Below are positions 1-64,000 of a DNA stretch of 64,000 nucleotides, one piece after another. How positions within the stretch are numbered: the stretch's first letter is position 1; each line of letters begins with the position of its first letter. The DNA comes from Macrostomum lignano (taxonomy: Eukaryota): contig NIVC01000084.1 in assembly GCA_002269645.1 (NCBI GenBank), positions 186,001 through 250,000 on the forward strand, given 5' to 3'. Below the pieces are notes generated by a model. It made no database searches. It worked only from the letters and a program-made list of their open reading frames with translations, and was not told where the DNA came from. The translations under genes and the position numbers were made by a program.

Positions 1-2
1 GC

Positions 3-3000
3 GGCCGGCCTGTGCACTGCGTCTGCCTGCGGCTGCCCGGCGACCAGGATGGCGGGGAGGCAGCCCGGCTGATTGAATTTATGGACCGCCTGGCGGCTGA
101 GACATGCGGCTCACTGACTGCTGTGACCATTGATGAGGCTCAGGTGCGAGAGGAGTGGATGCAAGGGAGATACAAGATTTATTAGATGGGAGAGATGAGA
201 GAGACAAAAGAAAGAGGTGGAGGAGATGTAGAAGAGATGCGGGAGAAAAGCGAGAGAGAGCGGGAGAGATGCGGGAGAGAAGGGGGAGAGAAGCGGGAGA
301 GATGCGGGAGAGATGCGGGGGGATGCGGGAGAGATGCGGGAGAGAAGCGGGAGAGAAGCGGGAGAGAGGCGAGAGAGATGCGGGAGAGAAGCGGGAGAGA
401 ATTGGGAGAGAGGCGAGAGAGATGCGGGGGAGATGCAGGAGAGAAGGGGGAGAGATGCGGGAGAGAAGCGGGAGAGATGCGGTAGAGATGCGGGAGAGAT
501 GCGGTAGAGATGCGGGAGAGATGCGGTAGAGATGCGGGAGAGATGCGGGGGAGATGCAGGAGAGAAGGGGGAGAGATGCGGGAGAGATGCGGTAGAGATG
601 CGGGAGAGATGCGGTAGAGATGTGGGAGAGATGCGGGGGAGATGCAGGAGAGAAGGGGGAGAGATGCGGGAGAGATGCGGGAGAGATGCGGGAGAGATGC
701 GGGAGAGACGCGAGAGAGAAGCAGGAAAGAGACACAAGAGAGAAGCAGGAAAGAGACACAAGAGAGACATTTGAATTGGAATTTTCACTTCACACCATCA
801 GTACACTGCAGTTCAGTAACTGAGGCTACCCGAGCAAAGCATAAAATTTGTTAACTTCATTCTACTCGAACTTTCTAAACCCAGTCCATATCTGCCGTGC
901 AACGTCTCCGCGGTTCCGACGGCCCCGCCGAGCGGATGATTCGCACCAAGGACGGCAGAATTCGCCCAGAACTGGCCACCTGTTCGATCACCACCTGCTT
1001 GAGCAGCGGCGTTGATCCCCTCCTCGAGCCGCCGCTGCTGCCGCCGCCAGCTGGTCTGAAGTCGTTCAGCCGGCACCGACCAGCCAGGGCGTTCATCTCA
1101 GCCGGCGGCGCCAGCGGAGCCGGTGTCCAGTCCCGAAATCCGTTCTGCCCGGCTGGCGGGGCAACCCTGATTGGTCGGCGGGTGCTGGCCAGGAGGCGGG
1201 ACCCGGCCGCCAGCGGCTTCTACAGGGGCAAAGTGGTTAGCGAGGTGAGTTGTTAATTCATTCTGTTTAGATTCTGTTTCTTCATCTTAGACTTCACCTT
1301 ATCTTTTTTAAAATAGGATTCCAATTGGCATTACTGCCCATCACGCCGACTCCCCTGAGCGCTGTACACTCCTGTGTGAGTGTGTGCCTGTGCGTATGAC
1401 TGCGCACGTATCGGCGCGCTTGTGCAGTTTCACAAACTTGGTGTCAGATGCGGTAAACTTGGTGTCATTGGTATTTATCCTTGGGGTTGGCCCTCAAGCT
1501 GGGCGCTACTTGCACGGGCAGAACCAAGCCCAGATTCCAAATTAGCTCCAAATTAATGTGACTGCACTTGGAATCGAGCCTGGGCCGCTGGCACATCAGA
1601 GCGCCGCGCTGGACCACTAGGCTACGGCCCCTCACCACTTCAGGAACCAATTCATCGCCCCATCAGCTCCCAAACAAACCCTACCTAATCAAAAAAATCA
1701 ACAATGGCACCTCAGGTCGAGCCCGACCTCTTCCTGGTGGAGTTCCCTGCCGACGAGCCAGACGAAGGCAAGCCGCAGCACCAGGAAACCCGCATCAGCG
1801 ACATCGTCAGTCTAGACGACGCTCTCCGACACTCGATCGCTCCCGGCGATGCGGTGCTGCTGCCGCCGTCGCCGGGCTCAAGCGAGCCGGCCAAATTCCA
1901 GCTAGGCATCGTGAGGAGCGGCCACGAAGCGCGCGACTTCGCCTCAGCCGGCGCCAACGTCACGCCGTTAATCGTCGCCGTGACAACCGCTGGCGAGGAA
2001 GCCGAAGTAGAAGCTGCCGCTGGCGAGGCCGTCTGGATTCCACGCCAGCTGTACGACTCGCTTCTAGCTGAGAAAGTGGACTCTGACGATTCTGCCAACT
2101 CGAAGCAGGCTGAAGTACCACTGAGGACATCCTGCCCAACCGTCATCCTGTATCCGCCAGTGAGTTCCAGCGTTATTTTGTTTCATTTTAGAGATTTTTA
2201 GCGACCTGGCAGCGTGTCTTGTCGGTATTGACACTCGACTAGTTTAACATCACTGACACCAAGTTTACCGCATCTGACACCAAGTTTACCTCATCTGACA
2301 CCAAGTTTACCGCATATCTGACACCAAGTTCACTGCATCTGACACCACGTTTAGCCCATCTGACACCAAATTCACCGCATCTGACACCAAGTTTACCGCA
2401 TCTGCCACCCAGGTTTACCGCATCTGACACCAAGTTTACCGCATCTGACTCCTAGTTTACCGCATCTGACTCCTAGTTTAGCGCATCTGACACCAAGTTT
2501 ACCGCATCTGACACCAAGTTTACCTCATCTGACACCAAGTTTACCGCATCTGACTCCAAGTTTACCTCATCTGACACCAAGTTTACCGCATCTGACACCA
2601 AGTTTACCTCATCTGCCACCAAGTTTACCGCATCTGACACCAAGTTTACCTCATCTGACACCAAGTTTACCGCATCTGACACCAAGTTTACCGCATCTGA
2701 CACCAAGTTTACCTCATCTGACACCAAGTTTACCGCATCTGACACCAAGTTTACCGCATCTGACACCAAGTTTACCTCATCTGCCACCAAGTTTACCTCA
2801 TCTGACACCAAGTTTACCGCATCTGACACCAAGTTTACCGCATCTGACACCAAGTTTACCTCATCTGCCACCAAGTTTACCTCATCTGACACCAAGTTTA
2901 CCGCATCTGACACCAAGTTTACCTCATCTGACACCAAGTTTACCGCATCTGACACCAACTTTACCTCATCTGACACCAAGTTTACCGCATCTGACACCAA

Positions 3001-6000
3001 GTTTACCTCATCTGACACCAAGTTTACCGCATCTGACACCAAGTTTAGCCCATCTGACACCAAGTTTACCGCATCTGACACCAAGTTTACCGCATCTGAC
3101 ACCAAGTTTACCGCATCTGACACCAAGTTTACCTCATCTGACACCAAGTTTACCGCATCTGACACCAAGTTCACCGCATCTGACACCAAGTTTACCGCAT
3201 CTGACACCAAGTTCACCTCATCTGACACCAAGTTTACCGCATCTGACACCACATTTAGCCCATCTGACACCATGTTTAGCGCATCTGACACCAAGTTTAC
3301 CGCATCTGACACCCAGTTAACACCTTCGACAGCAAGTTTGTCGCCTTAAAACCCAACACGCCGCCATTCAGTTTACGCTCGAATAATAAAACTAACTTTC
3401 TTCCCCCCTCTGACAACTCCCGCAGGGCCTGATGTACGTGTACCCCACAGCGTCACTCGCGGCGCCTTTGTTGTTGAACAGCGGCTCCGGCAGGGAGTTC
3501 CCGATTCGCAGTCACCCGGCGCCGCCGCTGTACTCTCGCCCGCTGCACCCAGTTGTCCCGGCCTCAGCCTCCGCTCCGCCACCGCCCGTCGATGAACCAG
3601 CGGCGGAAGCGCCGACATCGACGCCCGTGGACGCTCCACCGACAGTTCCAGATGCTCCTGCCGCCGCCGCGGCCGCCGCGGTCGCTGAACCCGACAACGA
3701 GGACAAGACGAGAAAGGAGGCTGCGGATGAAGAGGCCGAGCTACTCGCACTTGACCGCGAGCTGGCCGCCGCTTTGGCCACCAGCGACATCGGAGTAGGC
3801 AACTGTCCATCCGTCGACGATAAACGTCGAAAGAAATCGACTATGTGGCGTCGACAACGGCCGCCCTGGCGCTACTGGGGCGCCGGCGGCGTCGGCTGCG
3901 GCATCAATAGCAGCAGCGGAATGCCCGACGTGATCGACCTGCACCCGACTGACCCTCACGTCAACTGGGGCCGATGCGACGTTCTCGAGCATCGGCTGAA
4001 CCCGGCTGACAAGGCGAAGCCTCGACTGCGACCGGACTCACCGCGCAGGCTGCTGGATCCGCGCCTGTACGACCGGTTCGGCGACCCGGCCGACCATCGG
4101 ATGACTCGCGAGCAGGCGGCTGTGTCGGCGTCAGCAGTGAGACAGCAGCGGCGATGGACTGCTGGCCGGGGCGGCTTTGACGACGCTGAGGCGACCGACG
4201 CCATACTGGCTGCTCGATCTAGGAATCTGGCGGACGCACAGGTGAGTACAACCAGGGGTCAGAGTGACTAAGTCATAGAGTGAATAGCTCATGCTCACAA
4301 AGTGAATAGCTCACAGAGTGAAGAGGTCATAGAGTGAATAGGTCGTAGAGTGAATAGGTCATAGAGTGAATAGGTCACAGAGTGACTAGGTCATAAAGTG
4401 ACTAGGTCATAGAGTGAATAGGTCATAAAGTGACTAGGTCATAGAGTAAATAGGTCATAAAGTGACTAGGTCATAGAGTGAATAGGTCGTAGAGTGAATA
4501 GGTCATAGAGTGAATAGGTCACAGAGTGACTAGGTCATAAAGTGACTAGGTCATAGAGTGAATAGGTCATAAAGTGACTAGGTCATAGAGTGAATAGGTC
4601 GTAGAGTGAATAGGTCATAGAGTGAATAGGTCACAGAGTGACTAGGTCATAAAGTGACTAGGTCATAGAGTGAATAGGTCATAAAGTGACTAGGTCATAG
4701 AGTAAATAGGTCATAAAGTGACTAGGTCATAGAGTGAATAGGTCATAGAGTGACTAGGTCATAGAGTGACTAGGTCACCGAGTGTCTAGGTCATGGAGTG
4801 AATAGGTCACAAAGTGACTAAGTCACAGAGTGTCTAGGTCATAGAGTGAATAGGTCACAGAGTGACTAGGTCACAGAGTGACTAGATCACAGAGTGACTA
4901 GGTCACAGAGTGAATAGGTCACAGAGTGACTAGGTCACAGAGTGAATAGGTCACAGAGTGAATAGGTCACAGAGTGACTAGGTCACAGAGTGTCTAGGTC
5001 ATGGAGTGACTAGGTCACAAAGTGAATAAGTCACAGAGTGTCTAGGTCATAGAGTGAATAGGTCATAGAGTGACTAGGTCACAGAGTGACTAGATCACAG
5101 AGTGACTAGGTCACAGAGTGACTAGGTCACAGAGTGACTAGGTCACAGAGTAATTAGGTCACAGAGTGAATAGGTCACAGAGTGACTAGGTCACGGAGTG
5201 AATAGGTCACAGAGTGACTAGGTCACGGAGTGAATAGGTCACAGAGTGACTAGCTCACGGAGTGAATAGGTCACGGAGTGAATAGGTCACAGAGTGAATA
5301 GGTCACAGAGTGACTAGCTCACGGAGTGAATAGGTCACAGAGTGACTAGGTCACAGAGTGACTAGGGGGCCACAAACTGACTAGGGGGTCACAGAGTGAC
5401 TCGGGGTCACGGGGTTACACTTGAAACTCATCCTCCCCAGGTTCAGCACGAGCTGCACCGTCTGGACCGTCAGGAGAGGTCGGCGGCAGCGGCGGCCAGC
5501 CTGGAGTCGGCAATCAAAGCGCAGCTGCAGCGCGAGGCCCTGGCAGAGGCGCAGGCCTACAGGCTGGCAGTTCAGGAGGAGCTGCGGCGCGGCAGGTCCG
5601 GTGGCTGCCGATTCGATGATCGGATTGGCCATTTCAAGGGCGCCTCCCCGGCAGTCAAGATGTCGGACGGCCGCGAGCGGGTGTGGCAGTCCAGATCTGC
5701 AGGTGGAGCCGCGGCCGAAGATGCTCAGCATTCACGTCTGGTAGAAAATTCCACTGCTCAGAGGTGAGGAACCTCGAGATTTTCGTGTTTGAGCTTGAGA
5801 AATCATTTTCATGATTGAGTTTGATTATTTTCATGATTGAGTTTGATCATTTTCATGATTGAGTTTGATTATTTTCATGATTGAGTTTGATCATTTTCAT
5901 GATTGAGTTTGATCATTTTCATGATTGAGTTTGATCATTTTCATGACTGAGTTTGATCATTTTCATGATTGAGTTTGATCATTTTCATGATTGAGTTGGA

Positions 6001-7480
6001 TCATTTTTCATGATTAAGTTTGAGAAATCATTTTCATGACTGAGTTTTAGAAATAATTTTCATGACTGAGTTTTAGAAATCATTTTCATGACTGAGTTTT
6101 AGAAATCATTTTCATGACTGAGTTTTAGAAATCATTTTCATGACTGAGTTTAAGAAATCATTTTCATGACTGAGTTTTAGAAATCATTTTCATGACTGAG
6201 TTTTAGAAATCATTTTCATGACTGAGTTTTAGAAATCATTTTTATGACTGAGTTTTAGAAATCATTTTCATGACTGAGTTTGAGAAATCATTTTCATGAT
6301 TGAGTTCGAGAAATCATTTTCATGATTGAGTTTGAGAAATCATTTTCATGATTGAGTTTGAGAAATCATTTTCATGACTGAGTTTTAGAAATCATTTTCA
6401 TGACTGAGTTTGAGAAATCATTTTCATGATTGAGTTCGAGAAATCATTTTCATGATTGAGTTCGAGAAATCATTTTCATGATTGAGTTCGAGAAATCATT
6501 TTCATGATTGAGTTCGAGAAATCATTTTCATGATTGAGTTTGAGAAATCATTTTCATGACTGAGTTTTAGAAATCATTTTCATGACTGAGTTTGAGAAAT
6601 CATTTTCATGATTGAGTTCGAGAAATCATTTTCATGATTGAGTTTGAGAAATCATTTTCATGATAGAGTTTTAGAAATCATTTTCATGACTGAGTTTAAG
6701 AAATCATTTTCATGACTGAGTTTGAGAAATCATTTTCATGACTGAGTTTTAGAAATCATTTTCATGACTGAGTTTTAGAAATCATTTTCATGACTGAGTT
6801 TGAGAAATCATTTTCATGATTGAGTTCGAGAAATCATTTTCATGATTGAGTTTGAGAAATCATTTTCATGATTGAGTTTGAGAAATCATTTTGATGACTG
6901 AGTTTTAGAAATCATTTTCATGACTGAGTTTGAGAAATCATTTTCATGATTGAGTTCGAGAAATCATTTTCATGATTGAGTTCGAGAAATCATTTTCATG
7001 ATTGAGTTTGAGAAATCATTTTCATGATTGAGTTTGAGAAATCATTTTCATGACTGAGTTTTAGAAATCATTTTCATGACTGAGTTTGAGAAATCATTTT
7101 CATGATTGAGTTCGAGAAATCATTTTCATGATTGAGTTTGAGAAATCATTTTCATGATTGAGTTTGAAAAATTATTTTCATGACTGATTTTGATCATTTT
7201 CATGACTGATTTTGATCATTTTCATAATTGAGTTTGATCATTTTCATGATTGAGTTTGAGAACTCAATAGATGAATCATGTTCAGGATTTAGATTCCTAC
7301 GCTTCATCATTCTGAAACCGCTCTGTCCGCAGGACGGTGGCTCACTGGCTCCGCTACCAGGACCTGATGGACCCTCAGCAGGCCGCCGCCTCCGCCCAGA
7401 CCATGGCTGCCAGACATCGGGACTGCCACTCGGCACTGGAGTCTCAACGACTGTTGCGTCAGAGGCAAGAAGCAATTTGA
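3..7480 (+). CDS. vWA-like/DUF4537 (tandem Tudor-like) protein, VWA3B/C11orf16-like; 5'-incomplete, 6 exons visible
   Basis: Exons <3-143, 885-1244, 1716-2159, 3426-4241, 5441-5763, 7333-7480; all junctions GT-AG and phase-consistent (0,0,0,0,2), ending at TGA 7478-7480. GRRVLARRRD..GFYRGKVV/..FLVEF..DIVSL..IAPGDAVL..LGIV..G.E.RD resembles DUF4537 of C11orf16/VWA3B. The first exon (VHCV..FMDRLAAETCGSL) resembles a vWA C-terminal end. Confidence 0.75.
190..770. repeat. GA-rich ~11-bp minisatellite (GCGGGAGAGAT) in intron 1
   Basis: Visible tandem periodicity; source of the spurious SRISPASL/ERCGRDAG ORFs. Confidence 0.9.
2250..3312. repeat. 21-bp minisatellite (CATCTGACACCAAGTTTACCG), ~50 copies, intron 3
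   Basis: 7-aa period (VSDAVNL) in the translated frame; unit read directly. Confidence 0.95.
4260..5410. repeat. 16-bp minisatellite (AGAGTGA[A/C]TAGGTCA[C/T]), intron 4
   Basis: Tandem unit read directly. Confidence 0.95.
5805..7260. repeat. 26-bp minisatellite (TGAGTTTGAGAAATCATTTTCATGAT) with 22-bp variants at both edges, intron 5
   Basis: Period 26 (e.g. 6301 to 6327); each unit contains the inverted repeat AATCAT/ATGATT. Confidence 0.95.
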
Positions 7481-7999
7481 CGTTTTTGTTGCGTGATTCA
7501 ATGTATACTACTGACTACTTCTACTTCTCGTATTTAAGTAGTGTAAATTTAAAATGTGAATTTTTCTTTCTCTGGCTTTTAAAGTTTAAATTAAGTAGAA
7601 TCTCTTAACAAGTTGATTTCCAATTTTCTAAACTTTCCCTATGGCGTCTTCGATGCTAAATGCATTCCATTCATGTAGCTGAATATATTTTACGAGCGTA
7701 TTGTATTTAGTAGCCCCGGTCTGTGCCGTCTGCTTCAATTGGTAGATTTGCCTATCTATTTATGCATCTAGATATTTTAGTAGAATCATAGACAGTAGAG
7801 TGTGCATATGCATATGATGCTACTAGTACAGGACCACTCACCGGCTTACAATCAAGTGTTTTTATATACATTAATAAAAATCACGCCTTCAGTTTACTTA
7901 AACAGAGAATTTCTATTTTAGCTGTTAAAAATTTTGCAACTAATGCTCTGTTTCGACTTAATACTGATCTGTATTTTTAATTTAACCCCAATATTGTAG

Positions 8000-8510
8000 T
8001 CCAGACCCCACAGGCCACACCCAACACCCACCCCTCCTCTCTGTCCTTCAGTCCAGCCCCCGCGGGCCACACTCAACACCCGCCCCTCCTCTCTATCCTT
8101 CATTTCAGCCCCCACAGGCCACAACCAACTCCCACCCCTCCTCTATCCTTCAGTTCATCCCCCACAGGCCACACCCACCCCTCCTCTCTATCCTTCAGTT
8201 CATCCCCCACAGGCCACACCCAACACCCACCCCTCCTCTCTATCCTTCAGTTCATCCCCCACAGGCAACACCCACCCCTCCTCTCTATCCTTCAGTTCAT
8301 CCCCCACAGGCCACACCCAACACCCATCCCTCCTCTCTATCCTTCAGTTCATCCCCCACAGGACGCACCCAACACCCACCCCTCCTCTATATCCTTCAGT
8401 TCAGCCCCCACAGGCCACACCCAACACCCACCCCTCCTCTCTATCCTTCAGTCCAGCTCCACAGGCCGCACCCACAGGCAACACCCACCCTCTGTCTTTC
8501 CTTTAGTCCA
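8000..8510. repeat. C-rich ~43-53-bp minisatellite between convergent gene 3' ends
   Basis: CCCACAGGCCACACCCAACACCCACCCCTCCTCTCTATCCTTCAGTTCATCC, about 10 copies in two length variants. Confidence 0.85.
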
Positions 8511-8844
8511 GCCGTCTGAAGCTAAAAAAAAGTTAGGAACAAAATTGAAGTACCCTCGAAACGTTTGTTTCTTTAAAGAGTCGGACATTTTCGTTTTTCT
8601 ATTTTTTTAGGCTTCGAAAAAAGCTTAAAACGAGTGCTGTCAAACTAGATAGATTAAATTTACTACTAAAGACTAGATTTCTAATTAATTTTACCAACAA
8701 CGTCGAATATTTGTACGGAATATTGCTTCCTACAATAGATTCATTGTGCAGAACCTTACAATTAATAGTAAAGCCGAGTGGCATCTGAAGCAAAAAATTA
8801 AAAGTACTTCAGATTAAATCTCATTCGAGCGATTCCAGCTGCCT

Positions 8845-9132
8845 CTAAGTAGCCGCTTGATCAGCCGATCCGCTGACGGAGTGAGCAGTTCTCGACATCA
8901 TGACCGTGTTGGCGTCTGCCACGCGGTTGTTGCGGTCTCTCACTAGGGCGACAATCTGCAAATTGAATTTGATAGTGCTGCTTTTAGAGCCTAATAGGTT
9001 TCTTAGATAGAAAGTTAGTTTAATAATTAGGTATTTAGTTATTCAGTTAGTTAGTTAATTCGTTAGTTCGTAAGTTAGTCAGTTATTTAGTCAGTTAGTT
9101 AGTTAGTCAGTCAGTTAGTTAGTTAGTTAGTC

Positions 9133-9199
<67 letters not shown>

Positions 9200-9400
9200 C
9201 AGTTAGTTAGTTAGTTAGTCAGTTAGTTAGTTAGTCAGTCAGTTAGTTAGTTAGTTAGTTAGTTAGTCAGTCAGTCAGTCAGTTAGTTAGTTAGTTAGTT
9301 AGTTAGTCAGTTAGTTAGTTAGTCAGTTAGTCAGTTAGTTAGTTAGTCAGTTAGTTAGTTATCTAGTTAGTTAGTTAGTCAGTTAGTTATTTAGTTAGTC

Positions 9401-9431
<31 letters not shown>

Positions 9432-9500
9432 CAGTTAGTCAGTTAGTCAGTTAGTTGGTGAGTCAGTCAGTCAGTTAGTTAGTTAGTTAGTCAGTCAGTC

Positions 9501-9559
<59 letters not shown>

Positions 9560-12500
9560 CAGTCAGTCAGTTAGTTAGTTAGTGAGTCAGTCAGTCAGTC
9601 AGTCTGTCAGTTAGTTTATTAAACTTGTTTCAAAGTCATAAAAAGTATAGTCGCTTCGATCATAACAACAATCTATTGCATCAAACGGTGGTACCTTAAA
9701 ATTGCATTGCTTGACCCCAACGCTTCAGAGGGCCGCACTGGTCCTCAATGGGAAAGTGAGCACCATTCCACAAGGCCATCCAAAAGCATGTTCAATAGGG
9801 CTCACCTTCCCCCCGAACACTAGCAGCACGGTGGTAGTTGAGCAGATGATGACGCAAGAGCTCAACAACAGGTGACGCAGGTCCACAGCGCTATTCGGCA
9901 GGGCAAAGTCCAGCACCACGCCGATCAGCCCCATCACCATGGTGTTGTACACGCAAACTCCGATTGTCTTCGAGTCGTTCAGCACTTCAACATGAACGGT
10001 TCGAGTCTCCCAGGCGAAAAATATGCCGAATAGAAGGAAAATGGCTGCAATTTATCAGAAATTGGTTGAGTCACATTTAAATCATTTTGTCAATGATTTA
10101 CTACTCACACCGTGTCTTAGGAGTAGTGCACGAGGAAGTTTGCAATGGAGAAACCTGTTTAATGCCTACAAAGAGGAACTCCATTTAGTTCGGGTGGATT
10201 TGGCGATGCCGACTGGGTTCTGCAGACCTTTTTACATCATTTCAGCACCTTTAATGCTTCAATCCTTTGTTCAGTGTGCTCAAAAACTTTTGATTCTATA
10301 AGACTCCTGAGCCTGACCCACCATCCAGTACCTTTCATCCCAATAATGATGCCCTTCCAAAGCCAGTTGTTGTTGCAGCGACAGGACGTTAGAGTCTGCT
10401 GTATCAGAGTGCCGTCAGACACCACTTCCTGATAGAAAGGCGAGTTTTGTTATGTTAAATTTTGAAAGTATTTTGATTGAAATAGCTGTGACAATTTACT
10501 ATCAATTTACCATCTTACCTGGTCCTTCAGCTGCAAAACCAGCAGTTTGTACGGGTCAGCGAATCCCCAGGCAGTCAGTATCACAGCGTCTAGCAGAAGT
10601 ATTACCAGAATCACAATGAACAGGTGCCAGTCTTTGATGGCCTGCCGGAGTTTTGTTGTTTCAAATAATAAGATAAATCGGAACAAGAATATTTTTTGAT
10701 GAAAAACTTAGTTATTCTACAACATTGAGATTAACTGAAAGATTTTCTATCAACTCCACTTCTACCCATTAGCTGTTTTTATCATCTCTGCTTTTACCAT
10801 CTCCACTTCTACCATCTCCACTTCTACCATCTCTGCTTCTACCATCTCCACTTCTACCATCTCCACTTCTACCATCTCCACTTCTACCATCTCTGCTTCT
10901 ACCATCTCCACTTCTACCATCTCTGCTTCTACCATCTCTGCTTCTACCATCTCTGCTTCTACCATCTCTGCTTCTAACATCTCTGCTTCTACCATCTCTG
11001 CTTCTATCATCTCTGCTTCTATCATCTCTGCTTCTATCATCTCCACTTCTACCATCTCCACTTCTACCATCTCTGCTTCTACCATCTCTGCTTCTACCAT
11101 CTCTGCTTCTACCATCCCTGCTTCTACCATCTCTGCTTCTATCATCTCTGCTTCTATCATCTCTGCTTCTATCATCTCCACTTCTACCATCTCCACTTCT
11201 ACCATCTCTGCTTCTATCATCTCCACTTCTACCATCTCTGCTTCTACCATCTCTGCTTCTACCATCTCTGCTTCTATCATCTCTGCTTCTATCATCTCCA
11301 CTTCTACCATCTCCACTTCTACCATCTCCACTTCTACCATCTCCACTTCTACCATCTCCACTTCTACCATCTCTGCTTCTACCATCTCCACTTCTACCAT
11401 CTCTGCTTCTACCATCTCTGCTTCTACCATCTCTGCTTCTACCATCTCTGCTTCTACCATCTCTGCTTCTACCATCTCTGCTTTTACCATCTCTGCTTCT
11501 ACCATCTCTGCTTCTACCATCTCTGCTTCTACCATCTCTGCTTCTACCATCTCTGCTTCTACCATCTCTGCTTCTACCATCTCTGCTTCTACCATCTCTG
11601 CTTCTACCATCTCTGCTTCTACCATCTCTGCTTCTACCATCTCTGCTTCTACCATCTCTGCTTCTACCATCTCTGCTTCTACCATATCTGCTTCTACCAT
11701 CTCTGCTTCTACCATATCTGCTTCTACCATCTCTGCTTCTACCATCTCTGCTTCTACCATCTCTGCTTCTACCATCTCTGCTTCTACCATCTCTGCTTCT
11801 ACCATCTCTGCTTCTACCATCTCTGCTTCTACCATCTCTGCTTCTACCATCTCTGCTTCTACCATCTCTGCTTCTACCATCTCTGCTTCTACCATCTCTG
11901 CTTCTACCATCTCTGCTTCTACCATCTCTGCTTCTACCATCTCTGCTTCTACCATCTCTGCTTCTACCATCTCTGCTTCTACCATCTCTGCTTCTACCAT
12001 CTCTGCTTCTACCATCTCTGCTTCTACCATCTCTGCTTCTACCATCTCTGCTTCTACCATCTCTGCTTCTACCATCTCTGCTTCTACCATCTCTGCTTCT
12101 ACCATCTCTGCTTCTACCATCTCTGCTTCTACCATCTCTGCTTCTACCATCTCTGCTTCTACCATCTCTGCTTTTACCATCTCTGCTTCTACCATCCGAC
12201 TGTCTCCTCACCAGTTTGCGCAATTGCTTGTTAGTAAAGATGCGATGCACGCGCCAGGTTTTGGCCAGCATTCCGCCAAATGCGCAAGAATAACCGCAGA
12301 CCAGAAACACCAGCTGCAGCCAGCACAGGCTCTGTAGCGTCTCGTCGACATGATCGTTCACAGTCATAACTAGACAGGCACCGTAGCATAGCAGACAGCC
12401 GAGACCAATAATTGTGTTCACGTAGGGACTGCTCAGACGAATGAGTGCGACTTTTCTATACACCAGGTTCACAATCATGGCCGCAATGGCTAGGCAAGCG

Positions 12501-15500
12501 CCTAGGCCAGACAGAATCCCGGTAATGTAGGCAACCGGAAGGCTGACACGAGACAGTTGAGTGACTAGACGGGGTGAGTCTACCGGAGCTGAGCCACCTG
12601 ATGAAGTGGTTAGTGAAATTGTTAACATTACATGTATCAGTAGAGCTGTGAGCACCTAGCAGGCATAACATCTTCGCGGTGAAATCGTCCACTCATCTGA
12701 TTTTGAGCGAATACAAGCGCCCATGCATAGGCCAAGGACAACTTAAGTAGAAGGACGCAACACTCGAAATCCATGGTAAATGTTTTTGAAGGCAACTTCT
12801 CGATTTTCAACACCAAAACAGTGATTGGGTCTCTTAACAGTGTCAGAGAAAGTTCTAATCACACTATTTTGTGCCTCACATGCTGCTCTAACAACGCATT
12901 AATCGATTTTTCATGTTAAAATGGTCTGTCATTATTTTAAACGTATTTCAAAAATAATAAAAAACAAAATAACAATATTAGTGTAAAAACAAGAATAAAA
13001 TAAAATAAAATAAACCAAATAAAATAAAAAATTAATAAAAAAATAAAAATAAACCATTTACCATAGATTTCGAGTGTTGCATCCTATATATATGTTACTT
13101 GAGTTGTCCTTGGCATAGGCACGATAGACAATACTCGGGGTACCTCGGATATCTTCAAGTCCTACATCGATATCAACATGAGCCCCTAGAATCTCTCAAA
13201 ATCATGACGCAAAGAGCGCCTCCCAAAAAAGTTACGGTAGTCACATCCTTTTTTTCAAGTTAAAGTACAAAAGTCTTGAAACAAAGGTTATGTCGAAAAG
13301 AAAGACATTTCTTTTGTGCTCGGTTATTCAGTCGATCTGTGCATGTTAATGGTTAAAGCTGTTTTATTCTCCGCAGTTACTGACAGGTGTGCTTCAAATC
13401 ACGCATGTTTCTGTAGGCCTATCAAGGTATTTCAATCTTCAATGCTATCAAGTTCGTAGGCTTTGAAATGTGCAATTGTTTCCAACGGTGAATAGTTTGA
13501 CCAACGCTTTGTTGTTGAATAGCAACAATAGATGATGTCCATCAAAAAGTGAATTAGATTGCTGGCCTTTTTTGACATTGGAGTAGAAAATCATTAACTT
13601 AGAGAACTGACTATCTACTCAAGTTCACTCATACTACTCAAATCTAAAGGTATCGTGTGACACTGGGAACAGACAGAAGTAGATGATAACTAAGCAGAAT
13701 TTTTCAATATTTTGGGGTTCAGAAAGTTAAGATGCCAAAAAAGTCAAATTAGATAGGATATTTTAATAGCGAAAGTGAATTTGATCGTTGCAGATGCAGA
13801 CTTGAGGCTGTTACTTGTTTTTTTTCTAATGAGAATTCCTCATTATGAAAATGGATTTTTCTATTGATTGGAATATTGATTGGTTTTATTTGAGCTCTGC
13901 TGGCATACAGGCTAAGCGCAGATTTTAATGGAATATTTTCCATTTATTAATTTAGAAAAGCCATATCTATACATCTAACTCCATCTAGGAGTAAAATGAA
14001 AATGATCATTATTTTCGTTTTGTTTATGCTAAGCAGCTAAACCGAGTAATGACTATATCTCTCAAAAGAGCGATGAAAATCACTTTTTAGCTATACATTG
14101 CATTGTCTCACCTGCAAACCAAAAGGATTTCTGCCAATCAGTGGCACCTGTCGTTGGCTCATAGATGCCAATCAAGTCCCGCGCAAGACCTGCATAAGTT
14201 ACGGGTAGCTAGTTAAGACATTTTCGTTCAACAACTAATACATTTTACGAGAAACGCAAAAACCGATATGATTGACGCTGAAAAATTTTCGAATCAATCA
14301 CATGGTTTTGTACTAGAAGCGTCTGTGATAATGTGCAAATTATATGTGTTTTCGATAATTTTTTTCAGTGCAATCGGCACCGTAGTTACCTCGAATCTGG
14401 TAGATGTAAATCTTAGCAGTTCGATCGCCTCTTGAGTCGAACTTAACTCGACCCTGCAAGTTATTATATGCAATAATTGCGATCGCAGTTATAAACAGTT
14501 TAATCAAAAATTAAGTGCGAATATTCGTTAGGTTAGACCGTGTGTTCGAGACAAAATCACCCACCGACAGACCAGCAAAGTCAAGACGAAGAACATTGCT
14601 AAATAGCCGGCGTTTGAATGCGTCATCGCCAAGCTGCACAGGTTCAGCCGTGTAGTTGCAACCGTCGGCCAGAGTAGCATTTATGGCCAGGGCGGCGGCC
14701 ATGACCGCATCGAAACGAAGGTCGAAGCCGAGAATGCTCGTCTGCTGTGGTGCCACCGTCTGGTTACCGAATTCCAGCATAAAATCCTGGTAGCTCTCAT
14801 TCCGGGTCTGAAATTTTACAAAAAGAGTTATCTAAGGTTTTCATCCGAGTCCCGACAGACTCTTTTGAACAGTAGGCTGACGTAGCGCAGCGCTTGCTTC
14901 AATATCGGCAACGAGTGAGTTACAAACGCTGACTATGTATCTCTGTGAACGCTTGATCCATCCAAGCGACCTGTTGCGCCGTTGGCGACTCCCTCCAGCT
15001 GGCAGGTTCCGCTCTCGCGTTCACGTTCGCGCTGAGTAGCTGAACGCCTAAGACAGTCATACTCGTATGCGAGATAATATTAAGCCGATGCTCCAACCAC
15101 TAGTCTAGGGCGTATAACCCCTCTGGCTACAACCTAAATGAAATGGCTCAATTTGTTACGATGCGAACGAACGAACTAACTAACGAATCAAACCCTGGGA
15201 GACTTTTGAGTTGGATTTTGACCTAGCAGTGAGCTTACCCGACCAGTGATGTCGGCAGGGTGAATCACGGCAGGATCATTGACGTCGCTATCGAATTCAA
15301 TAGAGCCCTCCATGGCGAGCTGCCTATCGGAGTCTGGGCAGGACTGCTCAACTTGCATCCGGCTTGTGAATGGAAAGCCAATCTGCAGCCACTGGTACTT
15401 TGGGCCATAGGCGCCGATCTTTTTGATCTGAGGAACAGGTACACGTTGACTTGAAGCTCTACGAGCGTATTACGACGTACAGAGCCCTTTTTTTTGTTTG

Positions 15501-18500
15501 AATAATTGTAACACAATCAAGTTTACGAAGAGAACGTAACACTTCAAGTCAGATTACAGACAAAACAAGTTACACTTGGACATCAAAGAGCAGGGGTTAT
15601 TGAGTTTTACACAGGCGCCAAAGGTGCCAAAGGCGGCAGTGCCCGAAGCTTCGTGAAGACTTATTAACTATCTAATTGAAAATAAATTTGATCCTAGTTC
15701 CGAACATTACAGATCTATCTCGCTAATGAATTTCAACGCGAAATATTTTAAGCCATAAAAATTCAACTCACTAGACAGTCGAATCGTTTGTCTGGACTCT
15801 CTTCGGCCATGCTGCGCACCACAACAAAGATTCGAATGTCATTTTTCTGCGTAGAAAAAAAAGATAAAACCGTTATAAGTTCTGTGCGCACCGTTGATTT
15901 ATAAACTACTTGAGTAGCTACTCTTACCACAAGTCGATTGATGGCGTCAGTGGCGTCGTTGCTAAAGATTGCTTTCTGATAGGACGTGATGTTCTGCGCA
16001 GTCAGAGTGGCCTCCAGCTCCAGTGTTATCTACGGAACAGGGTTGATTTTTTCGGGTGCTTGTACGAGGGTCATACTGAAAGTCTTGAGACCTGACCAGT
16101 TGATTTCTTTATCAGAACTTCTCAAGTTGTTCTCAATTGCCTGCATGCATTTGGCTATCCTCTCAGACCAACTCGCGAAGGTCTCAACCCACTTTTCCTG
16201 AGACAACTCCATGAGAGCATCTTCGTAGATTACTAAAATTGAGTTCCTCGCAGGCGACTCTTGACATGAGGGAAGCGAAAGACGTTGCAGGATGCTAGGT
16301 CAGGAGAATAAGACGGATTTAAGAGACGTTGTCTGGCACCCAAACGGCACATCGCTTGGTGGCACCCAGGTTGATCTTTTGATATGGATGTCACTGCTGC
16401 CGATTCAATGCCGAGTGTCTCTCGAATCTCCTGGATGTCACTCTCCTGTCCTTCACAACCGTTCTCTTTGCAGCATTTTCCTTTGTGACTGCAGTTGATT
16501 GGCGTCCTCATCTTCAAGACTGCTTCTGCCCCGCTTGCTCTCAGCGAATCAGTGAAATACTGTGAAACTCTAGAAGATGCAGTGCATCAAAAATCAGAAC
16601 GCAAACTTTTAACACACTGCTCTTAGACAAGCCCTTCAGGCAGGTTGGTCATAAATGATCAGTAACATGGTCAGTTTCATGTCCCAATTGCTGCAATTGG
16701 ATTACGCTTTCGACTTCGAATCGCTACGTATAAAGACAGGTTGGGGCCAGAGACAACACGCAATTTTGGACTGAGAAGCTCGACTGAAAAACGAGCTAGC
16801 TTAGAGTCGGACATCCAAATTTGTACGAGCAGTGAGCAGTGCGCCTATACAAAACGAATGTGAGCCCTGGCGAAATCCGACCCAGAAGATGATGCCTCTG
16901 GTCTTCATTCGCCTGAGTGGAAAGCCTATTTAAGTAAAGACTGAAGAGAATAAATCTCTGAATAACCTATTGTATGGGCAATTGTTCAAACAAATTGCAT
17001 TAGCATGTACGAGCAAAAGCTTCTATAATTATACTGTATTGAGCCCGGATGAAGGATTGGGAAACGAAGGCTACAATAAAAATTTCTCCCTTTCAATTCC
17101 GATATCGTATGAGTCTACTTCAGCCTGTAGACAACTGAGTGCCCTGGTCTGCACCAGAATTTTCAAAAAGACAAATGCACGTAATTCCCTGCTCAGCTAT
17201 CGGCTGTCAAGAGCCATAGAAGAGGCCATTGAGCAGCCCTAAATATCTTTAACTGTTCCGCTGTATTAAACGTAAAATAGATTAGTTGAAAGGACCATGC
17301 TTGCCTAAAAGCAATTTTAGGCGTTTTTATTTTGTTTTTTTAGAAATACTTGATCAAATTTTCTGACCTTGCATGATATTGTTAGTTAACATAGGCATCA
17401 CGGAGCTGCATGTGACCGAATTTTTACAGGCGCAGATTTAAACCGAGTTACATATGTAAATGTTGCATTGGCAGACTTCACGACAATGGATAAGTTATAT
17501 TCAGCTTTGTCCCTTTTTACAACTTGCTTAGATTATTCAAGTTGTAATGCGTATGAGCCCGAATAGACTGTAGAAACTTGATACTTATTTCATAGTGTGA
17601 CACTGTAGTTAACACCTACAAATGCACAAAAATTCCGTATAGCAAAATAAAACTGCAAAATTTGTTTTAATTAATCCAAGTTAAACATACCGGATAAAAA
17701 ATCGGCGAATCTGTAGTGATAATTCCAATCTTTTTCCAACGGAACAGTTTCAGTAGGTTGACAGCAGGCGCAATATAGATGCTATTGGTGATGGCCATTC
17801 TGATGAAGAACGGATAAGTTGCCTTGTCGCTTAGAGCTGGCGATGTGTTCGAGTACCCGATCTGGATGAGAGCAATCAGTAGTGGTTGGCTGGGTGATTC
17901 GTCATTTATTTAGGTAGCCACTTGCTCGAGAGTGACTTCTATGACTCGTATTTAGCATGACACTTAGGAATCATAACCCCTTCTAGGTAGTTAATTACAC
18001 TCTCACGGAAGTCCTACATTGCATTACTTTATTGCATTTTTATTTAAGCTCACCTGAGGCAGGTAATAATACTGAGCCAGGTCAGCCACAACCTGGGACT
18101 GATGAGAGTAGGTCGCTCCCAGCAATATCGCCTTGTTAAAGCCCCTCAGGTAGCCGTCGATGAATGCTTTGGAAGCGCTGCCAGATTTTTGCTGCGGAAG
18201 AAAATCCAAACAAAGCTAATATTTGTTTTATTAGAGTGCGCTTCTGTGTTGCCTGGCTATCGTTGTCTCGGAGATAAGCAGTACCAGTGCACAGGGGACT
18301 GCAAAACTTGCTTTTAAAGCCTATATGTGGATGCATAGTGTGAATGTTTTGATAACTGCAATAATTTAAGAAGCATTCAGCATTCGTGAATTGTCAAATT
18401 GAAATTTCGTTTACATTAATTGGACAAATCTGACTGCATGCGTTGAGAGACACTGAAACCAGTAGCATACATACTTGTGTATTTGCTCCATTGCTTTTTC

Positions 18501-19011
18501 TTTACGGTACAAGTGTACCGTATTGATTTGGCAGCAGCAAAAAAAGAGCTGCAGAAACAAAGAGAAAAAGAAGGCCTACACAGATCAAACGATCAGAAAG
18601 AGAGAGACGAGTCTTTAATTTCCTTGTTGGGACACAACGAAAGGTCCAACAGAAACCTGGTTTGAGCAACTGGCATCAACCTCCGAAAGTCAAAGAGGCG
18701 AAAAACTAAGCCAAGAGTAGAAGCAACAGATTGATTTCAAATGAGCATTCAGCAGCAATAGCAGCACTGACCCCTGCAGCGAATCGAAACTCGGGCACCA
18801 GCTGCATTGTCGGAAACAAATCCTCGCGACTGTTCACGTAGTCGATCGAATAGTTCAAGAAGAAGACATCGTTGTAAAACAGTTCGGCTGTGCTGCCTAC
18901 GAGCAGGATGTGAACCGACTGTCGTGACGGGGCGGCCAGGTGGACGCTTCTCTCCGAAATTTGGCTGCATAGAATTAGGGCTATGGATAGTACGAGCCGT
19001 AGAAATCGCAT
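8845..19011 (-). CDS. GABA-B receptor-like class C GPCR (VFT + 7TM), multi-exon
   Basis: Exons (minus): 19011-18772 (signal peptide MRFLRLVLSIALILC), 18191-18054, 17861-17691, tentative 17526-17452, 15846-15772, 15427-15239, 14807-14565, 14453-14390, 14189-14112, 12597-12212, 10641-10519, 10428-10332, 10044-9806, 8955-8845. GT-AG and phase-consistent. Motifs: GYSNTSPALSD..YPFF, GRVKFDSRGDR, IRLSSPYVN, AKTWRVHRIF, FGIFFAWETR.V..LNDSKTIG..VYN. Confidence 0.9.
9030..9615. repeat. (GTTA/GTCA)n tetranucleotide microsatellite, last intron of the GABA-B-like gene
   Basis: Direct reading. Confidence 0.95.
10765..12195. repeat. 15-bp minisatellite (ACCATCTCTGCTTCT), ~95 copies, intronic
   Basis: 5-aa period (MVEAE / DGRSR); variant gradient from one end to the other. 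Confidence 0.95.
12722..13123. mobile_element. MITE-like element with ~60-bp imperfect terminal inverted repeats and an A-rich centre
   Basis: 12722-12782 (..GCCAAGGACAACTTAAGTA..GGACGCAACACTCGAAATCCATGGTAAATG) is the inverted counterpart of 13055-13123. No clear TSD. Confidence 0.6.
16030..16600 (-). pseudogene. Degenerate mariner transposase remnant in a GABA-B-like intron
   Basis: PSYSPDLASCNVFRFPHVKSRLRGTQF and LSQEKWVETFASWSERIAKC resemble the mariner YSPDLAP motif and C-terminal helix. Frames broken; ends not resolved. Confidence 0.7.
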
Positions 19012-19229
19012 CGTCAGCAGAGTAGAAGAGCTTTGCAGCTGGCTTTTAACAAATGCGTCGTATTCTTGGTCAGGATATCTACTCTTCCTGTCCCTAGGAG
19101 ACACTCCTGGTTTCTCTTCTGCAGATATTTAACTCTTAAAACCGGTAGCTGCTCCATACAGAGCAGCCTCTTATTGGATAGATAATGCCACAGCCAATTG
19201 ACGGTGACACCGTCATCTACGAGTATATT

Positions 19230-19713
<484 letters not shown>

Positions 19714-20624
19714 TGCATATATGGTAAAATATTGCAGAGGTCCCTACTTACGAGTACATTTAAACAGGTGTAAAATATATATTGTATTTTGGTTGAGAAA
19801 TTTGTTGGCCTTGGCCTGTGTCGAATTCATCGTCATGACTTCATGAATTCATGACTTACTCGTTCGCTATCTATCTACTTTATGAACTTTCATAACGCCC
19901 ACTTGCTGCCTGCTATAGTTGATGAGATTTTATAAATTTCACGTCTTAATCGTTCCCTAACCGAAATTTCCCGGTCAGTTAGCCAGAGGGACTTGTTGCC
20001 GGTTCTGTCATAAGCGTCATTGCTGTGCATTTTTAATATTGCATCAAAAAAGCTAAAAAGTAGTAAGAAAGCTCAATGAAGGAACTTTGTATCCTACGAG
20101 ATTAGGCTTCGCGGAATGACAGCTGTACTTCTACTATCGTAGGCGGTTTTGCATTTCGGTTATATAGTAAAGAGGTTAGTGTATCCATAGTGTCTGCTAC
20201 ATCTGAGCCCGTGTTTCTGAATTGTCCCAATGCTTCTCTACAGTCTTCTCCACCGCTTGACACACACAAGTTGGGGCCCGAGCTATAGAGAATAAGAACG
20301 CTGGCATAAAGAAAGCTGGGCTGCTGGCTGCACTGTATTGGAGTTCTTGTTGGGTTAGGGCTTTTGCAGCACAATAAAGAGCAAGGCAGAAAGGCAAATC
20401 GTACCCGCACACTCGCACACACCCAATTGCGACTGGCAGACAATGAGATTTCGGTCTGTGCGCTCGAAACGACCCTCGAGGCTTTCTGCTTTTCTTTATA
20501 ACAGCAAAAATGCCCAGCTTTAGAGCCACTTAGTGCAAGAAAAAAGAAGCTTGTTGAGTAAAATTTACTAGATACTTCTATATTACTGGCCCCCTGCTGA
20601 CATCATCGATTTATCGAGGTCATA

Positions 20625-22004
20625 ATGCATCTGGAGCGTCTGATACTTCTGCTGGTCCTACCATCGTGCATTTCAATTTTTCCTAGCGTTGTCGCATCGT
20701 CCTCGGGCCAGCTGGGGCCGAAGAACACCATCTACGATGGCCTACTGGCTTATTTATTTGAAAACGAGACAACGCCGTACAAGGCGAATGCCATGCCAAT
20801 CTGCGAGCTGGGAAAGAAGCTGAAGATTCAACAGGATATGCTGCTTATTCAGCTGTTCGATCTTGACGAACCAACCCAGATGCTCACGGTTGACGTCTGG
20901 GTTGAATCGACATGGAAAGACTGTCGGCTGACATGGGATCCGAAGCGCTTTAACAATATTGATAACTTTGTCATCAAGGCGGAAGAGATCTGGTACCCCG
21001 ATCTTATATTCTACGAGTCCCTGCACGGAAACTTCGAAGAGGGCATGTTCATCTACGGCGAGTCCAAGGCCAGAATCTTTAGCGACGGCTCCATTCAGCT
21101 AGGAGCTCAGGCCGTGTTCAAGTCTTTCTGTCGGATCAACATAGCGCAGTTTCCGTACGATAGACAGCGCTGCAACATCACGTTCAGCTCTTGGACGAAG
21201 GATACCAGCAATTTCTTGCTTGTTAAGAAGGAAGAAGCGCCCGGCAAAAAAGAAGATCATGCTTTTGTCAGTGCCAGCAACGGTGAGTGGATGGTGGAGG
21301 GTTTCCCATCCTTCGATCGCGTAGCGGACAGAAAAGTCGGTCTCGATGAGGCTTCTGGTCGTTCGAGACAATACAGCGAGGTTGCTTTCCAACTGCGGCT
21401 CAAGCGAAAGTACATGTTCCAGCAGATCTATATGCTGTTCCCGTGCATGCTGCTCACTTGGCTGACGCTATTCGTCTTTATCATGCCAACCGAGTGCGGC
21501 GAGAAGATAGCTTACGTCACCACTATTCTACTGTCGCTGATGGTTTTCTTATTGATGGTGTCGGACAACATTCCCCGATCAGGCGACGCTGTACCGGTGC
21601 TAGGAATCTACTTCTGCATAGCCATAGCACTAGTGAGCCTCGCCAACATCAAGACTATAATCAGCTACAACATATCGCTGAAGGGTAAGGACTTCTGCAT
21701 GCCAGCTTGCTTCATTAAGATACTGGAAAGCGGCAAGTACGTCGGATTGCCGCTGACGCATCACAATGAGGCCGCTGTCAAAGTCATATCGTTCGCGATG
21801 AAGCCACGCCAGGCCGGACAGAATCCGGTGACGCGTCACGAGGACTCCGAGGTGCCGCTGTCGACGACAAACCCAGAGAGTCATTTCGGACAGGATGAGA
21901 ATAAATGGCGTTTTCTAGGAATCATTTTGGACAGAGTTTTTCTCATCATTTACTTTGTTTTGAATCTGGCTGTGTCAATCTGGATTTTGACCAGAGGCGA
22001 CTAG
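20625..22004 (+). CDS. Intronless nicotinic acetylcholine receptor-like subunit, non-alpha, predicted cation-selective
   Basis: Signal peptide; WYPDL loop A; Cys-loop CRINIAQFPYDRQRC; SSWT loop B; PTECGEKI-M2; four TM segments; AATAAA motifs downstream. No vicinal CC in loop C. Confidence 0.93.
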   Translation: MHLERLILLLVLPSCISIFPSVVASSSGQLGPKNTIYDGLLAYLFENETTPYKANAMPICELGKKLKIQQDMLLIQLFDLDEPTQMLTVDVWVESTWKDCRLTWDPKRFNNIDNFVIKAEEIWYPDLIFYESLHGNFEEGMFIYGESKARIFSDGSIQLGAQAVFKSFCRINIAQFPYDRQRCNITFSSWTKDTSNFLLVKKEEAPGKKEDHAFVSASNGEWMVEGFPSFDRVADRKVGLDEASGRSRQYSEVAFQLRLKRKYMFQQIYMLFPCMLLTWLTLFVFIMPTECGEKIAYVTTILLSLMVFLLMVSDNIPRSGDAVPVLGIYFCIAIALVSLANIKTIISYNISLKGKDFCMPACFIKILESGKYVGLPLTHHNEAAVKVISFAMKPRQAGQNPVTRHEDSEVPLSTTNPESHFGQDENKWRFLGIILDRVFLIIYFVLNLAVSIWILTRGD

Positions 22005-23869
22005 AAGAATAAATTCGATTAGGTTTGAGCGACTGCTGCCGTGTTTCGATTCTCCAAATGTTGTCAAGTTCAATAAAAATTGGAAGTATGATTGCTTTTT
22101 TAGCTCTGGATTAAAAACTTCTGTAGCGTATTCAAAGTAGCTTAAATGATTTTACGTTGTCCATTTTATCACAATAAGTTTAAAATATTGATTAGAAATG
22201 CATGTAAAAACACTTTTTGATGAATGTACCAATCTATTTTGTTTTTATTCCTAAATTTTGTTTCAGTTTCTGATAATCAAACTTCAATAATTTCAACTTC
22301 GATCTATAGTTATCCTTCTTCATGTTCGCATCGCAAAGACGTGAAGAAGCCAGCTGAATTTCAACTTGTTTTACCTTTAGCACCCAGTTTTAAACTCGAT
22401 TTGGCAAATGCAAAATTACCAATTTGAGTTGATAAAGCTGACTGATTTCTATATGGCGTCTAACCATAAAAGTTGTTCTTGTTTTCATGGCAAATTCCTT
22501 TTTTCGCAATCGTAATCATTTTTTCGATCTTTTTATACACAGAGTCCATACATGTAGTCACCTAGTGCCACCTGCAGAAGGTTCCGACGGCGCCGGGATG
22601 ATCACCTATTGCTTGAGTAAACTGTTGAAGATGTCCAGCAGTTTAGCTTAATCAGAAAATTCCAACAGTCGCAATAACAGGGTGTGTTCATAAAGTCATC
22701 TGGTGCCACCTGTTGAAGGTCCAAAGACTCTGCCTAAGTGAAGGATAGATCGAGACTCAGGTGAAATGCTGCAGATTATACAAGTGGGGTGTACTGAACG
22801 CACTAACCACTCACATGTACAGAAAAAATCTGACAGAATCGCTGAACAACCCGACGGTCTGGGAGGTTTTCGACTTGATGTTTGTCAGATTCTTGCTTAA
22901 CTTCTTGTGCCTGTGTTGCTGTGCATGTTTAACTTCTTGTGCCTGTGTTGCTCCGTTCAAGCGCAGCAAAATCTAGTCAGGGTCAAGGCGATTAAGCTTC
23001 TACTGTTAACGATCATTCTCCGTTTCCAAAATGGAATCAAACAAAAATCCAATTTTTCGTGACATATAGAAAGAATAGCTACTAACGCCAGCAGCAACGA
23101 GTGCATACATAGCGTATTTAGCTAACAGTCAAATACAGTAAGTACACATCATCACTACACTATTTGCCCACTGAGGAGGATCGATCATCAAGACGACAAG
23201 ATTACCAGCTGCTGCAAGTTCTTGGATATGAAACTTATTTGCAGCGCTCAATTGTTCCGTTCCACACGTCTTTTCCTGTACGTCTTTCCGGCATGCAAGA
23301 ACAAATTAAGCCTTCGCATAGGGGAATCGAACAGCAACAACCCGAACTCAATTTCCTATTTCCATATCTGACAGAAGTTCTGCCAATTTTTTCACGGATA
23401 TGAGTGTCACTTAATTTGATCCTGAAAAGCTTTCGTTGACGATCGATACTTCTCTGCGCGTGTATCGAAGAATATTTTTGTAAGCTGCAGATATCGTAGG
23501 TCAGGCCTCAGTATACAATTATTAGTACATGATTAATACATTGTAAGTCATCCGCATATATTGAACATTATACATTTAAGAAAGAATGTCTTTACAAAGC
23601 TTAAAGCAAATAATTTACGAGCGCATACCTAATTGTACAATTTCTGCGAGATAGATATGTACATGAGATAAACAAACATTCGAATAGTAAACTTATTACA
23701 AATTTAAACAATTAATTCAACGTTGCTGCTAGTCTCTTAATTAATTTATCGAACAATCAGTTCCAATTTCAACCACGCATCTCGATCATAATAGTCGAAA
23801 TCATGCATTAAAACTACAGATCTGTGCTTCTCATACATGTAAAGTAACGATCATCAATGCAACGGCGCT

Positions 23870-24290
23870 ATACCTGACCGGCGATACACCAGAGGCGCGG
23901 TCGAGAAAAGAGCTGCGCGACTTCTTCGCTGATATTGTCAACGCGCCGCGCCACCGCCTTTGCCAGAAGCGATGCCATTGCCGCTCGAGACGGCGCTGCG
24001 GTCGAAGGAGGATTCAAGGCCTCTGACCTGCCTGCCGAGATCAACTACCGAGACGTTGCCGGGGAGGCAATCATGCTTACCCGTTGCCAGCGGTTCCTGT
24101 ACCTCAGCGGCCTCGTGCCGGACGTTGCCGACGATCTGGTGGCCTGGGTCGTCTTTCGTTCTGTGCGCTCCGTGCTACATTCTAAGACCCAGCTGGAAGA
24201 CGGGCTCAAGGCTTGGCTGTTTCAGGCAGTCGTTGACACTGCCTTGTTGTACAACGCCGAGACTTTTGGAGAAGCAGCTGGACGCTGCGC
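23870..24290 (+). pseudogene. Degenerate non-LTR retrotransposon reverse-transcriptase C-terminal relic (RTE-like)
   Basis: RFLYLSG (cf. FxYLGS) and KAWLFQAVVDTALLYNAETF (cf. K..LF.A.V.S.LLYG.ETW). Confidence 0.5.
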
Positions 24291-24588
24291 ATGCATATAT
24301 TTCTGTCTATGACAGATAGGTTTTATAATCGCATTTCATGTACGCCCATGCATGTTCCAGCATACACGCTTTGAATTTATTTTTCAGTTATTTGATTTAT
24401 TTGCTGAGTTTGCTAATAAATTTTAAATTACTTGCACGCTATTTTAATACATGTTGCCAATTTTAAATATGTAGTAAAAAGTCACAACTACGAGGTGTAT
24501 CCCAAAAGTAAGTTTCGGTCAGCTGCTAACAGGGAGCAATTAGTTTTAAAAAACGTAAACTTTGTCAAACCACAACTTAAAGTATTTG

Positions 24589-25656
24589 TCACTCCATAAA
24601 TCGGCCGCCAAGCTCAACGCACTTTTCCCAGCGACGTACCCACGCTTCAAAGGCGGGCCTGCAGCCGGCGATCGCCAGATGTCGGAGAGCTGATGAAGCG
24701 TTGTTCACCTGCTCCTCAGATCCGAAACGCTGGCCACGAAGGCTCTCTTTCATCTTCGGGAACAGATATGTAGAAGTCTGCCGGAGCCAAATCAGGCGAG
24801 TAGCGCGGGTGACGGAGAATTTCCCAGTTCCACGAGCCGAGCAGCTCTTTAACCCGTCTGGCCCGATGCACCGGGGCGTTGTCGTGATGGAATATGACGC
24901 CTCTCTCCAGAAGGCCCGGCCGCTTTTTCCTTATCGCTGGTCGCAGTTTCTCTTGAAGCATCCATCGATAGTACTCAGCATTCACTTTGGTACCCATAGG
25001 CACAGGCCAGTCCAGAATGATCCCGTCAATGTAAAAAAAATTATGTGCATCACCTTCAATGAGCCTTGCTTGCGTCGCACCTTCTCGGGACTCGCCGATC
25101 CTATCGGAAGCCACTGCGCTGACTGCCGCTTCAGCTCTGGGTCTCATTCGTTGACCCACGTCTCGTCTCCAGTCACTATTCTACCGAGAAATCCGTCGCC
25201 TTCACGACGAACCCGACGGAGGCAGTCCCGGGACACCACCACCCGCTCCTCCATCTGCTCGTCAGTCAGCAGGTGTGGCACCCATTTGGCGAAAAGCTTT
25301 TGTAGGCCTAAATTCTCGGTCAGAATGCGGTGCACAGTGCTGTGGGGAATGCCGAGGAGTTCCTCCAGCTCACTGCATGTCCTTCTGTTGTCTTCACTCA
25401 CAGAAGCCATCACGCGATCAGCATTGGAATCCGTTGTCGCAGTCCTTGGTCGTCCAGAACGCTCTTTGTCCTCCATGCAGTCCCGTCCTTCTTGAATTTC
25501 TCGCACCCACTTCCTGACCGTTTGAATGGATGGTGCAGCTTCACCTAGGACTCTCACGAGTTCTTGATGAATCTCTGGTGTCGATTTTCCAGGCAGCACA
25601 GAAAACTTGATGATGCTTCGAACGTCATAGCGAGAGAACGAGCTGGACGCGGCCAT
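24589..25656 (-). pseudogene. Mariner transposase, frameshifted
   Basis: HTH with RSGRP, WVPHLL, VTGDETW, HHDNAPVH, HPRYSPDLAPADF. Reading frame broken after DETWVNE, around 25030 and around 24770. Confidence 0.92.
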
Positions 25657-26118
25657 CGTTGCAAAGGGTTGTGTGCTTGGGTTGCAGCCATGCAGCTCGA
25701 GAACAAGCTAGGACTTAGCGACTTGTTTAGGGTTGGAACATAGACAAAAAAGAAAGCAACAACGTACGTGGCACTTAGCTAAGCCTCTTGGGTGCCGAGT
25801 TACATATGAGGGAAACTTACTTTTGATGAGGACGCACTTTTTCCCAAATCCCGCGCTAGCACATGGGCTCTAAACGTACTTGCCTACTAACAGTGGGCAA
25901 TGTAATATTCCTGCACGAAAACGAGTGCGTCAATGGCAAAAGCACGAGTGCGCGAAGCGCACGAGTGCATTTTGCCATAGACGCACGAGTTTGCGTGTAG
26001 GAAAATCATTGTCTTTTGACCATAGACAAAGTCATTCCTGCACGGTTTTCGAGAAACGTTAAGAAGAGATGAAAATTGAGTGGAGAGTTTATAGAAAAGT
26101 GTATAAAGCTTATTGACT

Positions 26119-26916
26119 ATGGCGTCTGTAATCGACTCGGCTCTGAATCCTCCATTAATTGATTTTCGCTACGCTACGGTGTCTGGATTAAGTGGCGACG
26201 AAATGTTTATTGAAAGTGTGTCCAGCAACTTTGAGAGGACGGGCGACGATTTGACTGCACTGATAGCGGATTGCACGTTCAGCGAGGAATTAGAGAAACT
26301 TTTCAGCTCGGATCCGGAAACCTTGTGTAACCTTGACGAATTGGAAAGTCTGGCCGCTCAACTGGAACGCGACAACGAATGTCATTCGACTGTCTCTAAG
26401 GAGAAAGCTGTGATCAACCGCTTGACGGCCTGGTTGGCGGAGAATAATTTAAAAGTGGATTACGCGACTGCTTCGGTGGAAGAAATTGCCAAATGGGTCC
26501 GCTACTTCTATGCGACTCTGCGTAAGTCAGACGGCAGCTTCTATTCGCCGAATACAATCGTAGGATATCGAGCCGCACTGATCAGGTACTTTATGAGAGG
26601 CAAGAAGAGGGACTCGATCATGGCAGGGATGAGTGATCAGCTGACAGTCGCTCTAGCTGGAACTATGCCGGCACCAAGTTCTACATTGAGCGAAGCTCCT
26701 GCAAGGGCTGTTACAACTACCGACCCGTGCGCCCTGAACGACGCTCCTACAAGGGCTGTTGCGACTACCGACCCGTGCGGATCAGCGTCAATGTCAACTG
26801 TCAAGAAGTCACTGGTTGTTGAAGAATCGACCACCACACTTGTAGCAGCCCCCACTAAGCGGATGAAGATTTTGGCAAACGGCAAAACGAATGTTGTGCA
26901 GTTTATTTTCGAGTAA
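26119..26916 (+). CDS. Crypton/DUF3504-type recombinase N-terminal (core-binding) domain protein lacking the catalytic domain, 265 aa
   Basis: EEIAKWVRYFYATLRKSDGSFYSPNTIVGYRAALIRYF resembles the ZMYM/KCTD1/Crypton 'L..FY...RK.DG..Y....L...RA.I.RY' motif. It joins in frame directly to a C-terminal tail (IMAGMSDQL) with no RHRY catalytic motifs. ATG at 26119. Confidence 0.65.
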   Translation: MASVIDSALNPPLIDFRYATVSGLSGDEMFIESVSSNFERTGDDLTALIADCTFSEELEKLFSSDPETLCNLDELESLAAQLERDNECHSTVSKEKAVINRLTAWLAENNLKVDYATASVEEIAKWVRYFYATLRKSDGSFYSPNTIVGYRAALIRYFMRGKKRDSIMAGMSDQLTVALAGTMPAPSSTLSEAPARAVTTTDPCALNDAPTRAVATTDPCGSASMSTVKKSLVVEESTTTLVAAPTKRMKILANGKTNVVQFIFE

Positions 26917-27299
26917 ATGCCGAGAGGGGTGTGAGTAGGTCTATAGACTCATTAACTGTTTCCCTAGTTCCACTTATTATCCTTTTTGTTCTTCCATATT
27001 GTTATTGATTACATATTCAGTTGCTTCTAAAAATAAATTGTTAAATCGTGCAGGAATGAAGTCATTCCTGCACGATAAGCTAACGTATGTCAAGTGATTT
27101 CTACCATAGACACAGACATTCCTGCACGATAATAAATCGAAAAAATCATTCCTGCACGCTGTGGTCAAACGACAATGGGCATTTTTATCCTTTTCTGCGA
27201 ATTTTCATAGAATCTATACTAGATATAATGTCTGGTCATACTAGTAGTCATAATACCATAGGCGCAGCTTTTTGGGTCATAAATCATCGCTTTCGAAGC

Positions 27300-27470
27300 T
27301 GGTCTGACAGCCACCTGCGCCTCACTCAGTGTTGAAGCGGGCGCCAGATGGTCTGAGAGGATGCGGGCGGTAGCTTTTTTCTCATCATTTTGACAGGCCA
27401 TCAAGATTTATGAGGTCAGAGCCTATTGTTCGTGTTCACTCAAGCGTGTGACAGCTTTGACAGCTATGCG
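27300..27470 (-). pseudogene. Second, inverted Crypton C-terminal remnant
   Basis: VTRLSEHEQ*ALTS*..NDEKKATARILSDHLAPASTLSEA resembles the YR 'SGH...SL.SY...q...mS.iL' end and shares APxSTLSEA with the tail of ORF 26119-26916. Confidence 0.4.
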
Positions 27471-29634
27471 TTTTACCCCTAAAAGTACCTTGGGATTAGC
27501 GATTAGCGATTTCTCTTCATTATCTTCACTTTCTATTTAATAAGAGCTTTCTAATGTATATTTTTTCATTAATTTCTGTCCATCCTACGCGAAAAGTCAT
27601 AAATCATTTTGTTGCGATTTTGAGTTATTTATGGCCGCACCTGTCATCTTTTTTCGACCCTGTGGGAACTGATAGGATCTCTCGGTCACGTGATTCTGGG
27701 TAGCAACAAGCTTAGCCAATCAGAAAATTCGGCGCTCATTTTAACAAAACGGCTCAGCCAATCAGAATCGACGTGTTCCGTTATACCAAACTACGGTCCA
27801 GTTGGCGGCTTTTTAAACCGGTGTTTTTGGCCCGCTCGGAACTCAACTGGCTTTTTCCTGGTTCCTGCTCCACCGGCCAGGAACTGACCGTCGTTTCTTG
27901 ATCCCCGGATTGCGACTTCCCCCCATCATCATCAAGGACGAATCCCCCGGTCATCAGCAGCGAACATCAAGTGAAGAGCATCACCTGCTAGCTAACAGCG
28001 AAGATTGTGACAGCATCATCCTGAGTCTACAGCTGCAGAGCATCAAGCCGATTCGGTCACTGTGGATTACCTGGTCTCCGGCTGTTGAGTTTCTGATTGG
28101 TTGGGTGAGAGGCTACCTAGACTTGCTTGATTGGGTGATCCCTTATCTGGCGCCCATTTCAGTAGCTGAATTAGGCGCACACTTTTGCTCTTTTTGTTCA
28201 GTAGTGCTGTTACTGAGGCAGAAATCATTCAATAATACTGCTAGTAGTATAAAACTCCAATTCAATCCGAAGTGTGAAGTGAACTAAGGAGAAGGTTAAA
28301 TCTAACAGTTATTTTTATCGGATTTATTTCTTTGTTCGCCGATGGCTCAGATGAGTAGCTAAGCTAGTAGACGCCGGTCACAGTGGACCAATGGCAAGGC
28401 AGTTCTCAGTCGACCAATCTATCAAACCAGTGAGCAAAGCTGCCAGGAGTGCAGAATCAGCGCCAGAGATGTACTCCGTGCACTCTAGGTTAGCCAAGCG
28501 GCTTGGGTAAATGAATCATGCGGTCTCTGAAGTTCGAGTTAGCCTATCATCAGCGCTAGGAGAGGCTAGTTGGCGCGTTGAAGGCCAAAAGTACATATCT
28601 TCGTATTTAGCAATGTAATAGTACATGTAGCTACCCGGCCCATAGACTCGCCACCGCAAGAATCCCCTGCACAAGTCCCCTCTGTACCTGCATGGCCAAT
28701 GCGATCTAGTCCCAGCAGTGTCCCTATCATCGGCTATGACTTCGAGATTGACAGCAGAAAGACACTAGTTGGCAGGTAAGTGCAAAGCCCCTTCTAGTCG
28801 GAAGCCCGATTTCGAGAGTCCCGGTGTGGTGAGCCAGGGTGGCAGCCAGGGCCAGGGTGGCAGCAAGTTAGTTGATCTGCGGATTAGCTAATTTCTACTT
28901 TCAAAATTCTCCCTGCTCGTCTCTCGCTGTCCCTCTCTTAGCTATAGGACCTAGACTGCTCGCCACACGATCAAGCTACCATGGGGCTGACCATCTGACA
29001 GGAGTGGGGGGCCAGGTCTCTAATTGATTTATTTCTGAGCCTGAGGCCCGAAGGCTTCCATAACAAGGAGCCCGAAGGTCGAAACCCATCACTTTTGGGA
29101 TACACCTCGTAATACGAGGTTTTTGAGCATATCCAAAATAGTTTAAGCGGAATTATATATTTGTTATATTTGTTAATATCTAACTACCTTTTCTGAATCG
29201 CATTCTAGGAGAATCGTTTTGCTTTAAGGTCATATATATACATGTACGACATTGATTTTTTATTTTTCCCTGCTTAGAATCTTGTTGTTCAGTCGTTAGT
29301 CGTTAATGGGCTGGAAAACCGTTTAAAAAAATTCTAGACGCTCATTCAAATACCTTACTTTTACAAATATCGTAACTCGTATCGTAACTCGTGTAAAAAT
29401 TTAACCTTTTGAACAAATACTAAATACATCGGATTATACTGGCAAAACAGGCTCCTTAAGCCTGAGCCAAATTTACTAAAACTACTACTACTTAAACAGA
29501 GTTAAAAATGAGTCAGAAGCGCACTGTTAGTCAGCGATATCTACGTGTTAGCAACTTTTAAGCACGAAGCATGAAGCATGGATGTCACGTTCCGCCTAAC
29601 GGCTTTTAACGTGTTCTAAGAAATCCAATGATTG

Positions 29635-30623
29635 TGAGGTGGGGGTGGAGAAGAACTTTCTTAGAACGGTTGTTTTTTGAATTTGCTGACACCAGTGAGG
29701 TGGGGCGGATTCCTCGTTTGAATTGCCGCCGGCGTTGAGTTCGCACGAATAAAACCGGAAAACGCGCAGACGAATCACAACGAAATTTCTTCTCCTGTCT
29801 TACTCCGACAGCCGGGTTCTCAAGTCCGGGGGGAGGGTAGTTGTAATCGTAGTCGAGCGGTCGTATAGCGGCCCGGTCGTTCAGATCCGTAGACTCAATT
29901 GGTCTTGACACCGTAAAGCTGCTTTTGAATTGTCGTACTGATTACTGTCAGTAGAGTAGCGCTGCCACCACCGTAATTTGATCCGTATTACGGAACGTTG
30001 GGATCTCAGAGCTCGCTTAAAGTTGAGATCGATTCGGTTGTTTAACGCCCCACGGGCAAATGACTCAAGATAACTGTTATGGGCTTCGATGCTTGAACAA
30101 CTTATTTTAATTATTACTGGGTTTATTTATTGAGCAGGCTGGGTTGCTGGTTAAATTAGAAAAGTTATTTGAAACAAAACCGACGGTGATCGCGGCCGGT
30201 GCCGGGTGCCAATTGCACTAACCAAGAAACTTAAAACACCAAACTACGTTAAACCAACAAAGAAAACAAAACCTAAAACAAAACCAAGAGGAAGAAAGGA
30301 AGGAAGGGAGGAGGAAGAAGAAGCATAATAACAGGCGGCCCGAATTGGCCATATAAATAGAGGGAGTGTCGCCCGGACAGGGATGGGGCAACAGATGGGG
30401 CAACAAGGCAAGGGATGGGGCAGAGAATGGGGCAAAAGATGGGGCAACGGACGGCAACAAAGCCGGGAACGGAGAAAAACAAAACTTAGAGCATCGGCAA
30501 AAGATGGGGCGAGGGATGGGGCATGGGACGGCGCACCGGGTGACAAAATACAACGAGTCATAGCGGTGATGTCACCCGTCTCACGAAACATTCTTGCTCG
30601 GAGTGGTAGCTCGCCCTACCACA
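29635..30623 (-). repeat. 3' LTR
   Basis: Matches 38836-39824 at offset 9201 with no differences seen by eye; AATAAA (minus) at 30122-30131; TATA-like at 30351-30359. Confidence 0.97.
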
Positions 30624-30671
30624 GGCGCCGGGGCGCCGTGCGCTAAAAGAAAACTAGCAGTCTCCCGGCTG

Positions 30672-31433
30672 CTACTGTTGACGTCCTCTGCCGGAGCCGC
30701 GGCCTCGACGAGTGGGTGGCGGTCGGGCAGTCGCAGCGTCGGTCTGAGCGGCGGCGGCAGCTTCTCGTACGGCGGCGCGAGCCGCAGCGCGGGCCTCCCG
30801 ATCGGCGCCGGCCGTGCTGGCGAGTCGGCCCTGGCGACAGAGATTTAGGAACACAGGCGGGACGCCTCGGCCCAGGGCGGCCGCGTATTCCGCGCCGAGA
30901 TGCATCATCGATTCGACGAGGCCCAGTTGGGCGCCGGCCGTCTCGTGCGGGAGGCGCGCGCTCAGCAGCTCCGCAGCCATTAGGATAGCCCTGGACGCGG
31001 TGGCCTGGCCGTGCTGTTGCGCTAGCGCTCTCCAGGTGCAGCAGTCACTAGAATGCTGCCGGCCATCCGTATCCAGCTCCCAGAGGAGCCACTCGGCGAG
31101 CTGCTGGGCGCCCTCTACCGTGGGTCGGTGTTCCGCCGACCATGGCGCTGATAGTGTGCCGCTGGACCCGCTGGACCATTGGGCTGGCTGCGGCTGTGGC
31201 GGGGGCGACGGTGGCCGATGTACTTCGACGAAGCGGATTGCGTCCTGCAAGGGGTCCGCTTGGGCCGCATACACGTCGGCCAAGAATCCCTCAGGCCAAT
31301 GGTCCGGGCTATTCGGCGGAACGAAAGGTTGAGGCGGCGCAGGCGGTCCGACGGGCTCGACCCTTGGCTGATCCACCGCGAAAAGTCGCTCAATCGGATC
31401 GTCGATCTCCCTATTCTCATGGCCGTTATACAT
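30672..31433 (-). CDS. Gypsy ORF3 (env position), 253 aa, unknown function, not Env-like
   Basis: Uninterrupted ORF from ATG 31433 preceded by ttaac...tttccag|caacaATG (acceptor-like). Pro-rich N-terminus, helical core, RG-rich C-terminus; stops 48 nt before the 3' LTR. Confidence 0.7.
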   Translation of the reverse strand: MYNGHENREIDDPIERLFAVDQPRVEPVGPPAPPQPFVPPNSPDHWPEGFLADVYAAQADPLQDAIRFVEVHRPPSPPPQPQPAQWSSGSSGTLSAPWSAEHRPTVEGAQQLAEWLLWELDTDGRQHSSDCCTWRALAQQHGQATASRAILMAAELLSARLPHETAGAQLGLVESMMHLGAEYAAALGRGVPPVFLNLCRQGRLASTAGADREARAAARAAVREAAAAAQTDAATARPPPTRRGRGSGRGRQQ

Positions 31434-32474
31434 TGTTGCTGGAAAGTTGTCGATAGAATGGCTTGTTAATTTGCTGACAAGGCGCAGAGTCGCAAAACCA
31501 AAATTGAAAAAAACAGAGCAGGAGAGTTGGGGCTTCAAATATATGGCTAACCACGCATCCGATGGACAGGGTTTGTCCTTCCGATGGTGTGGGTCCGTCA
31601 CCCCCCCCCATGCACTCTAACGAGGCACACAACGGAGGTGAGGTGGGTGAGTGAAAAGAGAGCAATAAAATTTGGCCGCGAGGAGGGGTCCAAAACCTCC
31701 TAACTTAACCGAAGGCGGCAGTGCCTTATTGATTAAAAGGGGCGCCTTAAACGGCTTACATGAAAGGGGTAAGCGTTTGAGAAAAAGGGGAGCCTCGCAA
31801 ACATTAGTTGAAACGATAAACTGATAAAATAGTGAGAGGCTAGCCAGCTCCTTCTGACTAAAATTATAACAGTAATTATAACCGTAATGAATAGCGTAGT
31901 GACCACTGAACAGGTTATCGTACGGGGATCTCCATATGGAGTTACAACAAAAGAGCAAAAGAAACCGAGCCGAAATGAGGGGCTCTAACAAAATTTCCCA
32001 GGCCTAGCTGGCACGAACAATACAAAGAATAAACATATGGGGAAGAGATTCTCCTCAGGTGCCTTCCGCTGAAGACAAGACCTCGAGTTAGGGGTGCTTG
32101 TCCCGAACGGGGCAAAATTTCCGAATAAAATGGCAGAAGTACACACTTGCCGTTCATGTTTGAGACTGACAGGCTCACAATTCAGGCATGCTTTTCTCCG
32201 GAAAGCATAAGGCAAAAGAGAGAGACTTTCCGCACTTTGACAGGGTGCTAGGAAAGTTTACAATTGATTGGGGCTTTCGCAGACTATTAAGACGCAGGGG
32301 AGCGATGATGCGGGTGAATAATATCGCGTTGGTGCAAGGCTTTACCATTAAGCCTAAGGCTAAATATCAGACGCAGAGGTGCAGGTCGCATTGGATAAAT
32401 ATGCGCTCGAAATTGAGCATGAGCACCAAGTTTACAAATGCTTTTGACCAGAAAGCGTAAGGAGCAGAGATTGA

Positions 32475-32679
32475 AAAATTAGTTGCTTTTGCCCTCAAGC
32501 ATAAGGAAAGTACAGAAAATTAGTTGCTTTTGCCCTCAAGCATAAGGAAAGTACAGAAAATTAGTTGCTTTTGCCCTCAAGCATAAGGAAAGTACAGAAA
32601 AGTAATTGCTTTTGCCCTCAAGCATAAGGAAAGTACAGAAAATTAATTGCTTTTGCCCTCAAGCATAAGGAAAGTACAG
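32475..32679. repeat. 5 x 41-bp tandem repeat inside the Gypsy pol-ORF3 spacer
   Basis: AAAATTAGTTGCTTTTGCCCTCAAGCATAAGGAAAGTACAG x5, near-identical. Confidence 0.95.
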
Positions 32680-32844
32680 ACAAATTAATTAACGAAAAAT
32701 TGAAATTTGCTTTCAGCACAGAACGGGCGCAGAGAAAGCATACAGCGAAATCTAATTCAGGACGCGTTCGCAAACGGGACTACTCATAGTAATGCGCAAC
32801 GTTAATTTATCTATTAGGCGCACAGAAATTCGCTGGTAATTACC

Positions 32845-35800
32845 TTAGAGTTCCACTTCCATGCCGACATCAGGTAGGTCCGGGTCGCCTTCAGCGAGCA
32901 CTTCCGGATGACGCAAACTTGGCTCGAACAGCTGGCTGCCCCGCAGGTCGGGCTGAGCTGTGGTTGGCTGTACTTGCGCGTGCTGATCGGCGGAGTCGGC
33001 TTCGCTGTCGTTACTCGACTCATAGGGCAGCATTGGCCTCTCAGTCTGGCGCGGCGGCTCCTGTGGCCGGTCGGCCATCATCTGTGGCACCTTGATGATG
33101 TTATTGCGATGTACCAACATTTCAGCCGGGCGTCCTCGGCGGGCTGTCGCCGGTCTGATCCAGTACGCCACTTCTCCGACTTTCCTAACGACCTTGTACA
33201 TGCTTTTGTAGGGCCGGTGGAATTTAGGCAGCTCTCCCAGTTCAAGCTTCGGGTTGGCCAGGCAGACAAGGTCGCCGGGCTGCAATTCCACGGGCTTAGG
33301 TCGATTTTCATATTCTTCACGGCGTTGGATCTCAGCTCGCAGACGTTGCCGTACAATGCGCTCAGTCTCGGCCAGTCGGCGCTGGTGCTTCGCGATGTAT
33401 TCTGGGAGGTCAGCTGATACATCCAAGCGGTCTAGGGTGTTGTCGATAGGGTATCGATAAGGCATTCCGTAGACGACATAGTGCGGCGAGAAACCAGTAG
33501 TACGATTGACGGCTGATCGTAGTGCAGTCAAAGCGGCTGGCAGCATCTTGTCCCATTGCTGGTGGTCTTCTAGGAGACAAGTGAGCACCTTCTTGATATT
33601 CTTGTTACACGACTCGGCTTGTCCATTAGCCCAGGGCGAGTATGGCGGTGTCGTAGTCTGTCGTATGCCATAGACTTCGCAGAAATGTCGGAACTCATGC
33701 CCTGTGAACTGCTTGCCTTGATCAGAGTGAATCCACGCCGGGATTCCAGTGATCGGGAAGACCTGTTCCTGCAGGAGAGTTATGATCGTCTTGGCCCGCT
33801 GATTTTTCATGGCGAAGGCGAAGGGATATTTCGACGTTGTGTCAACGTAGGTCAAGATGTACTTGTTTCCCCGGTCAGTAGGATCTCCAGTGGGGCCTAA
33901 GATGTCAATCGCACATCGCCCATAGATTTCACATACCGGAAACGATTGTACATGCGCCGGAATTCGTCGTCGCCCTTTGCTCTGCGTGCAAGTCTGGCAG
34001 GAAGCGACGTAGTCGGACACTGCTTTAGCTAGGGCAGGTCGCCAGAATCTTTCGCGCACTTTTGCAATGGTGAGGTCTCGACCCATGTGTCCGCAGTACG
34101 GCGAGCCATGCAGGTCGGCTAACACCGTGGCGTCGAGACTTTTCGGCAAGACGATTCGCGCTATCTCCTCCTCGCCAACATCGTCGAGATGAATCACTAG
34201 TAGTCCGTCGTCTCGAACTTCGAGCTGCTCGTAAAACGCTAGCAAATTTCGCTCATCTCTTGTCATATTCAATCGCTGATTCAGCGGCGGCTTGGGTTGT
34301 CGACTTTCGATAAGGTTGATCACCATAGAGATGGCAGAGTCAGCACGCTGATGGGTCTGGAGCTCCTCGCGGGTGACTGGCCTCGGAATGTGATCAGTTA
34401 GATTCAAAGTTCGGCGTCGATCAGTAGGATTAGACGGTGCGGCTTCGGCTGTGGCGACATGGTTCGGGGTCTGGAGCTCCCTACGCATGATGGCTACTTG
34501 GGCCGGTCGCCGTGTTGTCGATGTGTCCGAGGGTCGATCCTCGTCAGTGGCTTCGGCGTCACTGTCGCTCAATCCTGATTCGTCAGCAGATGAGAATGAT
34601 GAGGCAGCACTATCAGCATCAAGGCTAAACCTCACCTTCTTGAACCTTGGGCAGCGAGCGGGTTGGCAGCGGTCATCTCGGGTTGCACTGTGGTCGCTGT
34701 CCTCGCCCTCTCCAGCTCGTAGTCGGCGGCTCCTCGCGGGGCAACGTGTCGTGTTAACGAGACTAGTGGGCGATCGCTGCGAGTCCTTGTAACGACTGGC
34801 CGTTGGCCTTGGCTTCGTCGCCGGCGGGTGCAGCTCTGTCAGCGGCCTGCTGTCGGCTGTCGGTGTTGCTGGCGGCGTAGCCTCGCCGTTGGACTCCTTC
34901 GGCTTTGTCGGCGGTCGTCGTCGATTCCGGCGGGTCGATGGCTTCTTGCTCGGTGGAGGGCTAGGGTGGCTGCTGTCAAGGACCTTCGGCGCCGCTGCGC
35001 CAGTTATCGCGGCTGGCTGCTTACTTTGGTCCTCGTCTGCTGCCTCTCGCTGAGCCTCCTCCATGCATTCAGCGTCGTCCTCTGGCCGTCTCGATAGGCC
35101 GTCGGCATTCTGGTGCTGACTCGATTTGCGATGCTGGATCTCGAACTCGAATTCGCTTAGGCGCTGTAGCCATCGTCCAAAGATGCCTACTTGTTGAGTT
35201 CGCCGGAGAATCCAGGTCAACGCTGCGTGATCAGTTCGACAAATAAACTTCTTGGCCAGCAGGTAGAATCGGAAATGTCGCATGCCGTCTACAACTGCCA
35301 AGAGTTCCTGCTTTGTTATCGGATATCGCGCTTCAGCTGGTTTGAGTCGCCGGGAGAAATAGCCAATTGGTCGTTCGATTCCATCAGCTTGGCGCTGGCT
35401 CAGACATGCTCCGATTCTGGTCGCAGAAGCATCCGTGTCCAGGACAAACATGACGTTGGGGTCTTCGCTGAACTGCGGATACGCGAGCACTGAGGTCGAA
35501 GTCATGGCCGCTTTAAGCTGGTCGAACGCGTCTTGTTGGGCTTTCCCCCATAGACAGTTAAAGTTGCGAATTTTCTTCTCTTTAATTACATCGTGGAGTG
35601 GAGCTGCCAACTCTGCGTAGCCAGGTACAAATTTTGCATAGTAAGCACACGTGCAGACGAAACTTTTCAGTTGCCGGGCAGTTCTTGGTCTCGGCCAGGT
35701 TTGGATTGCTTCGATTTTCGCCGGATCGGTCTTGATGCCGTCTTTCGTAACTAGATGTCCCAAATAATGGAGGCTTTCCCGAAATAAATGACACTTCTTG

Positions 35801-37518
35801 CCTTTGAACTTTAAGTTAGCGCCTTGGACTCGTTTGAAGACTTCCTCCATATGTCGAAGATGGTCGTCGAATTTCTTGGAATACACGATGACGTCATCCA
35901 AATAGGCTATGGCACTTTTGTAGGCTATCCCTTGAAGTACAGCGTTCATGAGGCGCATGAAGCTGGCTGGTGCTGAACTTAATCCCATCGGCATAACATT
36001 GTAGGCAAATTGCCCTCTGTGCAGCGTAGCAAAGGCTGTCAGATCTTGGTCTTCTGGACGCAGAGGTATCTGATAATAACCGCTATTCAAGTCGAAGGTG
36101 CTAAATAGTTGACTTCCTTCGAGGCTGGCGAATGCTTCTTGGATATTCGGTATCGGGTACGGAAAGTACTCACACTTCTGGTTCAGACTCCGGAAATCTT
36201 GTACAATTCTCAGGCTTCCGTCCTTCTTTGGGATGATCACGAGCGGGGTGTTGTAATTCGAGAAGCTTGGTCGGATCACGCCTTTGGCAAGCAGATCATC
36301 TAGTAGCTGGTCCACTTTGGGCAACAGGTGCGGCGGAATCCGTCGGGTCGGCAGGTGTACAGGATCCTTATCCTTCAGTACGATGTTGTGGGTGACCAGG
36401 TGAGTTCGACCTAGATCGTGCGGTCCTTGGGAGAAGATGTTCTTGTACTTCTTCAGCAGCTTAATTACTTGAGCGCGCTGGTCACTGGACAAGTCCTCGC
36501 CGATATCGACCTCTTTAATCCAAGCATCCGGATCTTCATCCTGAATCTGTTTGACAGAGACTTCTGGCTGTGGAAGCGGGTAGAATTGCAGTTCTGGCAG
36601 TCTAAGTGGTCTCGCAATCCCGATAAGTGCATTCGCTCGTACTTTAATAGATGTTGTACCGCGATTAATCATTTCGATTGCACCTTCACCATTGACCATA
36701 GATATTAGCGCAGGCGCAGCGTCCAGGTGCTGCACCTCGTCTTCGCGTCTGGCTGGTTTCAGCGGCTCGATAACTGCCGGTGTTCCTTGATTGTCTTCAC
36801 GCCCTTTAGCTAGCTTAATTCTAATTCGGGCCGATGATAATGGTGGCACTGTGGTGCTTTCGGCCGTGTAGATTCTGCACGTGGTAGCTTCAGCTCGCGT
36901 GTAGCGGAGTGGGGCGGCTGTGCCGTTCTTGAAAAACAGCATCCCGGCTGCGAGGTCGAGGGAGTTGCTGTGCTTCTCCAGGAACTCGAAACCCAGGATG
37001 TTATCATGAGATCCTTGTGCTAGCAGAAAATTGACTGTCGACTCGAAGTTGCCGATCTTCATCTTGATCGCAAGCTGTCCTGCCATCTTGATTGGTTCAC
37101 CATTGTAGGTCACGATTCGCTCTAGACAGGGCTTGATTTGTCCACGCAGAGAGGGGTCGTCGATGCAGAGTCGGTGCCAAGTGCTGAATCCGAGGACCTC
37201 GCACTTAGAGCCAGTATCAAGCAAGAAAGCAAAATAACGCCCATTAATCTCACCAGTTATAAACGGGTCTCTCCGAGGGCGCTTGGGTGCAGAGTTCTGT
37301 ACAGGTGCGGAGGCGGTCTCAGCAGTAGCCTGCTGAGCGACTAAAGTCCGCGGCGGGGACTTTAGTGCTGGCTCGGCCGCTGGATGGCGCTGCCCCGATG
37401 GCGCGTCCAGCCGTCGCGTTTCCCGAGCTGCTGCTGCGCTGGGGCGCGTTGCTGGCCGACCGTCGATGCGGGCACTCTTCAGCGCGATGCTCCCGGTTGC
37501 ACCTGTAGCACATTGCAC
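32845..37518 (-). CDS. pol: Gypsy Pol polyprotein (protease, RT, RNase H, integrase), intact
   Basis: LLDTGS protease; YLDDVIVYS RT; DTDAS..IGACLSQ / TDHAAL / NADGLSR RNase H; HHCC and D,D35E integrase; degenerate GPY/F module. One uninterrupted frame; true N-terminus presumably reached by frameshift from gag. Confidence 0.97.
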   Translation of the reverse strand: MQCATGATGSIALKSARIDGRPATRPSAAAARETRRLDAPSGQRHPAAEPALKSPPRTLVAQQATAETASAPVQNSAPKRPRRDPFITGEINGRYFAFLLDTGSKCEVLGFSTWHRLCIDDPSLRGQIKPCLERIVTYNGEPIKMAGQLAIKMKIGNFESTVNFLLAQGSHDNILGFEFLEKHSNSLDLAAGMLFFKNGTAAPLRYTRAEATTCRIYTAESTTVPPLSSARIRIKLAKGREDNQGTPAVIEPLKPARREDEVQHLDAAPALISMVNGEGAIEMINRGTTSIKVRANALIGIARPLRLPELQFYPLPQPEVSVKQIQDEDPDAWIKEVDIGEDLSSDQRAQVIKLLKKYKNIFSQGPHDLGRTHLVTHNIVLKDKDPVHLPTRRIPPHLLPKVDQLLDDLLAKGVIRPSFSNYNTPLVIIPKKDGSLRIVQDFRSLNQKCEYFPYPIPNIQEAFASLEGSQLFSTFDLNSGYYQIPLRPEDQDLTAFATLHRGQFAYNVMPMGLSSAPASFMRLMNAVLQGIAYKSAIAYLDDVIVYSKKFDDHLRHMEEVFKRVQGANLKFKGKKCHLFRESLHYLGHLVTKDGIKTDPAKIEAIQTWPRPRTARQLKSFVCTCAYYAKFVPGYAELAAPLHDVIKEKKIRNFNCLWGKAQQDAFDQLKAAMTSTSVLAYPQFSEDPNVMFVLDTDASATRIGACLSQRQADGIERPIGYFSRRLKPAEARYPITKQELLAVVDGMRHFRFYLLAKKFICRTDHAALTWILRRTQQVGIFGRWLQRLSEFEFEIQHRKSSQHQNADGLSRRPEDDAECMEEAQREAADEDQSKQPAAITGAAAPKVLDSSHPSPPPSKKPSTRRNRRRPPTKPKESNGEATPPATPTADSRPLTELHPPATKPRPTASRYKDSQRSPTSLVNTTRCPARSRRLRAGEGEDSDHSATRDDRCQPARCPRFKKVRFSLDADSAASSFSSADESGLSDSDAEATDEDRPSDTSTTRRPAQVAIMRRELQTPNHVATAEAAPSNPTDRRRTLNLTDHIPRPVTREELQTHQRADSAISMVINLIESRQPKPPLNQRLNMTRDERNLLAFYEQLEVRDDGLLVIHLDDVGEEEIARIVLPKSLDATVLADLHGSPYCGHMGRDLTIAKVRERFWRPALAKAVSDYVASCQTCTQSKGRRRIPAHVQSFPVCEIYGRCAIDILGPTGDPTDRGNKYILTYVDTTSKYPFAFAMKNQRAKTIITLLQEQVFPITGIPAWIHSDQGKQFTGHEFRHFCEVYGIRQTTTPPYSPWANGQAESCNKNIKKVLTCLLEDHQQWDKMLPAALTALRSAVNRTTGFSPHYVVYGMPYRYPIDNTLDRLDVSADLPEYIAKHQRRLAETERIVRQRLRAEIQRREEYENRPKPVELQPGDLVCLANPKLELGELPKFHRPYKSMYKVVRKVGEVAYWIRPATARRGRPAEMLVHRNNIIKVPQMMADRPQEPPRQTERPMLPYESSNDSEADSADQHAQVQPTTAQPDLRGSQLFEPSLRHPEVLAEGDPDLPDVGMEVEL

Positions 37519-38767
37519 TCTGGCGTCTTAGCTGATAAGGCGGCGGTCTCGAACTCGGCTGCGGCGGCTGTTGCGGCTGCGGCCGCTGCTGCTGCTGCTG
37601 TCGCCGTCCTCCTGCCGGTGGCGTCCTTGGCGGCGGAATGCTGCCGTCCCGCGGTTGCTGAAGCTGATGGAACTGTTGATGCTGCACATTGCGTGTGCTG
37701 TTTGTCACAAATTGAGCGCTTCCTTCAGCGCTGCGGCGAGGAGTCATGGGTACCAGACATCGGTTGCGCTGGCCCCAGGAGTCCCGCGGCTGGTGGCGAG
37801 CAGGTTCATATGACTCCGGGGTGTCGTTATCTCGCGATCCCCGTGAGTAGAACTCACGCATCTCATTGCTCAGGGCTTCTAGTAGACGTCGCTGCTCCTG
37901 CAGTGTCTCTGTCTGTTGCTCCATCACTTCTCGCAACCAATTTTCCTCGGGCCGAGGTGACTTGTCGTGTTGCACTCCAGTTGGTGGCTGACAGTCGTCA
38001 TCCTCGAGAACCCGTACATGTCTCGCGGCCGGCGGCGGTGCTACTCGCTGAGCCAGGCTCGCTGCTGTCTCTAGGCGTAGCACTGCCCTTCTCGCTGCGG
38101 TTAGATTCTGCGGCCGTACCAGGATTAGCTGCTCTCTGGCTGACTGGGCGATTCGCACTCCGACCGTGAACTGGTCCACCAGTTCGGCCTGCTTCTGAAC
38201 TGGGGTGAAGTGCGGGAATGCTCTATCAGCCAGAGCAATTAATCGGTCACCGTAGTCGTCGACACTCTCGTTTTTTCCTTGCTGGCAGCATCGGAACTGC
38301 TCCCGGTACTCCAGCGTGTCGGCCACGTGCGTGAAGCGCTCGGACAACCTCTGCTTGAACTCGCCAAACGTCAGATTGTCCGGCAGTTCCATCCTGACGA
38401 CTGCGGGATATGTGGTGGCGATGTCCAGATTTACTAGGACTTCCGCCTTCTTTCGTCTGTCGTCCATGATCCCGTTGAGCTCACAACGCTCCTCGAGAGC
38501 CTGGATCCAGACGTTGAAATCCTGGTTTGGAGTGTACCGCTGAATCTTAACCGGTTTTGGCACTGGAGCTTGGTCCGGCTGTTGGGGCGGCTGGTACACG
38601 TGGTGATGGTGTTGTGGCTGACCCAAATTAGCCTGCTCCAGTCGTCGTCGCACCTCTTCGGTCACCGCGCGGATCATCTCGTCGTAGGTAGGTCTTGTAG
38701 ATGAATTGTCGGGGCCCGCGGCGTCGGTTGTCGCGTCCGCGGCCGTTGAGTTAGTAGTCGAAGCCAT
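37319..38767 (-). CDS. gag: Gypsy Gag with CX2CX3HX4C zinc knuckle
   Basis: First ATG after the PBS at 38767 (MASTTNS..); capsid-like core (F..W...Q..ESV.DY..RL..LA..AFP); CYRCNREHRAEEC. Confidence 0.9.
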   Translation of the reverse strand: MASTTNSTAADATTDAAGPDNSSTRPTYDEMIRAVTEEVRRRLEQANLGQPQHHHHVYQPPQQPDQAPVPKPVKIQRYTPNQDFNVWIQALEERCELNGIMDDRRKKAEVLVNLDIATTYPAVVRMELPDNLTFGEFKQRLSERFTHVADTLEYREQFRCCQQGKNESVDDYGDRLIALADRAFPHFTPVQKQAELVDQFTVGVRIAQSAREQLILVRPQNLTAARRAVLRLETAASLAQRVAPPPAARHVRVLEDDDCQPPTGVQHDKSPRPEENWLREVMEQQTETLQEQRRLLEALSNEMREFYSRGSRDNDTPESYEPARHQPRDSWGQRNRCLVPMTPRRSAEGSAQFVTNSTRNVQHQQFHQLQQPRDGSIPPPRTPPAGGRRQQQQQRPQPQQPPQPSSRPPPYQLRRQSAMCYRCNREHRAEECPHRRSASNAPQRSSSSGNATAGRAIGAAPSSGRASTKVPAADFSRSAGYC

Positions 38768-38813
38768 AACGTAGATTCTGAACGACTCGTCGAATGGGTT
38801 TTGGCGTTTCGTT

Positions 38814-38834
38814 ATCCCACTTAGCTGACCACCA
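38814..38834 (-). other. Primer-binding site, tRNA-Leu(CAA)-like with bulges
   Basis: TGGTGGTCAGCTAAGTGGGAT, 1 nt after the 5' LTR, versus the common gypsy Leu PBS TGGTGTCAGAAGTGGGAT. Confidence 0.75.
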
Positions 38835-38835
38835 G

Positions 38836-39824
38836 TGAGGTGGGGGTGGAGAAGAACTTTCTTAGAACGGTTGTTTTTTGAATTTGCTGACACCAGTGAG
38901 GTGGGGCGGATTCCTCGTTTGAATTGCCGCCGGCGTTGAGTTCGCACGAATAAAACCGGAAAACGCGCAGACGAATCACAACGAAATTTCTTCTCCTGTC
39001 TTACTCCGACAGCCGGGTTCTCAAGTCCGGGGGGAGGGTAGTTGTAATCGTAGTCGAGCGGTCGTATAGCGGCCCGGTCGTTCAGATCCGTAGACTCAAT
39101 TGGTCTTGACACCGTAAAGCTGCTTTTGAATTGTCGTACTGATTACTGTCAGTAGAGTAGCGCTGCCACCACCGTAATTTGATCCGTATTACGGAACGTT
39201 GGGATCTCAGAGCTCGCTTAAAGTTGAGATCGATTCGGTTGTTTAACGCCCCACGGGCAAATGACTCAAGATAACTGTTATGGGCTTCGATGCTTGAACA
39301 ACTTATTTTAATTATTACTGGGTTTATTTATTGAGCAGGCTGGGTTGCTGGTTAAATTAGAAAAGTTATTTGAAACAAAACCGACGGTGATCGCGGCCGG
39401 TGCCGGGTGCCAATTGCACTAACCAAGAAACTTAAAACACCAAACTACGTTAAACCAACAAAGAAAACAAAACCTAAAACAAAACCAAGAGGAAGAAAGG
39501 AAGGAAGGGAGGAGGAAGAAGAAGCATAATAACAGGCGGCCCGAATTGGCCATATAAATAGAGGGAGTGTCGCCCGGACAGGGATGGGGCAACAGATGGG
39601 GCAACAAGGCAAGGGATGGGGCAGAGAATGGGGCAAAAGATGGGGCAACGGACGGCAACAAAGCCGGGAACGGAGAAAAACAAAACTTAGAGCATCGGCA
39701 AAAGATGGGGCGAGGGATGGGGCATGGGACGGCGCACCGGGTGACAAAATACAACGAGTCATAGCGGTGATGTCACCCGTCTCACGAAACATTCTTGCTC
39801 GGAGTGGTAGCTCGCCCTACCACA
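38836..39824 (-). repeat. 5' LTR
   Basis: 989 bp, matches the 3' LTR; followed on the minus strand by the PBS and gag. Confidence 0.97.
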
Positions 39825-40694
39825 ATTGTAATTTAACTTTGTTCAACGTGATTACGACTCATGATGCAGGGAATCATCAATGATTCAATACAATAGTTTT
39901 TTTGGATCTAGCATGTTTAAACTTTAAGTCATCACTTTTCTGACTTTTTAAGGTTACAGAAATTATTCCTTCTAACTCTGCCTGTACCTGTAGTCTGTAC
40001 TAGTGGATTAGCGTAGCCTACTTGCTATATGTAGTATTTTTGTAGGCCTAGGTAGGCACTAGCAATTATAACATTGTATCAACTGCCAAAGTGATTGTCA
40101 AAATGTTTTTAACTTTAATTAATTAAACATATGTACAATTAAATTTATTGAATAATTTGAATGGAACATGGTGTCAATACAACGAAAATATAACTTAGGC
40201 CTAATTATTGTACTTAGGCCCATAATATATAGAACTTATTAATATTATTAATAATAATAATCAGCAAATCAGGCATGTCTCATTAGTAATTTATACAGGC
40301 TCTATATAACTTAGTTTTATTAATTGTAGCTTGCATACAATAGCTTGAATTGCATCTTTTTTATCTATTTATCTAGTTTAAACTTCCTTTTGTTCTTTTT
40401 TCTACCTTTTTGGCTGTCTTTTTATTTTTAGGCCTAATTGTATCTTCTTTATAGGCCTAAGTTTCTTATCCTACCTTAGGCCTAAGGTTCTTTTGCTAGG
40501 CCTATCTCTTGCCTTTTTATTTAGAGTTGGCATATTGAAATAAATTTTAAAATTTGCCTTGGTTTGGTAATAGGAAATACAACCTTGGGGTTCAGATCCA
40601 GATCCTAGGATCTTGTAATCCCAAGATTAGGCCCAAATCCTAGGATTCCAATTATCCCAGTTTGCAATAATTTAATCATTCATTCTCAAATAGT

Positions 40695-41800
40695 AGTATT
40701 CGGTTGTTGAAAAAGCTTTCGTGGTTTCTAAAATCTTTCTACAAACTGAGTTTTTTTTAATTTTCTTATTTACTTTAAAAAATGAAGTAATTGCCATCTA
40801 AATCAATCACCTTCTGCCATTTTTCAGACATAATGCTATCAGTGTAGAATTTATCAGGTTTTGAGGCAAAAACTCGTTGAGCCAGTTATCCAGGGCTTCC
40901 TTATCAGCAAAAGTTTTGCTTGTCAAGGCATTGGTCAGGGCCAAGAAAATATGGTAGTTGCTAGGTGCCAGGTCAGAGAATATGGAGGATAAGGCACCAG
41001 TTCCCAACCAAGGTCTAGTAACTTCTGGCAAATCATCTTGGCAGTGTGGGGATGGGTGTTATCATGCAGGAATCGGACCAGGCCATGATTTTGTCACTTC
41101 TTTGCGATGGTGGTGGCCAATCTGTCTAGCTGTTGATAGTACAGGTTGGCTATAATTGATGTTTTGGGTGGCAGCAGCTCATAGAGGATCACACCTTTGC
41201 AGTCCTACCAAATGCACAGTATGACCTTGTAAGAGTGGAGTCTGGCTTTAGGCTATGGCTCAGGGGTCATGTCAGCATCTACCCACGACTGTAGACACTT
41301 GATGTTCATATATAAGCACCATTTTTCAGTGCTAATAACAATTGACTTCAGCTAATTGTGTGTGTGCCAATAGGAGATAAGATTAGTGGCCACCTTTGCT
41401 TTGCATTTGCAGTCCTAGGGCCTAGTTGGACAATTAATGGGGTACCCATTGAGTCAACTTGTGCCCTTTGCCCAGTTGATGCAAGTAAGTGGTGATTATT
41501 TGATGGTCTATCCCAAGGAATTATGCCAACTTATGTGTGGTTTGTTGGGGGTCAGTCTCAATGAGTATATACAGGTGGTCATCATCCACTTCAGAAGGAT
41601 GCCCTGACTGGGGCAAATCTTTGAGGCTGAGATCTCCTTGGCGAAAGCAAGCAAACCAATCTTGCGCAGTGCTTTCAGACACAGTACCAGAACCAAATGC
41701 ACTATTATTGTGACAGCTCGATTTGGCTACTTCGATGCCAAATTTGAAATCATAGAGTAACAGACCACACATATATGGTCATGTAGTTGATCTGGCTTTG
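40695..41800 (-). pseudogene. Heavily degraded mariner transposon
   Basis: N-terminal LLYDFKFG..TVSESTAQDWF..GDLSLKDLPQSGHP and C-terminal SDLAPSNYHIFLAL..K.F...AL.NWL..F; TIR-like TATTCGGTTGTTGAAAAAG at ~40697. Confidence 0.8.
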
Positions 41801-42005
41801 ATAGCAACAATCATGAAAAGTAGTCTGTCAAGATTGCATCATGTAAACATAAACATAAACATTAAACATAATGTTATGTTTAATTATATACATATAGTAC
41901 TCATAGACTAATGTAATGATAATTCTAAAACTCTTCTGTGTTCTTTATTCTGTGCACAGAGCCTAAAGCAATAGAGGCCAATACTAGTATTCTGCAATAG
42001 CTATG

Positions 42006-42887
42006 CAGTGTGGGCACCAGTCTGTTAATAAGCGTTAATCTGTTAATAAGCATTAATAAGCGTTAAGATTTTTCATTAATGTTAACGGACTGTTGTTAAG
42101 ATTTTTTTGAACTAATGGATTAACGAATTTGCGTTAAAAATTTTGTGAATTAACGATAAATTCATCGTTAACGGTAGTGTCTATGTCAATGACCAAAGAC
42201 GCAAAGAAGGAACGAAAAATAGAAGTCTTACAAGAAGTTTAAACATTACAAATGTATTTGAGCTTACCTATATGCCTAAATATAATCTCTTTATTTATGA
42301 CGATGATCATACAGACGTACATGTAATTAACAACTTCTTACAAATAAACTTTAAAATAATGAATTAAAATAGTGTGAAACTTTATTTCTTGCGCATGAGC
42401 ATCGATCGCTTTGATTCACTTCTGTCCCAATCTTTCGCAACTTTCTGTTGCGCCTGCTAATGGTACTGAAACAACCTTCCTATGCGTATTTAATTATGAA
42501 TTTCTCGTTATTAGCTTTTAAGTTTCAAAACAAAATAAGTTACTTTTTTACCATATGCTTTACTTTTAGTAGTATTATGCATGCAAGTTTTTAAAATGAT
42601 TATTTATTACTTTTTTAGCTTTCAAATCGCTTAGATGACCTCTGTGTTTCGCTAAAAAGATGGAATAGCAAAGACGTGCATTACGAAGTCTGTTTTGGAA
42701 AAAATGTGCAAGATTTCCGTATTTTCTATGTTAACTTTAACGGATTAACGCTTATTAACAATTATCAGTTAACTTTCAGTTAACTTAACGAAATTAGGAG
42801 TTAAAAAGTTAAGATTTTTTTTGTTTTAACGTTAACGCTTTTGCTATTAACGGAAGTTAAGATTTTCATTAACGGTGCCCAACACTG
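42006..42887. mobile_element. hAT-family MITE (882 bp)
   Basis: TIR CAGTGT(T)GGGCACC at both ends; 8-bp TSD TAGCTATG (41998-42005, 42888-42895); subterminal GTTAA/TTAACG motifs; no coding capacity seen. Confidence 0.9.
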
Positions 42888-44481
42888 TAGCTATGGCTAC
42901 GGGATCTTACAGCAAATATGGTAAAACAAGTGCCTATGGCAACTATAGATATGTATATACAGTATATAGCTGCTCTTATGGAGCAGGTATTTCCATAGGA
43001 CTATGGAAATATAGTTATCACATTGTTATCATATTCCATAGATACCTGTAGCTGTAGTTATTAATTAAAAAAATAAAAAAATATTAGAAACAGGTAGAGT
43101 TAAAAAAAGATAATTTGGTAAACTATATTATAGACTTAGAAACTTATAGGTTATACTAATAAAGTACAATAAAACACTAGCAAACTCTAACTTTTATCAA
43201 TGTGAAAATGTTCTGCATTAGTAGTGATTAAGTATTGTTACTCTTTGTACAAAGATGAAATATAATCTTACAAAGGCAAATCAAGTGTTTGTCTTATTTT
43301 CTACCTTAATTTGCAGTTGTTTAAGCACCAGATTATCTTTTTTATTCAAAATATTTTGTTTCCTAGACTTTTTGTTAAAACTATGGCTATAGCTACGGGA
43401 GATATGGGAATATAGTACTATTAGGGTCCCTACAGTTACAGAATATAGAAAATTAGAATAAGCCATATTTTTGCTTATGGCTACGGCTATGGCCTATGGA
43501 CCCCCTTATAGTGGAACACGCTAATACCTCATTGTTTCCTATCAAAGCACTATAGCTTGCTAGATAGGAGTCAAATCATTGTTCATTTGAACTTTTCCTC
43601 TATCTCAAACCCAGCTAAATCAGGGAGTCTTGACCTTGCATAGATCAGAAGCCCCCTATGCAAAAGACCTTGTTCTCAGCATTGTTAGGACCACCCTTTA
43701 GATGCCCAGCATCGGGTTGGTGGCAGAACTATATATACTTTAAGCAGTCCATACCTTCAAAACTCCTTGGCTATAGTCAGGATTAGAACAGTGGGACCTT
43801 GCTATTGGACCACAACCCAAGCTACCAATTCTCCTTCTAGGGCGGGTGCCCCTGAGAGGGAATGTCTGATCCCCTTTTACCCTGGTGTCAGTACCTCAGG
43901 CCATAGCTCTGTAAGCTATCATTCTCCTATGCAGGTGATATCACCATCACAATCAAGTGTGATTTTCCTGTGCTGATACTGGTTCTACTATATTTTTTAA
44001 AACCCTTTAAAATCAGATTAGATAGTTTTGTAAACCAAAATTGCACCAACAATGATTAAAAACTATTTTTTAATTTTAATTTTAAACTTTCCCAAGAATC
44101 CTGGGATTTTCAAAGTCTGTGATATCCTGATCCCAAAAAATATAGGGATTGGCTTAACTTAGGATTTTGTATTCCCTATTTGTATCTCCACTGTATTGAT
44201 TATGATTAGGCCCCTTGATACATTAAAAGTGATTTAAGTTGGGACTATTTTAAATTCAATGACTAGATATAAAGTCTAATATTTTAGATTTTGCCAAAGA
44301 GAGAAAAACACAGAGGGAGGGAGAAGAGAGATACAGGAGGAAATACAAAAGGAGGAGAGAAAGGAAAGGAAATGAAAGAAAGAACGAACTAAGAAGAGAT
44401 ACAAACCTTAAGTAAACAGGATTGCCATTTGTCAGTTTAAAGTTTCAAAATGACCCAGTAGCCAGACATTCATCATTTCAG

Positions 44482-47400
44482 GCATCATCACTAATTACAA
44501 TCGGCGAAAAAGACACCTCTAAGGTTGCAGAGTCAGAGCCTATACCAGTGCTGTTTGTTGTGTACTCAAATGATGCTGTGTTAGTTGAGTACAGTGATGA
44601 GTCTACACTTCAATTGTCACCATGCGGCACTGTGTTTCAATTTGAATTGCCGCCGCATCAAGTTGCTCTGCTTGGTAAGCTTTTTATCGATTACTTTAAT
44701 AATGTATTTATAATTTAGTTGTACGAGCTATATATCGAAGATGCTGAATTTTGCAGTGAGATCCCTGAGAGTTGCAGAGTCATATATCATCTCTATTGTT
44801 TTTCAGACACCTCGGGCAGCCGAAAAATTCAACAGAAATCGGAATTTGCTACTAGTAGATTTCACGGCAAAGTGGCCGAAGCGCTGCATCTCCGCAACAT
44901 GTTTGCTTGGCAACCCTGCCTGCTGCCGTCACTGATGCAACAGGGAGTTGAATGGGCCAGCAACTATGATGATGAGTTCTTTGATAGCAGCCACTTTTAT
45001 TGGCCATCCGATCCTAGCGATTGGCAACTAGGAAGGTCAACTAGGTAAGCATTTTGCTGACTGGCTGACTGACTGGCTGACTGACTGACTGACTGATTGA
45101 TTGACTGACTGACTGACTGACTGACTGACTGACTGACTGACTGACTGACTGACTGACTGACTGACTGACTGACTGACTGACTGACTGATTGACTGACTGA
45201 CTGACTGACTTGAGTGAGTGGCTGACTGACTGACTGACTTGAGTGAGTGGCTGACTGACTGACTGACTGACTGACTGACTGACTGACTGACTGACTGACT
45301 GACTTGAGTGAGTGGCTGACTGGCTGACTGACTGACTGACTGACTGACTGACTGACTGACTTGAGTGAGTGGCTGACTGGCTGACTGACTGACTGACTGA
45401 CTGACTGACTGACTGGCTGACTGACTGACTGGCTGACTGACTGACTGACTGACTGACTGACTGACTTGAGTGAGTGGCTGACTGACTGGCTGACTGACTG
45501 ACTGACTGACTGACTGACTGACTGACTGGCTGACTGACTGACTGGCTGACTGGCTGACTGACTGACTGACTGGCTGACTGACTGACTGACTGACTGGCTG
45601 ACTGACTGACTGACTGGCTGACTGACTGACTGACTGGCTGACTGACTGACTGACTGACTGACTGGCTGACTGACTGACTGACTGACTGACTGGCTGACTG
45701 ACTGACTGACTGACTGACTGACTGACTGACTGACTGACTGACTTAAGTGAGTGGGTGACTGACTGACTGACTGGCTGACTGACTGACTGACTGACTGACT
45801 GACTGACTGACTGACTGACTGACTTAAGTGAGTGGGTGACTGACTGACTTAAGTGAGTGGGTGACTGACTGACTTGAGTGAGTGACTGACTGACTGACTG
45901 ACTTAAGTGAGTGGGTGACTGACTGACTTAAGTGAGTGGGTGACTGACTGACTTGAGTGAGTGACTGACTGACTGACTGACTTAAGTGAGTGGGTGACTG
46001 ACTGACTTAAGTGAGTGGGTTTCTGACTGACTGACAGTCTGGCTGACAGACAATACGATACGACATAAATTTTTTGGTTTCTTTATTACGAGTACTTAAA
46101 ATAATGCAGTTCTTTACTTACTACTATAAGTAAAGAAAGTAGTGGATGGGTAGAAATTTAAATGTTTTTTTAATTTAAAAATAATAGAATAAACTTGCCA
46201 AAATCAACAGATTTTCCTCAATAGACGGGCGCGCCTGTCTTACGGTGTCCGCCAATGGTCGAGAAATTTGCGCAGAATTTTCCACCAGACTTTCAACTGC
46301 CCCTGAAGAGCAGGAGGGCCGATTTCGTACCACTTGGCTGAAACTGTCACTCATGCTGGGAGAAGATCTGCCGGATTGTTGGATTGTGAGAGAGTCGGTT
46401 TTTTGTGTGGTATTGGCGCCTCCCCTAGCACCCAGACTGGCGCCTCCTCTAGCACCCAGACTGGCGTCTCCCCTAGCACCCAGACTGGCGCCTCCCCTAG
46501 CACCCAGACTGGCGCCTCCCCTAGCACCCAGACTGGCGCCTCTCCTAGCACCCAGATTGGCGCCTCTCCCAGCACCCAGATTGGCGCCTCCCCTAGCACC
46601 CAGACTGGCGCCTCCCCTAGCACCCAGACTGGCGCCTCCCCTAGCACCCAGACTGGCGCCTCTCCTAGCACCCAGATTGGCGCCTCTCCCAGCACCCAGA
46701 TTGGCGCCTCCCCTAGCACCCAGACTGGCGCCTCCCCTAGCACCCAGACTGGCGCCTCTCCTAGCACCCAGATTGGCGCCTCTCCCAGCACCCAGACTGG
46801 CGCCTCCCCTAGCACCCAGACTGGCGCCTCCCCTAGCACCCAGACTGGCGCCTCTCCTAGCACCCAGATTGGCGCCTCTCCCAGCACCCAGATTGGCGCC
46901 TCCCCTAGCACCCAGACTGGCGCCTCCCCTAGCACCCAGACTGGCGCCTCTCCTAGCACCCAGATTGGCGCCTCTCCCAGCACCCAGATTGGCGCCTCCC
47001 CTAGCACCCAAACTGGCGCCTCTCCTAGCACCCAGATTGGCGCCTCTCCCAGCACCCAGATTGGCGCCTCCCCTAGCACCCAAACTGGCGCCTCTCCTAG
47101 CACCCAGATTGGCGCCTCTCCCAGCACCCAGATTGGCGCCTCTCCCAGCACCCAGATTGGCGCCTCCCCTAGCACCCAGACTGGCGCCTCCCCTAGCACC
47201 CAGACTGGCGCCTCTCCTAGCACCCAGATTGGCGCCTCCCCTAGCACCCAGACTGGCGCCTCCCCTAGCACCCAGACTGGCGCCTCCCCTAGCACCCAGA
47301 CTGGCGCCTCTCCTAGCACCCAGATTGGCGCCTCTCCCAGCACCCAGATTGGCGCCTCCCCTAGCACCCAGACTGGCGCCTCCCCTAGCACCCAGACTGG

Positions 47401-50400
47401 CGCCTCCTCTAGCACCCAGATTGGCGCCTCACCTAGCAACCAGATTGACGTCCCTAGAACCCTAGATTGGATACCCTCATACGTACATTTAATAATACAT
47501 TTTTCTTAACATTAACGCCCCCAGATTGGCCCCTGGACTAAAAGTTAGAGTTTCATTTTCTCAGTCAACCAATCAATTTCAGGTGCCTGTCAGTTTGGCT
47601 CTTGGCCAACCGTTTGACGCCGCAACAACACCGGAAAAGTTTGGTCGATTGGTTCAAATAAACCACATAGGAGGACGTTGCGCTGATTCGGGAGTTAGGT
47701 AGGTAAAGCTTAATAAACTTTCAAACTATGATTTTTTTCTTCTATCAGTTCGAGTTCAGTGAATATCTTATCTGAGTTGGCATATCTGAATTTCTGAATT
47801 GGTGAATCCGTATCTCTGAATTGGTGAACCTGTATCTCTGAATTGGTGAATCCGTATCTCTGAATTGGTGAATCTGTATCTCTGAATTGGTGAATCCGTA
47901 TCTCTGAATTGGTGAATCTGTATCTCTGAATTGGTGAATCCGTATCTCTGAATTGGTGAATCTGTATCGCTGAATTGGTGAATCCGTATCTCTGAATTGG
48001 TGAATCCGTATCTCTGAATTGGTGAACCCGTATCTCTGAATTGGTGAATCCGTATCTCTAAATTGGTGAATCCGTATCTCTGAATTGGTGAATCTGTATC
48101 TCTAAATTGGTGAATCCGTATCTCTGAATTGGTTAATCCGTATCTCTGAATTGGTGAATCCGTATCTCTGAATTGGTGAATCGCATTATAACTGAATTTG
48201 TAAAGCATGCGCTATTTGAGTTCGTATCTCTAAATTGGTGAATCCGTATCTCTGAATTGGTGAATCTGTATCACTAAATTGGTGAATCTGTATCTCTAAA
48301 TTGGTGAATCCGTGTCTCTAAATTGGTGAATCCGTATCTCTGAATTGGTGAACCTGTATCTCTGAATTGGTGAATCCGTATCTCTAAATTGGTGAATCCG
48401 TATCTCTGAATTGGTGAATCTGTATCTCTAAATTGGTGAATCCGTATCTCTGAATTGGTTAATCCGTATCTCTGAATTGGTGAATCCGTATCTCTGAATT
48501 GGTGAATCGCATTATAACTGAATTTGTAAAGCATGCGCTATTTGAGTTCGTATCTCTAAATTGGTGAATCCGTATCTCTGAATTGGTGAATCTGTATCAC
48601 TAAATTGGTGAATCTGTATCTCTAAATTGGTGAATCCGTGTCTCTAAATTGGTGAATCCGTATCTCTGAATTGGTGAACCTGTATCTCTGAATTGTTGAA
48701 TCTGTATCACTAAATTGGTGAATCTGTATCTCTAAATTGGTGAATCCGTGTCTCTAAATTGGTGAATCCGTATCTCTGAATTGGTGAACCTGTATCTCTG
48801 AATTGGTGAATCCGTATCTCTGAATTGGTGAATCCGTATCTCTGAATTGGTGAATCTGTATCTCTGAATTGGTGAATCCGTATCTCTGAATTGGTGAATC
48901 TGTATCGCTGAATTGGTGAATCCGTATCTCTGAATTGGTGAATCCGTATCTCTGAATTGGTGAATCCGTATCTCTGAATTGGTGAACCCGTATCTCTGAA
49001 TTGGTGAATCCGTATCTCTAAATTGGTGAATCCGTATCTCTGAATTGGTGAATCCGTATCTCTGAATTGGTGAACCTGTATCTCTGAATTGGTGAATCCG
49101 TATCTCTGAATTGGTGAATCTGTATCGCTGAATTGGTGAATCCGTATCTCTGAATTGGTGAATCCGTATCTCTGAATTGGTGAATCCGTATCTCTGAATT
49201 GGTGAATCCGTATCTCTGAATTGGTGAACCCGTATCTCTGAATTGGTGAATCTGTATCTCTGAATTGGTGAATCGCATTATAACTGAATTTGTAAAGCAT
49301 GCGCTATTTGAGTTCGTTGATTTCACAATCCTAAATGGTAAGTCATCACATCATACCTATGCATACATATTGGTTAATAAATTATCACACAGAGGCCAGT
49401 CCGGGTCGCGGTGGTCGGTGGCCACCCCCCGTCCTCAGCCAGTGCCCCGCCGCTGTCGTCAGCCGCATCTGCACGAGTTCGGTTTCGGCGCATCCTCAGC
49501 TCCAACTCCACCTTCGGGCCTTCAATGGCTGTCTGCGGCGGCGCCTGAGTTGAAATCCATACGCATCGTCTGCCGAGACGGCGTCGTGTACAGGTGATTT
49601 GCAGGCGTGCCTACTGTTAGTAGTTTAAACAGATCTGCAAGTTAGAGAGTCTGGGCCGCTGTACACCCTGTGTGAGCGTGCGTGTCTGTGTACAGTATAA
49701 TTGCATGTGCTGAGGAGTCGGCGGACTGGGCGGATGTGGGATGATGTCTCGCCCAATCTCCATCACCAGACTCGCTAGACGCAGCAACGGCAGTGGCGCT
49801 GCCTCGCCAGCAGTTCTGGTACAACCTGGCGACAAATCTGTTTTGATTTCTCGCGACCTACGCGGCGCCTATTTTGAACGCTTGGCTGGCGACGGGTCGC
49901 AGAGCTGGTGCCGTACTGCGGATCTGGTCTGTCGGGGCGGCGGAGGCAGCAGCGACCAGCAACTGGCTCGGACTGTTGAGAGAGCTGCCGCTCTGTGCTC
50001 ACTGCTGGCTATCGAAGTGGAGCAGTCTCAGTTGTCAGTTCCGGCTCAGTGCTGTTGGAATATCGATCAAGACGATCGAGATGTTGGCGTAAGTTAGCTT
50101 TTTAAATATAAATTTTGCTGCGTAGTTACTTTTTGAGTAGTGTGTTTTAGGTGGGTATTTCCATCGTGTATTCAAGTGGGAATTCCCATCGTGTATTCAA
50201 GTGGGAATTCCCATCGTGTATTCAAGTGGGAATTCCCATCGTGTATTCAAGTGGGAATTCCCATCGTGTATTCAAGTAGGACTTCCCATCGTGTGTTCAA
50301 CTGGGAATCCCCATCGTGTGCTTCAAGTAGGAATTCCCATCGTGTGTTCAACTGGGAATCCCCATCGTGTGCTTCAAGTAGGAATTCCCATCGTGTGTTC

Positions 50401-52091
50401 AACTGGGAATCCCCATCGTGTGCTTCAAGTAGGAATTCCCATCGTGTGTTCAACTGGGAATCCCCATCGTGTGCTTCAAGTAGGAATTCCCATCGTGTGT
50501 TCAACTGGGAATCCCCATCGTGTGCTTCAAGTAGGAATTCCCATCGTGTGTTCAACTGGGAATCCCCATCGTGTGCTTCAAGTAGGAATTCCCATCGTGT
50601 GTTCAACTGGGAATCCCCATCGTGTGCTTCAAGTAGGAATTCCCATCGTGTGTTCAACTGGGAATCCCCATCGTGTGCTTCAAGTAGGAATTCCCATCGT
50701 GTGTTCAACTGGGAATCCCCATCGTGTGCTTCAAGTAGGAATTCCCATCGTGTGTTCAACTGGGAATCCCCATCGTGTATTCAAGTAGGACTTCCCATCG
50801 TGTGTTCAACTGGGAATCCCCATCGTGTATTCAAGTAGGAATTCCCATCGTGTATTTAAGTGGGAATTCCCACCGTGTATTCAAGTGGGAATTCCCACCG
50901 TGTGTTTAAGTGGGAATTCCCATCGTGTATTCAAGTGGCAATTCCTGTCGTGTATTTAAGTGAGAATCTCCATCTTATATTCAAATGGGAATCCCTATCT
51001 TATATTCAAGTGGGAATCCCCATCTTGTGTTCAAGCGGGAATCCACATCGTGTGTTCAAGGGGGGAAATCCCCATCGTGTGTTCAAGCGGGAATGCCCAT
51101 CGTGTATTTAAGTGATAATTCCCACCGTGTGTTTAAGTGGGAATCCCCATCGTGTATTCAAGTTGGAATTCCCATCGTGTATTCAAGTGGCAATTCCTGT
51201 CGTGTGTTTAAGTGAGAATCTCCATCTTGTGTTCAAGCGGGAATCCCCATCTGGTGTTCAAGTGAGAATCCCTATCTTATATTCAAGTGGGAATCCCAAT
51301 CTTATATTCAAGTGGAAATCCCCATCTTGTGTTCAAGCGGGAATCCACATCGTGTGTTCAAGGGGGAATCCCCATCGTGTGTTCAAGCGGGAATGCCCAT
51401 CGTGTGTTCAAGCGGGAATGCCCATCGTGTGTTCAAGCGGGAATGCCCATCGTGTGTTCAAGCGGGAATGCCCATCGTGTGTTCAAGCGGGAATGCCCAT
51501 CGTGTATTTAAGTGGTAATTCCCATCGTGTGTTCAAGCGGTAATCCCACTAATTTTTACATAGTACATGACGCATTTATCTCTCCAGCCAACAGAGTCTG
51601 ACGTGAAGCCAGCTGTGGGTCTCGACTGTCGCCAAGTGCCTGGCATTGGTCGATTCTCTGTCAACGTCAATGGCCGTGCACGAATCGTATTCGATGATCG
51701 AGTCCAGCTAGACTACGCCATCCAGCTGAGGCCGGAGCTTCTCCCAGCCGCCTGTCGCCGGGTTGCATTGGCGCCCCCTATCGACCTGCCGCCGATGGGC
51801 TTTGCTCGTCTGCTCGCTCGAGACGGTAGCGAATTGACGTTGAACCTGTCGGAACCGCCGTCGATCTACAGAAAATATGCTCGAGCGGCTGTGGAGTGGT
51901 CCATGTGGTTGAACAGTTCAGATCGGGGCAGATTCTACGAAGTCGATTTTGGACCGTCGCCTGAGGAGGCTCGCTTTGAGTTGGAGAAAATTCGGAATGC
52001 TCTGCGCGATGATGGACCACCGGCGGGTGGTGTGCCGGATGTTGAGGCTGCTCTGCGTAAGACCAGGCGCTTCCTTGGCGAGGATGTCTGA
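44482..52091 (+). CDS. C5orf34-like protein (DUF4524/DUF4520), multi-exon; start exon not located with certainty
   Basis: Exons 44482-44674, 44807-45044, 46211-46385, 47583-47698, 49393-49593, 49770-50088, 51588-52091; phase-consistent GT-AG. YSNDAVLVEYSDESTLQLSPCGTVF, SSIDGRACL, CRQPHLH, PGDKSV, VPGIGRF..VFDD and ELEKI resemble human C5orf34. Confidence 0.8.
45058..46036. repeat. (GACT)n microsatellite with TTGAGTGAGTGG interruptions, intronic
   Basis: Direct reading. Confidence 0.95.
46417..47440. repeat. 24-bp minisatellite (GCGCCTCCCCTAGCACCCAGACTG), intronic
   Basis: 8-aa period (PLAPRLAP) in the translations. Confidence 0.95.
47785..49317. repeat. 22-bp minisatellite (TGAATTGGTGAATCCGTATCTC) with higher-order blocks, intronic
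   Basis: 22-aa (66-nt) period; a 43-bp non-repeat segment recurs at ~48182, ~48508 and ~49275. Confidence 0.95.
50150..51540. repeat. 25/26-bp minisatellite (GTGGGAATTCCCATCGTGTATTCAA) with a 51-bp dimeric core, intronic
   Basis: 17-aa (51-nt) period in the central block. Confidence 0.93.
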
Positions 52092-52284
52092 CTTTTTATA
52101 ATGAGACAATTTTTCGGGATATAAGCTGTGAGATTTTGGGGTGAGATTTTCGTGCCTAAGGGTGAGAATTTTGAGGATGATATTTTAACCAGTTTCATTG
52201 TCCGATTTTGATTGAGTGTGATCGTGATCTCAGGGTGAGACTGTGATTCTAGGTTGAGATTTTAATTATAGGAAGAGATTGTGG

Positions 52285-52680
52285 CTCTATAGTGAGATTG
52301 TGATTTTAGGTTGAGATTGTGATTTTAGGGTGAGATTGTGATTCTATAGTGAGATTGTGATTCTATAGTGAGATTGTGATTCTATAGTGAGATTGTGATT
52401 TTAGGGTGAGATTGTGATTCTATAGTGAGATTGTGATTTTAGGGTGAGATTGTGATTCTATAGTGAGATTGTGATTCTATAGTGAGATTGTGATTCTATA
52501 GTGAGATTGTGATTTTAGGGTGAGATTGTGATTCTATAGTGAGATTGTGATTCTAGGCTGAGATTGTGATTTCAGGGTGAGATTAGATTGTGATTCTATA
52601 GTGAGATTGTGATTGAGTGAGATTGCGATTCTAGGGTGAGATTGTGATTTTAGAGTGAGATTGTGATTCCAGGGTGAGAT
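52285..52680. repeat. 19-bp minisatellite (GTGAGATTGTGATTCTATA)
   Basis: Direct reading, just 3' of the C5orf34-like stop. Confidence 0.85.
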
Positions 52681-53135
52681 TTAAGAGGATTAGGTATGTC
52701 CTTGGAATTTAGGGATTCTTTGGACTTGAGAATCCCAGAATTTTTAGGATTTAATTTTAGATCCAGTGATTGCAGACTGCGATTCACTGTCCAGGTGTAA
52801 GTTTAAAACAGCATACTTATCTTATGTTAATTATGTTTTGCATGCTTTTCAAATATATTTGCGCATAAAAGTACAGATCATTTATACGCATATGTTTTCA
52901 ATACTATGTATTTACAAAGCATATATGCTGTTTTTCTTATAAACATTTCCATCTCTAAATTTAGACCATTTTGTTGCAAACGTTTTGTGTAAATTTCACA
53001 TTGTAAAATATACCAATCTTACCTGCAAAAGTGTAATTAAAACAAACTTAGCATTAAGCTGGAAATGCCTATGAAATACTTCTGCTCTGCTTTATGCTTT
53101 CTTTTTTTATCTTAATCTGTATAATCTTGTAGATA

Positions 53136-53290
53136 TGGATGAGATTCAGCTATAGATATAGATGAGATTCAGCTGAGATATAGATGAGATTCAGCTGTAG
53201 ATATAGATGAGATTCAGCTGAGATATAGATGAGATTCAGCTGTAGATGTAGATGAGATTCAGCTGTAGATATAGATGAGATTCAGCTGTT
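53136..53290. repeat. 22-23-bp minisatellite (GATGAGATTCAGCTGTAGATATA)
   Basis: About 7 copies. Confidence 0.85.
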
Positions 53291-53602
53291 ACATTAATTA
53301 GATGTAGATTCTTCTTCTTCTTGTGGAATTTCAATAACCTTCCATATCATGGAAGCCATATTTTTTCTCGTCTCTAGTCCTTGAAGCCGGTCTAATCCAG
53401 ATATTTTCTGGATTATCTAAAACATATTTTCGACCTAACATGTTTTGTGTTTTGCTAATTATTAGTAGGTTTTCTTTACCATCCGGGAAGGGCTAGTTTT
53501 GATTTAGACTAAAATTCTTTTTTATTTTTGATTCCCCAACTTTATCAGCTTAGCTGTCATTACTTGTTCCCAGTGCGATTCTATTTTTAGGTTAGAACAA
53601 AA

Positions 53603-53818
53603 ACTAACTGACTAACTAACTGACTGACTAACTAACTGACTGACTAACTAACTAACTGACTGACTGACTGACTGACTAACTAACTGACTGACTGACTAAC
53701 TAACTAACTGACTAACTAACTAACTAACTGACTGACTGACTAACTAACTGACTGACTGACTAACTAACTAACTGACTAACTAACTAACTAACTAACTGGC
53801 TGACTAACTAACTTGCTG

Positions 53819-53857
<39 letters not shown>

Positions 53858-53986
53858 GACTGACTAACTAACTAACTGACTAACTAACTAACTAACTGAC
53901 TGACTAACTAACTGACTGACTGACTAACTAACTTGCTGACTAACTAACTAACTAACTAACTAACTGGCTGACTAACTAACATGCTG

Positions 53987-54025
<39 letters not shown>

Positions 54026-54860
54026 GACTAACTAACTAACTAACTGGCTGACTAACTAACTAACTGGCTGACTAACTAACTAACTAACTGGCTGACTAAC
54101 TAACTTGCTGACTAACTAACTAACTGGCTGACTAACTAACAAACTGGCTGACTAACTAACTAACTGACTAACTAACTAACTAACTGGCTGACTAACTAAC
54201 TAACTTGCTGACTAACTAACTAACTGGCTGACTAACTAACTTGCTGACTAACTAACTAACTGGCTGACTAACTAACTAACTAACTGGCTGACTAACTAAC
54301 TAACTAACTGGCTGACTAACTTACTAACTTGCTGACTAACTAACTAACTGGCTGACTAACTAACTAACTAACTGGCTGACTAACTTACTAACTTGCTGAC
54401 TAACTAACTAACTGGCTGACTAACTAACTTGCTGACTAACTAACTAACTGGCTGACTAACTAACTAACTAACTGGCTGACTAACTAACTTGCTGACTAAC
54501 TAACTAACTGGCTGACTAACTAACTAACTAACTGGCTGACTAACTTACTAACTTGCTGACTAACTAACTAACTGGCTGACTAACTAACTTGCTGACTAAC
54601 TAACTAACTGGCTGACTAACTAACTAACTAACTTGCTGACTAACTAACTAACTGGCTGACTAACTAACTTGCTGACTAACTAACTAACTGGCTGACTAAC
54701 TAACTTGCTGACTAACTAACTAATTGGCTGACTAACTAACTTGCTGACTAACTAACTAACTTGCTGACTAACTAACTTGCTGACTAACTAACTAACTGGC
54801 TGACTAACTAACTTGCTGACTAACTAACTAACTAACTGGCTGACTAACTAACAAACTAAA
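53603..54860. repeat. Mixed tetranucleotide array (CTAA/CTGA/CTGG/CTTG)n
   Basis: Direct reading. Confidence 0.95.
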
Positions 54861-55058
54861 TAACTACCTGTTACCGACTGAATGACTGATTTGAATAAAA
54901 TTAAAGAGCCCTAAAAATGGGCATTATTGCTACTGTTATCACGCTACTGAAAGTCAAAAGAATTTATTTTCCTTTTTTATATCATACACTTAGAATTACA
55001 GAGTGGAGAAGTCAACGCATGCACATTTACCGTGAACTATTCAACAAAATGTCAGTTT

Positions 55059-56240
55059 CTATGGCAGCATTGCTGTACCATCCGACGCCAGGCAGCTGTT
55101 CGCCGCTCGCTTCCTTCTCCGCTGTTGACTCCTGTGCTGTCGGATCCCGTCGTAGTCGTCTGCGCTGCCGCAGTGCAGGAAGCGCGGCAGGCTTTGACCC
55201 AGTTGGCGCCTGAAGCCTTGGCCTGTTGCCAGGTAGATGACAAACTTCATAGCGTAGTGACTGACAGCCAGACAGTCCACTATTCGGCTCACTGTCAGGT
55301 AGGTCAGGTAGGACCTGGCCACCGGCCACTGGCCATCGGTAATTTGATGCAGCGCGTCCGAGTCTGGAATGCCGCACGGAAGCTGCGGCGCCTCGGTGAG
55401 AATGGCCAGCCCAACAAACAATAGAATTGTGACAGGTAGCACCGCGCCAATCTGATAGAAACTGACGGTTAGCAGAGTGGCCGTGGTAGCGGCGGATTTT
55501 CTCTGACCAGTACCGGCTGGTCGTTTCCGGATGACGCGTCGAGCCTCGACTAGCACGAGAATGTTGAAGACTAGAATGGCTACTGGAGCCAGGGCGAAGA
55601 ACAGCACCTCGGTGAGCTTGGACCAGCCGCTGTAGAACCGATGCTCGAACGTGCTCGGATCGAATATTCGCAAATCCTCCGAGCAAGTGGCTTCGACTGG
55701 ATTGTACCGATAAAAGTGCAGCTGCACTAGGCCCAGTACTAGACAGGCAACGGTCATGCATGAGACAACGATAATAGCTCGTCGAACTGTGCAGAATTCT
55801 TTCCGGCTGAATGGATGACAGATGCCGATGTAGCGTTCGACAGTGAAACCGAGGGTTAGCAGGGGCGACAGGTACTGCAGCCACATGTTGTACACTGGGA
55901 ATGCTCTGCACATGAATGGATTGTACATTACCTTGATGTCGTAGTATAAATACAGGTGAAACGGCAGCTGCTGGCAGAGCAGGAACATCAGGTCTAGAAT
56001 AGCCAGCGCGCAGAGGTAGACGCTTGAGGACGAGCGCATCGGCTTGCTGCTCCACACCAGCAAGCTCAGGAGCGAACCTGGCACGCCTAGGGCTATCCAC
56101 ATCGGAATGATGATTCGGGCAAAGGTGACAACACCCGGTAGAAATGCGCTGCACACTCCCAGGGTGCTGTTGTAGCGATCTTCGAGACTCTGCATACAGT
56201 CTGTGTCGTTTTCGCCGCTGTACGTGTCCATTTCTTTCAA
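55059..56240 (-). CDS. Intronless class A GPCR, FMRFamide/sex-peptide-receptor-like neuropeptide receptor
   Basis: Seven TM segments; SSSVYLCALAILD, TVERYIGICHPF, TATLL.VS, FVIY..TG..FR. Confidence 0.9.
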   Translation of the reverse strand: MKEMDTYSGENDTDCMQSLEDRYNSTLGVCSAFLPGVVTFARIIIPMWIALGVPGSLLSLLVWSSKPMRSSSSVYLCALAILDLMFLLCQQLPFHLYLYYDIKVMYNPFMCRAFPVYNMWLQYLSPLLTLGFTVERYIGICHPFSRKEFCTVRRAIIVVSCMTVACLVLGLVQLHFYRYNPVEATCSEDLRIFDPSTFEHRFYSGWSKLTEVLFFALAPVAILVFNILVLVEARRVIRKRPAGTGQRKSAATTATLLTVSFYQIGAVLPVTILLFVGLAILTEAPQLPCGIPDSDALHQITDGQWPVARSYLTYLTVSRIVDCLAVSHYAMKFVIYLATGQGFRRQLGQSLPRFLHCGSADDYDGIRQHRSQQRRRKRAANSCLASDGTAMLP

Positions 56241-59125
56241 GCAGTCGAGCTGTCGGGTTTATAATGTTTTGTTTCTATGCTTTCAATTTAGGTTGAGTTC
56301 AGAGCTACCAGCTGTTATAACTCTGCCGTCTGTTCTACTGCGCGCAACAAAATAATCAGCGTTGCTTTTTTATTCAAATACGGTCAGTTCGTGCAGAAGT
56401 CGCTCGGCCAGCCAATGGCGGAAAAGTGCTAAGGCTGGACAGAATTACCAGCGCCTATCTTAGCCCCTGTTGTGGCCTGAGCAAGGTCTCTTATAATCGT
56501 TATCTAGCGGTCTTTTCTACCGCGCCGGTGAATGCTGTTGGTGGGTTTTATTTGTTTTGCTTGAACACCTGGCAAATTTTATTCTTGAACGCGCAGCTTT
56601 GCTTTGTCGTGTTTTTTAGTACAATTCATGTAATTCAAACCCCATAGGGAAGGCTTTTTTAGTTGAACAGAATTTTGATCCTGACCGACACTAGGCTATT
56701 GGGAACTTTGGCTAAACATTCCTGCAGACCGACCTCCAGTGCTAAGTCGCTTAATTAATTCGTACCTAAGTTAAATACGATCTACTCGTGCGATTATTTA
56801 CTCAGCCTAAAATAATTTAATGTCCGAATCAGCAATGCAGCCAGAAACCAATCGTGGAACCATGCAGAGTCAGTCAAAACAGAAACAAAGTGGAAAGCAA
56901 ATAATTTGCTATGTTTGCTATGTTGACTTGCCAGAAAGTAAGAATGCAACTTCTTATAGTCGATTAATGTGCGAGTAGCTGTTTTAGTTGTTTTGGGATC
57001 GACCGGCAGAGCCACACCTCGCTTCAAATGAGTTTAAATACCAATCAGATTTGATGTCTATCGCCGTAATAGTATATGTGATATGTGATCTTCTGCTTTT
57101 TATTTTCTCTTGTCAAATACGAGCGTAGTAGTGTGTAGTGTAAAATACAAATCTCGAACAGTGTAAATAGTAATATAGCATTTTTCAAGCCAGTTGAGCC
57201 TAGGAGCAAGCAATTTAATCCTTAGTGGGAAAATCAAACTATTGAAGACTTGCTTTTCATCGTCTATGGCCCGAAAGGGCCGGGGTCTGTGGAGCAACCA
57301 ATTTGAGAATATGGGTGCGCAATTAATCCTTTTCACAGTGCTCCTATATCCTTCACGAATAAGTTCACTGAAAAAAACGTCTGCAAATAGATGAATATCA
57401 AAAAGTGATTGACATAAGTGCTTTGATTTCGGAGAAACCAATCAAAACAGGCCCGTGATTTCATAGCGACGCCTGATAGAATACAGAGTTTTTCTCTTTT
57501 CAATTGGCTTTAAAAATGCTATAGTATTCGTAGGAGATCTGCGGGAACCCTGGACTCATACACACGCTCACGCAGGGTGTACAGGGGCCCTGACTTTCTA
57601 ATAGTCAGACATGTACACTCTCTGTCCTGTGGGCCACTTATAGGTGTGAACAACCAGTCCGAGTCACGCGTTTTACCGCTGTGACCGTTGTACTCTGTCT
57701 ATACATGCTGGTTACTTAAATTGTCGTGTCTTATGCATGGCGTCTGAATTTTGCAAAAGCCTTTTGAATGAAAAGAACCTGAGAAAACCTGTAGGAACAA
57801 TAAAAAACCTGCAAGTATATGTTTTACGCTACGTATGACTTCCAGAATTTTGCGCTAAAACCCAATTTTATGCCCAAATTTCGCTTCTGCAAAAATCACT
57901 CTAATGATTAGAATTTTGGGTTGTCAGTTTTTTATAATCAAATTAAATCGAGGTTTTCATCTATTGTTGGTCTCTTAAGACTACCATAGGCATCCTTGAC
58001 ATTAAACTGAACAGACGGTGCGCCAGGTGCTTTAGGGGTGTTAGGCACCATAATAATTTCTGCAGCGCCCTTATCAGCTAGACCTGAATTTCATTTCCGG
58101 GTGTGCGGCCATTCTGGGCCCCGGATAAATTATGGGTTAAAACTACTGACTACTAAATACAATTCTGTCAGTTGCTGCCGTCAAAGCAGCAAAACAAACT
58201 CTCTGGTTTGAGTTTAGTTGAAATAAAAAGATAAAAAAATCTCAATCTCGCCTTTATCTCTTCTTCAAGCACAAAATCACGTCTGACATGTCACAGAAAT
58301 TTGACTGCTTGTTTTGCCCTGGGTCTCAAACTAGCTCTACGAAAAGACACAGGGTTTGCTTTCTCCTTCTGTGAGTTTGCCGTTGCAGGTACTCAGCTTA
58401 AGAGATCGAGGCTTCTTATTTTTTCTATTCAGCATAGTGGCAATGTAAACAGCAACTTGTCAGTGTTTGGCACGCGTCTGTCCCTGGTCCATCTTTTCTA
58501 TAGGCTTTATAGATGAAAAATCTAATTATAAGGCGAGAGTCTGACTGTCTCAAGTGTAGATCGCTTTGAGTATTTTTGTTTAATAATGTTCGAATTTTAT
58601 ATATCCTAGCTAATGCCCTACGTAATTCCATCTATGCATAGAAAAGCTATGAGTATTTAGCTTTGATTTCTTTCCTTCCGAGGATAAGTTTTTTTGCTTT
58701 TTGCACTACTGGCAGAAATAATTGTAAGATTTTTTAAGTATATCTTCAACATTGTGCAATAAGAATAAGTATATAATATTGTTTCTTCACGATTATAAAG
58801 AGAGACAACTTTTTATTTATAAAAGTCGCAAGAAAAACACGATTAGTTAACTCTTTGAAAAAACTAATTTTACATCATTCTGTTGGTCACTTATCACCAG
58901 AAAAAAGTTGGTATACATGTACATGATGGTGTACGAGTTAACTGTACATAGCGATCGAATGGCCACAATTAGGGTGCGGTCCCAGTAACTATTCGGCTCC
59001 ATACTCCAATGAAATGACGTCACTAAAGATTACCGTGATTCACCAATAAAATTCCCGACTTTACACCCGGATTTGCCCCTTATGTTGTTAGACAAATTGA
59101 GTGCACCAAACAAGCAACACTCAAA

Positions 59126-60777
59126 TCAGTCTCTGCCTCCAGACGGAGCCAGCACGCAGTCGGCGGTAGCAAACGCCGATTTAGTCGGAGATTTCGCCAG
59201 CTCAGATCGGGTCTTTATCTTCGCAGGCGCCTGCTGTCGCTTCAAGGCATGGTCGCCACCGCCGCCGGCAGTCTTGTAGCTGAGCTTCCACAGTCTTGGC
59301 GGGCGCTTCTTCACCAGCTTTCCAAACAGGTCCGGCTGCATGTCAGCCGTGATCACCTCGGCGGAGTCCGGGTCCAGTTCGTCAACGAGAGCCGTTGGTT
59401 TCGACAAACGCGTCGGCGGGTATCTTTTGTAGCCCGGCGGCGGCTTGATTCGGCCGACAGCGTCCAGGGACGGCCGACGAACTGACGACAAGCCGGCGAG
59501 TTGCGCCGCCGTTCGGGACTCGAAGCGGCGCATCTGGGCGAGCTGTCGGCTCCGTTTCTGCCGCCCAACTCCAGAGGATTCGAGATAGCTGCAAAAAGTA
59601 GTTGAGAGCAGTTGCTCTATGCGGCAGTATCAGCTGTCGAAAATCGAAAATAATTTACCTGACTATCCCCAGGGGGCTCCCCAGGGGGCTCATTGTCTAG
59701 TCCGCATATGCTAAAATGGTTTCATTTTTTTAATATTGCAAATCATTCAATCTCGTACATGTATATGATCCTCACTTATTGAACTATTATCCAAGTCGTT
59801 CAAAATTTCTAATCTTCCTGTTCACTTGCTCCATGCATACATCGATCAATGGCATGCAACAATAGTTTAACTGTAGAGAACTATAGAGAATTTATTATAG
59901 AGAGCTATAATGTTCTTTCACAGTGTGGCATCAAATAAACAGTAAGAGTTTTTTTCCCTTCTCACAAAGCCTGCATATCTCTTTTCGTCGCTTTGTACAT
60001 AAGTCTCTAGCTGATGCACGTTTTAGTCTAAAGCTGTCTTAGTACTATTTTTGTAAGTCTTATTATTGTCTTAGTGTCTTAATTAGATACCCTAGTACGA
60101 GCTTTGTCTTATTGTCTTCTTTTTTACTGTCTGTCGTTGCAGAAGGCCTTCTTGAGATTTCATTGAGCTTGCTAATGCATACGAGATGTGGCCATTGGTG
60201 GTGATCCGACCATAAATTATCGTTAACCTTCTCAGTGAGGCTTCTTTGTCTATCAAAAGACACTTTTTGGTCTTAAATCTGCGTGCCTAACGCCATGCAG
60301 CACTTACTCGCCGAGCGAACTGACGCCCATGCGGCTTGGCGGTGGCACTCTGAACGGGTAGCACTCGGCAATGGCGGCGGTTCGACGGCCTCGTTCGGAC
60401 CCGACACTCGACAGATCGAGTCCCAGATCGGTGCTGAAATTGCGCCAAACTCGAAAGTCGTCGCACTCGATGCCTTCCCTTATGTCGCTGGTCTCCAGAT
60501 CGTTGTCGAATGGCAGGTGACAGGCTTGCAGCCACAACTGCTTGTAAGCTTCGTCAGCGTTAGCGGATTTTCGGAACTGCTCAATCGAGCGATGCGTCGA
60601 CCTGTTCATCTGCTGATCTGAGCGCACTGATGCGGATGCAGGCGCATTACCGAATGCCCTTGGATGCTGTGGCGGCGGCGGTAGCGGAGCCAGGTAGCGA
60701 CTGTTTGCACCTTGACTGCGTTGGGGAAACATTGTCATCAACTGTTGGGAGTCGCTGCCATTTTGCCTGCTCTTCAT
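59126..60777 (-). CDS. TEX52-like (testis-expressed protein 52 family), 2 exons
   Basis: Exon 1 60777-60308 (GTAAGT donor) and exon 2 59588-59126, phase 2 consistent. DDFRVWRNF, PFRVPPPSRMG and RRPSLDAVGRIKPPPGYKRY resemble TEX52 motifs (DSNVWRW, PIPPPSWMG, APPLDAQGNIQPPASFKKY). Confidence 0.6.
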
Positions 60778-61239
60778 AACGACGCAGTCAGCTAAACAGA
60801 ACAATAAAGCGTTTGCTTTTTAAACTGGTGAACTTGCGGCTTGCCTGAAGCGAGAAGTCGGAGCTGCAAGACGTTTTGAATGCGATACACGAACTGCCCT
60901 ACCCTGCCCCCGCCACTGTACACTTCTATTCCATTTTCCAACTTCCTCAAAAAGAAGAATAATAGGCCTTAGTGACGGAGGGAGAAGAGGGAACATTGCT
61001 TACCCACCTCGTTAGCAACGTGCGCTCACTGCTTAGAATAACTCTCCGTCCCTCTACTCACAACTCCCCATCACCTACATGTACTGAGCAACCGCACTGT
61101 TCATGCCATGCGCATTTCTATCCAGCTTTTTATGATCGTTTACGGAACCACCATGTACATTGAAGAAATCACCTGTTTGTTGTTATATCAATTGGCTAAA
61201 GTCTGAAATGAATTTTGCCGTTTTTGAGTTAGCTTTCTT

Positions 61240-61615
<376 letters not shown>

Positions 61616-61617
<2 letters not shown>

Positions 61618-63349
61618 ATAGCATGGCATCGGCTGACATGGAGGTCGCAGCTGCGGCTGCTTGACTCTCCGCTGTCGCAGGCGCTGTCGTCACCGCCGCC
61701 GCGGCCGTGGCATTAGCGGAGTTCTCAGTGCTGTCGTTTCGCCTTGACGTCAGGTAGATATAGACAAACTCGACAATTTCAACGGCGACAGCGCAAGTGA
61801 GGCCGATGGTTAGGGAGCAGAGCCCGCCAATCTGAGACATCAGGGCATTCAATGTCAGCACCTGCTTCTCCTCCTTTAGAATTAGGTTGTCGCCCTTTCG
61901 TTTCAGCAAAACGTACGCAAAACTCTTCGATTCCAACATGCGATCGTTGTTTTGAGCAGTCGAAGTCAGGTTGTCTTCCTCTAGGTAGCGCAGTAGACGC
62001 TGCTTGACGTTGTCAAAATTCTTACGCCATCCCGGTGATCGAGAGTCTTCAGGCGTTGTCTCTCTTGCCTCGATTAGCTTCACCAGAGTTTCAATATCGT
62101 TCACGTACCTGCCTGACCAGTCTACCTGCCAGTCTGTGGCGCCCCACTCGGTCACAGAGATCTTCGTTTCGTATTCGAACAGCACGCAACGTGATAGGCA
62201 AGGCGGCTCAGGTCGACTCATGATTTCGCCGACGCAGCTAACACGGTCTATGAAGTCTTTGAAGGTTTTGTTGAAGGCCTCGCTGAAAGCGGCACAGTAG
62301 GCATTCTCCTTGGTGGGCACTCGGGGCCTGGGGTAGCCCGGCACGCCCAGGATGCAGTTGCAGTTCTCCATCACTAGTTGCTGCCTGTTGAGCTTAATGC
62401 ACTCTTTTTGGGAGTAGTCAAAGTTTCGACCTAGATCCATGTAGGACTCACCCTCGCCCTCGATGCACGGATTCACGGGCGTGTTGCTGCGGTTCCAGAT
62501 AGTCGGTGTGTAGGCCAGTTCAGTCATTTTTCCCGCCTCAATGTTCATGCCTTGATGTTCGACATCTGGATAGCGGTTCGGTTCATGGATCACCACGCGC
62601 AGACCCGCTGCCTGATCAAAGACGTCGTTAAGAAAGCCCTGCTGATGATTGGCGTAGTCGGGCTTGGGTCCCAGGTCAACAGCCAGTCCAAGGGAGTAGG
62701 TTTCTAGAGAGGTTTTCTGTTCTCTTGGCTCTACGGTGTAGCAGTTTAGGTGCTTGGGATGCGAAAAAAGTTTTATATCGAAGCCGTGCTCGCTGAGGTC
62801 GCAGGGATCTTTGAAGTAGATAACGCCCATTTGACGGACAATGCACTTTCGAATAACGCTCTGTGCGTGACTGAGCCTGATGATGCTCTCGTAAGGAATG
62901 TTCTGATAGTAAACCTCAACAGAGTCGTAGTACAGGGCATATTCTATGGGGTCCATGTTATCTTTGCTAATAGCTGAGAAATCGCCAGTCCTATTGATCG
63001 CTTTCAACGCGAGATCGCGCAGTAATCGGTTGTAGCTTCTCGGCGACATCACCGATTTGTTGGACCACAACGGGAAAGCGCTTCGCGAGAACGGCTGGTG
63101 CAGGCACACCGTTATAGCTGGAAACTTTGAATTGAACTTCTGCTTGTCGGAAATATGCACTATGACGTCATAGTTGAGATAGCGATGGACAGAGAAGGAC
63201 ACGGAAACTATTAACGCCAGACTCATTCCAACGACAAATGCGAGCCACATTTTGCGTAGAAATTTTGATGACGAGCGAGCAATCTTTGGCATTCCTCGGA
63301 TCGAGCTGCACTCGCAGAACAGCATGACGCCGTTCTTGCGCCGCTCCAT
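61616..63349 (-). CDS. Intronless DEG/ENaC (ASIC/FaNaC-related) channel subunit, 577 aa
   Basis: TM1, FPAITVC, F.HP.HLNCYT, GLRVVIHEP, Cys-rich thumb, TM2 LMSQIGGLCSLTIGLT..VEIVEF. Confidence 0.93.
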
Positions 63350-64000
63350 GCCGCCACCTGAGGGGAAGGGGTCGTGTCCGGGATGCTTGCAACTTTTTAA
63401 ATTGCATGGCTCAGCAAATGCAATTCTATCACTGTGATTGATATTTTGACTGAAAGTACATACGAAATCTTGAAAGCGTGTACTTGTATTTTATCCTGTT
63501 CAAATACCCGGTAGGCGTCAATGACGTCAATATGCTTCAATTCTTTAGAATCATTGTAAGTTGGGACACAGCATCTGTAAAGCCTTCTTTGTTATTAACA
63601 GTATTATACATCACAGTTGTTATTCCCTTGTTCCGCTGCTATTGAAATACATTTACTAAAATTTGACAAAAACCCAATGGCAATGCTTTTATTAACGACT
63701 CAAGTATGTCATTTACAGAACCAGCGAGAGCGCGTAGCATAACTGAACTGATTTATTACGGCAATTAAAAGCAAGCGCTGCATTAACTGATTGAGTTTAC
63801 TGCAGACGGGGATGTGCTAATGCACTATAGAGTTATAAGTCTGGTAAAAGTTCAAGATGCCGGCCGTATCTGAGCTGATCTGACTTCTTGAAATGCGAAA
63901 TGCAAAATGCAAAAAAGGTGCCAAACATTGATAACGGAAGGTAGAATTTTTAAATTTCCTGTTTAAAAAAACGGTGTTAGAAGCAAGGCACAATTAACAG

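What the first reader, a model, noticed from the sequence alone, without database searches (positions are those of the whole stretch)
30672..31433. Intact young Gypsy element carries a third, non-Env ORF of unknown function
Seen: between pol and the 3' LTR lies an uninterrupted 253-aa sense ORF. It has a Pro-rich disordered N-terminus, a ~110-aa helical core (GAQQLAEWLLWELD..CCTWRALAQQHG..AAELLSARLP..LVESMMHLGAEY..VFLNLCRQG) and a basic RRGRGSGRGR tail. It has no signal peptide, no TM anchor and no furin site, so it is not Env. A branch/acceptor-like ttaac...tttccag sits 5 nt before its ATG. Known: errantivirus env is expressed from a spliced subgenomic RNA at this position, and some transposons encode accessory anti-silencing proteins. 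Inference: an accessory nucleic-acid-binding protein (anti-piRNA/anti-methylation, packaging or transmission factor) maintained by an active element; I recognise no family for it.
Basis: partly seen in the sequence, partly recalled or inferred. Interest (0 to 1): 0.75.

Follow-up and report, generated by a model that had tools for sequence, protein, structure and literature searches.

The report
Orphan third gene in flatworm retrotransposon
A recently inserted Gypsy retrotransposon of the flatworm Macrostomum lignano carries, where retroviruses keep their envelope gene, a non-envelope gene whose only relative found is one other M. lignano protein; it likely encodes an RNA-binding helper of the element, though it may be a captured host gene.

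Summary
The ORF is real: 253 codons on the minus strand (31433-30672), between pol and the 3' LTR of a Ty3/Gypsy element with identical 989-bp LTRs and a 4-bp target duplication. The host is Macrostomum lignano. The protein has no hydrophobic segment or furin site, so it is not Env. Pfam, PHROGs, NCBIfam, PDB, ESM Atlas and fold searches name no family. A search of 1.84 billion proteins found one genuine homologue: M. lignano Mlig013834 (38% identity over a 113-residue helical core, also ending in a basic RG tail), an expressed gene whose genomic setting I could not see. The core has therefore likely been kept as protein. Two qualifiers. Sequencing contigs cover gag/pol 7-66 times deeper than ORF3, hinting that ORF3 rides on a 3' block confined to a few copies. 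And 'intact' is overstated: pol is not in the frame that the slippery site would serve, and there is no polypurine tract. Best reading: an accessory RNA-binding protein made from a spliced subgenomic RNA (inferred, 0.4); main rival: a captured host gene (0.27). Non-Env third ORFs are a known class; this protein family appears undescribed.

The parts
38836..39824 (-). 5' LTR, 989 bp, TG...CA with imperfect ~10-bp terminal inverted repeats; TATA-like site at 39556, AATAAA at 39332
   Evidence: promoter and poly(A) roles inferred from motifs
39825..39828 (-). target-site duplication CAAT, upstream copy
38999..39004 (-). candidate splice donor (GGA|GTAAGA) in the U5 part of the LTR; no ATG between 39520 and it
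   Evidence: use not shown
38814..38834 (-). primer-binding-site-like stretch starting TGG, 1 nt after the 5' LTR
   Evidence: tRNA identity not tested
37319..38767 (-). gag, 482 aa, with a CCHC-like knuckle near the C-terminus
   Evidence: Retrotrans_gag E 8.2e-5, 23.2 bits against a cut-off of 24.1
37319..37527 (-). gag-pol overlap with in-frame heptamer GGGAAAC (37424-37418) and a downstream hairpin; frame relation anomalous in this copy
32845..37527 (-). pol open frame (1560 codons): protease, RT, RNase H, long disordered linker, integrase
32434..32683 (.). 41-nt tandem repeat array after pol, shared with the wider family
31434..32288 (-). non-coding spacer (about 44% GC over the whole pol-ORF3 interval), start of the low-depth 3' block
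31439..31469 (-). branch-point-like TTAAC and acceptor TTTCCAG, 5 nt before the ORF3 ATG; fits the M. lignano [T/C]TNCAG acceptor motif
30672..31433 (-). ORF3, 253 aa: acidic Pro-rich N-terminus (1-103), helical core, long Ala-rich helix, basic RG tail
30783..31124 (-). conserved core of ORF3 (aa 104-217), 43 of 113 aligned residues identical to P0129
30624..30671 (-). 48 nt between the ORF3 stop and the 3' LTR; no polypurine tract
29635..30623 (-). 3' LTR, identical to the 5' LTR
29631..29634 (-). target-site duplication CAAT, downstream copy

Best explanation
ORF3 is a non-envelope gene in the 3' part of a Macrostomum lignano Ty3/Gypsy element whose helical core and basic RG tail are shared with one diverged M. 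lignano protein, and it likely acts as an accessory RNA-binding protein of the element, probably translated from a spliced subgenomic RNA. Shown: the ORF, its position, the homologue, the acceptor 5 nt before the ATG, an ATG-free leader with a GTAAG donor in U5. Inferred: (1) splicing from the U5 donor (39004) to 31438 makes ORF3's ATG the first AUG of a short mRNA that ends in the 3' LTR; (2) the RG tail binds RNA and the helical bundle is an interaction or oligomerisation module; (3) its most likely client is the element's own unspliced RNA, which carries splice sites and must be exported, shielded or packaged, the job done by CERV in Cer1 and Rev in HIV-1. ORF3 appears to travel on a 3' block (spacer-ORF3-U3-R) that differs from most pol relatives, so it is likely a lineage-specific module rather than a family-wide gene.
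For: ORF length beyond chance (8 of 2000 shuffles); GC steps from about 45% to 65-78% at the ATG. Homologue P0129: E 3.7e-8 among 1.84 billion proteins; score 168 against 40.7 +/- 6.5, 0 of 1000 shuffles; 38% identity with one gap per row. Both proteins end in a pI-12 tail with RG/RGG repeats. AlphaFold2 on the two-sequence alignment gives the core mostly pLDDT 70-80 and a five-helix arrangement. A second ORF3 variant exists: a 377-nt contig of run X11 over 31048-31424 with 16 differences and no gap. Leader 39520-38768 has 0 ATG in 753 nt against a shuffle mean of 5.5 (3 of 2000 shuffles had none). Donor and acceptor fit the top M. lignano motifs GT[G/A]AG and [T/C]TNCAG (PMC8629364, passages). 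Precedent: CERV, from a spliced Cer1 mRNA, is needed for export of unspliced RNA (PMC10309623, abstract and section 15).
Against: No splice joint to 31438 among the 15 joints shown (76 more not shown; all runs are contigs), so splicing is untested. ORF3 is covered 45, 7, 15 and 66 times less deeply than the pol median in the four runs, and at about flank depth in DNA run X5 (186 against 172), so most pol relatives at 80% identity or more do not share it at that level; summed contig depth is not a copy number, so this is a hint. The homologue's genomic setting could not be seen, and its longer gene model P0131 joins it to CHMP2A with no gag or pol sequence. The N-terminal halves of the two proteins are unrelated (531 of 1000 shuffles score as well). 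The core itself is not basic (pI 5.7). No dN/dS could be computed. This copy has a gag-pol frame anomaly and no polypurine tract.
Confidence: 0.4

Rival explanations
1. ORF3 is a captured, intron-free copy of a Macrostomum-specific host gene (family of Mlig013834) that rides as a passenger in a few young copies and does nothing for the element.
For: ORF3 depth is near flank depth while pol relatives are far deeper. The only homologue is an annotated, expressed gene: Mlig013834.g1 is classed 'Non-Specific' and 'OvI_down' (PMC7336406, supplement row). Sharp GC step at the ATG. No polypurine tract after ORF3. Transduced ORFs typically occur in one or a few copies (PMC7264820, part 1 of 3 read).
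Against: A recent capture should leave a near-identical host source; none was found among 1.84 billion representatives or in two searches of the 90% set, only a 38% relative. The low-depth block includes the spacer and U3/R as well as ORF3, with loose ends at 39273-39274, which fits a whole swapped or diverged 3' module. The ORF is complete, with its own acceptor, and a 96%-identical variant has no gap over 377 nt.
Confidence: 0.27
2. ORF3 is an element-encoded accessory protein that works mainly on host proteins, for example dampening piRNA or chromatin silencing, the RG tail serving as a nuclear-localisation or PIWI/Tudor-type docking signal.
For: The conserved part is a neutral helical bundle with a HEAT-like arrangement rather than a recognisable RNA-binding fold. 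A fast-changing, lineage-restricted 3' module suits host conflict (inference). RG repeats as methylarginine docking sites is recalled, not tested.
Against: No sequence or fold link to any known silencing suppressor. Copies carrying it do not look more numerous than relatives without it.
Confidence: 0.2
3. Same gene, different route: ORF3 is released from the genomic RNA by spliced-leader trans-splicing at 31438 (operon-style), or from an internal promoter in the spacer, rather than by cis-splicing. This concerns expression only and overlaps the functional readings.
For: The acceptor TTCCAG matches the top trans-splice acceptor motif; 30% of M. lignano genes are trans-spliced (PMC8629364, passages). 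It is one of only two such motifs in the 1411-nt spacer. TATA-like sites at 31880, 31868 and 31543.
Against: The leader ends in AUG; joined at 31438 that AUG would be out of frame with ORF3 and open an alternative 107-codon frame. The motif also suits cis acceptors, and an unpaired upstream donor exists in U5.
Confidence: 0.2
4. The ORF is a chance product of GC-rich sequence, or a decayed env.
For: 65-78% GC lowers stop frequency; codon-usage score of the ORF frame (0.084) is no better than that of one antisense frame (0.089).
Against: Shuffles rarely give such an ORF and the homologue aligns in this frame. No hydrophobic segment, furin site or sequon; 3 cysteines only; all-helical model.
Confidence: 0.05

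Closest known systems
Additional ORFs (aORF / ORF3) between pol and the 3' LTR of LTR retrotransposons (PMC7264820, part 1 of 3 read; PMC5408684, part 1 of 5 read)
   Same: Sense ORF at the env position in an element with recent LTRs; bdelloid rotifer elements carry varied non-Env ORF3s in the same place.
   Different: Not an Env-like membrane protein, GDSL esterase or DEDDy exonuclease (no Pfam match); not shown to be present in most copies of the family.
CERV of C. elegans Cer1 (PMC10309623, abstract and section 15 read)
   Same: Accessory, non-Env protein of an animal Ty3/Gypsy element made from a spliced RNA; the functional model proposed here.
   Different: CERV is large, with G-protein-like and Cys-loop domains; ORF3 is 253 aa with one helical bundle and an RG tail. 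No sequence link surfaced. Function of ORF3 untested.
Errantivirus env-F (bioRxiv 10.1101/2023.08.03.551782, passages read)
   Same: Position after pol; acceptor just upstream, as for a spliced subgenomic RNA.
   Different: No signal-like or transmembrane segment, furin site or conserved cysteine set; host is a flatworm.
M. lignano Mlig013834.g1 (PAA73306.1; P0129)
   Same: 38% identical core, similar predicted helix boundaries, basic RG tail.
   Different: Carries an unrelated, predicted helical N-terminal half; genomic setting unknown; annotated as an expressed gene.
M. lignano Ty3/Mdg4 LTR families (PMC12801592, part 1 of 6, passages and Table S1 read)
   Same: Same host and superfamily; closest Pol hits are M. 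lignano proteins at 60% and 57% over the RT-RNase H region.
   Different: That paper's main text has no occurrence of 'ORF' or 'envelope'; clade (Mag, CsRN1, Gmr1/Osvaldo, Mdg3) not assigned here; no heat-shock element found in this LTR.

Membership tests
Ty3/Gypsy LTR retrotransposon | Two LTRs with TG...CA ends and a target-site duplication | tested here: met
   989-bp identical LTRs, CAAT duplication
Ty3/Gypsy LTR retrotransposon | pol order protease-RT-RNase H-integrase after gag | tested here: met
   Pfam
Ty3/Gypsy LTR retrotransposon | Primer-binding site after the 5' LTR | tested here: inconclusive
   TGG-starting stretch 1 nt after the LTR; not compared with host tRNAs
Ty3/Gypsy LTR retrotransposon | Polypurine tract before the 3' LTR | tested here: not met
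   No purine run of 11 nt or more there; the flank is GC-rich
Ty3/Gypsy, transposition-competent copy | A route from gag into pol | tested here: inconclusive
   pol is +1 to gag; the in-frame heptamer's -1 frame stops after 18 codons; other copies differ in this overlap, so mutation or assembly error
Errantivirus env-F | N-terminal signal peptide and C-terminal transmembrane anchor | tested here: not met
   Maximum 19-residue hydropathy 0.89 over the whole protein; no dedicated predictor run
Errantivirus env-F | Furin site R-X-K/R-R followed by a fusion peptide | tested here: not met
   None; three minimal RXXR only in the C-terminal helix and tail
Errantivirus env-F | Expression from a spliced subgenomic RNA | tested here: inconclusive
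   Motifs present; no joint among those shown from contigs
Bdelloid ORF3 types (GDSL esterase, DEDDy exonuclease) | Sequence match to the enzyme family | tested here: not met
   0 Pfam families for ORF3 at E<=1 and for its core and P0129 at E<=10
Conserved aORF class | Present in most copies of the family, conserved like gag and pol | tested here: inconclusive
   Summed contig depth 7-66 times below pol, but this is not a copy number and misses homologues under 80% identity; one 96% variant seen
CERV/Rev-like RNA export factor | Nuclear protein that binds and multimerises on unspliced element RNA and is needed for its export | not testable with these tools
   Only the basic RG tail and loose NES-like patterns
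CERV/Rev-like RNA export factor | Sequence or fold relation to CERV or Rev | tested here: inconclusive
   No such hit; CERV itself was not compared directly
Gmr1/Osvaldo, Mag or CsRN1 clade | Placement in an RT tree with reference elements | not tested
   No reference set at hand; RT/RNase H motifs and the 4-bp duplication recall the Gmr1/Osvaldo group (recalled, from no call)

The most novel reading that the evidence does not exclude
ORF3 and Mlig013834 are two members of an undescribed family of retroelement accessory proteins, carried on an exchangeable 3' cassette (spacer-ORF3-U3-R) that recombines onto different gag-pol backbones, expressed by splicing (possibly spliced-leader trans-splicing, operon-style) and acting as a Rev/CERV-like or anti-silencing factor in a transgenesis-ready stem-cell model animal.
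Probability: 0.2. Interest if true: 0.75.

Novelty: new variant of a known kind. Interest (0 to 1): 0.45.

Why it matters
Few accessory genes of animal LTR retrotransposons have a known job beyond Env. A small, soluble, conserved non-Env protein at the env position would add a new type, and M. lignano allows RNAi and transgenesis, so its location and partners can be tested. If it is a captured host gene, it is a clean case of gene capture by a Gypsy element in a flatworm, of modest interest. Orphan third ORFs as such recur widely, which limits the surprise.

Tried and rejected
No whole genome is held for this window, so copies could not be listed and dN/dS not computed. ORF3 against Pfam, PHROGs, NCBIfam: 0 families. 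Word-indexed homologue search, near lengths: none of 8000 candidates; core profile against longer proteins: only P0129 of 8000. Of the 4 phmmer hits, P0127 is a gene model of this same locus, and P0128 and P0130 are tandem-repeat proteins rejected as repeat artefacts. ESM Atlas: no usable hit for either protein. PDB sequences: best E 1.1. Foldseek against PDB and BFVD: no match at E<=0.001; VIA-align wide: best Z 6.5, none at 8 or more; P0129 model is poor (pLDDT 43.7) and its best Z 8.4 is a generic helical match; absence of a match does not show a new fold. Core profile in viral and metagenome contigs: 0 of 26 and 0 of 75 pattern matches confirmed. Pol alignment: 0 of 35 in viral contigs; 15 of 211 in metagenomes, all distant (26-47%), and none holds the ORF3 core. 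An internal repeat in P0129, and likeness of the core to the element's own Gag or Pol, were not significant. Spacer is not a decayed LTR, shows no unusual RNA structure before ORF3 (z -0.31) and no Rfam match. No RNA holder was on record among the 24 runs listed; X11 and X16 are only guessed to be RNA, so they are no evidence on expression. Literature: searches showed no paper describing this ORF; 'Mlig013834' had 0 main-text hits and appeared in 1 of 5 supplement sets searched. Supplements of PMC5946080 and PMC8629364 could not be read, and the earlier M. lignano LTR classification cited as ref. 16 in PMC12801592 was not seen; any of these may mention the gene.

Full report
Observation. The minus strand holds a Ty3/Gypsy element from 39824 to 29635. 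Its LTRs are 989 bp and identical, start TG and end CA, and are flanked by a CAAT duplication. [quoted passage not shown] After pol come a 41-nt tandem array, a spacer, and the 253-codon ORF3 (31433-30672), which ends 48 nt before the 3' LTR. An ATG ORF of this length arose in 8 of 2000 dinucleotide shuffles of the GC-rich kilobase. The protein has no hydrophobic stretch (maximum 0.89), no R-X-K/R-R site and no sequon, so it is not Env.

Host. Of seven window proteins looked up, two are in the collection, and one of them clusters with four named Macrostomum lignano proteins. The closest full matches to Pol are M. lignano proteins at 60% and 57% over the RT-RNase H region (the top-scoring row is a tandem-domain frog protein at 39%). 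A gene model of this same locus (P0127, M. lignano) contains ORF3 residues 7-250 unchanged while differing from the window at a few gag and pol residues, and DNA run X5 has a contig identical to 30752-31298, so the ORF is not an assembly artefact.

Is it a gene? phmmer against 1.84 billion representatives gave 4 hits: the locus's own model, two tandem-repeat proteins that I rejected, and P0129, M. lignano Mlig013834g1 (291 aa, E 3.7e-8). The match covers ORF3 residues 104-217 at 43 of 113 identities and far exceeds shuffles (168 against 40.7 +/- 6.5, 0 of 1000). Both proteins end in a pI-12 tail with RG or RGG repeats; their N-terminal halves are unrelated. AlphaFold2 on the two-sequence alignment models the core as five helices, mostly at pLDDT 70-80, with a disordered N-terminus (mean 57.4, pTM 0.43). 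A contig of run X11 covers 31048-31424 with 16 differences and no gap, so a second variant exists; the substitutions were not displayed, so dN/dS could not be computed. Conservation of a core and a tail across 60% divergence is the main evidence that the sequence has been kept as protein (inference).

What family? None: Pfam, PHROGs, NCBIfam, PDB sequences, ESM Atlas, Foldseek (PDB, BFVD) and VIA-align gave nothing significant. The best structural scores (Z 6.5 for ORF3) are within what generic helical bundles give.

How widespread in the family? I laid four runs on 30624-40600 at 80% likeness. Summed contig depth over pol (median of 13 bins) exceeded that over the two bins inside ORF3 by 45, 7, 15 and 66 times in X11, X16, X14 and X5; in DNA run X5 ORF3 was at 186, the host flank at 172, U3/R at 1627 and pol at 12243. 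The high-depth region runs from the tandem array (about 32290) to about 39280, where loose ends pile up. Since U3 is copied from the 3' end of the RNA, spacer, ORF3, U3 and R form one continuous block that most pol relatives do not share at 80% identity. The tool warns that summed depth is no copy number, so this is a hint, not a count; and relatives may carry ORF3 homologues too diverged to be laid, which P0129 could be. It does weaken the idea of a family-wide gene and keeps capture of a host gene alive. Mlig013834.g1 is listed as an expressed, position-non-specific transcript, down in grouped against isolated worms (PMC7336406, one supplement row and passages). Its longer gene model joins it to CHMP2A and contains no gag or pol; its setting could not be seen.

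Expression route. TTAAC and TTTCCAG lie 5 nt before the ATG. The leader from 39520 to the gag ATG has no ATG in 753 nt (shuffle mean 5.5; 3 of 2000 had none), and a GGA|GTAAGA donor lies at 39004 in U5. Splicing between them would make ORF3's ATG the first AUG (inference; the start site is placed from a TATA-like motif at 39556, not measured). The donor and acceptor fit the top M. lignano motifs (PMC8629364, passages). The acceptor also fits the spliced-leader motif, but the leader's terminal AUG would fall out of frame with ORF3, so I rank cis-splicing higher. No joint to 31438 was among the 15 shown of 91, and all runs are contigs, so this is untested.

How intact? Pol is in the +1 frame relative to gag. 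The only in-frame slippery heptamer (GGGAAAC, 37424) with a hairpin behind it would serve a -1 shift, and that frame stops after 18 codons. Related contigs and the other gene model differ from this copy within the overlap. This copy is thus either defective for Gag-Pol or mis-assembled there. There is also no polypurine tract before the 3' LTR, which I cannot explain. Identical LTRs still point to a recent insertion, though polishing can also equalise them (inference).

Mechanism. I commit to an accessory RNA-binding protein, made from a spliced subgenomic RNA, that handles the element's own unspliced RNA (0.4). The basis is the conserved RG tail, the soluble helical core, the splice signals and the precedent of CERV in Cer1 (PMC10309623, abstract and section 15). 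All functional steps are inferred. Rivals: captured host gene as passenger (0.27), host-directed or anti-silencing adaptor (0.2), chance ORF or env remnant (0.05); trans-splicing or an internal promoter as the route (0.2, overlapping the others).

Comparison and novelty. Non-Env ORFs between pol and the 3' LTR are a described class in plants and bdelloid rotifers (PMC7264820, part 1 of 3; PMC5408684, part 1 of 5). Env hallmarks are as listed for errantiviruses (bioRxiv 10.1101/2023.08.03.551782, passages); flatworm env-carrying elements are reported with gB-type Env between gag and pol (PMC13524379, passages), unlike this one. The M. lignano LTR survey I read in part does not mention extra ORFs (PMC12801592). 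Eight literature searches showed no description of this protein. Earlier notes of this scan report orphan third ORFs in other genomes but nothing similar in sequence; they are unchecked and only show that the pattern recurs. Verdict: a real, apparently undescribed two-member protein family in a known kind of position; new variant of a known kind; interest 0.45.

Noticed in passing
window 38906-38883 and 38845-38821 (minus strand; also in the 3' LTR): The LTR end plus the start of the primer-binding site is duplicated inside U5 (92% over 25 nt), as if an earlier LTR end had been retained.
   Followed up: no
window 30624-30671: No polypurine tract before the 3' LTR of an element with identical LTRs; plus-strand priming is unexplained.
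   Followed up: partly
window 37319-37527: Gag-pol overlap frame anomaly in this copy; other copies differ here.
   Followed up: partly
window about 34400-35080 (pol residues about 670-895): Roughly 200-residue Pro/Ser/Arg-rich disordered linker between RNase H and integrase, much longer than in the closest relatives.
   Followed up: no
window 32434-32683: 41-nt tandem array after pol, shared with the wider family by depth; possible cis element.
   Followed up: no
window 31523-32509 and 39445-39824: Run X14, labelled a different organism, holds contigs about 99% identical to the spacer and LTR at low depth: a shared element or a mixed sample.
   Followed up: no
window 30244-30591 and 39445-39792 (minus): A 115-codon ORF inside each LTR (U3/R), low complexity, no Pfam match.
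   Followed up: partly
window 31115-31438 (minus): A basic 107-codon frame overlaps the 5' half of ORF3 and is the frame that a spliced-leader AUG would open.
   Followed up: no
window 20625-22004 (+), 55059-56231 (-), 61616-63349 (-): Three single-exon genes: a ligand-gated ion channel, a rhodopsin-family GPCR and an ENaC/DEG channel.
   Followed up: partly
window 25144-25707 (-): Truncated mariner-type transposase with HTH domains.
   Followed up: partly
window 26119-26916 (+): 265-aa ORF without a Pfam match, with a 45-nt internal repeat; unexplained.
   Followed up: no
window 51567-52091 (+): 174-aa ORF with a C5orf34 C-terminal domain.
   Followed up: partly
P0127, P0131: Both database gene models are chimaeras of unrelated exons, so their names (GPCR, CHMP2A) say nothing about ORF3.
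   Followed up: yes
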